From NCBI GenBank assembly GCA_041649575.1, contig JBAZMW010000005.1:81687-113686 (forward strand): a DNA stretch of 32,000 bases, written 5' to 3'. Below, one piece after another: positions 1-32,000 of this stretch (its first letter is position 1; each line of letters opens with the position of its first letter). The notes beneath the pieces are model-generated. The model did no database searches and had not been told where the DNA came from. It was given only the letters and a program-made list of their open reading frames with translations. The translations under genes were made by a program, and so were the position numbers. The DNA is from Patescibacteria group bacterium. Lineage in GTDB: Bacteria; Patescibacteriota; Patescibacteriia; 2-01-FULL-39-33.

Positions 1-717
1 GACGAAAAAGATAAACAGCAAGCCCTGGCTGTTTTTGGGCATACGCTTTTAGAATTATCAAAAGTGATGGCGCCGTTTACTCCGTTTATCGCCGAGCAGG
101 TTTATAAGGAAGTGGGCCCGTCCAGCCAGGGTGGCCGGGCAAGCGGTGAGCAGGAATCAGTGCATTTAGAAAAATGGCCTGAAGAATCAGAAATATTAAT
201 TAAGGAAGAGGTTATTAAACAAATGGAACAGGTGAGAAAAATCGTAGAATTAGGCTTGGCCAAACGGGCCGAAGCGGGAATTAAGATTCGGCAGCCGCTC
301 GGAAACTTTCAATTTTCAATTTTCAATTTTCAAAATAACGCCGACCAGTATTTAAAAATTATCGCCGACGAACTTAATGTAAAAAAAGTTGTTTATAACA
401 AAAATCTCGGCCAAGAAATAGAGTTAGACACGGAGATTACCAAGGAGCTGAAGCTGGAGGGCGTGGCGCGAGAATTGGTTCGCACTATTAATAATTTGCG
501 CAGAGAGGCCGGGCTGACAATTCAAGATCAGATTAAAATTGACTGGCAATCGGAGGGCGAAACAATCAGGCAGGTTTTTGCGGTTGAAAGTTTAGTCGAG
601 GAGTTGAAAAGGGCAACGATTACCAAGGAATTTTTAGACAAGGACAACCAGGGCCAAGTGGCGGAAATCAATGGTGAAAAAATTAAGCTGGAAATAAACA
701 GGACCATACCTTCTTAA
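1..717 (+). CDS. ileS: Isoleucyl-tRNA synthetase, C-terminal part (5' end outside window)
   Basis: The frame is open from base 1 (DEKDKQQALAVFGHTLLELSKVMAPFTPFIAEQVYKEV...). The MAPFTPFIAEQVY helix is typical of the class I aaRS anticodon-binding domain. The C-terminal LKLEGVARELVRTINNLRREAGL pattern is typical of type-2 IleRS. Stop TAA at 715-717. Confidence 0.8.
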   Translation, partial: DEKDKQQALAVFGHTLLELSKVMAPFTPFIAEQVYKEVGPSSQGGRASGEQESVHLEKWPEESEILIKEEVIKQMEQVRKIVELGLAKRAEAGIKIRQPLGNFQFSIFNFQNNADQYLKIIADELNVKKVVYNKNLGQEIELDTEITKELKLEGVARELVRTINNLRREAGLTIQDQIKIDWQSEGETIRQVFAVESLVEELKRATITKEFLDKDNQGQVAEINGEKIKLEINRTIPS

Positions 718-720
718 GCT

Positions 721-760
721 TAAATAAAAAAGACGAGCCCGATCCTTGCGTCTCGGGCTC
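721..760 (-). terminator. Rho-independent terminator for a minus-strand transcript
   Basis: On the - strand, GAGCCCGA / TCGGGCTC forms an 8-bp GC-rich stem (plus coords 735-742 / 753-760) with a 10-nt loop. It is followed on the - strand by GTCTTTTTTATTTA. On the + strand there is no U-tract after the hairpin. Confidence 0.6.
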
Positions 761-781
761 TAACCTGCCGGTAGCAGTCCC

Positions 782-910
782 TTATTCTTCGGGGCTGCTC
801 CCATCGTCTTCTTCATCGCCAGTCCGCTCGCCTCTGGCGCCCACTAGATGGGCTACCATTGGTGCTTGCAGGACTGCCTGAAGGTGTTCTGGCAGAATTT
901 CTGTCGGCAT
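782..910 (-). CDS. Small acidic hypothetical protein, 42 aa (MPTEILPEHLQAVLQAPMVAHLVGARGERTGDEEDDGSSPEE); below the ORF-track size cutoff
   Basis: ATG at 910 is preceded by AAGGAG with a 6-nt spacer. TAA at 782-784. The ORF lies between a consensus-like promoter (948-976) and a terminator (721-760), all on the - strand. A structured ncRNA is an alternative reading. Confidence 0.4.
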   Translation of the reverse strand: MPTEILPEHLQAVLQAPMVAHLVGARGERTGDEEDDGSSPEE

Positions 911-947
911 GCTTTTCTCCTTGTATCAGCCAATGTGCGTAGGGTTT

Positions 948-976
948 ATTATATGTTATAAAGCTTCTTTCGTCAA
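948..976 (-). promoter_or_regulatory. Sigma70-like promoter TTGACG-17 nt-TATAAT (minus strand)
   Basis: The - strand reads TTGACG (plus 971-976), a 17-nt spacer, then TATAAT (plus 948-953). It is about 38 nt upstream of the AAGGAG/ATG of the small ORF. Confidence 0.5.
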
Positions 977-1018
977 GCTTTCTAGAATTTTTACTATTTT
1001 TATGTATAATAAAGGTAT

Positions 1019-1597
1019 ATGATCGCTTATCTCAAGGGCCAAATTTATCATAAGTCCAGTTTTTTAAAAAAGGACAATTTTGTTGTTGTCAGTGTCGGCG
1101 GGGTGGGCTATAAAGTTTTTATTTTAAACAGGGAGGCGGAACATTTCAGTGTTAATGAGGAAGTGGAATTTCATGTTTACACTCAAGTGGCCGAGGGAGT
1201 GTTGGATTTGTATGGCTTTGTTTCCCGCGAAGAACTGGAGTTTTTTGAAGTGTTGATTTCTATTTCCGGCATCGGGCCGCGAAGCGCCCTGGGAATTTTA
1301 CAAAAAGCCAAACTTGATGATTTGAAAAAAGCGGCGCAATCGGGCAATGCCGAAGTGCTCAATAAAATTTCCGGCATCGGGCCCAAAACTGCGCAAAAAA
1401 TAGTTATTGGACTGAAAGACAAGCTGGCCGACAGCGATGGTGGCGGCGAGTGGGACGCACGGTTCGGCGACGCTTTGGAAGCGCTCATAGGGCTGGGTTA
1501 CTCTGCCAGTCAGGCACGAGAAGCGCTGAATTTGTGTCAGTCGCAAGAGATGACGGAAAAAGTCAAAGAGGCTTTAAAAATTCTAAGTCAAAAATAG
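1019..1597 (+). CDS. ruvA: Holliday junction branch migration complex subunit RuvA
   Basis: N-terminal OB-like MIAYLKGQI...VVVSVGGVGYKVFI. Two helix-hairpin-helix motifs, ISGIGPRSALGIL and ISGIGPKTAQKIV. C-terminal domain III LIGLGYSASQAREAL. A TATAAT at 1005-1010 lies only 8 nt before the ATG. Confidence 0.95.
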   Translation: MIAYLKGQIYHKSSFLKKDNFVVVSVGGVGYKVFILNREAEHFSVNEEVEFHVYTQVAEGVLDLYGFVSREELEFFEVLISISGIGPRSALGILQKAKLDDLKKAAQSGNAEVLNKISGIGPKTAQKIVIGLKDKLADSDGGGEWDARFGDALEALIGLGYSASQAREALNLCQSQEMTEKVKEALKILSQK

Positions 1598-1610
1598 ATC
1601 AAAAAATAAA

Positions 1611-1639
1611 AACAGACCGCCAGTTGGCGGCCTGTTTTT
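1611..1639. terminator. Bidirectional intrinsic terminator between convergent ruvA and typA
   Basis: Stem CAGACCGCC / GGCGGCCTG (1613-1621 / 1626-1634, one mismatch) with loop AGTT. It is flanked by an A-run upstream and TTTTT downstream, so it reads as hairpin plus U-tract in both orientations. Confidence 0.7.
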
Positions 1640-1649
1640 AGCTAAAAAG

Positions 1650-3437
1650 TTAAGAAGCTTTTCGGGCCTGTCTTAGTCTGTCTATTTCGGTCAGCAGTTG
1701 TTTGCGCAGGCGGATGCTCTGGGGAGTGATTTCTAAATATTCATCCTCGGCCATGGTTTCCAGCCCTCTTTCCAGGGTCAGCTGCCAAGGCGGAGTCAGC
1801 TTGATAGTTTCATCCGAGCCGGAGGCACGCATATTGGTTAGGTTTTTACCCTTAATGGGATTGACGGTTAAATCGTTGCCTTTGGCCACGTTGCCAATAA
1901 CTTGTCCCTCATAGAGATTCTCTCCCGGACCGATATAAAGCCAGCCGCGATTTTGCAGATTTTCCAAAGCATAGGCGGCGGCTTTGCCGCTGGACAGGGA
2001 AACCATCGAACCAACATCACGCTTATCGATGTTGCCAGCATAGGGCTTAAAGCCGATGAAGCGCGAGCAAAGAATGCCCTCGCCCCTGGTGTCGATGGTA
2101 AATTCGCCACGATAACCCAAAAGTCCGCGAGTCGGGATGTTAAAAATAATTTGATTCTGATTGTTGGTTTGTTTCATTTCCAAAATATTGGCGCGGCGTT
2201 TGGAGAGTTTTTCAATTACTACCCCGGCATAATCGCCAGGGACGCTAATGGTCACTTCTTCGTAAGGCTCTAGTTTTTGCCCGTCGGTTTCTTTGATAAT
2301 TACCTGTGGTTGGGAGATTTGCAGCTCAAAACCCTCGCGGCGCATGTTCTCTATCAGAATGGCGATATGCAATTCGCCGCGGCCGTAGACTTTGTAGAAT
2401 TCCGAAGCGGAAAAATCAACCTTTAGACCGACGTTAACCTCCAGTTCTTTAAGCAGACGTTCTTTAATTTGTTTGCTGGTGACCAGCTTACCTTCGCGGC
2501 CGCCGAACGGCGAGTTATTGACCAAAAAATTCAGACAGATGGTCGGCTCGTCAATGGAAATCGCCGGCAACGGCTCCTGGTCGGCGAAAGAACAGACGGT
2601 TTCCCCGATATAAATATCGGGCAGCCCCGCAATAATTATAATATCGCCGGCAGTGGCGCTCTGCGCCTCTTCTCTTTTTAGGCCGTTGAAAGTAAAAAGT
2701 TTGGTGATTTTTCCGCTGCGGGTTTCGCCGTTGGCTTTTTTTATTATCACATTGTCGCCGGTTCCAACCAGGCCTTCATAAATACGGCCAATAGCCAGAC
2801 GCCCCAAAAAATCATCATAAGCCAGATTGAAAGGTTGGAGCCGCAGGGGCTTGGCGGTGTCGGAAAGGGCGGGAGCGACTTTGGCAATAATTGTCTCCAG
2901 TAGCGGCGTTAAATCATTTGAGCGGTCGTCTAGGTTTAATTTGGCGACTCCTTCACGGGCCACCGTATAAACCACCGGAAAATCCAATTGTTCATCACTG
3001 GCTCCCAAATCCAAAAATAACTCATAGACTTCTTCTTGCACTATTTCCGGCCGGGCGGCGGTTTTGTCGATTTTATTGATCACCACTATCGGTTCGAGTC
3101 CCAATTCCAGTGATTTTTTTAGAACAAAACGGGTTTGAGGCATGGGGCCTTCCTGGGCGTCAACCACCAAAATGACCGAGTCGATTGAGCGCAATACCCG
3201 CTCCACTTCCGAACCAAAATCAGCGTGTCCGGGAGTATCGACGATGTTGATTTTGGTGTTTTTATAGAATAAAGAAGCGTTTTTTGAATAAATAGTTATG
3301 CCACGTTCTTTTTCCAAGGCATTGGTGTCCATGCTAAAATCAGCCGTCACCATGCCGGTTTGTTTAAGCAACTGATCGGTTAAAGCGGTTTTGCCATGAT
3401 CGACGTGAGCGATGATGGCGATATTTCTGATTTCCAT
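1650..3437 (-). CDS. typA: Translational GTPase TypA/BipA
   Basis: G1 AHVDHGKT, G3 DTPGHADF and G4 NKID. The 595 aa length and C-terminal domain pattern fit TypA/BipA rather than EF-G or LepA. Confidence 0.95.
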
Positions 3438-3468
3438 GAATTTTTAAAAATAAATCGTCTGAGTAGAA

Positions 3469-3497
3469 ACTCTAACACATTTTTTGTTTTTAGTCAA
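3469..3497 (-). promoter_or_regulatory. Candidate typA promoter TTGACT-17 nt-TAGAGT with TG extension
   Basis: The - strand reads TTGACT (plus 3492-3497), a 17-nt spacer ending in TGT, then TAGAGT (plus 3469-3474). It is about 30 nt upstream of the typA ATG. Confidence 0.4.
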
Positions 3498-3553
3498 AAT
3501 AAAAAAGCCAACATAGCTTTAAAAGATGGTTGATTATTAATTTTTTACGGAGA

Positions 3554-4192
3554 TTATTTTTTACTAGGCAGTTTGCGTCTTAGTAATTCGACCAATATAG
3601 GGACTAAGGAAATGACTATAATTGCCATGATAGCCAGACTGAAGTTTTCTTTCACCCAACTAATATTGCCGAAGAAATAGCCGGTTAAAAAGAAGAGGAG
3701 TACCCAAATAATCCCCCCAAAAATATTATAAGCTAAAAATTTGGGATACTTCATCTTGCCCATGCCGGCGACAAAAGGAGCAAAAGTCCTGATAATAGGA
3801 ATGAACCGGGCAAGGATAATTGTTTTGGCACCGTGCTTTTCATAAAAATTTTCAGCCCTTTTCAGATTACCCTGGTTAAAGAACCAGCTGTTTTCTCGGG
3901 TAAAAAGCTTCCTGCCGAATTTTTTCCCCAGCCAGTAATTGACGGAATCGCCCAAAACTGCCGCCAAGCAGAAAATAAGAAGAGTCAGATAAAAGTGAAG
4001 CAAACCGATAGCGGCAAAAGTTCCAGCCGCGAACAATAAAGAATCGCCGGGCAGAAAGGGCATAACAACCAATCCGGTCTCCACAAAAATAATCAGAAAT
4101 AACAAAGAATAAATCAAAGAGCCATAGGTGTTAATTATTAATCCCAGGTACTCGTCGATGTGTAAAATGATTTCTAGCAGTTGAATAAACAT
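3554..4192 (-). CDS. DedA-family (SNARE-associated) integral membrane protein
   Basis: Multiple hydrophobic helices. DedA-type motifs VVMPFLPGDSLLFAAG and ARFIPIIRTFAPFVAG. 212 aa, a typical family size. Confidence 0.85.
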   Translation of the reverse strand: MFIQLLEIILHIDEYLGLIINTYGSLIYSLLFLIIFVETGLVVMPFLPGDSLLFAAGTFAAIGLLHFYLTLLIFCLAAVLGDSVNYWLGKKFGRKLFTRENSWFFNQGNLKRAENFYEKHGAKTIILARFIPIIRTFAPFVAGMGKMKYPKFLAYNIFGGIIWVLLFFLTGYFFGNISWVKENFSLAIMAIIVISLVPILVELLRRKLPSKK

Positions 4193-4254
4193 AAAAATAT
4201 TATAACCTCTGGCTGTTTTTCTGGCAATTGTCAGAAAAATAAGGAAGTGATAAG

Positions 4255-5640
4255 ATGTTGGTAATAAAGAAAATTATAAGGATGAAAACACTGTTAAAAA
4301 AAATAATTCCCAAAAATTTACTAAACCAATATTATAGAATGTTGGCGCTTTTTGCTAATTATTTTTACTTAAAACCAGCGGAGAAGATGGTGGTTATTGG
4401 TGTCACTGGCACCAATGGCAAATCCACCACCTGCCTGCTAATAGCCAAAATCTTAGAAGAGGCTGGCTATAAGGCAGGAATCACCTCCACCGCGATTTTT
4501 AAAGTGGCCGACCAGGAATGGCTCAATGATATTAAAATGACTATGCCGGGCCGTTTGGCTTTGCAAAAAATGTTAAAGAGAATGCTAAAAGCCGGCTGCA
4601 GGTATGCGGTGGTCGAGACCTCGTCAGAAGGGATCAAACAGTTCAGGCATTTGGGAATCCATTATGATCTCGGCGTTTTTACCAACCTAACCCCAGAGCA
4701 CATAGAGTCGCACGGCGGTTTTGCCAACTATAAAAAAGCCAAATTAAAATTATTTGAGCATTTAGAGAAGCAGCCGAACAAAATCATAGCAAACAAAAAA
4801 ATTAAAGAGGTAATCGTGGCCAATGGCGATGATGAGCACGTCAAGGACTTTCTAAATTTTAAAGTTGATGAAAAATATGTTTATCAAGTTCAAGGTTCAG
4901 AAGCGGAAATCTCGGACAAATTTAGGACTGAAAATTTAGAACTGAAAATTCTCAAAGCCGAAGAAGTTAGGTTTTTGAATCAAGGAATTTATTTTAGGCT
5001 GGAAAACATAGAATTTAATTTGAAATTGTTTGGGCGGTTTAATGTTTATAATGCCTTGGCGGCGATAGCGGTGGCGTTGTCGCAAGGCGTGCCGCTAACA
5101 ATTTGTAAGGCGGCTCTGGAAAAGGTGGAGGTGATGCCCGGCCGGATGGAATTCATAAACGAAGGTCAGGATTTTAAATTTTTGGTTGATTACGCGCCCG
5201 AACCGGAGAGTATGAAGCAACTTTATCAGGCTATAGACGATTATAACATCAGGGCCGGAGGTAGAATTATACATATTTTTGGTTCTTGTGGCGGCGGGCG
5301 GGATAAGGCGCGTCGGCCGATTTTGGGACAGATGGTGGCGCAGAGGGCGGATTTTTTGATTATAACCAACGAAGATCCTTATGACGACAGTCCCCAACTG
5401 ATCATTGATCAGGTGGCTCAAGGGGCGCAAAGCGAAGGAAAAGTAGTAGGAGAAAATTTATTTAAAATTTTAGATCGGCGTGAAGCCATAAAATTTGCTT
5501 TAAATTTAGCCAAGAAAAATGATTTAATAATACTTACCGGAAAGGCCTGTGAGCAAGCAATCTGCGTGGCTAATGGTCAAAAAATTCCCTGGGACGATCG
5601 AAAAGTGGCCAGAGGAGAATTAAAAATGATTAAAAAATAA
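4255..5640 (+). CDS. murE: Mur ligase, MurE-like (UDP-MurNAc-L-Ala-D-Glu: diamino acid ligase) with short N-terminal domain
   Basis: P-loop VIGVTGTNGKSTT. C-terminal motifs GSCGGGRDKARRPILG and ITNEDPY align with the MurE GCGGDRDKGKRP and DNPR regions. AAGGAAG SD lies 8 nt upstream of the ATG at 4255. Confidence 0.7.
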   Translation: MLVIKKIIRMKTLLKKIIPKNLLNQYYRMLALFANYFYLKPAEKMVVIGVTGTNGKSTTCLLIAKILEEAGYKAGITSTAIFKVADQEWLNDIKMTMPGRLALQKMLKRMLKAGCRYAVVETSSEGIKQFRHLGIHYDLGVFTNLTPEHIESHGGFANYKKAKLKLFEHLEKQPNKIIANKKIKEVIVANGDDEHVKDFLNFKVDEKYVYQVQGSEAEISDKFRTENLELKILKAEEVRFLNQGIYFRLENIEFNLKLFGRFNVYNALAAIAVALSQGVPLTICKAALEKVEVMPGRMEFINEGQDFKFLVDYAPEPESMKQLYQAIDDYNIRAGGRIIHIFGSCGGGRDKARRPILGQMVAQRADFLIITNEDPYDDSPQLIIDQVAQGAQSEGKVVGENLFKILDRREAIKFALNLAKKNDLIILTGKACEQAICVANGQKIPWDDRKVARGELKMIKK

Positions 5641-5730
5641 GGAATTTTTTAATAACTGTGGATAACTTGGGTAAATTATTTTTTAATATAAAGGCATTTT
5701 TTGATTTTAATTGTTAATTTTTATCAATTT

Positions 5731-5748
5731 TTATCTAAATTTAGATAA
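5731..5748. repeat. Perfect 18-bp AT-rich palindrome TTATCTAAATTTAGATAA upstream of rpoB
   Basis: Read directly: TTATCTAAA and TTTAGATAA are exact reverse complements. Half-site-like copies occur at 13264-13279, 13403-13410 and 18591-18600. Confidence 0.6.
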
Positions 5749-5792
5749 AAAATAAATTAATTTGACTTTTTTATTTTTTTTACTTAAAACCG

Positions 5793-5822
5793 TTGACTTT
5801 TTAAGGTCGTTTCTGTTAATAT
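5793..5822 (+). promoter_or_regulatory. Candidate rpoBC promoter TTGACT-18 nt-TAATAT
   Basis: TTGACT at 5793-5798 and TAATAT at 5817-5822. This would give a ~190-nt leader containing an extended imperfect hairpin (5873-5919) before the GAGGA SD and the ATG at 6020. Confidence 0.4.
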
Positions 5823-6019
5823 AAAGTTAATGGTTTTTTAGTTCGATTTTTTCTAAAAATCACTCTAACAAACCCTACTATTAGAAGTCATTGGGTTAAT
5901 AACCTTCAGAAATAGTGGGTAAAAGCAAAAAACAAACCTAAATTCACATCTGACTCATTTCTAGTTTAATCAAAATCCGGCCGGGAACCGGAAAAAAACG
6001 AAAGAAATGAGGATTTTTT

Positions 6020-9000
6020 ATGTCTCAACAAAACCAGGACAATAAAAAAGTCATTAATGGCCGGGTTAGTTTTTCTGGCCAAGATTCTTGGCAGCAACCG
6101 CCAGATCTTATAGAATTGCAAAAAAAGTCTTACAAACTTTTTTGGCAGGAAGGATTGAACGAGTTGTTTGAGGAAGTCTCTCCGATTACGGATTTTATTG
6201 GCCGTGACCTGGAACTCTATTTTGGTAATTACTTTTTGGACGAAGCCAAATTTGACGAAGCTACTTCCAAGGAAAAGAATATTTCTTTTGAAGCGCCGCT
6301 AAGAGTCAACGCCAAGCTGGTCAATAAAAAAACAGGCCAGACAATGGAGCAGGAAGTTTTCTTGGGCGATTTTCCGCTAATGACCGAAAGGGGAACTTTC
6401 ATTATTAATGGTATTGAGAGAGTAGTGGTGTCGCAACTAATCCGCTCGGCCGGAGTTTTTTTTACGGCTCAAAAATGGGGTGACCGTAATTTTTATGGCG
6501 CTAAAATCATTCCCAACCGAGGCTCCTGGCTGGAGTTTGAAACAGATTCCAATGGAGTGGTTTGGGTAAAAATCGATCGCAAAAGAAAAGTAGCCGCCAC
6601 CGCCCTGTTAAGAGCCTTTGGTTTTTCTAGCGATGAAGAGATAACGAATTTATTTAAAGAGACGACGGATAAGTTTGAAATTAACAATATCGAAGCCACC
6701 TTAAGAAAAGATTCTTCCAAAAACGAGGTTGACGGTCTGATAGAGGTTTATAAACGCATTCGGCCTGGTGATTTGGCGACTGCCGATAACGCCAAGCAGC
6801 TGATTGACAATATGTTTTTTAATTTTGCTCGCTATGATTTTGGCAGCATTGGCCGTTACAAAATGAACCAACGTTTTGTTCAGAAGTTGGCAATCAATAA
6901 AGAAAACAGAGTTTTATTGAAGGACGACATTATTAATATTTTGAAAGAAATCGTCCGTCTGAACAACACCCAAGAGGGGCCGGACGACATCGATCATTTG
7001 GGTAATCGCCGGGTGCGCGCCGTGGGCGAATTGATTCAAAATAAATTTCGAATCGGTTTGATCAGGATGGAACGCATCGTCAAAGATCGGATGAGCACCC
7101 TAGACATTAATACCTTGACGCCCAACAAGCTGATTAACGCTCGGCCGGTTATCAGCGCGGTAAAAGAATTTTTTATGTCCAGCCAATTGTCGCAATTTAT
7201 GGATCAGGTCAATCCTTTGGCTGAACTGGAGCACAAAAGAAGGTTGTCAGCCATGGGTCCGGGTGGCTTGTCCAGAGAACGGGCCAGTTTTGAAGTTCGT
7301 GACGTGCACCAAACTCATTATGGTCGCATTTGTCCGATTGCCACTCCGGAAGGCCCGAATATCGGTTTGGTGGGGCATTTATCAACTTTTGCTCGGGTCA
7401 ACAATTACGGTTTTATTGAGACGCCCTATTATAAAACGGAAAAGGATCAAGCTGGCCGGCCGCGAGTCACCAAAGAGCTGGTTTATATCGACGCTATCGA
7501 AGAAAGCCGTTCTACTACCACTCCTTCAACCACCAAAATTGATAAAGACGGGTATTTTTTGGAAGAAAAAACGGAGGCCAGAGTTAGGCTTAACCCGACT
7601 ATCACCAATGTTAAAAACATTGATTATATGGACGTGGCCTCCAATCAGATTGTCTCGGTGGCGACATCCTTGATTCCTTTTTTGGAGCATGACGACGCGG
7701 TGAGAGCGCTGATGGGAACGAACATGCAACGCCAGGCGGTTTCTTGCATCAGGCCACAGGCGCCGCTAGTGGGCACGGGCATCGAGGCCAAGGCCGCTTA
7801 TGATTCTGGTCATTTGATTATTGCCGAAGAGGCGGGCGAAGTGATAGATATTAGCGGCGATAAAATCGAGGTTCTGAACAAAAATAATCACATTAATTCT
7901 TATCGTTTGAATAAGTTTGTCCGTTCCAACGCCACCACCTGCATCAATCAAAAGCCGCTAGTGGAAAAGGGACAGAAGGTTAAAAAGGGCGAGATTCTGG
8001 CTGACGGACCGTCTATTGATCATGGCGAACTGGCTTTGGGCCAAAATATTCTGGTGGCCTTCATGCCTTGGCAAGGCTATAACTACGAAGACGCGATTAT
8101 TATCTCTGAACGTTTAATCCAGCAAGATCGTTACTCTTCGATTCATATAGAAAATTATGTTTGCGAAGTGCGGGAAACCAAACTGGGTCCGGAAGTGGTC
8201 ACTTCCGACATACCAAACGTTTCGGAAGAAAAATTAAAAGATTTGGATGAAGAGGGAATTGTGCGAATCGGCGCCAATGTGAGAAGCGGCGATATTTTGG
8301 TCGGCAAAATCACACCCAAAGGCGAAACGGAATTATCGGCGGAAGAAAAGCTACTGCGGGCAATTTTCGGAGAAAAAGCCAGAGACGTCCGTGATTCTTC
8401 TCTGTATCTCGAGCACGGGTCTTCGGGCAAGGTGATTGATATCAAGATTTTTTCCAGAGAGAATGGCGATAAATTGTCGGCTGGCATGATTAAGATGGTC
8501 CAGGTGACGGTGGCTTCTTTACGCAAGGTTCAGGTGGGCGACAAAATGGCCGGCCGTCATGGCAATAAGGGAGTTATTTCCAAAGTGGTGCCGGTGGAAG
8601 ACCTGCCTTATTTGGAAGATGGCCGGCCGGTGGATATCATTCTTTCTCCTTTAGGCGTTGTTTCGCGTATGAATCTGGGACAAATTTTGGAAACCCACAT
8701 GGGTCTGGCCGCCAAAGCCCTGGGTTACAAAGTGATGACGCCGGTTTTCAACGGAATTAGCGAAGAGACGATAAGAGACGAACTAGAACTGGCCGGCTTT
8801 AGTCGCGATGGCCGGATTCAGCTCTATGACGGCCGAACCGGAGAGCCTTTCGATAAAAAAACCACGGTGGGTTATATTTATATGATGAAATTAAATCATC
8901 TGGTGGAAGATAAAATCCACCAGCGATCTATTGGCCCTTATTCTTTGATTACTCAGCAGCCTTTGGGCGGCAAGGCGCAGTTTGGCGGCCAGAGATTTGG

Positions 9001-9292
9001 CGAGATGGAAGTCTGGGCCCTGGAAGGTTATGGCGCGGCTCATACTTTGCAAGAAATTTTAACCATCAAATCCGACGACGTGGTCGGCCGCTCCAAAACC
9101 TATGAAGCCATCATCAAAGGCGAGCCGATAGATAATTTGAATATCCCAGAGAGTTTCAACGTTTTGGTCAGGGAGTTGAAAGGATTGTGCCTGAACGTGG
9201 ATTTGCTCGGTGGCGGCAAAGTACAGCCCGAACCATCGGTGGAAGAAGAAATTGAGGCGGAAGAGATGCCCAAAAAAAGAAAAAATAAATAA
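6020..9292 (+). CDS. rpoB: DNA-directed RNA polymerase subunit beta
   Basis: Rif-cluster region [55 protein letters not shown]. 1090 aa. GAGGA SD 7 nt upstream. Confidence 0.98.
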
Positions 9293-9318
9293 TCGTTTTA
9301 ATTTTTTCAGCAAAGCCT

Positions 9319-12300
9319 ATGATTACCAGTCAGGATCCCAATTTAGACTTTGAGGCCATCAAGCTTAGGCTGGCTTCTTCAAATGATATAAAAGCCTGGT
9401 CTCATGGCGAAGTGACTCGGCCGGAAACCATTAATTACCGCACCCAAAAACCGGAGCGGGATGGTTTGTTTTGTGAGAGAATTTTTGGTCCGGTCAAGGA
9501 TTGGGAATGTTATTGCGGTAAATACAAAAAAATTCGCTATAAGGGGATTGTTTGCGATAAGTGCGGCGTGGAAGTGACAAAAGCCATTGTTCGCCGGGAG
9601 CGCATGGGTCATATTGAACTGGCGTCGCCGGTTTCTCATATTTGGTTTTTGCGGGGCGTGCCTTCTCGCATCGGCTTAGCTTTGGATTTATCGGTTCAGT
9701 CTCTGGAAAAGGTTGTTTATTTCGCCAGCTTTATTATTACTTCCGTCAACGAGGAGTTAAAGGCGGAGACGCTGGGTCAAATCAAGGCTGAGTATAAACA
9801 ATATCGTAAACAAATTGAAAATGAATCGGAAAGAAAGGTGGAACAACTGAAAAAAATTGGCGAAACCAAGGCGGGTGTTCTAGAAAAAGAAACGGAGAAA
9901 ATATTTGTCCAAAAAGAGGACAAATTAAAAGAGCTGGAAAATACCATGATAGTGGCGGAAAACGAATTGAAAGACTTGAAACCCTTGAAAATTATTTCGG
10001 AACACGCTTTTCACGATTTGTCTTTGAAATATGGTCATATTTTTGAGGCCGATACCGGCGGCGAAGCGGTGCGCCGGCTGCTGTCGAAAATCAATCTGGA
10101 AGAAACTGTAAAAAAACTGGAAATAGAAACCGTTAAGGCGACGGGAGTCAAAAGAGGCAAGTTGATTAGGCGGGCTAAATTTTTTAACCAGCTTATCAAA
10201 AATGGAATTCGTCCCGAATGGATGATTTTAACTACCATCCCCGTTATTCCTCCGGATTTACGGCCGATGGTGCCTTTGGACGGCGGTCGTTTTGCCACCT
10301 CTGATTTGAATGATCTTTATCGTCGGGTGATTAACCGCAATAATCGTTTAAAACAACTCTTGGAGTTAAACGCCCCGGAGGTCATTACCAGAAACGAGAA
10401 AAGAATGCTTCAGGAAGCGGTTGATGCCTTAATTGATAATAACGCCCGCCATGGTAAAACCGTGGTGGCTTCAACCGGCCAAAAAAGAATGTTAAAAAGT
10501 ATCGCCGATATGCTCAAAGGCAAGCAGGGCCGTTTCCGACAAAATTTATTAGGCAAAAGAATTGACTACAGCGGCCGCAGCGTGATCGTTGTCGGTCCGG
10601 AGCTCAAGATGGATCAGTGCGGTCTGCCCAAAATTATGGCCCTGGAATTGTTTAAGCCGTTTATTATTTCCAAATTAATCCAGCGCGGGTTGGTTCATAA
10701 TGTTAGAAGCGCTAATCGCTATATCGAAAGTGGACACGAAGAAATTTGGGATTTACTAGAAGAAGTAGTGGAGGGTTCATATGTTTTATTGAATCGCGCT
10801 CCCACTTTGCATCGCCTGGGCATCCAGGCCTTCCGCCCGATTTTAATCGATGGTCGGGCAATCCAGGTTCATCCCTTGGTTTGTCCGGCGTTTAATGCCG
10901 ACTTTGATGGCGACCAAATGGCGGTTCATGTGCCATTGACCGAAGGGGCCCGCAAAGAAGCCAAGGAAATCATGCTCTCCACCAATAATATTTTGAAGCC
11001 GGCCGACGGCCGGCCAGTGGTGACGCCGCAGCAAGATATTATTTGGGGCTGCTATTACTTGACCACCATTAAAGAGACCGCAGAGCCAAAAGTTTTTTCG
11101 TCCCAAAATGAAGCGTTGTTGGCTTTTGAAAAGAAGCAAATAACCTTTCAGGATAAAATCAGGATTCGTTTTAAAAAGGGAGTCAAAAAAAGCAAAAAAC
11201 AAGCCGCGGAAAAAATAGAGCTATTGGAAACCACTTTGGGCAGGATTCTTTTTAATTCGGTTTTGCCGGTCAGTTTGGATTTTATCAATGAAAGAGTGGG
11301 CAAAAAAGAATTGAGCAAAATTTTAAGCAATATTTTACGTCGGTTTGGTTCGGAGGAAACCGTTCGGACTCTTGATGATCTAAAAGAGCTTGGTTTTCGC
11401 CATTTGACCCGATCGGGACAGTCGCTGGGTATGGATGACTTGTCAGAAATTAAGGAACGAGAGGAGTTAATTAAGCAAGGTAATAAGAATTTGGATGAGA
11501 TTGAGCAACAGTATCAGATGGGGCTTTTAACCGATGACGAAAGGCATGAAAAAATCGTGGAAATGTGGCTAAACATCAATAACAGCATTTTAAGCAAAGT
11601 AAAGGACTCTCTTTCCCAGGATAATTCTATTTTTAGCATGATTGATTCCGGCGCTCGTGGTTCTTGGGGGCAGCTGAGCCAGCTTATCGGCATGAAAGGC
11701 CCCGTGGTCAACCCAGCCTATGAAGTCATTGAATTGCCGGTTAAAGGTAATTTCAAAAAAGGTTTTGATGTTTTGGAATTTTTTATCTCCACTCACGGCG
11801 CTCGCAAAGGATTAACCGATACCGCTCTGCGCACTTCTTCCGCCGGCTATCTGACCAGAAGGCTGGTTGACGTCTCTCAAGACGTGGTGGTGGCCGAAGA
11901 GGATTGCGGCGACAAAGACGGATTGGTTCTGACCAGGACGGAAAGCGAAGCCATGAATAAAAATTTAGTCGACAGAATAGTTGGCCGTTATTTGGCTGAA
12001 GATATCAGCGATCCCAAAACCGGTAAGACCGTAGTGGCCAAGGGAGAATTAGTCAAAGAAGAATTAGTTGATAAACTGAAGGAATTAAAGCTAAATCAGG
12101 TTCGTATTCGTTCGGTTTTGACTTGTAAGAGCCTGGAAGGCGCTTGTCAGAAATGTTATGGCTATGATCTGGCTCATAATCAATTGGTGGAAAAGGGCAC
12201 GGCGGTGGGAATTATCGCGGCGCAAAGCGTGGGCGAACCGGGCACCCAGCTGACCATGAGAACCTTTCATACCGGCGGCGTGGCTTCGGAAGGCGATATC

Positions 12301-13215
12301 ACTCAAGGCTTGCCCAGAGTAGAAGAATTGTTTGAGGCTCGAATGCCAAAAGCAAAAGCGGTAATTGCCGAGGTGGCCGGAAAATTAAGTATCAAAGAAG
12401 GACAAAGAGAGGTCAAAAACACCGAAGGTAAAACCGTCATGGCCACTTCAAGTCGGGAAAGAATCTTGCAGATTAGCTATAAAGATCAGGTTGAAGATAA
12501 AATCAATTTCACCAGCAAGAGCGCCAAGTTAAAAGTCAAGGATAGTGAGAAGGTAAAATTGGGACAAGTATTATTTGTTGAAGACGAGAAAGAGACTACC
12601 AGTCCTTTTGAGGCCAAGGTGCGATTAGAAAAAGACGGCGTGGTTTTGATCAGTGACGGTTTGGGAGTGAAGGAATATATTATTCCGATTTCTCGTGCCA
12701 TATTGGTCAAAGATGGCGACGAGGTGGAGGCCGGCGATCAATTAACCGAAGGCAGTCTGGATTTACATCAGACTTACAGTCTGAAAGGACAGGAGTTCAC
12801 CCAGAAATACATCATGAAAGAGATTCATCTGGTTTATTCTTCCCAGGGACAAAATTTGAACGACAAACACGTGGAAATTATTGTCAGGCAAATGTTTTCC
12901 AAGGTTTACATTAAAGACGCTGGCGACAGCGATCTGATGCCGGGAGAGGTGATCGGCTACATGGAAATCGCCAATATCAACAAAGAACTGAAAAAACAGG
13001 GTAAAAAAGAAGTTGCATTCGACAGATTACTCTTGGGCATTACCAAGGTTTCTTTGTCCACCAGCAGCTGGTTGGCGGCCGCCTCTTTCCAGGAGACAGC
13101 CAAGGTATTAATTGATGCTTCCATTTCCGGTCGAACAGACGACCTTTCCGGATTAAAAGAAAATATAATTATCGGCCGCCTGATTCCGGCCGGTACCGGT
13201 TTCAAAAAAACCTAG
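9319..13215 (+). CDS. rpoC: DNA-directed RNA polymerase subunit beta'
   Basis: Zn-finger CYCGKYKK...CDKCGVEV, catalytic [14 protein letters not shown], and bridge-helix/trigger-loop sequences. 1298 aa. 26 nt after the rpoB stop. Confidence 0.98.
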
Positions 13216-13234
13216 CGAATCTTAATAAAATTAA

Positions 13235-13260
13235 GCCCCGTTAAAAGCGGGGTTTTTTTT
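13235..13260 (+). terminator. Strong intrinsic terminator of rpoBC
   Basis: CCCCG / CGGGG stem (13236-13240 / 13248-13252), 7-nt loop TTAAAAG, followed by T8 (13253-13260). Confidence 0.8.
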
Positions 13261-13342
13261 ATTTAAATTTAGATAAAAATAATTTAATTAATAAGACTTT
13301 AAGAGACATTAGAGATATTCAGTGATATGTATTACTTATAAT

Positions 13343-13372
13343 TTGACATTAATATACAATTTTTGTTATGCT
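13343..13372 (+). promoter_or_regulatory. Candidate promoter of island module 1, TTGACA-18 nt-TATGCT
   Basis: TTGACA at 13343-13348 and TATGCT at 13367-13372. The -10 overlaps the ORF-track start codon at 13368, which argues for a downstream start. Confidence 0.45.
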
Positions 13373-13409
13373 GAAAGTAGTTGGGGAAAAGTTAAATTTT
13401 TATTATCTA

Positions 13410-13616
13410 ATGTTTAACTCGGAATATAATTTGTTGACAATGGAACAGGTGGCCCAGCGTCTGGGAGTTTCGTTAAAGACGATTTATCGCTGGATAGAAT
13501 CCGGCCAATTACCGGTATCTTTGGTTGGCCGGAGAACTTATCGTATTTTTGAACGTGATTTTGTCAGATTTGTTTATTCCAGACAAATCAACAGACACGT
13601 AAATAAAAAAAGATAA
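13410..13616 (+). CDS. Excisionase-family helix-turn-helix DNA-binding protein (HTH_17, MerR superfamily), paralog 1
   Basis: LTMEQVAQRLGVSLKTIYRWIESGQLPVSLVGRRTYRIFERDFVRFV matches the excisionase-type wHTH pattern (lt..E.A..L.vs..T.YrwI..G.lPa.kiG...yRi...dl..fl). The start is uncertain: ATG 13410 is preferred, with alternatives at 13368 (track) and 13440. Confidence 0.8.
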   Translation: MFNSEYNLLTMEQVAQRLGVSLKTIYRWIESGQLPVSLVGRRTYRIFERDFVRFVYSRQINRHVNKKR

Positions 13617-13627
13617 TTTTTAAAGAA

Positions 13628-14344
13628 ATGTTAAAACGAAGTAAAAAATTTATTTTACTGATGGCAGCGGTCGGCGTGTTGTTTTTTGGCGTTAATTTCT
13701 CCGGTGCCGCCATGAGTTCTGATAATTATCAGATTTGGGCGGACGTTATTTCCGTCGGCGGGATTGAGAAGGCTAGCTCCACTAATTATCGGATGCACAC
13801 CACCTTGGGCGAAGGAGCCAGTGGTCGCTTCTCCTCCAGCGGTGATTCGGGCCGAGCCGGCTTCAGAGAAATGCAAAAGTTTCATTTAACCTTGAGTCTC
13901 GGCGCCAGCGCTTTGGCCCTGGGCGAATTAAAAACAACAGAAACCAAGTCCGCCAGCCATACCTTAACCGTCGAATCAAATTCTGACACGGGCATCAGCG
14001 TCACTTTTTCTGGCAGCACTCTGGCTTGCGCCAGTTGCTCCGGCACCAATAGTGTCAGCGGCATCGGAGGCACCGCTGCCAGCTCGGCGATTGGCACCAG
14101 CCAGTTCGGCTTTAACTCGATTATTGATTTGAGCCAGAGCGCCTCGACTCCGCTGGCGGGCGCGGTGTCTCCTTATAACACTTCCGGCCAATACGCTTTT
14201 AGTAGCGGCTCACAGGTTATTAGCGCCACCACGGCAGTCAATCGAAGCGTTTTTAATATTAATTATATCGCCAACATCAATGGCAATGAAACGGGCGGCA
14301 GCTACAACACAACCATTACCTACACGGCGACTGCCAACTTTTAA
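13628..14344 (+). CDS. Secreted beta-rich surface protein, WxL-like / pilin-like (function unknown)
   Basis: Signal peptide MLKRSKKFILLMAAVGVLFFGVNFSGAA. Paired SS-x-NY motifs (SSDNYQIW, SSTNYRMH). Ser/Thr/Gly/Ala-rich body. C-terminal alternating beta-strand GGSYNTTITYTATANF, resembling the terminal strand of WxL-domain proteins and fimbrial subunits. 11 nt after the HTH gene. Confidence 0.6.
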   Translation: MLKRSKKFILLMAAVGVLFFGVNFSGAAMSSDNYQIWADVISVGGIEKASSTNYRMHTTLGEGASGRFSSSGDSGRAGFREMQKFHLTLSLGASALALGELKTTETKSASHTLTVESNSDTGISVTFSGSTLACASCSGTNSVSGIGGTAASSAIGTSQFGFNSIIDLSQSASTPLAGAVSPYNTSGQYAFSSGSQVISATTAVNRSVFNINYIANINGNETGGSYNTTITYTATANF

Positions 14345-14364
14345 TTAACAAATACTTAATCAAA

Positions 14365-15324
14365 ATGAGGATAAAAAAAATTTATATTTTACCGGCAATT
14401 TTGTTTCTGGCCATTATTTTGCCCAATTTGGCCAAGGCGTTCTCGGTTTCGCCGCCGATAATAGAGACAGATTTGAATCCCGGCCAATCTGGTCTAGAAA
14501 ATCTGGTTTTGTTTAACGAAACCGAACAGGAAGTTTTTTTAAACGGCTACGTAGAGACATTTAGGCCCAGAGGCGAGGCGGGCGAGGTGGAAGTGGTGCC
14601 ACCGGCTGTTTCCCAGCAGGCGGTTGCCTGGCTTAAATTGCCTGAAAATTCTCTAAGCTTGAAGCCGGGAGAAGAAAAAACAGTGCCTCTGATAATTAAC
14701 GTGTCCAAAACCGCCCAGGTTGGCGGCTATTATTTGGCGGTTATGTGGGAAACGTCGCTAGGGCCCAAAAAACAAACCAACCAGGTTCAGGTTTCCGGGC
14801 GGCTGGGCGTTTTGATTTTTTTGCGGGTTGAAGGCGCAGCCAAGGAAGAAATTTCTTTGAAGGATTTTCGGCTGGCAGAAAAAAAACAGGTGTTCGATCG
14901 TTTGCCGGTCGGTTTTGTGAGTCGCCTAGAAAACACCGGCAACGTTCATCTAAAACCAAAAGGATTAATTATCATCAAAAGTATTTTTGGCGTTGACGAG
15001 GTTTTGCCTTTTAACGAGGAGGAAAAAAATATCATGCCCCAGAGCATCAGAAGTTTTAACAATGACTGGGTTAAGGCCGGAGACAGGGCAAAGGCTGGTG
15101 GTTTTTGGTCGGAACTGAAGGCGGAACTAGGGCAATTTGCCTGCGGCCGGTTTTCGGCCCAGTTACAAGCGGAATACGGTCCAGATCATCAAAAAATAAA
15201 TTCGGAAAAAATTTATTTTTGGGTGTTGCCCTGGCGCCTCTTACTTTTAGCCGCAATCGGATTAATAATTTTTTTAGTTGCAACATTAACCTTAAGAAAA
15301 ATTAGCAAAAATAAGAGCGCTTAA
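14365..15324 (+). CDS. Cell-surface protein with signal peptide, Ig-like N-domain and C-terminal membrane anchor (DUF916/DUF3324, CscA-like)
   Basis: Signal peptide ...LPNLAKA/FSVSPPIIETDLNPGQSG. LVLFNETEQEVFLNGYV and KPGEEKTVPLIINVSKTAQVGGYYLAV fit the DUF916-type pattern. C-terminal TM LLLLAAIGLIIFLVATLTL plus basic tail RKISKNKSA. The family assignment is from memory of its pattern, not a search. Confidence 0.55.
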   Translation: MRIKKIYILPAILFLAIILPNLAKAFSVSPPIIETDLNPGQSGLENLVLFNETEQEVFLNGYVETFRPRGEAGEVEVVPPAVSQQAVAWLKLPENSLSLKPGEEKTVPLIINVSKTAQVGGYYLAVMWETSLGPKKQTNQVQVSGRLGVLIFLRVEGAAKEEISLKDFRLAEKKQVFDRLPVGFVSRLENTGNVHLKPKGLIIIKSIFGVDEVLPFNEEEKNIMPQSIRSFNNDWVKAGDRAKAGGFWSELKAELGQFACGRFSAQLQAEYGPDHQKINSEKIYFWVLPWRLLLLAAIGLIIFLVATLTLRKISKNKSA

Positions 15325-18300
15325 TGAAAAAAATATTTTTTTTAATAATCATTTTTATCGTTTTAACCAGCTTGATCTGGGCGGGTGTGGTTTTGGCTGT
15401 TAGCGAGAGTCGCGGCAGTAGTGTCAATATTAATGCCACCATTCCTACTTCCGGCGGCCCGCCGGGCTGTCCGCCGAATTGTCCGCCCAAGCCGGATTCT
15501 TTGGTAATCGACCAGATTTCGGCTGTCGGCTTCTGCACCTCGGCCACGGTTAACTGGCATACCTACCTTAGTCCCAGCGGCAAAGTAGCCAAAAGTACCG
15601 GCGTAGTCAGCTACTGGCCCAGTGGCCATCCAGAAGAAAAAGCTACAGTCAGCTCAACAGTGCCTTCGGAGTTTCACTCAGTGAATTTAAACGATTTAGA
15701 GCCACTGACTGCTTATGATTATGACATCACCGCTACCGCTGCAATCGGAGGAGCGTCTAGTGGCACCCTTAACTTCACTACCACTTGCGGCATCATTAAT
15801 GCTTCGATTGTCGCCGAGCCGGAAGAGCGGGGAGTGAAAATTATCGTCAGCTATCCCGACGACCCGGATATTAGCAAAGTGATTATCAGAAAAAAAATCA
15901 ACAGCGTTCCCCTTGATCAAAGCGATGGCGTTGAATTCTACTACGACGCGCAGCCGCATCCGCCTTTAAGCAGTGAGTTATTTTTTGACCCGCATTTAGC
16001 CGGTGATCCGGGGCAACGCGATTATGACAATTTTTCTAATTTGAATGATAATTACTGTTACGCGGTTTTTATTTGCAACAGCCACAATAACTGCTCCTCC
16101 GGTTCTTACGATTGCGCTCGCAGAGCCATACCAGAAGCCGATGGACTAATGGCTGTGCCCGGAAATGGGCGAATCGAGCTGCTCTGGTCCAATCCCGGCG
16201 ATAATAGCGCCAGCGATTTTATTTTTAGCAAGACGCGACTGATAAAAACCGGAGAGAATTGCTTGGCAGCTGACCCTACAGGAGGCGTGCTTCTAAGAGA
16301 AGGCGAGGCTACCGGCTATTTGGACGGCGCTTTGGAAAACAATCAGACTTATTATTACAAACTATTTGTCAAAAATAGCTATGGCGAATATTCCGACGGC
16401 TTATGCTTAAGAGCCGTGCCTTCGGCTCAGGCTCAAGCCAGGTGTATTAGCGGCGTTCGTTTGCAAAATGGCGACAAAAAAATAGAGGCTACTTGGATAA
16501 ATCCGGAAAATGAAGCCGGGGTTTTTGAGCTGGACAGTGTCCAGTGGCAGAGAGATTCTTCTTGTGTTGTCTCTGCCGGTAGCGGCCAGACCATTTACAG
16601 CGGCCTGGGAAATAGTTTTTCTGATACCAACGTTAATAACGGTTCTCTCTATGCTTATAGCAGTTTTGTAAATTATAATAATGATAGTACCGCCAGCTGC
16701 GGTTGTTTTTACGGCTTACCTGCGACAGAAACCGAGTTGCCAGAAGAAGTTTGTCCGGAGTGTTCGCTTAGTTTACAGCGGCCCAGCTTTAAATTTTATG
16801 TCAACTCCGGAGCCTTAGAACTTTTGGCCAACCAAAACAAACTAGACCTCCTGGCCGGCTACGATTTTTCAATCATCGCCGACCAAAGGGCTTTGCCTAA
16901 GCCGGTATCGCTTATGGTGGCCCAGCTTCAAGGCAAGAATTATTTTTTTTCGCTAAATAATTTACAGCAATCATATCAGGCTTCGCTAGCAACGCCTTTT
17001 AAGGAAGGAAGTTATAGTTTACAAATTACCACGGTTTACCAAGACAAAACCAAATCGGTGGAAACTTGGTATTTGATGATTTGGCCGCGCGGCGTGATCT
17101 TAGACGAAATCGGTCGTCCCATTAAAGGAGCCACTGTCTCGCTTTGGGCCGATAATGGCTCTTTGTCGGCCGGCCTGGGTTTTGCCAACCCCCAATCAAC
17201 CGATACTTTTGGATCATACGGTTTAATGGTGGCCAGTGGCAAGTATTATCTGGAAGTCGAATATAGGGGCTACCAAAAAGAGCGCTTGGCTGTCGAGATT
17301 AAAAACAACATTGTCAATGCCAACTTCAGGCTGATAAAAATAAAAAGTTTTTTGGAACAAGTTGTCGGGTCTTTGTCTAACTTGCTGCCGCCAGCCCGCC
17401 AAGCCAACAATTACATTGCTCCGGGCATAATGCTAATGGCTTTAATTAATACGGCGGCGGCTGTGCCTTTTTGGAATTTTGTTTATTATTTACAATATCT
17501 TTTCACCGAGCCGTTGGCTTGGCTGTTTAGGCGGCGGCGACAGGGCTGGGGAGTGGTCTTTAACTCTATCACTAAAAAACCGGTTGACCTGGCAGTAGTG
17601 CGGCTCTATGACCGTCAAGCGGGGCGGTTGTTGCGTTCACGGGTGACGGATAAGGAGGGAAGATACAGTTTTTTGGTGGGTCAGGGAGTTTATTACTTGG
17701 AGGTGATCAAGGCGGGATTTGTCTTTCCCTCGAACATTTTAAAAGGCGTTAATGAGGACAGGAGTTACACCGATATTTATCATGGTCAAAACATTGAAAT
17801 TAGAGACGACCAAAAAGGAATTATTATCGCCAACATACCTCTGGATCAAGAGGAACTAAAGATTACCGACAAACAGGTAATCAGTCGTGACTTTTGGAGA
17901 AAGGTTAAAGAGAATATTAGCGTTGTCAGCCCGATTTTAGCCATCATTTCTTTCGCAGTGTCGCCCACGATTTTGATTGGTTCTTTTACCATCTTGCATC
18001 TGATTTTGTATCTTTTCTTTAGAAGGCTGGCCAAAACCAGACAGGCCAAGCCCTGGGGCGTCATTTACAATAAAGACAATAAAAAGTCATTGGCTAAGTC
18101 GGTAGTTCGAATTATCGCGCCGGAATACAACCGGATGCTCGAAGCCCAGGTGACCGACAATTATGGGCGTTATGGTTTTTTGGTGGACAATAATATTTAT
18201 TATGTTACGGCCAACAAAGATGGTTACCGGGAGAAAAAGAGCGACGAGATTAATCTGGTTGGCAAAAAATCGAGCGAGGTGGTGGGGCAGGATTTGTCGC

Positions 18301-18527
18301 TGGAGCCGGTGAGCGGCAAGGGCGCAGTTGATTTTGGCGTCGGCTCGGAAACGGAAAAAACCACTGCAACGGAGGTTTTGGCTTCGCCCCAAGCGGCAGG
18401 TGGCCAGGATAATACCGCGCCAGAATCCAAGGAAGAAGCTAAGCAGCCGGACGAAATCGTCGCTGCCGCCGTTTCTGAAGTCAAAAGCGAAAACAAAGAA
18501 GTTATAAAAGAGGATTATCGTGGTTAA
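15324..18527 (+). CDS. Large polytopic surface protein: signal anchor, FN3-like domains, three CarboxypepD_reg-like domains separated by paired TM helices, acidic tail
   Basis: The ATG overlaps the upstream TAA (TAATG at 15322-15326). N-terminal hydrophobic helix. FN3-like signatures (LEPLTAYDYDITA, NQTYYYKLFVKNSYGEYS). Three motifs of type TD..G.Y.F.v..G.YYlev.k.GY at about 17090-17340, 17550-17800 and 18050-18260. Hydrophobic pairs at about 17410-17530 and 17920-18025. Confidence 0.7.
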   Translation: MKKIFFLIIIFIVLTSLIWAGVVLAVSESRGSSVNINATIPTSGGPPGCPPNCPPKPDSLVIDQISAVGFCTSATVNWHTYLSPSGKVAKSTGVVSYWPSGHPEEKATVSSTVPSEFHSVNLNDLEPLTAYDYDITATAAIGGASSGTLNFTTTCGIINASIVAEPEERGVKIIVSYPDDPDISKVIIRKKINSVPLDQSDGVEFYYDAQPHPPLSSELFFDPHLAGDPGQRDYDNFSNLNDNYCYAVFICNSHNNCSSGSYDCARRAIPEADGLMAVPGNGRIELLWSNPGDNSASDFIFSKTRLIKTGENCLAADPTGGVLLREGEATGYLDGALENNQTYYYKLFVKNSYGEYSDGLCLRAVPSAQAQARCISGVRLQNGDKKIEATWINPENEAGVFELDSVQWQRDSSCVVSAGSGQTIYSGLGNSFSDTNVNNGSLYAYSSFVNYNNDSTASCGCFYGLPATETELPEEVCPECSLSLQRPSFKFYVNSGALELLANQNKLDLLAGYDFSIIADQRALPKPVSLMVAQLQGKNYFFSLNNLQQSYQASLATPFKEGSYSLQITTVYQDKTKSVETWYLMIWPRGVILDEIGRPIKGATVSLWADNGSLSAGLGFANPQSTDTFGSYGLMVASGKYYLEVEYRGYQKERLAVEIKNNIVNANFRLIKIKSFLEQVVGSLSNLLPPARQANNYIAPGIMLMALINTAAAVPFWNFVYYLQYLFTEPLAWLFRRRRQGWGVVFNSITKKPVDLAVVRLYDRQAGRLLRSRVTDKEGRYSFLVGQGVYYLEVIKAGFVFPSNILKGVNEDRSYTDIYHGQNIEIRDDQKGIIIANIPLDQEELKITDKQVISRDFWRKVKENISVVSPILAIISFAVSPTILIGSFTILHLILYLFFRRLAKTRQAKPWGVIYNKDNKKSLAKSVVRIIAPEYNRMLEAQVTDNYGRYGFLVDNNIYYVTANKDGYREKKSDEINLVGKKSSEVVGQDLSLEPVSGKGAVDFGVGSETEKTTATEVLASPQAAGGQDNTAPESKEEAKQPDEIVAAAVSEVKSENKEVIKEDYRG

Positions 18528-18530
18528 ATT

Positions 18531-18560
18531 TTGTCAATTGAGAACAATTAAGTATATAAA
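18531..18560 (+). promoter_or_regulatory. Promoter-like box P1 (TTGTCAATTGAGAACA...TATA-rich -10)
   Basis: TTGTCA at 18531-18536, with TATATA/TATAAA 16-18 nt downstream. The first 16 nt are a 15/16 copy of the P2 box at 18644. Confidence 0.35.
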
Positions 18561-18643
18561 TACTACAAATAGTAATTATTCTTTATTTAATTATCTAAAT
18601 TAGGTATTTATATATAAATTTAATACCTGTTGATAACTTTTTA

Positions 18644-18673
18644 TTGACAATTGAGAACATAATCTTTTATAAT
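18644..18673 (+). promoter_or_regulatory. Promoter P2 of island module 2, TTGACA-18 nt-TATAAT
   Basis: TTGACA at 18644-18649 and TATAAT at 18668-18673. It gives a ~100-nt leader before the HTH-2 ATG. Confidence 0.5.
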
Positions 18674-18732
18674 TAACTTAAATACCAACAGCTAAAAATT
18701 AGCATAAAATGAGTAAAAACAGATTGTTTTAT

Positions 18733-18770
18733 AAGCCATAATATTTTTTTATTCTGGCTTTTTATTTTTA
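18733..18770 (+). terminator. Terminator-like hairpin plus U-tract inside the HTH-2 leader (putative attenuator)
   Basis: AAGCCATAAT / ATTCTGGCTT stem (18733-18742 / 18751-18760, one mismatch), 8-nt loop, followed by TTTATTTTT. It lies downstream of P1/P2 and 17 nt upstream of the ATG at 18778. Confidence 0.45.
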
Positions 18771-18777
18771 AATAATA

Positions 18778-18972
18778 ATGAGCAATCGGATTCTGACAAT
18801 TGAAGAAGTGGCCAAAACCATGAAGGTCAGTCTAAAAACTGTTTACCGCTGGATTAGTGCCGGCCAGTTGCCGGCTGCCAAAATTGGCTATAAAACCTAC
18901 CGAGTTTTTGAAGGCGATTTAATTAAATTTTTAAGGCGCCATATGTTTTCTTCGGCGCGCCGTCTAAGATAG
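18778..18972 (+). CDS. Excisionase-family helix-turn-helix DNA-binding protein (HTH_17, MerR superfamily), paralog 2
   Basis: LTIEEVAKTMKVSLKTVYRWISAGQLPAAKIGYKTYRVFEGDLIKFL. About 26/48 identical positions to paralog 1 by hand alignment. Confidence 0.85.
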   Translation: MSNRILTIEEVAKTMKVSLKTVYRWISAGQLPAAKIGYKTYRVFEGDLIKFLRRHMFSSARRLR

Positions 18973-18986
18973 AACAAACAACCGCC

Positions 18987-21900
18987 ATGTCTTTTTTAAC
19001 GATAGAAAAATTTACTCCTAACTACAAAACCAGAATTATTAAAAAGCTAGTTTTAGCTATAGTTTTGCTTGTCGTGCCCCTAGTGGTTTTGGCGGCTTGG
19101 GCTTTTTTGGGAATGATGACCAATTCGGAATTCTTTTTGGCCCAAGCCGCCGTCGGGATTAACAAACAAATAAATTATCAGGGCAAGATTGCCAACTCCA
19201 GCGGCAATAATTTAACCGACGGTAATTACAGTTTTAAATTTGAATTATACGATGCGCCGGATGCCGGCACCTTGCTTTGGAGCGAGGAATGGAAGACCGG
19301 CAGCGGGGCTGGTCCGGTGCAGTTAGTCGATAGTGTTTTTTCGGTGGCTCTGGGCACTTCGACGGCTTTGACCTCCAGTTTGTTTGCCAATGATAATTTA
19401 TATTTACAGGTCTATTTGGATGCTGACAGTAACGGCGTTTATGAAGAAACTTTTTCTCCAAGAAAAAGAATTACCGCCAGTCCCTATGCTTTTAATTCCG
19501 ATACGCTCGATGGTTATGACGCTACTACCACAGCCACAGCCAATAAGTTGTTGGTTTTAGACGGTAGCGCCGGTCTGACTTTAAATAGCGTGACCACCAC
19601 TGGTTCTTTTTATGCCGGCAGTTATGCTTCTTCCACCGGCGGGCTCTATAGCCAAGGCAACGGGCATTTTGGCGGGACTTTGACGGTTGATGGCAATGCC
19701 ACCACCAGCGGCCATTATTATGTTGGAGGCGATCTGACTGTCGACGACAATTTTTATGTCTTGGACAGCTCCAACGCCGCTGCATTATACAGCCTGAATC
19801 CAAGCTTGAATTTTTCTTTTCTGGCTTCCACCACCTTTACCAGTCTAAGCAATCATACTTACAGTTATACTTTCAATTCTTACCTTGATCCCAGCGCTGA
19901 TTCGAGCTATTACCACTATAATTTTTTAAACGCCATAAATATTAACTCCAATAACACCAAAAACATACAAGCATTAGTAGCCGACAGCAACGTGGTTGTT
20001 CATTATGGCACCGGCAATTTGACTTACGGTTATGGCCAATTGAGCACCGTGGAGTTAGCTGGCCTGGGCAACATAACCACGGCTAGCGGCGGCTGGTTTG
20101 AAGTCGCCAGTGGCGTGGATGTTGCGGCCGGTAATATTACCAACGCCTTGGGTGTTATGGGTAAGGTAAATAATGACGTTTATGGTGGCGCTATCACCAG
20201 CGCTCAAGCTATTTCGGGCATTATAAATAATGATGGCGGGACAATAACCGATGCTTATGGCCTAAGAATATACGTGCCCAGCGGTAGTGGGGTCATTAAT
20301 AATGACTATGGCGTTTATATCGAAAATCAAAATCGTGGCGGTAGCTTAAATTATAATATTTATTCCGCTGGTACCACGGGCCTTAATTATTTTGGCGGGC
20401 AGGTGGGCATTGCCACCACTACCCCCTGGTCTGGCTATGAACTAGCCGTTACTGGTGACGAAGTCTTGACGGGTAATCTCAAAGTCCTTGGCTACGGCCA
20501 ATTTAACAATGTCTCCACCACCGATACTCTCTATGTTGGCGGTTATGCCTCTACCACCGGGGGCCTCTATACCCAAAGCAATGGCTGGTTTGGCAGTGCC
20601 GTGACAGTTGGTTCTAAACTGGGCATTGCCACCACCACTCCCTGGGATAGCTACGAGTTAGCCATTACCGGTGACGCTATTTTGACGGGTAATCTCAAAG
20701 TGCTCGGCTACGGCCAATTCAACAATGTCTCCACCACCGATACCCTTTATGTGGGCGGCTATGCTTCCACCACCGGAGGATTATATACCCAGGGCAATGG
20801 GCATTTTGGTGGCAATCTCACAGTTGATAATAACGCCACCACCACCGGCTATCTCACGGTTGGCACTGCTCCCACGGGCGCCACTTTCTCCAGTGGCAAC
20901 CTAAACATCCAGAATAGCTTGGTAGTGGGAGGCGGCATCACTCTGGGCGGAGTCTACCGCGACACTTGGCCCGCCGGCAGCGTTGGCAGCGCCGGTAGTT
21001 TCTGGGCCACCACCTCTAACAGTCTGATAGGTTATCCCGACCTAAGCGGCTTCTATGCCATTGTGATTGGCGGATCAGCCACCACCTCCAACATTTCCAA
21101 CAAACTTAAATTAGAGGTAACCGGCGGCGACTTCGGCGTTGATTTGACCGATGAAACCTTCTTCGTGGACAGTACCAATAACAGTGTTGGCATTGCTACC
21201 ACCACTCCCTGGTCTGGCTATGAGCTGGCCATCACCGGTGATGAGGTTTTGACGGGTAATTTGTATGGTTTGGGATCGGCCACCACTAGTCAAAGTTTAT
21301 ATGTTGGCACTCAAATTAATGTGGCCACCTCTTCTCCCTGGTCTGGTTATGAACTGGCCCTGGCTGGCGACGCCGTTGTTTCTGGTAATTTTTATAACAA
21401 GGGCAACGCCACCACCACCGGCAGTCTTTATGCTAATGAGATTTTTTCTGCCGGCACCCAGCTTTTAGGCAGTGGCGCCGCTAGTGTTGATGCTTTGTCT
21501 GTTATTGGCTTGCACTCTGGTTACAGTGCCAATCTGGCCATTTATGCCAAGGATAGTGATGGCACGGATAACGTCAGTATAGTGGCAATCGGTAAAAACG
21601 CAAACGACCTAGCCAATAGAGAATTGTTTAGTCTGGGTTGGAACGCGGCGGGCACTTATGATATTAATACTTTCGCGGCTGGTAGCGGAGTGGTTCGTGA
21701 TTTACGGATTTATACCGGGAATAACAGCACTCAATTATACTTGGATTCCACTGGCGATGTCAGGATTCCCGACTTGAACTCCACCTCCAGCTATATTGGC
21801 AACCTCACTGTCTATAATAATGCCAATTTTAATTCCATTACCACCACCGACTCCCTCTACGTAGGCGGCTATGCCTCCTCCACAGGCGGCTTATTTACCA

Positions 21901-24900
21901 AAGGCAACGGGCATTTTGGCGGCAATTTAACAGTAGATGGCAATGTGACAACTACCGGCATTATTGACGTTCAACAATATCTCTGGAACTCTCTGGCTGA
22001 TTTGAGTGTTCAAGACGGACTAAGTGTCAGTGGCAACGCCACCACCAGCGGCTATCTTACGGTTGGCACTGCTCCCACGGGCGCCACTTTCTCCAGTGGC
22101 AATTTAAACATCCAAAACAGCTTGGTAGTGGGAGGCGGCATCACTCTGGGCGGAGTCTACCGCGACACTTGGCCAGCCGGCGGCGTTGGCAGCGCCGGCA
22201 GCTTTTGGGCCACCACCTCTAACAGTCTGATAGGTTATCCCGACCTAAGCGGTTTCTACGCTATTGTGATCGGTGGCGCAGCCACCACTTCTAATATTTC
22301 TAACAATCTTAAATTAGAGGTAACCGGCGGCGACTTTGGCGTTGACTTAACCGATGAAACCTTCTTCGTGGACAGCACCAACAACAGTGTAGGCATTGCC
22401 ACCACCACCCCTTGGTCTGGCTACGAACTAGCCATCACCGGTGACGCTGTTTTGACGGGCAATCTCAAAGTGCTTGGCTACGGCCAATTCAACAATGTCT
22501 CCACCACCGATACTCTCTACGTGGGCGGCTATGCCTCCACCACCGGGGGCCTCTATACCCAAAGCAATGGCTGGTTTGGCAGTGCCGTGACAGTTGGTTC
22601 TAAACTGGGCATTGCCACCACTACCCCTTGGGATAGCTATGAACTAGCCATAACCGGTGACGCTGTTTTGACTGGTAATCTCAAAGTACTTGGCTACGGC
22701 CAATTCAACAACGTCTCCACCACTGATACTCTCTACGTGGGCGGCTATGCTTCCACCACCGGAGGATTATATACCCAGGGATTATTAAGAGGTGGCGGAG
22801 GGCTGACTGCAGAAGGCACGATTAGTTTGCCCAGTAATTCAATTACCGACGCCATGGTGGTCAACACTATCACTGCTTCTAATTATTTACCATTAACCGG
22901 TGGCACTTTAACTGGTTTGCTCTCCGGCACCTCGGCCAGTTTCTCCAATGCTGTCACCAGCACCAAGTATATAATGATTGGTTCGGGGACGGTTAACAAT
23001 CTTGATTATGTCGGCGATCTTTATGTGTCTGACGATGTAGAAATTGACGGCTCACTCTGGGTGCCGAACGCGACCACAACTAATTCTTTGTATGCCGGCA
23101 GTAATATTAGTATTGGCATTAATCCGACTCCATATTACGCTCTTTCGGTACTGGGCAGTGCCACTACTTCCGGAGTTTCGGTGGTTGGCACTAATGTATA
23201 TGTTGGCTACGCTAGCGGCAGCGATGACGATTATCTTTATTTTGACGCCGGCAATGAATCGTTGCTTTGGGATAACAGCCCTGGAGAGTTTGTTTTAAGT
23301 GACGATTTGCAAATTCAGGGCAACGCCACCACCACGGGAAAATTAGTGGTGGGCAACGGAACTACGGTGGATAATTCCGGCAGGTATGGTATTTTTTCAA
23401 GCTCTTTGGAAAGCGTGGCATTTCCGGGGGGCAGTTATGGGTTGTATGCTTCCAGCACCAACACCGGCCCGGCTGGTTGGGCGGCAGGTGTTTTTGGAAA
23501 AGGAGCCGGCACCAATAGTGCTGTTGGAGCTTACGGTGTTTTTGGTGAAGCTATTGATTATAATGTTGGTTATAATTACGGCGTTTATGGCAAAGCCGCT
23601 AGCGCGGCTACTACTAATTACGGCGTTTATGGCTTGGCCTCGGGAGCCAGTGATTACGCCGGTTATTTTGAAGGCAATTTAGGGGTTACGGCCACCACCA
23701 CAATTACAAAGGGATTAGTGGTTGATACAAGCAGCTTGTTTGTTAATTATGATACAAACAGGGTTGGCGTTGGCACCACCACGCCCAGCCGGCCGCTTTC
23801 GGTTGTTGGACAGATATTTACCTCGCAAGACGGCAGCGATCCGTCTCTGGTTAGTTTTGGCGGGATGGTGGTGATGGATAATAGTAATGGCCAGGGCTGG
23901 TATATTGCCGGCAGATCGCAGGACACCACTGGCCTAAGAGGCAGTTTAAAATTTGATTCATGCTCTGACTTTGACTGCGGAGCTGGCGGAACTCTCAATA
24001 TTATGGAGTTAACCAGAAGCGGCAGGGTCGGCATTGCCACCACCACGCCGCAGTATCGTTTGCAGGTAGGCAGTATTATTGGCAACACCTTTTTTTCAGT
24101 GGACAGTCTGGGCAATGCCACTACCAGCGCCAACTTGACGGTTAAAAATTTACCCAATCAAACCACCGGCAGCGCCGCCAATGTTTTTGTGGACAGTAAT
24201 GGCCTGTTATTTAAGTCGTCTTCCTCTCTTCGTTATAAAACAGATATAAATTATGGCGGCGTTGATGGTAGTATTTTGTATCAACTGCAGCCAGTATCTT
24301 TCAAAGATAAAAATACCGGAGTTGATTATATTGGTTTTATTGCCGAAGATGTGGCGCTGGTCGAACCAAGACTGGTGTCCTATGACGCCAGCGGCAATCC
24401 TGACGGTTTGCATTATGGCAATTTTTCCGCCCTGATCACCAAAGCCGTACAGGAGTTGTCGGCCAGGGTCGATGCTTTAGAGGTTGATGGTTCTGCCGAC
24501 GCTGCCAGTGGTGGATTGCCAGTGGTGGATTCTCCTGGCAGTAACCTCGATAGCTTGACCGTGCAACAGGCGGCTAATTTCTATGGCACGATTACGGTTT
24601 ATGGGGAGGCGGGTTTTGTTTCCAAGGTCACTTTTGAGAAAGAAGTGGAGTTTAAGGATCATTTAACGGTAGCTGGCGATACTGCCGGCACGGCTATTAT
24701 TACGGCCGGAGCAACCAGCACGGAAATTTTATTTGGCAAGGAATACCAGGAAGCGCCAAAAGTGGTGGCTAATCTACAAATAAAAGGCGCACCGATTTTT
24801 GTCCAGTGGGGTATTGCCGATAAATCAACCAAGGGTTTCAGGATAGTCTTGGCAGAGCCGGTTTTGGCAGATTTGGAATTTGATTGGGTGGCTTTGGCCA

Positions 24901-25127
24901 ATAAAGCTGGCGGCCAGGTGGCCGGAGAGCAAGAGCAGGCAGTGGTTGTCGGTTGTACCAATCCCGAGGCCACTAATTACAATCCGGCTGCCACCCAGGA
25001 TGATGGCTCTTGCATCCTGCAGCCAGCGGAAACTCCCCCGGCCGATCAAGCCGGCAGTCAAGATGCCGCCGCGCCGCCAGTGGAGACGCCGCTTCCCCAG
25101 AGCGATAATCCAGCGCCGACCGGTTAA
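18987..25127 (+). CDS. Giant (2046 aa) N-terminally membrane-anchored fibre protein: tail-fibre-like repeats, Peptidase_S74 intramolecular chaperone domain, lectin-like and Pro-rich C-terminal extension
   Basis: TM LVLAIVLLVVPLVVLAAWAFLG. N-terminal INYQGKIANSSGNNLTDGNYSFKFELYDA...LWSE...VFSVALG module. Many IATTTPWSGYELAITGD and YVGGYASTTGGLYTQGNGHFGG repeats. S74-type segment SSSLRYKTDI...LQPVSFKDK...IGFIAEDVALVEPRLV...LHYGNFSALITKAVQELSARVDAL (about 24216-24485). Confidence 0.85.
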   Translation: MSFLTIEKFTPNYKTRIIKKLVLAIVLLVVPLVVLAAWAFLGMMTNSEFFLAQAAVGINKQINYQGKIANSSGNNLTDGNYSFKFELYDAPDAGTLLWSEEWKTGSGAGPVQLVDSVFSVALGTSTALTSSLFANDNLYLQVYLDADSNGVYEETFSPRKRITASPYAFNSDTLDGYDATTTATANKLLVLDGSAGLTLNSVTTTGSFYAGSYASSTGGLYSQGNGHFGGTLTVDGNATTSGHYYVGGDLTVDDNFYVLDSSNAAALYSLNPSLNFSFLASTTFTSLSNHTYSYTFNSYLDPSADSSYYHYNFLNAININSNNTKNIQALVADSNVVVHYGTGNLTYGYGQLSTVELAGLGNITTASGGWFEVASGVDVAAGNITNALGVMGKVNNDVYGGAITSAQAISGIINNDGGTITDAYGLRIYVPSGSGVINNDYGVYIENQNRGGSLNYNIYSAGTTGLNYFGGQVGIATTTPWSGYELAVTGDEVLTGNLKVLGYGQFNNVSTTDTLYVGGYASTTGGLYTQSNGWFGSAVTVGSKLGIATTTPWDSYELAITGDAILTGNLKVLGYGQFNNVSTTDTLYVGGYASTTGGLYTQGNGHFGGNLTVDNNATTTGYLTVGTAPTGATFSSGNLNIQNSLVVGGGITLGGVYRDTWPAGSVGSAGSFWATTSNSLIGYPDLSGFYAIVIGGSATTSNISNKLKLEVTGGDFGVDLTDETFFVDSTNNSVGIATTTPWSGYELAITGDEVLTGNLYGLGSATTSQSLYVGTQINVATSSPWSGYELALAGDAVVSGNFYNKGNATTTGSLYANEIFSAGTQLLGSGAASVDALSVIGLHSGYSANLAIYAKDSDGTDNVSIVAIGKNANDLANRELFSLGWNAAGTYDINTFAAGSGVVRDLRIYTGNNSTQLYLDSTGDVRIPDLNSTSSYIGNLTVYNNANFNSITTTDSLYVGGYASSTGGLFTKGNGHFGGNLTVDGNVTTTGIIDVQQYLWNSLADLSVQDGLSVSGNATTSGYLTVGTAPTGATFSSGNLNIQNSLVVGGGITLGGVYRDTWPAGGVGSAGSFWATTSNSLIGYPDLSGFYAIVIGGAATTSNISNNLKLEVTGGDFGVDLTDETFFVDSTNNSVGIATTTPWSGYELAITGDAVLTGNLKVLGYGQFNNVSTTDTLYVGGYASTTGGLYTQSNGWFGSAVTVGSKLGIATTTPWDSYELAITGDAVLTGNLKVLGYGQFNNVSTTDTLYVGGYASTTGGLYTQGLLRGGGGLTAEGTISLPSNSITDAMVVNTITASNYLPLTGGTLTGLLSGTSASFSNAVTSTKYIMIGSGTVNNLDYVGDLYVSDDVEIDGSLWVPNATTTNSLYAGSNISIGINPTPYYALSVLGSATTSGVSVVGTNVYVGYASGSDDDYLYFDAGNESLLWDNSPGEFVLSDDLQIQGNATTTGKLVVGNGTTVDNSGRYGIFSSSLESVAFPGGSYGLYASSTNTGPAGWAAGVFGKGAGTNSAVGAYGVFGEAIDYNVGYNYGVYGKAASAATTNYGVYGLASGASDYAGYFEGNLGVTATTTITKGLVVDTSSLFVNYDTNRVGVGTTTPSRPLSVVGQIFTSQDGSDPSLVSFGGMVVMDNSNGQGWYIAGRSQDTTGLRGSLKFDSCSDFDCGAGGTLNIMELTRSGRVGIATTTPQYRLQVGSIIGNTFFSVDSLGNATTSANLTVKNLPNQTTGSAANVFVDSNGLLFKSSSSLRYKTDINYGGVDGSILYQLQPVSFKDKNTGVDYIGFIAEDVALVEPRLVSYDASGNPDGLHYGNFSALITKAVQELSARVDALEVDGSADAASGGLPVVDSPGSNLDSLTVQQAANFYGTITVYGEAGFVSKVTFEKEVEFKDHLTVAGDTAGTAIITAGATSTEILFGKEYQEAPKVVANLQIKGAPIFVQWGIADKSTKGFRIVLAEPVLADLEFDWVALANKAGGQVAGEQEQAVVVGCTNPEATNYNPAATQDDGSCILQPAETPPADQAGSQDAAAPPVETPLPQSDNPAPTG
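20406..20794 (+). repeat. Repeat block X (two tandem 216-bp / 72-aa units), copy A
   Basis: Units start at 20406 and 20622 (GGCATTGCCACCAC...). The block recurs at 22392-22780, offset exactly 1986 bp (in frame), with roughly 90% identity by eye and identical runs of >80 nt. Confidence 0.85.
20832..21262 (+). repeat. Repeat block Y (~430 bp), copy A
   Basis: AACGCCACCACC...GGCTATCT.ACGGTTGGCACTGCTCCCACGGGCGCC... recurs at 22035-22465, offset 1203 bp (in frame). Only 3 aa differences were seen (S/G, S/A, K/N) against many synonymous changes. Confidence 0.85.
22035..22465 (+). repeat. Repeat block Y, copy B (order permuted: here Y precedes X)
   Basis: Direct comparison with 20832-21262. In copy A the order is X-X-Y. 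In copy B it is Y-X-X, with the end of Y merging into the first X unit. Confidence 0.85.
22392..22780 (+). repeat. Repeat block X, copy B
   Basis: Units start at 22392 and 22608. Similarity to copy A ends at ACCCAGGG (20794 / 22780). Confidence 0.85.
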
Positions 25128-25181
25128 TGCCTTTTGCCTCAGGGATCAGAAAGTGCTAAAATTATAATTCGTTCACGAGCT

Positions 25182-27692
25182 ATGTCTTACCGCAAGAAAA
25201 AAAGAAATAAATTAAAATTTCTGGGAAAAAATAGGAAGACCGGTTATTCAAATTTATCCGATTTGGACGACCTTGGTTTTGGCAAAAGTTGGCGAAGCGG
25301 AAATCATTGGCAAGTCGGTTCGGAAACCAAAAAAGGAATTTTTATCATAATTTTATTTTTACTGGCGGCCTTGAGTCTGCTGGGGTTGTTCGATTTATCT
25401 GGTGAATTTGGCCGAGTAATTGTCCATATTTTATCTTTGATTTTTGGCGGTCTGAATTGGTTGTTTCCGGTTTTAGCGATTATTTTGGGCTATTTTTTGC
25501 TGCGGCCGGAAAAGTACCAAGTTAGAATAATTAATTATATCGGCGGGATCCTGCTGGTTTTGGGGGCAACCTCATTGTGGCATTTGTGGTATTTGCGGCA
25601 GGGTTTTTTAAAGCCGCTCGCCTTGGCCAAAGAAGGCTTGGGTGGCGGTTTTGCCGGCTTTGTCCTATCGGCCCCTTTATTGAACTTCATGGGCCTCTGG
25701 GGAGCAGCAGCTGTCTGTTTGGCGATACTATTGGTTGGTATTTTATTAACTTTTGAAACCTCGCTCTACGGGTTAATGTGGCCTATTAGGCTGTTGGGGT
25801 TTCTGGGCTCAAGAATAAAAGAGTTTTATCTGGTGGCCAGAGAGAATTCCGGCCAGAGAATCATTAGCGCCGAGGATGATTATGAGGAGAGCGAGGAGGA
25901 GAAAGATTTGAGCCCTCAGGAAGAAAACGAAGAAGAAAGAGAAGAAAGCACAGGCGAAGAAGAAAATGAACCGCAATTTAAAAGAAAGGAAATAGCGCAA
26001 AAGTCAGAGGAAGAAGCTATTGTCAAACCAAAAAAATTCGGCAGAAAAATTGAATTGCCAATTAGTTTGCTGACTGCCAGGCCGACCAAGCCGACCAGCG
26101 GCGATATCAAAGCCAACCAGGAAATAATCAGAAAAACTTTGGCTAACTTTGGCATCGAAGTGGAAATGGGGGACGTCAACATCGGACCGACGGTGACGCA
26201 ATATACTCTGCGGCCGGCAGACGGGGTCAAGCTCTCGCGAATTATTGTTTTAAACAGCGACCTGGCCCTGGCTTTGGCGGCTCACCCAATTAGGATCGAG
26301 GCGCCCATACCCGGCAAATCATTAGTGGGCATTGAAGTGCCCAACAAGCTGGCGGCTCGTGTGACCATGGGCGAGCTTTTATCCAGCCGCGAGTTTCAGC
26401 AGAGAAGCAATAATCTGTTTATTTCTCTGGGCAAGGATGTTAGCGGCAAAGCTTGTTTTGCCCAGCTAGATCGGATGCCGCATCTTTTGATAGCCGGCGC
26501 CACCGGTTCTGGCAAATCAGTTTGTATTAATTCTATAATTGTCAGCCTGTTATATCAGAATAGTCCCGATGATCTAAAATTTATTTTGGTCGATCCCAAG
26601 AGAGTGGAATTGCCGATTTATAATAATATCCCTTATCTGCTGACCCCGGTGATTACTGATGTCAAAAAAACCATTAACGCGCTTAAATGGACTATTGTCG
26701 AAATGGAAAAGCGTTTTGAATTGTTATCAAGGATGGGTAAAAGAAATATTGCCGCTTATAATCAAGCTGCCACCGATAAGTTGCCTTATATTATTTTTAT
26801 TATTGATGAGCTGGCTGATTTGATGAGTACGGCTGCTAACGACGTGGAGGCGGGAATAGTGCGTTTGGCGCAGATGGCGCGAGCGGTTGGCATTCATTTA
26901 ATTTTGGCGACTCAAAGGCCATCAGTCGAGGTAATTACCGGACTTATCAAGGCCAATATACCGGCTCGGGTTGCTTTTTCGGTGGCCTCGCTAATTGATT
27001 CGCGAACCATTTTAGACAGCTCGGGAGCGGAGAAACTGGTTGGCCGCGGCGACATGCTTTTCCTGGGACCGGAAATTAGCAAGCCCAAAAGAATTCAGGG
27101 CGTGTTTATGTCCGACCAGGAGATAAAGAGCGTGGTGGATTATATCAGGTGTCAGGGAGAGGCCAATTATTTGGAAGAGATAGTCGAGCGGCCGGCCGTC
27201 GGCAGTTTTTCCGGTGGCGCTTTTGCCTCCGACGACGGCGATCCGCTGATGGGTGAAGCCAAAGAAATTATTCGCCAGTCGGGCAAGGCCTCGGCTTCGC
27301 TGTTGCAGCGCAGGCTCAAGCTCGGCTATGCCCGGGCGGCCAGAATCCTGGATTTATTGGAGGAGGAAGGGGTGATCGGGCCGGCCGATGGCGCCAAACC
27401 GCGTGAAGTGTTTTTGGACAAACTGGGCGGGGTTGATGCTTTGAATTTCGCTGCTCGCGAGCATGATTTGACCGGAGAATTGGTCGAGGCGGAAGAATTT
27501 GAAGAAGAAACCGAGGGTGAAAACACGGTTTTCGACAGCGAAGCGGCGGAAGACCTCGAGGCTGCGGAGGAGGAAGAGGAAGAGGAGAAGGAAGAAGAAG
27601 AGGAGGAAGATAAAATTGAACCGAAAGAAAATATGAGACAGAACGGCGCTGATAAAAAAGCGAAGAATTTTGCCGATGACGAATGGACCTAA
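25182..27692 (+). CDS. ftsK: DNA translocase FtsK
   Basis: Four N-terminal TM helices and an acidic linker. Motor domain with Walker A LIAGATGSGKSV and Walker B IIFIIDELADL. Gamma winged-helix ASASLLQRRLKLGYARAARILDLLEEEGVIGP. Start placed at ATG 25182 (MSYRKKKRN), which avoids overlap with the upstream gene; the track start 25134 is less likely. Confidence 0.92.
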   Translation: MSYRKKKRNKLKFLGKNRKTGYSNLSDLDDLGFGKSWRSGNHWQVGSETKKGIFIIILFLLAALSLLGLFDLSGEFGRVIVHILSLIFGGLNWLFPVLAIILGYFLLRPEKYQVRIINYIGGILLVLGATSLWHLWYLRQGFLKPLALAKEGLGGGFAGFVLSAPLLNFMGLWGAAAVCLAILLVGILLTFETSLYGLMWPIRLLGFLGSRIKEFYLVARENSGQRIISAEDDYEESEEEKDLSPQEENEEEREESTGEEENEPQFKRKEIAQKSEEEAIVKPKKFGRKIELPISLLTARPTKPTSGDIKANQEIIRKTLANFGIEVEMGDVNIGPTVTQYTLRPADGVKLSRIIVLNSDLALALAAHPIRIEAPIPGKSLVGIEVPNKLAARVTMGELLSSREFQQRSNNLFISLGKDVSGKACFAQLDRMPHLLIAGATGSGKSVCINSIIVSLLYQNSPDDLKFILVDPKRVELPIYNNIPYLLTPVITDVKKTINALKWTIVEMEKRFELLSRMGKRNIAAYNQAATDKLPYIIFIIDELADLMSTAANDVEAGIVRLAQMARAVGIHLILATQRPSVEVITGLIKANIPARVAFSVASLIDSRTILDSSGAEKLVGRGDMLFLGPEISKPKRIQGVFMSDQEIKSVVDYIRCQGEANYLEEIVERPAVGSFSGGAFASDDGDPLMGEAKEIIRQSGKASASLLQRRLKLGYARAARILDLLEEEGVIGPADGAKPREVFLDKLGGVDALNFAAREHDLTGELVEAEEFEEETEGENTVFDSEAAEDLEAAEEEEEEEKEEEEEEDKIEPKENMRQNGADKKAKNFADDEWT

Positions 27693-27702
27693 TTATTATT
27701 TT

Positions 27703-28368
27703 ATGAATCATTTTATCAGTAATCGGATTGTCCGGGGGAAAACTCTAGGCGACAAACTAAGCGAGGCCAGAGAAGATCGCGATGTGAGCTTGGAAAAAGC
27801 GGCCAAAGATTTGAATATTTCTTATAAATATTTGTTAGCGCTGGAAGAAAATAAATTATCAGACTTGCCGGGCCGAGCTTATGTTAGAAATTTTTTGAAA
27901 CTTTATTGCGCTTATCTTAAATTGAATTTTAATGACTGCTGGCAAGCGGCCCGGGAGCTAGAAACCATAGAGTCGGTCAAACGCCAAGGCACCATTAATA
28001 AAAAAATTTTTTTCGCCTGGCCCAGGCTTATCAGGCGGTTGCTATTGGTGTTTTTGGTAGCAGCGGTTTTTGTGTTTTTGGTTTTCAAGGTCCAGGAAAT
28101 TTTTGCTCCGCCACCTTTGACGATAAACACACCCAAAGACGGATCCATGATAGCCGATAAGCAAGTTCAGATTATTGGCAAATCGCAGCCGGAAGTGGAA
28201 ATTCTAATCAATAATAAAAATATTTTTGTGGATAAGAATGGGGAATTTAAGACTACGGCCGACTTGCAAAAGGGATTAAATTTGATTAAGATAACAGCGA
28301 AGAAGAGATACAGCCGGACCAGCGAAACGTTAATCAGGGTGCTTTTAACGGAAGCCCAAACGCCGTAA
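27703..28368 (+). CDS. RodZ-like helix-turn-helix membrane protein
   Basis: N-terminal Xre-type HTH LGDKLSEAREDRDVSLEKAAKDLNISYKYLLALEENKLSDLPGRAYVRNFLKLYCAYL. A single TM LLLVFLVAAVFVFLVF and an extracytoplasmic beta-rich C-domain. ATG 27703 lies just after the ftsK stop; the track start 27670 overlaps ftsK. Confidence 0.7.
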   Translation: MNHFISNRIVRGKTLGDKLSEAREDRDVSLEKAAKDLNISYKYLLALEENKLSDLPGRAYVRNFLKLYCAYLKLNFNDCWQAARELETIESVKRQGTINKKIFFAWPRLIRRLLLVFLVAAVFVFLVFKVQEIFAPPPLTINTPKDGSMIADKQVQIIGKSQPEVEILINNKNIFVDKNGEFKTTADLQKGLNLIKITAKKRYSRTSETLIRVLLTEAQTP

Positions 28369-28394
28369 TTAAAAAATAAATAATTATTCAATTT

Positions 28395-29459
28395 ATGCCC
28401 AAGAAGACCGCGGAAGGAGGAGAAATTTCTGAAAAATTACAAGCCGTAGAATCGGCAATTAGCCAGATAAAAGATCGTTTTGGCGATGGTTCGATTATGA
28501 AGTTTGGTGAAGCCAGAATAATGCAGGTGGACGCGGTTTCTACTGGCTGCCTGTCGCTGGACATTGCTTTAGGCGTGGGCGGTGTGCCTCGCGGCAGAAT
28601 CGTGGAGATTTTTGGTCCGGAGGCGTCCGGCAAAACCACCTTGGCCCAACACATTGTGGCCGAAGTACAAAAAATGGGAGGCATCGCGGCTTTTGTCGAT
28701 GCCGAACACGCGCTTGACCCGGATTACGCCAAAAAGATCGGTGTCAAAGTGGACGAGCTGCTGATTTCCCAGCCGGATACCGGCGAGCAGGCTCTGGAAA
28801 TAGTGGAGACTCTGGTGCGTTCCAATGCGGTGGACGTGGTGGTGGTAGACAGTGTGGCGGCTTTGGTGCCTAAGGCGGAAATCGAAGGGGATATGGGCGA
28901 CCAGCACATGGGACTACAGGCCCGGCTGATGAGTCAGGCGCTAAGAAAGTTAACCGCCGCGATTTCCAAAAGCCGGACAGTTTTGATATTCATTAATCAG
29001 ACCAGGCAGAAGATCGGTGTTTTTTTTGGCAATCCCGAAACCACTACCGGCGGTATGGCACTCAAATTTTATTCCTCGGTAAGAATCGAAGTGCGGCGCA
29101 GCGCCCAGATCAAACAAGGCGAGAAACACATCGGCAATCGGGTGAAAGTCAAAATAGTCAAAAATAAAGTGGCGCCGCCATTTCAAACTTGCGAGTTTGA
29201 TATTATGTATAATGAGGGCATTTCTCTCTCGGGCGACCTCCTAGATATCGGGGTGGAAAAAGGAGTGATTAAAAAGTCTGGCAATTCCTATTCTTTCGGC
29301 GAAGAAAAATTAGGCAGCGGCAGGGAAAACGCCAAGTCTTATCTAAGAGTCAATCCCAAACTAATGAAGCTTATTAGACAAACGGTTTGGGAAGAAGTGG
29401 AGCAAGCCAAGAGCGAAGACAAAACAGCCGGTACTTCGGCGGTCTCCGAAAACGAATAA
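28395..29459 (+). CDS. recA: Recombinase RecA
   Basis: Walker [64 protein letters not shown]. 354 aa. Confidence 0.98.
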
Positions 29460-29473
29460 ATTTGGAAATTACA

Positions 29474-29505
29474 AAAAGCCTCCCGATTATAGTCGGGAGG
29501 CTTTT
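29474..29505. terminator. Bidirectional intrinsic terminator between convergent recA and efp
   Basis: AAAAGCCTCCCGA / TCGGGAGGCTTTT perfect inverted repeat with loop TTATAG. A-run and T-run arms give a U-tract in both directions. Confidence 0.85.
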
Positions 29506-29517
29506 GAATATAATTTT

Positions 29518-30081
29518 TTAAACCCTTTCCACATACTGGCCGGTTTCAGTGTTGATTCTGACAACGTCGCCTTCCTTGATAAAAAGCGGCACCTGAACGC
29601 TAAGGCCGGTTTCCAGTTCGGCGGTTTTGGTCACTCTTCCTTGAGCGCTGTTGCCTTTGACGCCCTCGGGAGCGGAGACAACTTTCAGCTCCACCTTAGG
29701 CAACAGGGAGACGGAGACCGGGTTACCGTTAAAATACAAGGCATCCACTTTATCGCCTTCTTTGAGATAATTGGTCTGATCGCCCAAAGAATCCTGGCTA
29801 ATGGAAAATTGGTCAAAGTCGTCTTGGGACATGAAAAAATAATTTTCTCCGTCATTATAAAGATAATCGGCTTTTTTGCGGGTCAGGTCGGCTTCTTCGA
29901 GGCGGTCGCCCGGATGGAAGTTGACTTCCGCCACCTTGCCATTGAGCAGATTTTTCAGCTTGGTCTGCATCACCGGTTTTCTTTGTTGCATCCGAACAAA
30001 GCGGGCTTCAACCACTACATAAGGCTCGTTTTCATAGAGGAGATTCAGCCCTTTTTTGATTTCATTCAAAGTTGACAGCAT
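29518..30081 (-). CDS. efp: Translation elongation factor P (divergent tip loop)
   Basis: 187 aa. GLNLLYENEPYVVVEARFV aligns with the EF-P N-terminal KOW-like domain and is followed by OB domains. The loop reads RMQQRKP where KPGKG/KPGRG is expected. Confidence 0.9.
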   Translation of the reverse strand: MLSTLNEIKKGLNLLYENEPYVVVEARFVRMQQRKPVMQTKLKNLLNGKVAEVNFHPGDRLEEADLTRKKADYLYNDGENYFFMSQDDFDQFSISQDSLGDQTNYLKEGDKVDALYFNGNPVSVSLLPKVELKVVSAPEGVKGNSAQGRVTKTAELETGLSVQVPLFIKEGDVVRINTETGQYVERV

Positions 30082-30126
30082 GATTTTGGTATCTAGTTTG
30101 TAGTCAGTAGCCGGTAGGTTAATGGT

Positions 30127-30363
30127 CTATTTTGTGACAAAAGGCAAAATAGCCATGATGCGAGCGCGCTTGATGGCTTCGGCCAGTTTTTGCTGGTGCT
30201 TATGACAAACGCCGCTTCTTTTGCGCGGTACGATTTTGGAATAAGAAGAAATAAAACGCCTCAAGGTTGATTGATCTTTATAATCAATATATTTTATGTT
30301 GTTGGCGCAGAAGAAACAATATTTGTCGATTTTATTGAGAGAAGTGGTTTTTTTCTTGTCCAT
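30127..30363 (-). CDS. rpsR: 30S ribosomal protein bS18
   Basis: CFFCANNIKYIDYKDQSTLRRFISSYSKIVPRKRSGVCHKHQQKLAEAIKRARIMAILPF is the bS18 signature. It starts 6 nt after the ssb stop. Confidence 0.95.
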   Translation of the reverse strand: MDKKKTTSLNKIDKYCFFCANNIKYIDYKDQSTLRRFISSYSKIVPRKRSGVCHKHQQKLAEAIKRARIMAILPFVTK

Positions 30364-30369
30364 AAGATA

Positions 30370-30819
30370 TTAAAATGGTATGTCTTCAATTTTTATTTCT
30401 TCTTCGGTGTCGGCCGACGGAGCGCTGACCCGGGGCGCGGTGTTGGCGCTGGAGCTGTAGCCACCGGCAGGAGCTTCGCTGCTGGCGCCGCCCAGGCGCG
30501 GTCCGAGCTGAATATTCTCGGCAATAATTTCTGTTTTCCAGTGGCGGTTGCCGCTCTGGTCGTCCCAGCTTCTGGTTTGCAGGCGTCCTTCCACCATACA
30601 CAAGCGGCCTTTGGCCAAATATTGGCCGACAATTTCCGCCAATCGTCCCCAGGCGACGACGTTATGAAACTCCGCTTGTTCCTGGCGCTGGCCGCTTTTA
30701 TCGGTCCAGACGCGGTTGGTGGCGACGGTGAAGGAGGACACGGATTGTCCGCCGGGAGTATTCCTCACTTCCGGGTCTTGGGTGAGGTTACCGATGATAA
30801 TCGCTTTGTTGAGATTCAT
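30370..30819 (-). CDS. ssb: Single-stranded DNA-binding protein
   Basis: OB-fold MNLNKAIIIGNLTQDPEVRNTPGG...FHNVVAWGRLAE, a Gly/Ala/Ser/Pro-rich linker, and acidic tip EEEIKIEDIPF. Confidence 0.95.
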   Translation of the reverse strand: MNLNKAIIIGNLTQDPEVRNTPGGQSVSSFTVATNRVWTDKSGQRQEQAEFHNVVAWGRLAEIVGQYLAKGRLCMVEGRLQTRSWDDQSGNRHWKTEIIAENIQLGPRLGGASSEAPAGGYSSSANTAPRVSAPSADTEEEIKIEDIPF

Positions 30820-30855
30820 ACAGCTTGTTGTTAATTTTTAATTAGCCCGAGTTAA

Positions 30856-31329
30856 TTATAAAATATTATCGTCTTTGAGCATTTCATCAAGCTTTTCGTC
30901 CAGGTTTTCGATGCTGATTTTTTTGCTTTTGGCGTCATCCTTGTCTTTGGGCGCTTTTTCTTTGATAACTTCGTCTTTATTTAGCGGAGCGTTTATTCGT
31001 GGCCGGCTTGATCTGGCCTTAGCCAGCTCCTCCCGGATGTTTTTGGGTCTAGTGATGATTTGCGCTCTTAAAATTTCTTTATCCAAATTCAAATCATTAA
31101 CAAGCCCCTTTAAGGCGCTGGCGTCTTCCATTTCGAATTCAGTGACCAGATAGTAGCCGTGCAAAGCTTTTTTGATCGGGTAGGCCAAGCGTTTTTTGCC
31201 AAAATTTTCATTATAACCAATCAGACCGCCGTATTTTTTTATTAAGCCGTCGACTTTGGTTTTGATTTTTTCTGCCTCATCGTCGGTGTATTGGTTGGAG
31301 ACGATGTAGAGCAATTCATAGTTGGTCAT
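30856..31329 (-). CDS. rpsF: 30S ribosomal protein bS6 with Lys/Asp-rich C-terminal extension
   Basis: MTNYELLYIVSNQYTDDEAE...LAYPIKKALHGYYLVTEFE is the bS6 pattern. Start placed at ATG 31329. The track start 31362 is a TTG that adds 11 non-conserved residues. Confidence 0.9.
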   Translation of the reverse strand: MTNYELLYIVSNQYTDDEAEKIKTKVDGLIKKYGGLIGYNENFGKKRLAYPIKKALHGYYLVTEFEMEDASALKGLVNDLNLDKEILRAQIITRPKNIREELAKARSSRPRINAPLNKDEVIKEKAPKDKDDAKSKKISIENLDEKLDEMLKDDNIL

Positions 31330-31470
31330 AAGTTGTTGGTGTTTTTTAAAAATCCCAGGCAAACCCGGGAGTCAGACAGGCGTGCCTTTTCCCAGCTTAG
31401 GTTTTCGCCAATTGGCGTACCGCCGGGATAATGCCCAAAAGGGCGGGGAAAGACAATGTTTGAATTGTTA
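31330..31470 (-). promoter_or_regulatory. Structured GC-rich 5' leader of the rpsF-ssb-rpsR operon (candidate S6:S18 autoregulatory leader)
   Basis: The - strand leader contains mutually exclusive GC hairpins (GCCC-UUUU-GGGC, GGCG-GUA-CGCC, CGCC-AAUU-GGCG, CUGGGA...UCCCGG) in an otherwise AT-rich intergenic context. The identity with the described rpsF leader motif was not verified. Confidence 0.25.
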
Positions 31471-31475
31471 TCATT

Positions 31476-31503
31476 AGTTTAGCACAAAAAATATAAAAGT
31501 CAA
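31476..31503 (-). promoter_or_regulatory. Candidate rpsF operon promoter TTGACT-16 nt-TAAACT with TG extension
   Basis: The - strand reads TTGACT (plus 31498-31503), a 16-nt spacer ending TGC, then TAAACT (plus 31476-31481). Confidence 0.45.
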
Positions 31504-31505
31504 GG

Positions 31506-31534
31506 TTGACATAAAAAAATATAGTTAGTATGAT
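31506..31534 (+). promoter_or_regulatory. Promoter TTGACA-17 nt-TATGAT for the 3'-edge gene
   Basis: TTGACA at 31506-31511 and TATGAT at 31529-31534. Its -35 is separated by 2 nt from the divergent rpsF -35 (AGTCAAGGTTGACA). Confidence 0.5.
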
Positions 31535-31707
31535 TAAATATCAAAGTTCTTTAAATAACAATGGTTTTGGTTTGGCCACGGCGAAAAGTGTCTAAAACAG
31601 GCGTTTTTCGCTGTGGCAAAGCTAGTCAGGGCCAAGCCGAAAAGTCCAAGCAGGGACAACAGCTAAAAAAAGCGGTCAGCTAAGGCGGCCGCGCGGAGGA
31701 ACAGAAC

Positions 31708-32000
31708 ATGAATAAGGGTTCGGATTTCAGCCCGGGATTACGAGCGAAGTTTGTGAAGGCGTTTGCGGCGGCGGGAGGTACGCCGATGATATTGAATGCC
31801 TTGGCGGAAGGTGATGTGTTGCTTCGAAACATCATCTTGGTTTGGCAAGGCACTCACGTCATCGTACCCGTCAATATGGTTAACAATTTCACCCTCGACA
31901 TCGACCACTCGTTCACCCGTGAGCAGTTGCGCGAGGCCATCGCCTGCGACTGGGTTGACGGCGACTTCACCGAAGCCAACGTCCCCCTGCCCACCGAAGA
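31708..32000 (+). CDS. Hypothetical protein, N-terminal 97 codons (runs off window end)
   Basis: ATG at 31708 with GGAGG 8 nt upstream. The frame is open to base 32000 (MNKGSDFSPGLRAKFVKAFAAAGGTPMILNALAEGDVLLRNIILVWQGTHVIVPVNMVNNFTLDIDHSFTREQLREAIACDWVDGDFTEANVPLPTE). It is absent from the ORF track because it has no stop in the window. No family recognised. Confidence 0.55.
   Translation, partial: MNKGSDFSPGLRAKFVKAFAAAGGTPMILNALAEGDVLLRNIILVWQGTHVIVPVNMVNNFTLDIDHSFTREQLREAIACDWVDGDFTEANVPLPTE

Follow-up and report, generated by a model that had tools for sequence, protein, structure and literature searches.

A large part of bacterial diversity belongs to the CPR, whose members live for the most part attached to host cells, and the machinery serving this attachment is, to our knowledge, barely known. 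Pam filaments, assembled by donor-strand exchange, have been reported to be important for host interaction in Ca. Mycosynbacter amalyticus, where PamC/D were described as PapD/FimC-like proteins with a C-terminal TM helix, and a tail-fibre-like gene adjoining pam operons was already noted (Troman et al., bioRxiv 10.64898/2026.03.03.709456). The Pam families are covered by the NCBIfam models NF058579/NF058581. WxL proteins have been described as bound to peptidoglycan and not as filaments, and WxLIPs are recognised by the combination of DUF916, DUF3324 and a TM helix (Hassan et al. 2023, PMC10599100). The MAT fibres of Bdellovibrio bacteriovorus, which have an N-domain of ~130 aa directly after the signal peptide and an intertwined trimeric shaft of the beta-helix/prism type, recognise prey, and no docking partner has been identified for the N-domain (Caulton et al. 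2024, PMC10769870).

Here, we analysed 32,000 nucleotides from a Patescibacteria group bacterium (the window), in which a group of genes encoding surface proteins lies between rpoC and ftsK. A preliminary description knew of no described system with this composition, and it had named beforehand, as the outcome that would tell against novelty, the assignment of the proteins to a known pilus by structure searches. As the searches made exactly this assignment, the claim of novelty fails, and the locus is not a new kind of system. Module 1 (13628–18527) matches the Pam pilus and is a minimal Pam-type pilus operon, whereas module 2 (18531–25127) is a regulator-led fibre, which most resembles the MAT/S74 fibre family. 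We therefore regard it as quite probable that the region serves attachment at the cell surface, is inherited vertically and is built from two known kinds of appendage, a Pam-type pilus and a MAT-like fibre.

Layout and inheritance of the locus

Six ORFs on the + strand lie between rpoC and ftsK, with rpoB/rpoC on one side and ftsK on the other. The ORFs, coordinates, spacings, rpoC terminator and both promoters of the preliminary description were all reproduced, and the features of the locus are the following:

13233 to 13255, + strand: intrinsic terminator of rpoC, the upstream boundary of the locus (10-bp stem with 5 GC pairs, then a T-run)
13343 to 13372, + strand: sigma70-like promoter of HTH1, TTGACA-18-TATGCT with TG extension (10/12 match)
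13368/13410 to 13616, + strand: HTH1, 68-aa HTH_17/excisionase-family predicted DNA-binding protein (HTH_17 E 1.3e-13)
13628 to 14344, + strand: minimal Pam-type pilin, 238 aa (NF058581, AF2 and Foldseek)
14365 to 15324, + strand: membrane-anchored PapD/WxLIP-like pilus chaperone (PamC/D-type), 319 aa (AF2, Foldseek and profile)
15324 to 18527, + strand: putative pilus base/anchor, 1067 aa (Pfam, TM segments and conserved N-strand)
18531 to 18560, + strand: conserved promoter-like box 1, TTGTCAATTGAGAACA... TATATA (kept in related loci L001, L009, L081, L084 and L086)
18628 to 18673, + strand: HTH2 promoter region, an upstream element followed by TTGACA-18-TATAAT
18778 to 18972, + strand: HTH2, 64-aa HTH_17 predicted DNA-binding protein, partner of the fibre gene (HTH_17 E 6.8e-15)
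18987 to 25127, + strand: fibre resembling MAT fibres, 2046 aa (NF053851, S74 homology and repeats)

HTH1 is followed after 11 nt by the pilin gene and this after 20 nt by the chaperone gene, which overlaps the anchor gene by 1 nt; 14 nt separate HTH2 from the fibre gene. The view that the products are exported or anchored surface structures is supported.

The region had also been taken for an accessory island. Such an explanation would make it an undescribed, horizontally acquired element, each of whose two modules is gated by an HTH_17 regulator, and it draws on the two HTH_17 genes that head both gene groups here with promoters of their own, and on the lack of Pfam annotation for most structural proteins. 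However, relatives whose RpoC is 72–73% identical share the block rpoBC–pilin–chaperone–anchor–HTH–fibre–ftsK, and the locus is therefore not an island. A genomic island origin was ruled out by this conserved synteny, by the native GC and by the absence of tRNA or Rfam elements from the locus, in which no integrase was found either. The parts correspond to those of the known Pam system and are similar to MAT fibres, and HTH1 is missing from every relative with a readable rpoC–pilin gap, so that we hold the island explanation to be very improbable.

Related loci were scanned with the tighter of two alignments (A2), A1 being too diverse. The core genes are co-oriented throughout (243/243), the pilin gene is adjacent in 51 of the 62 eligible loci, and 39 of 57 have an anchor-like gene downstream. 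The commonest order is chaperone–pilin–anchor–fibre (CPAF), which recurs across many CPR lineages. Where the source name is informative, pilin and chaperone homologs come from Patescibacteria lineages, and records titled Gammaproteobacteria, Vicinamibacterales, Burkholderiales or Nanoarchaeia look like mislabelled or mis-binned MAGs. The chaperone family is found in Buchananbacteria, Falkowbacteria, Uhrbacteria, Nomurabacteria, Lloydbacteria, Terrybacteria, Kaiserbacteria, WWE3, Gracilibacteria and Saccharibacteria, so that its spread among CPR lineages goes far beyond the two classes on which the Pam preprint lays emphasis.

The pilin, chaperone and putative anchor genes

The 238-aa protein is composed of a signal peptide (residues 1–28), an extension (residues 29–84) and an incomplete Ig-like C-terminal domain (residues 85–238), and passes the NCBIfam model NF058581 CPR_Pam_pilin_C with 90.3 bits for a cutoff of 55. 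Its AF2 model has pLDDT values of 97–98 for the C-terminal domain and of 43–53 for the N-terminal extension, which is modelled as disordered. Foldseek gave weak matches, the best with E 8e-3 and not one reaching 1e-3, and chaperone-usher pilins dominate the 50 matches listed. The first motif of the extension is the most conserved segment of the protein (0.79 vs 0.62 for the C-terminal domain), and the extension is a putative donor strand. Since the protein lacks the nine-strand N-terminal domain of PamA/PamB, with only about 55 residues between signal peptide and C-terminal domain, and reaches 81 bits on the PamT equivalog model, whose cutoff is 240, it corresponds to no named Pam subunit. A separate single-domain tip pilin is absent from the locus, which has one pilin gene only. 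A search of PDB sequences with the pilin profile did not detect the solved Pam filament chains. In saccharibacterial loci, pilins scoring 132–166 bits on the Pam model adjoin chaperones of the same family as the 319-aa protein.

With regard to this 319-aa protein, the region had been described as lacking secretion-machinery signatures, a statement which has to be revised where assembly machinery is concerned, as the protein is a pilus-chaperone homolog. It consists of a signal peptide, two beta-sandwich (Ig-like) domains and a C-terminal TM helix at residues 290–318 (AF2 pLDDT 90.8). Foldseek ranked the WxLIP structures 9i1y/9i25 first, followed by CfaA, CsuC, DraB, FimC and PapD. The family profile matches EfmWxLIP1 with an E value of 1.5e-5, and PF06030 is matched by 6 of 40 family members, the window protein itself having neither a Pfam match nor a match in the NCBIfam search. 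Judging from profile and predicted fold, Pam-type chaperones appear to be homologous to the Gram-positive WxLIP (DUF916) proteins.

The FN3/CarboxypepD_reg content announced for the 1067-aa protein was recovered as three CarboxypepD_reg stretches and one fn3/Pur_ac_phosph_N-like stretch. A signal peptide is followed by the strand SSVNINATIP and a Pro-rich linker (residues ~31–57), the FN3-like region, and the three CarboxypepD_reg stretches interleaved with predicted TM segments; hydrophobic segments lie at residues 1–29, ~698–720 and 865–900. The N-strand motif is kept in relatives, including versions of about 440 aa with FN3 and TM only. In two loci (L005 and L007), both halves of the anchor are encoded separately and joined by a dockerin–cohesin pair, so that the tether is found in three interchangeable forms, namely, its own TM helix, a fusion, and dockerin–cohesin, and the genomes lend the anchoring step that was proposed independent support. 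The 1067-aa protein may thus follow a PamR-like logic of N-terminal strand, FN3-like region and membrane tether, the likeness of chaperone and anchor to PamC/D/R of M. amalyticus being based on published descriptions and not on sequence comparison.

The same set of genes might encode a surface complex of the WxL/Csc type and not a pilus. The 319-aa protein would then stay strand-bound to the small beta-rich protein and display it on the wall, without polymerisation. The best fold matches of the chaperone, WxLIP and a WxLIP–WxL complex, point in this direction, a WxLIP partner not being known to polymerise, as do the profile match to EfmWxLIP1, the family members matching PF06030, the single small subunit gene without the Pam N-terminal domain, and the proposal that WxLIP inserts a beta-hairpin into WxL. 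However, the subunit passes a C-domain model built on filament-forming Pam pilins, and no WxL chain was matched by its profile in PDB sequences or occurs among the 50 listed fold matches. It has a single Trp, so that the dual Trp-x-Leu motif of the WxL domain is excluded, and has no Pfam match. Moreover, its most conserved part is the free N-terminal extension, which would be needless in a static complex, a dedicated N-strand anchor protein is conserved alongside, and there is no LPXTG partner at the locus. We thus consider a WxL-type complex unlikely and favour the Pam-type pilus.

The fibre gene and its HTH_17 partner

The 2046-aa fibre starts with a signal peptide carrying an AQA/A site (residues 1–54), followed by a conserved N-domain (residues ~55–180), which matches NF053851 Bdello_MAT_N with about 33 bits over residues 50–128, below the 60-bit cutoff. 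The fibre had been read as N-anchored, but the AxA/A site that follows the hydrophobic segment, directly before the N-domain, is kept in orthologs and makes a cleaved signal peptide the likelier case. The middle of the protein is a mosaic of Gly/Thr-rich repeats (DNA repeats at 20403–22904, with 91–92% DNA identity between internal repeats). An S74 chaperone/protease domain, claimed beforehand, occupies residues ~1724–1832 (nt 24156–24482). Its Pfam scores are sub-threshold (E 0.075 for the whole protein; 17.5 bits vs 22 for the fragment), yet homology backs the assignment, the Ser and Lys of SSLRYK being invariant in the alignment with a related fibre (L030) whose S74 scores 59.5 bits. Compared with the SDxxxK of the MAT criterion, the Ser–Lys dyad is present and the Asp is replaced by Ser. 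A tail of ~215 aa after S74 carries one GCTNPEATNYNPAATQDDGSC motif. Searched against PDB sequences, the full-length fibre gave no match and the S74 fragment only a weak tail-fibre match (E 0.16).

An excisionase gene next to an S74 tail-fibre gene may also call to mind the remnant of a degraded phage. Both HTHs match excisionase families in TIGRFAM and PHROGs, and tblastn aligned the S74 region of the fibre to phage tail fibres and minor tail proteins with E values down to 4e-11. This similarity is confined to residues 1679–1839, that is, 5–8% of a fibre that has an N-terminal signal peptide, while an integrase and any other phage gene are absent and the position is conserved across genomes. 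A prophage origin was ruled out, as phage similarity does not extend beyond S74 and the chaperone family has no relatives in 2.9 million viral contigs; we leave it next to no probability.

The assignment of both small ORFs to the excisionase-type HTH_17 family holds (E 1e-13 and 7e-15, in addition to TIGR01764), and the two predicted proteins are 54% identical. HTH1 is absent from every syntenic relative with a readable rpoC–pilin gap, a count outside which fall two loci (L001 and L008) where runs of N hide the gap, and thus reads as a paralog specific to this genome. An XRE-type ORF occupies the gap in another locus (L006). Orthologs of HTH2 are 70–89% identical, a range comparable to that of RpoB (79–81%), and in 11/11 contexts the HTH2 family is directly followed by a fibre gene, a putative N-terminal fibre remnant, or an FN3 protein and a giant protein. 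The proposed logic of a regulator preceding surface structures therefore stands for module 2, and the idea of two parallel HTH_17-led modules as a design is not supported, HTH1 being confined to this genome as far as the gaps could be read and HTH_17 being missing from almost all of 80 related loci. As a parallel to the small HTHs, RwpL, the WxL-gene regulator of L. plantarum, was dropped, being a MarR-type protein of 19.7 kDa whose gene lies elsewhere.

The HTH2 core promoter, TTGACA-18-TATAAT at 18644–18673, is a 12/12 match. The upstream element TGTTGATAAC at 18628–18637 is one mismatch away from the DnaA-box complement TGTGGATAA of orthologous promoters. All 9 occurrences of the composite element in 1.24 Mb (window and loci) are at HTH2-family promoters (9/9), and a copy of the upstream, DnaA-box-like element was found upstream of rpoB. 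This motif is absent from the HTH1 promoter region, and there is therefore no evidence for a regulator site common to both modules.

Pilus and fibre might be independent adhesins that are merely neighbours, HTH2 being a general small (or DnaA-linked) regulator and no fibre-specific switch. One locus (L086) has the HTH–fibre pair without pilus genes, HTH2 persists where the fibre was lost or reduced (L009, L082 and the P0143 contig), and the DnaA-box-like nature of the upstream element and its copy near rpoB would fit as well. Of the 39 loci with enough flank, no more than 18 have a fibre-type gene in the next 10 kb downstream. However, the co-oriented chaperone–pilin–anchor–fibre order recurs across CPR lineages, and in the sampled flanks the 32 matches to the fibre N-domain all occur in loci with pilus modules and in the same orientation, 29 downstream, mostly adjacent, and 3 directly upstream; in Uhrbacteria-type loci, the N-domain protein is ~5 kb downstream of the pilus module. 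Independence is thus possible, though it seems to us clearly less probable than a shared attachment locus.

Proposed assembly and comparison with known systems

For the attachment locus, we can propose the following course. The pilin would leave the cytoplasm via Sec, and the groove of its incomplete Ig-like domain would first be capped by the membrane-anchored chaperone. In a donor-strand exchange, the conserved N-terminal extension of the following pilin would then occupy this groove, so that the filament would grow on the external side of the cytoplasmic membrane with neither usher nor ATPase. The last pilin would have its groove closed by the SSVNINATIP strand of the 1067-aa protein, whose polytopic CarboxypepD_reg/TM half would tether the filament to the membrane; PamR has been proposed to act in this way. 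The fibre would be exported via its probably cleaved signal peptide, S74 would guide trimerisation and then self-cleave off, and the conserved N-domain might retain the fibre on the cell surface. Fibre expression could be set at the conserved promoter by the 64-aa HTH_17 protein, whose gene is presumably co-transcribed with that of the fibre. As Pam filaments are reported to be important for host interaction and MAT fibres recognise prey, host attachment, already put forward in the preliminary description, is a plausible role.

A bolder and rather doubtful view is that pilus and fibre form one composite organ, and that Pam chaperones and Gram-positive WxLIP are members of a single ancient chaperone family of single-membrane bacteria, anchored in the membrane and donating strands. 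The fibre N-domain would then dock onto the Pam-type filament or the anchor protein, and the short pilus would be a stalk for an exchangeable trimeric adhesin, whose expression is set by the HTH_17 partner. If there were one such chaperone family, WxL clusters would also work by strand complementation.

The short pilin form, the WxLIP homology of Pam-type chaperones, and the replacement of the anchor fusion by cohesin–dockerin in relatives go beyond the literature consulted. In sequence and fold, Pam-type chaperones are linked to WxLIP (DUF916), a point absent from the Pam preprint that could alter the view of WxL virulence clusters. The simple Pam form, as a minimal and tractable system, lends itself to reconstituting usher-free donor-strand exchange in vitro, and the conserved HTH_17–fibre pair with its specific promoter signature offers a handle on a possible control of adhesin expression in CPR bacteria.

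Compared with known systems, the HTHs resemble the BldC/excisionase-like minimal HTH proteins in being ~60–70-aa HTH_17/MerR-like DNA-binding domains alone. However, they have no recombinase partner, and their scores on NF033787 BldC (24–29 bits) and NF047737 MAD1 (28–40 bits) are all far below the cutoffs. With MAT fibres (NF053851), the fibre shares what is probably a signal peptide directly followed by a conserved beta-rich N-domain, the long mosaic repeat shaft, the S74 chaperone/protease and the occurrence in bacteria living on other bacteria. It differs by an N-domain score below the family cutoff (33 vs 60 bits), SSxxxK in place of SDxxxK, ~215 residues after S74, and a gene paired with HTH_17 and adjoining a pilus operon.

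The WxL/WxLIP systems (Csc; Enterococcus, Lactobacillus, Listeria; Hassan et al. 2023, PMC10599100; PDB 9i1y, 9i25) have in common with the locus the architecture, fold and detectable sequence similarity of the 319-aa protein and a small secreted beta-rich partner encoded alongside it, but here this partner is not a WxL-domain protein and there is no LPXTG protein. Chaperone-usher pili (Pap, Fim, Csu, CFA/I) share the chaperone and pilin folds and, presumably, donor-strand complementation/exchange by the N-terminal extension, to which the short pilin comes closer than PamA/B. In contrast to these pili, neither outer membrane nor usher is present here, the chaperone is membrane-anchored and not soluble, and a membrane-embedded base protein would replace usher-held termination.

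The likeness to Pam comprises the restriction to CPR, the Sec export of all parts and the truncated Ig-like C-terminal domain of the pilin. It further includes a chaperone of the PapD/FimC type that ends in a TM helix, the absence of usher, secretin or ATPase (all ORFs from rpoC to ftsK being accounted for), a putative base protein in which an N-terminal strand would be combined with FnIII-like domain(s) and a membrane tether, and a tail-fibre-like gene nearby. In contrast, the locus has one pilin where Pam has four or five (PamA/B/E/T), and one chaperone against two. Its pilin bears a ~55-aa conserved extension instead of the nine-strand domain, its anchor forms a fusion with a polytopic CarboxypepD_reg module of large size (cohesin–dockerin in relatives) whereas that of Pam has a single TM helix, and its context is rpoBC/ftsK and not ATP synthase/CorB/MFS. 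Its closest relatives, labelled Buchananbacteria and Falkowbacteria, belong outside the two classes highlighted in the preprint. The Pam pilus thus exists in a much simpler form, with one short pilin, one chaperone and one anchor.

Gene order and inheritance of the locus

The locus consists of a minimal Pam-type pilus operon, Pam being the CPR pilus system of Ca. Mycosynbacter amalyticus, and an HTH_17-paired fibre gene whose product resembles the mosaic adhesive trimer (MAT) fibres of Bdellovibrio. All six plus-strand ORFs occur as in the preliminary description, with the stated junctions (11 nt, 20 nt, 1-nt overlap, 14 nt) and with rpoB/rpoC and ftsK as neighbours, and domain-model matches bear out the HTH_17/excisionase-family membership of both small proteins.

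13233-13255, strong rpoC terminator
13343-13372, promoter-like site (10/12 match)
13410-13616, plus strand, HTH1 (68 aa), heading the pilin (238 aa), chaperone (319 aa) and anchor (1067 aa) genes of module 1
18644-18673, promoter-like site (12/12 match)
18778-18972, plus strand, HTH2 (64 aa), heading the fibre gene (2046 aa) of module 2

Between the fibre stop and ftsK (window 25127-25182), no terminator was found, so that ftsK may be partly transcribed by read-through from the fibre transcript. The ftsK ORF is listed from a TTG at 25134, and the ATG at 25182 (MSYRKKKRNK) looks like the likelier start. Between ftsK and recA lies a gene for a 232-aa protein (window 27670-28368) that combines a RodZ-like HTH_25 domain with Glucodextran_B, and the gene keeps this position in L081, one of the loci of relatives (L001-L087).

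Species-representative genomes were scanned with the chaperone alignment, followed by ORF calling and profile searches, yielding 80 loci that span many CPR lineages. The core genes at these loci are all co-oriented (243/243), the pilin adjoins the chaperone in 51 of 62 eligible loci, an anchor-like gene lies at most 3 kb downstream in 39 of 57, and a giant protein with a fibre-type N-terminus is encoded within 10 kb downstream in 18 of 39, chaperone-pilin-anchor-fibre being the most frequent gene order. The titles of many L001-L080 records name non-CPR taxa ('uncultured Gammaproteobacteria bacterium', 'Vicinamibacterales', 'Burkholderiales', 'Nanoarchaeia'); these records look like mislabelled or mis-binned Patescibacteria MAGs, because gene content and protein-source names indicate Patescibacteria.

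With regard to inheritance, the pilin gene directly follows rpoB-rpoC in L001, L006, L008, L009, L081, L084, L085 and the P0143 contig (which carries an HTH2 ortholog). Furthermore, ftsK comes after the fibre gene in L081 and L085, and L081 continues with recA and efp, as does the window. The locus is thus vertically inherited in a Buchananbacteria-like CPR clade. It had been called an accessory island, a view that is not tenable given that the rpoBC-to-ftsK placement is kept in relatives, the GC content is native, and a search for tRNAs and Rfam elements returned none.

Identity of proteins from syntenic relatives to the window proteins
RpoB: 79-81%
RpoC: 72-73%
Pilin: 46-55%
Chaperone: 42-51%
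Anchor: 37-53%

In L084, a 23S_rRNA_IVP-family gene (5316-5660) separates the pilin gene from the chaperone gene, a GIY-YIG gene (9176-9478) comes after that of the anchor, and the fibre gene consists of two overlapping ORFs.

Pilin, chaperone and putative anchor

The Pam system of the CPR parasite Ca. M. amalyticus was described in a 2026 preprint in which the PamA and PamB filaments were solved by cryo-EM (10.64898/2026.03.03.709456). Its pilins are linked via donor-strand exchange, and its chaperones PamC and PamD are PapD/FimC-like with a C-terminal TM helix; PamR combines two FnIII domains with an N-terminal strand and a TM helix and is the proposed filament terminator/anchor (10.64898/2026.03.03.709456). 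The system has no usher, and among the neighbours of pam operons a 'tail fibre-like protein' holds a central place (10.64898/2026.03.03.709456). The preliminary description knew of no system with the composition seen here; module 1 nevertheless matches Pam, and the 238-aa protein passes the NCBIfam model NF058581 'Pam pilus system pilin subunit' with 90.3 bits (cutoff 55 bits). On the PamT equivalog it scores 81 bits, below the cutoff of 240 bits.

The pilin has 65 homologs, the named ones being from Patescibacteria, Buchananbacteria among them. In the predicted model, the C-terminal domain (residues ~82-238) reaches a pLDDT of 97-98, and the stretch of ~55 residues past the signal peptide has no defined structure (pLDDT 43-53). 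Fold matches are weak (best E 8e-3) and mostly comprise chaperone-usher pilins (CS20, PapA, the PapG pilin domain, FimA/F/G, CsuA/B, CfaB, Caf1), with TasA, a few glycoside hydrolases and integrins as minor entries. Within the unstructured part, the first motif (SSxNYQIWADVISVGG) is conserved better than any other segment of the protein (0.79 versus 0.62 for the folded domain) and is common to otherwise divergent pilins from other CPR lineages; such a conserved N-terminal segment would suit a donor strand. Whereas PamA and PamB carry a nine-strand N-domain, the 238-aa protein lacks it and therefore represents a shorter kind of Pam pilin.

The 319-aa chaperone has ~40 homologs, of which all the informatively named ones come from CPR bacteria. 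In saccharibacterial loci, genes for larger pilins (Pam-model scores of 132-166 bits) adjoin those for chaperones of the same family, which ties this family to bona fide Pam operons. AlphaFold2, with the homolog alignment as input, gave a model (pLDDT 90.8) in which a signal helix precedes two beta-sandwich domains and residues 290-318 form a TM helix. Its best Foldseek PDB match is E. faecium WxLIP (9i1y, 9i25; E 2e-11), followed by the pilus chaperones CfaA, CsuC, DraB, FimC, PapD and EcpB, and also RbmA. EfmWxLIP1 was also found by sequence with the family profile (E 1.5e-5), and 6 of 40 family members match Pfam PF06030 WxLIP_PGBD. The chaperone thus has both fold and detectable sequence similarity in common with Gram-positive WxLIP; neither WxL nor DUF916 is mentioned in the text of the Pam preprint (10.64898/2026.03.03.709456).

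The 1067-aa protein harbours three CarboxypepD_reg stretches and one fn3/Pur_ac_phosph_N-like stretch; residues 1-29, ~698-720 and 865-900 are hydrophobic. Its signal peptide is followed by SSVNINATIP and a proline-rich linker; in close relatives the N-terminal strand reads SLNVNANIP, SVNISAKIE or SVNINATIP. Versions of ~440 aa carry the strand SIQVDLGV, an FN3-like domain and, usually, a C-terminal TM helix. In L005 (4004-8731) and L007 (3202-8028), the anchor is split into two genes, the first encoding the strand and a dockerin (48 bits in L005), the second a cohesin (26.6 bits in L005) and the CarboxypepD_reg/TM half; these domains exceed Pfam cutoffs in L005 and were recognised by eye, unscored, in L007. 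Judging from these sequences, the strand-bearing module would be held to the membrane by any of three interchangeable tethers (its own TM helix, fusion, or a dockerin-cohesin pair), which is good genomic evidence for a PamR-like anchoring role, and we infer that the 1067-aa protein probably anchors the filament as proposed for PamR. Cohesin-dockerin pairs outside cellulosomes in CPR bacteria may merit separate study.

The fibre and its HTH gene

Residues 50-128 of the fibre resemble the N-domain of MAT fibres, as defined in PMC10769870, with a score of 33 bits that is under the cutoff. An N-terminal anchor had been proposed for this protein; the conserved AxA|A site directly ahead of the N-domain argues instead for a cleaved signal peptide. 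The shaft contains rearranged internal duplications with 91-92% DNA identity. The S74 assignment finds support in the alignment with a relative whose S74 domain passes Pfam (59.5 bits), where both Ser and Lys of SSLRYK are invariant, and in the phage tail-fibre matches, which are limited to residues 1679-1839. The post-S74 tail contains a single copy of a ~25-aa Cys-bounded motif, GCTNPEATNYNPAATQDDGSC (window 24942-25019, residues ~1986-2011); 7-10 tandem copies are present near the anchor N-terminus of L008 (11375-13906) and L009 (10927-13689), where they stand in place of the FN3-like region.

HTH1 was not found in any syntenic relative with a readable rpoC-pilin gap (~100-140 nt; the L001 and L008 gaps are masked by N runs). 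In L006, an XRE-type 70-aa HTH ORF (9041-9253) occupies the HTH1 position, which suggests that small regulators were recruited independently ahead of the pilus operon.

HTH2 orthologs share 70-89% identity, and in 11 of 11 contexts the HTH2-family gene lies directly upstream of a fibre gene, a short ORF, or genes for FN3 and giant proteins. The fibre gene follows it in the window, L001, L081, L084, L085 and L086, the last having the pair with neither pilus genes nor rpoBC nearby; an FN3 protein and giant proteins follow in L083 and L087 (~60% identity tier). In L009 (14094-14532), L082 (10001-10393) and the P0143 contig, the HTH2 ortholog precedes only a short ORF at the fibre position, of 89, 61 and 66 aa, respectively. 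That of L009 matches the fibre N-terminus (E 2e-8), and that of L082 resembles it by eye only. It would appear that the fibre was lost more than once while HTH2 was retained. An ABC transporter is encoded slightly further downstream in two of the three.

The conserved HTH2 promoter reads TGT(T/G)GATAAY, 2-8 nt, TTGACAAT..., TATAAT, and the composite element occurs nine times in 1.24 Mb, always at HTH2-family promoters. Within it, TGTGGATAA complements the DnaA-box consensus, and the factor binding there may be HTH2, DnaA or another protein. The only other window copy of the HTH2-promoter element (0.08 expected by chance) is TGTGGATAAC at 5657-5666, which matches the DnaA-box complement perfectly and lies in an intergenic region of 380 nt, with the Mur ligase gene on one side and rpoB on the other. 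Both TGTTGATAAC and TGTGGATAAC are candidate DnaA sites.

Relation to known systems

The locus is a variation on known systems and forms no new category. It goes beyond the literature consulted in its short pilin, the homology between Pam and WxLIP, the interchangeable tethers of the anchor, and the pairing of HTH2 with the fibre under a promoter signature of its own.

What the first reader, a model, noticed from the sequence alone, without database searches (positions are those of the whole stretch)
18987..25127. 2046-aa membrane-anchored fibre built from phage-tail-fibre-like modules in a cellular locus
The protein starts with a single N-terminal TM (about 19047-19110) and a beta-sandwich-like head (INYQGKIANSSGNNLTDGNYSFKFELYDAPDAGTLLWSE...). 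About 1600 aa follow, made of short motifs typical of trimeric tail-fibre or needle proteins: (V/I)GI(A/G)TTTP...L.V.G, YVGGYASSTGGLY(T/S)QGNGHFGG.LTVDGNATT.G, and runs of G.YG..G in 23400-23650. It then has a clear Peptidase_S74-type intramolecular chaperone segment. No other phage gene is nearby and its operon leader is an HTH regulator. The polarity (anchor at the N-terminus, folding nucleus at the C-terminus) predicts a long fibre projecting from the cell. This is a good candidate for contact with a host or prey cell.
Basis: partly seen in the sequence, partly recalled or inferred. Interest (0 to 1): 0.7.

Follow-up and report, generated by a model that had tools for sequence, protein, structure and literature searches.

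The report
Secreted phage-style fibre of an ultrasmall bacterium
This intact 2046-residue gene from a Patescibacteria (CPR) genome most likely encodes a secreted three-chain surface fibre related to the prey-recognition fibres of Bdellovibrio, and it sits next to pilus-type genes, so it is a good candidate for how these tiny parasitic bacteria grip their host cells.

Summary
The ORF at 18987-25127 is real. It is GenBank MFA5029951.1, named "tail fiber domain-containing protein", from a Patescibacteria MAG. It lies between rpoBC and ftsK/recA, and there is no prophage.

1. The N-terminal hydrophobic segment is followed by a family-wide AxA site directly before the head. It is probably a cleaved signal peptide, not an anchor.
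2. The head is homologous to the N-domain of Bdellovibrio MAT fibres (24 of 25 relatives match). It has no phage counterpart.
3. The S74 chaperone keeps its Ser1746/Lys1751 pair and matches solved chaperone domains at E=1e-11. It is internal. After it come an H-type-lectin-like domain, a cysteine-bracketed motif and a proline-rich tail.

A syntenic orthologue carries a Peptidase_G2 chaperone in place of S74. The shaft is unrelated between orthologues.

The gene lies next to Pam-pilus-like genes (a pilin-domain protein, a WxLIP-like membrane protein and a 1067-aa membrane protein). This linkage recurs in about 24 loci across CPR lineages. A small HTH gene precedes the fibre gene in all six loci inspected directly.

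Verdict: a CPR variant of MAT-type chimeric fibres, probably a host-binding adhesin. Cleavage, trimer formation and anchoring are inferred, not shown.

The parts
18987..25127 (+). Fibre gene, 2046 aa; GenBank MFA5029951.1, named 'tail fiber domain-containing protein'
18987..19148 (+). N-terminal leader, aa 1-54. It has a basic n-region with the conserved FLTIEKFTP motif, a hydrophobic core at aa 21-44, and an AQA|A site at aa 52-54/55. It is probably a cleaved signal peptide; a retained signal-anchor is not excluded.
19149..19526 (+). Conserved head, aa 55-180, a MAT_N-like beta-sandwich
   Evidence: AF2 pLDDT above 90 for aa ~62-165. NF053851 Bdello_MAT_N at E=3.8e-8, and 24 of 25 relatives match it. 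The head profile finds 65,998 protein clusters. No specific PDB or viral fold match. No phage sequence match.
19527..24155 (+). Mosaic repetitive shaft, aa 181-1723, rich in G/T/S/N. It carries the VGIATTTP-type and YASSTGGLYTQG-type motifs. It is not conserved between syntenic orthologues.
   Evidence: two segments have no phage match
20403..20918 (+). Internal repeat block (72-aa period); second copy at 22389-22904, 91% nt identity
   Evidence: (family D1)
20832..21131 (+). Internal repeat block; second copy at 22035-22334, 92% nt identity
   Evidence: (family D4)
24156..24482 (+). Peptidase_S74-type intramolecular chaperone, aa 1724-1832. Predicted catalytic Ser1746 (nt 24222-24224) and Lys1751 (nt 24237-24239).
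   Evidence: the pair is kept in all aligned relatives
24549..24905 (+). Conserved post-chaperone domain, aa 1855-1973. A beta-rich stretch (FYGTITVYGEAGF...) is followed by an H-type-lectin-like sandwich at aa ~1899-1970.
   Evidence: Foldseek: HPA 2CCV at 5e-4 (prob 1.0), 4Q56 at 4e-4, and C-terminal domains of tailspikes and R-pyocin fibres. Pfam H_lectin at E=0.04. The domain follows both S74-type and G2-type chaperones in relatives.
24954..25013 (+). Cysteine-bracketed motif CTNPEATNYNPAATQDDGSC, aa 1990-2009
   Evidence: The same motif is tandemly repeated in other secreted proteins, P0058 and P0074.
25014..25124 (+). Proline-rich C-terminal tail, aa 2010-2046, with no TM segment and no LPXTG motif
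18778..18972 (+). 64-aa HTH_17 / excisionase-family DNA-binding protein, 14 nt upstream of the fibre gene
   Evidence: PF12728 at 6.8e-15; TIGR01764 at 8.4e-13. An HTH_17 gene sits just upstream of the fibre gene in 13 further cassettes, and an HTH_3 gene does in L004 and L005.
18644..18673 (+). Consensus sigma-70-type promoter (12 of 12 positions). Its -35 hexamer lies inside the repeat TTGACAATTGAGAAC; a second copy of the repeat is at 18531-18545.
13628..14344 (+). 238-aa secreted protein with a Pam-pilin C-terminal domain (PamT-like)
   Evidence: NF058581 at 90.3 bits, above the cutoff of 55. NF058579 PamT at 81 bits, below the cutoff of 240. Signal-peptide-like N-terminus.
14365..15324 (+). 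319-aa WxLIP-like protein with an N-terminal signal sequence and a C-terminal TM helix. This is the layout described for the PamC/PamD chaperones.
   Evidence: PF06030 in 9 of 13 homologues, best E=1.1e-7. PDB EfmWxLIP1 9I25 at 1.3e-3. TM segments. Preprint description.
15324..18527 (+). 1067-aa membrane protein with an N-terminal signal sequence, fn3-like and CarboxypepD_reg domains, and hydrophobic segments near aa 698-720 and 865-900. It is a possible membrane platform for the fibre.
   Evidence: It is linked to the fibre gene in many loci. A p1067-like part and the head lie in one ORF in P0227, P0028, L027 and L032.
13368..13616 (+). Second HTH_17 gene (82 aa), directly ahead of the Pam-like genes
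   Evidence: promoter-like site at 13343 and the rpoC terminator at 13233-13255

Best explanation
The gene most likely encodes a Sec-exported, homotrimeric surface fibre of the MAT ('mosaic adhesive trimer') type, adapted to a Patescibacteria cell.

**Shown:**
- The domain order is leader, conserved MAT_N-like beta-sandwich head, ~1540-aa repetitive mosaic shaft, S74 chaperone with an intact Ser1746/Lys1751 pair, lectin-like beta-sandwich, cysteine-bracketed motif, and proline-rich tail.
- The gene is chromosomal. It is syntenic in related genomes and lies next to Pam-pilus-type genes and an HTH gene.

**Inferred mechanism:**
1. The leader is removed after Ala54.
2. Three chains associate from the C-terminal end, nucleated by the chaperone and probably by the lectin-like domain, which belongs to a fold that normally forms trimers. 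The shaft then zips up towards the N-terminus.
3. The chaperone cuts at Ser1746 and releases the C-terminal ~300 aa.
4. This exposes the lineage-specific end of the shaft as the binding tip.
5. The conserved head holds the fibre at the cell surface. It probably docks on products of the neighbouring genes (the 1067-aa membrane protein, the PamT-like pilin or the WxLIP-like protein).
6. The variable shaft and tip then bind the surface of the host organism.

Using the ~0.04 nm per residue seen for the tip of the Bdellovibrio fibre protein Bd2133, the fibre would be roughly 60-90 nm long. This is a rough estimate.
For: **Cellular context.** rpoB, rpoC, ftsK, recA and efp flank the locus. The same order recurs in L001 and L003, where RpoC is 73-78% identical; RecA is 85% identical in L001.

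**Head homology to MAT_N.** The query matches NF053851 at E=3.8e-8. Of 25 relatives, 24 match, with a best E of 1.4e-12. As in MATs, the domain is a ~130-aa beta-rich domain directly after the signal peptide, with no PDB homologue.

**Signal-peptide pattern.** Of 156 N-terminal-head proteins, 154 have a hydrophobic core and 131 have [AVS]xA just before the head.

**S74 chaperone.** The family profile matches solved chaperone domains at 1e-11. The catalytic pair is conserved. There are matches in 26 phage genomes.

**Interchangeable chaperones.** The syntenic orthologue P0002 has Peptidase_G2 (26.1 bits, cutoff 25; phi29 gp12 3GQH at 2.4e-4) followed by the same C-terminal domain. Among 108 long relatives, 40 carry S74 and 45 carry G2.

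**Mosaic evolution.** Between syntenic orthologues only the first 208 aa (67% identity) and scattered pieces of the fibre align. Neighbouring genes are 50-85% identical over their full length.

**Linkage to Pam-type genes.** It is seen in about 24 loci from Buchananbacteria, Uhrbacteria, Moraniibacteria and Saccharimonadales. True PamT equivalogs (267 bits) lie beside head-bearing genes in L024 and L028. A 2026 preprint notes that a 'tail fibre-like protein' co-localises with the pam operon.
Against: - Nothing has been tested experimentally. The sequence comes from a MAG with an unknown host.
- The query scores below curated cutoffs for Peptidase_S74 (19.3 against 22 bits) and for Bdello_MAT_N (33 against 60 bits).
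- Only monomer models were run. The trimeric state is inferred from the families involved.
- The query's hydrophobic core is 24 residues long and its n-region carries a conserved motif. This would also suit a retained signal-anchor.
- If the chaperone cuts, the conserved lectin-like domain, cysteine motif and proline-rich tail are discarded. That is hard to reconcile with their conservation unless they act before cleavage or as a separate product.
- The head-docking partner is inferred from gene linkage alone. The apparent fusions (P0227, P0028) keep a leader-like segment before the head and may be gene-call read-throughs.
Confidence: 0.6

Rival explanations
1. The N-terminal hydrophobic helix is not cleaved and anchors the fibre in the cytoplasmic membrane. 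After the C-terminal piece is cut off, the fibre projects from the cell by its own anchor.
For: The protein has a single hydrophobic segment with a long core of 24 residues, aa 21-44. A conserved n-region motif, FLTIEKFTP, is shared by close relatives. An uncleaved anchor would explain how the fibre stays on the cell after the chaperone cut.
Against: An AxA-type site lies directly before the conserved head in 131 of 156 relatives. Many of these have short, textbook signal peptides, for example MKKLWKIVLVLAIFAVNFNMAWA|AAGINRK. The homologous MAT fibres are described as having a signal peptide followed by the head. No signal-peptide predictor was available, so this was not tested directly.
Confidence: 0.25
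2. The fibre is a component of the Pam-type pilus itself. It could be the distal adhesin carried on a filament built by donor-strand exchange, or it could be joined to the PamT-like pilin. In this reading it is not a separate fibre sitting on the cell body.
For: The fibre gene is tightly and widely linked to Pam pilin-domain and chaperone-like genes. A preprint notes the co-localisation. The head is an Ig-like sandwich.
Against: This window has no major pilin of the PamA/PamB type, only one PamT-like gene. A three-chain fibre does not fit easily on a single-file filament built by strand exchange. No donor strand or incomplete Ig fold was identified in the head. No complex modelling could be run.
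Confidence: 0.2
3. The protein is mainly an enzyme-bearing spike. Like phage tailspikes and endosialidases, it would degrade a host surface polymer to open the host envelope, rather than act as a passive adhesin.
For: S74 and G2 chaperones are typical of tailspikes and depolymerases. Examples are the endosialidase, phi29 gp12 and the Dpo31 tailspike chaperone domain hit at 1.3e-4. The C-terminal domain resembles tailspike C-terminal domains from Pam1, LKA1 gp49 and Sf6.
Against: No catalytic domain was detected. The only hit is Pectinesterase at E=0.15, which is noise. The shaft is made of short fibre-type repeats, not one long beta-helix domain.
Confidence: 0.1
4. The gene is a remnant of a prophage or tailocin, that is, a phage receptor-binding protein left in the chromosome.
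For: It has an S74 chaperone shared with phage tail fibres. PGAP names it a tail fiber domain protein. The upstream gene is of the excisionase HTH family.
Against: - No phage structural, packaging, lysis or integrase gene occurs in 32 kb.
- The position between rpoC and ftsK/recA is conserved in genomes whose RpoC is only 72-78% identical.
- The head, shaft and C-terminal domain have no match in 50,697 phage genomes.
- The head family has about 66,000 clusters, almost always with the domain right after a leader.
Confidence: 0.03

Closest known systems
Bdellovibrio bacteriovorus MAT (mosaic adhesive trimer) chimeric fibre proteins (Caulton et al. 2024, PMC10769870; NCBIfam NF053851)
   Same: - Signal peptide, then a conserved ~130-aa beta-rich N-domain with no PDB homologue.
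- A long trimeric fibre made of mosaic parts.
- A C-terminal S74 chaperone with the SDxxxK-type pair in some members and other endings in the rest.
- VG..xxP...L-type loops before the chaperone.
- Several related genes per genome in some CPR genomes (two in L002; three contigs of MHIM01).
- The organism lives at the expense of other cells.

   Different: - The host organism is a monoderm, ultrasmall Patescibacterium, not a diderm predator.
- The score is below the NCBIfam cutoff (33 against 60 bits).
- The protein is about twice as long.
- The S74 domain is not terminal. A lectin-like domain, a cysteine motif and a proline-rich tail follow it.
- Orthologues swap S74 for a Peptidase_G2 chaperone.
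- The gene is linked to an HTH gene and to Pam-pilus-type genes.
Phage tail fibres and tailspikes with a C-terminal S74 intramolecular chaperone (K1F endosialidase 3GW6, T5 pb1 4UW8, S16 gp37 6F45)
   Same: The chaperone domain is homologous, with a profile E of 1e-11 and 36-44% identity to phage genes. The Ser/Lys pair is present.
   Different: This is not a virion protein and not part of a phage gene module. It has an export leader. The head, shaft and C-terminal domain have no phage sequence match. The chaperone is internal.
Myelin regulatory factor MYRF (ICA domain, 7DC3)
   Same: It is the known case of an S74-type domain placed inside a cellular protein, where cleavage separates two functional halves.
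   Different: MYRF is a eukaryotic membrane-bound transcription factor. Its membrane helix is C-terminal to the cut. There is no fibre shaft of this kind.
phi29 gp12 pre-neck appendage autochaperone / Peptidase_G2 (3GQH, PF11962)
   Same: It is the alternative chaperone found at the same position in the syntenic orthologue P0002 and in 45 of 108 long relatives. The DYAEYF start of the domain is shared.
   Different: It is absent from the window's own protein. In this family a coiled-coil-like stretch and the lectin-like domain follow it.
The 'tail fibre-like protein' beside the pam operon of CPR bacteria (Troman et al. 2026 preprint, 10.64898/2026.03.03.709456)
   Same: This is probably the same gene family. 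Head-bearing fibre genes lie beside true PamT equivalogs, Pam pilins and chaperone-like genes in Saccharimonadales loci. They lie beside PamT-like and WxLIP-like genes here.
   Different: The preprint only notes the co-localisation in one sentence. It gives no architecture, family assignment or role. This window lacks PamA/PamB-type major pilins.
H-type lectins (Helix pomatia agglutinin 2CCV, discoidin II) and lectin-like C-terminal domains of tailspikes and R-pyocin fibres
   Same: The predicted fold of aa ~1899-1970 matches (Foldseek 4e-4 to 5e-3, prob 1.0). These domains form trimers and often bind sugars at fibre tips.
   Different: The Pfam score is below threshold (14.5 against 24 bits). 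The sugar-binding residues were not examined. Here the domain lies beyond the predicted self-cleavage site.
WxL / WxLIP cell-surface loci of Gram-positive bacteria (EfmWxLIP1, 9I25; PF06030)
   Same: The 319-aa neighbour matches the WxLIP peptidoglycan-binding domain. It has the same layout of signal sequence plus C-terminal TM, and sits beside a small secreted protein and a large surface protein.
   Different: The matches are weak (1e-7 and 1.3e-3). No WxL domain was detected. The small partner carries a Pam-pilin domain instead.

Membership tests
Peptidase_S74 intramolecular chaperone proteins | Sequence match to the S74 / ICD domain | tested here: met
   The family profile matches 6F45 at 1e-11, 8JOV at 1.2e-11 and MYRF 7DC3 at 1.8e-5. 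tblastn finds tail-fibre genes in 26 phage genomes.
Peptidase_S74 intramolecular chaperone proteins | Pfam PF13884 score at or above the gathering cutoff (22 bits) for this sequence | tested here: not met
   13.8 bits on the whole protein and 19.3 bits on the excised segment. Many relatives carry a precomputed PF13884 hit.
Peptidase_S74 intramolecular chaperone proteins | Catalytic Ser ... Lys pair (S-x4-K, 'SDxxxK') | tested here: met
   S1746-S-L-R-Y-K1751. Both residues are kept in all aligned S74-type relatives.
Peptidase_S74 intramolecular chaperone proteins | The chaperone forms the C-terminal end and is the only part released | tested here: not met
   Another 214 aa follow the domain, including a conserved lectin-like domain.
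Peptidase_S74 intramolecular chaperone proteins | Self-cleavage and chaperone-dependent trimer formation | not testable with these tools
   This needs expression of the wild type against S1746A or K1751A. Only monomer AF2 could be run.
MAT chimeric fibre family (Bdellovibrio) | Conserved ~130-aa beta-rich N-domain directly after the signal peptide | tested here: met
   AF2 gives a sandwich at aa 62-165 with pLDDT above 90. NF053851 matches at E=3.8e-8, and 24 of 25 relatives match. The head starts at residue 55 after the leader.
MAT chimeric fibre family (Bdellovibrio) | NCBIfam NF053851 score at or above the curated cutoff (60 bits) | tested here: not met
   33.3 bits on the whole protein and 39 bits on the head alone. 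The model is a Bdellovibrio subfamily model.
MAT chimeric fibre family (Bdellovibrio) | Cleavable signal peptide | tested here: inconclusive
   The AQA|A site and the family-wide AxA pattern favour cleavage. The 24-residue core is long, and no predictor was available.
MAT chimeric fibre family (Bdellovibrio) | Trimeric fibre ending in S74 or in an alternative tip | tested here: inconclusive
   S74 is present, and G2 is present in orthologues. The trimeric state was not modelled. An extra domain lies beyond the chaperone.
MAT chimeric fibre family (Bdellovibrio) | Display on the cell surface and a role in recognising the target cell | not testable with these tools
   Needs localisation and genetics.
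Phage tail fibre (virion component) | Encoded within a phage or tailocin structural gene module | tested here: not met
   Housekeeping genes lie on both sides and no phage family was found in the neighbours. The chromosomal position is conserved.
Pam pilus system (neighbouring genes 13628-18527) | Pam pilin C-terminal domain (NF058581, cutoff 55) | tested here: met
   The 238-aa protein scores 90.3 bits.
Pam pilus system (neighbouring genes 13628-18527) | PamT equivalog (NF058579, cutoff 240) | tested here: not met
   81.4 bits here. Saccharimonadales neighbours of head-bearing genes reach 267 bits.
Pam pilus system (neighbouring genes 13628-18527) | Membrane-anchored PapD/FimC-like chaperone (PamC/PamD) | tested here: inconclusive
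   The 319-aa protein has a signal sequence and a C-terminal TM, as described for PamC/PamD. Its detectable similarity is to WxLIP.
Pam pilus system (neighbouring genes 13628-18527) | [quoted passage not shown] | tested here: not met
   Only one pilin-domain gene lies in the window. Two-domain pilins of 356-364 aa occur in the Saccharimonadales loci.
H-type lectin domain | H-type lectin fold | tested here: met
   Foldseek gives 2CCV at 5e-4 and 4Q56 at 4e-4, prob 1.0, target TM 0.57-0.58. The model pLDDT is 62-88 in this region.
H-type lectin domain | Pfam PF09458 at or above the cutoff (24 bits), and the sugar-binding residues | tested here: not met
   14.5 bits, E=0.04. The binding residues were not examined.

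The most novel reading that the evidence does not exclude
The fibre may be the host-range determinant of CPR bacteria, mounted on Pam-type machinery. In this reading its MAT_N head docks on the neighbouring PamT-like pilin, WxLIP-like protein or 1067-aa membrane platform. The result would be a hybrid organelle: a pilus-type anchor carrying a trimeric receptor-binding fibre that is matured by a phage-type chaperone. The interchangeable self-cleaving cassette (S74 or G2, plus the lectin-like domain) would be released as a separate trimeric lectin with its own role, for example priming or marking the host surface.
Probability: 0.2. Interest if true: 0.8.

Novelty: new variant of a known kind. Interest (0 to 1): 0.6.

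Why it matters
How the very abundant, ultrasmall Patescibacteria find and hold their host cells is largely unknown. Type IV pili and the newly described Pam pili are the only molecular leads in the papers read here.

This locus points to a third element. It is a large family, with about 66,000 clusters sharing the head domain. Its members are secreted fibres related to Bdellovibrio MAT fibres, and their shafts are not conserved between syntenic genomes. The fibre genes sit beside pilus-type genes across several CPR classes.

That gives concrete, testable candidates for host specificity in culturable Saccharibacteria and Mycosynbacter.

It also shows two unusual design features:
- A self-cleaving chaperone placed inside the protein, ahead of a conserved lectin-like domain.
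- Exchange of two unrelated chaperone classes at one orthologous locus.

Tried and rejected
- **Prophage or tailocin origin.** Rejected. All neighbours are housekeeping or surface-protein genes, and PHROGs gave only weak S74-related hits.
- **RNA elements.** Rfam and tRNA scans of the window found nothing.
- **Whole-protein PDB search.** It found only noise. A family profile was needed.
- **Self-BLAST of the whole protein.** It returned nothing useful. Chunked BLAST was used instead.
- **Genome scan with the 25-sequence head alignment.** A 6-sequence alignment worked, but it favours close relatives and did not test Bdellovibrio genomes.
- **AlphaFold-database fold search (afdb50).** The library was unavailable, so fold-level comparison with Bdellovibrio MAT models was not done.
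- **Head against PDB and viral structure libraries.** Only generic Ig-like matches.
- **A possible pilin-type leader.** I considered whether the N-terminal FLTIE motif marks a type IV pilin-like leader. I rejected this because a charged stretch separates it from the hydrophobic core, and the motif is confined to close relatives.
- **Fusion evidence.** Proteins combining a p1067-like part with the head (P0227, P0028) keep a leader-like segment with an AxA site before the head. They may be merged gene calls, so I count them only as adjacency.
- **Literature.** Searches found no characterisation of these CPR proteins beyond one sentence in the Pam preprint.

Full report
**1. The observation**

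The window holds an uninterrupted ORF at 18987-25127 (+) of 2046 aa. The identical protein is in GenBank as MFA5029951.1, 'MAG: tail fiber domain-containing protein [Patescibacteria group bacterium]', on a 114-kb contig.

The protein is rich in G, T, S and N. It has one hydrophobic segment in all, with a core at aa 21-44.

The shaft also contains large, recent internal duplications, aa 473-760 against 971-1262. They are 96-98% identical at the protein level and 91-92% at the DNA level.

**2. Context**

The neighbours are housekeeping genes:
- Upstream: ruvA, typA, a Mur ligase, rpoB and rpoC.
- Downstream: ftsK, an HTH_25 gene, recA, efp and rpsF.

There are no phage structural, packaging, lysis or integration genes, no tRNA and no Rfam match.

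The same order, rpoB-rpoC-[three genes]-HTH-fibre, recurs in L001 and L003. There RpoC is 73-78% identical. In L001 ftsK and recA follow the fibre gene directly, and RecA is 85% identical. In L003 a glycosyltransferase cluster lies between the fibre gene and ftsK. In L002 the fibre gene comes before the three genes. The prophage or tailocin alternative is therefore rejected.

**3. The N-terminus**

Residues 55-165 model as a confident beta-sandwich (pLDDT above 90). The model has only generic Ig-like matches in the PDB and in viral structure predictions. The head has no sequence match in 50,697 phage genomes.

NCBIfam places the head with NF053851, 'Bdello_MAT_N', at E=3.8e-8. Of 25 family heads, 24 match, with a best E of 1.4e-12. 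All the scores seen are below that subfamily model's cutoff.

The published MAT family of Bdellovibrio has the same layout (PMC10769870). A signal peptide is followed by a conserved ~130-aa beta-rich domain without PDB homologues, then a trimeric mosaic fibre. Thirteen members end in an S74 domain and eight do not.

A profile of the head finds 65,998 protein clusters at E<=1e-3, of which 988 are at E<=1e-30. Lengths range up to 5122 aa. The domain starts at median residue 39.

Of 156 such proteins, 154 have an upstream hydrophobic core. In 131 an [AVS]xA motif lies within 10 residues before the head. The query reads ...FFLAQA|AVGINKQINYQGK. I therefore read the 'TM' as a probable cleaved signal peptide. 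The long core of 24 residues and the conserved FLTIEKFTP n-region leave a retained anchor possible.

**4. The C-terminus**

The S74 assignment holds at family level. A profile of 11 relatives matches the chaperone domains of phage S16 gp37 (6F45, 1e-11), 8JOV (1.2e-11) and MYRF (7DC3, 1.8e-5). The segment hits tail-fibre or minor-tail genes in 26 phages. It is 52% identical to ~500-aa proteins from metagenomes that end with this chaperone segment.

On the single sequence, Pfam stays below its cutoff. Ser1746 and Lys1751 occupy the catalytic S-x4-K positions and are kept in all aligned relatives.

The chaperone is not terminal. After it come:
- a linker;
- a conserved beta-rich stretch;
- a domain whose model matches H-type lectins (Helix agglutinins at 4e-4 to 5e-4, prob 1.0, target TM 0.57-0.58) and the C-terminal domains of tailspikes and R-pyocin fibres, with a weak Pfam H_lectin hit at E=0.04;
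- a 20-aa cysteine-bracketed motif;
- a proline-rich tail.

This C-terminal domain has no phage sequence match.

**5. Chaperone swapping and mosaic evolution**

The syntenic orthologue P0002 (L001) lacks S74. It carries a Peptidase_G2 self-cleaving domain instead. The Pfam score is 26.1 bits against a cutoff of 25. The profile matches the phi29 gp12 autochaperone 3GQH at 2.4e-4 and the chaperone domain of tailspike Dpo31 at 1.3e-4. The same lectin-like domain follows it.

Among 108 relatives of at least 800 aa, 40 have S74, 45 have G2, 52 have the C-terminal domain and 20 have none of these.

Between the window and L001 only the first 208 aa (67% identity) and scattered repeat pieces of the fibre align. 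The flanking genes align end to end at 50-85% identity. Two shaft segments have no phage match.

So only the chaperone is shared with phages. The head is a cellular domain. The shaft is a lineage-specific mosaic.

**6.

- The 238-aa gene (13628-14344) has a Pam-pilin C-terminal domain (NF058581, 90 bits against a cutoff of 55). It resembles PamT over its full length, at 81 bits, below the equivalog cutoff.
- The 319-aa gene (14365-15324) has a signal sequence and a C-terminal TM helix. Its family matches the WxLIP peptidoglycan-binding domain (9 of 13 members, best E=1.1e-7) and EfmWxLIP1 (9I25, 1.3e-3). [quoted passage not shown]
- The 1067-aa gene (15324-18527) is a membrane protein with fn3-like and CarboxypepD_reg domains.

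Home-made HMMs were run on 33 genome loci found with the head. These come from Buchananbacteria, Moraniibacteria, Uhrbacteria, Saccharimonadales and other Patescibacteria. The 5 loci of closer relatives were scanned in the same run. Homologues of these genes lie beside the fibre gene in about 24 loci. In L024 and L028 the neighbours are true PamT equivalogs (267 bits) plus a second Pam pilin.

The preprint states that a 'tail fibre-like protein' consistently co-localises with the pam operon, and says nothing more about it.

A small HTH gene sits immediately upstream of the fibre gene in all six loci inspected directly. It is HTH_17 in the window, L001, L002 and L003, and HTH_3 in L004 and L005. 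The HMM scan finds HTH_17 just upstream in 13 further cassettes.

The window has a consensus promoter at 18644-18673. Its -35 hexamer lies in a repeated motif, TTGWCAATTGAGAAC, which occurs twice here and once in L013.

**7. Mechanism**

Shown: the domain order, the homologies, the conserved catalytic pair, the chromosomal synteny, the mosaic divergence and the linkage to Pam-type genes.

Inferred:
- export by Sec and leader cleavage;
- trimer formation nucleated from the C-terminal chaperone and lectin-like domain;
- self-cleavage at Ser1746, releasing about 300 aa and exposing the variable shaft end;
- retention at the cell surface through the head, perhaps by docking on products of the neighbouring genes;
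- binding of a host cell.

The main unexplained point is why a conserved lectin-like domain, cysteine motif and proline-rich tail lie beyond the cleavage site. They may act only during assembly, or the released piece may have its own function.

**8. Comparison and novelty**

The protein works like, and is distantly homologous to, the MAT fibres. It fails the curated cutoffs for MAT_N and for Peptidase_S74, so I do not file it as a formal member of either model.

It differs from MATs in several ways:
- the host lineage and cell envelope type;
- its size;
- the internal position of the chaperone;
- the added C-terminal domains;
- the S74/G2 exchange at one locus;
- the linkage to an HTH gene and to Pam-type genes.

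No paper in the library characterises these CPR proteins. I rate it a new variant of a known kind, with moderate to high interest.

Noticed in passing
window 13368-13616: A second HTH_17 gene (82 aa) sits directly ahead of the three Pam-like genes. It has its own promoter-like site at 13343, after the rpoC terminator (13233-13255). L001 and L003 have no room for such a gene there: the gap after rpoC is only ~100 nt.
   Followed up: partly
window 18531-18545 and 18644-18658; L013 150-164: The direct repeat TTGWCAATTGAGAAC has a palindromic core, TCAATTGA. It occurs twice in the intergenic region ahead of the HTH-fibre pair. The second copy supplies the -35 hexamer of a perfect promoter. One more copy lies about 300 nt upstream of the HTH_17 gene in L013. 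It may be an operator for the HTH protein.
   Followed up: partly
window 24954-25013; P0058, P0074, P0095, P0003, P0006: The ~20-aa cysteine-bracketed motif GCT(D/N)PxAxNYNPxAxxDDGSC is a mobile repeat. There are about six tandem copies in a Magasanikbacteria thermonuclease (P0058), several in P0074 and P0095, and two in some fibre relatives. Pfam found nothing over those repeats.
   Followed up: partly
L002 21908-25286: A second cassette of HTH_17 (53 aa) plus a head-bearing gene (1079 aa, with LVIVD repeats and no S74, G2 or C-terminal domain) lies on the other side of the three Pam-like genes. The pilus-type genes are therefore flanked by two different fibre cassettes.
   Followed up: no
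P0028 (2285 aa, relative): This family member appears to carry an intein with an inserted NYN domain (precomputed PF14890 and PF01936; the sequence runs ...AGHCVTGDTKL ... DIVAHNTYLSG...) inside the shaft of a secreted fibre. This would be an unusual place for an intein.
   Followed up: no
L008, L012, L013, L016, L018, L026, L029, L031: Genome records labelled Gammaproteobacteria, Methylomirabilis or Acidoferrum carry typical CPR-type fibre plus Pam-like loci. These are probably mis-binned or mislabelled MAG contigs.
   Followed up: no
window 25134-27692: The mechanical ftsK ORF starts at a TTG codon 6 nt after the fibre stop. The alignment to the L001 orthologue begins at residue 30, so the true start is probably about 90 nt further downstream.
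   Followed up: no
L003 14212-22545: In this relative a cluster of glycosyltransferase, methyltransferase and PMT-family genes lies between the fibre gene and ftsK. It may glycosylate surface proteins.
   Followed up: no
P0227, P0028; L027 1-2559, L032 5110-8820: These single ORFs combine a p1067-like membrane part with the head and fibre. In P0227 and P0028 a leader-like segment with an AxA site is still present just before the head. They could be true fusions or merged gene calls.
   Followed up: partly
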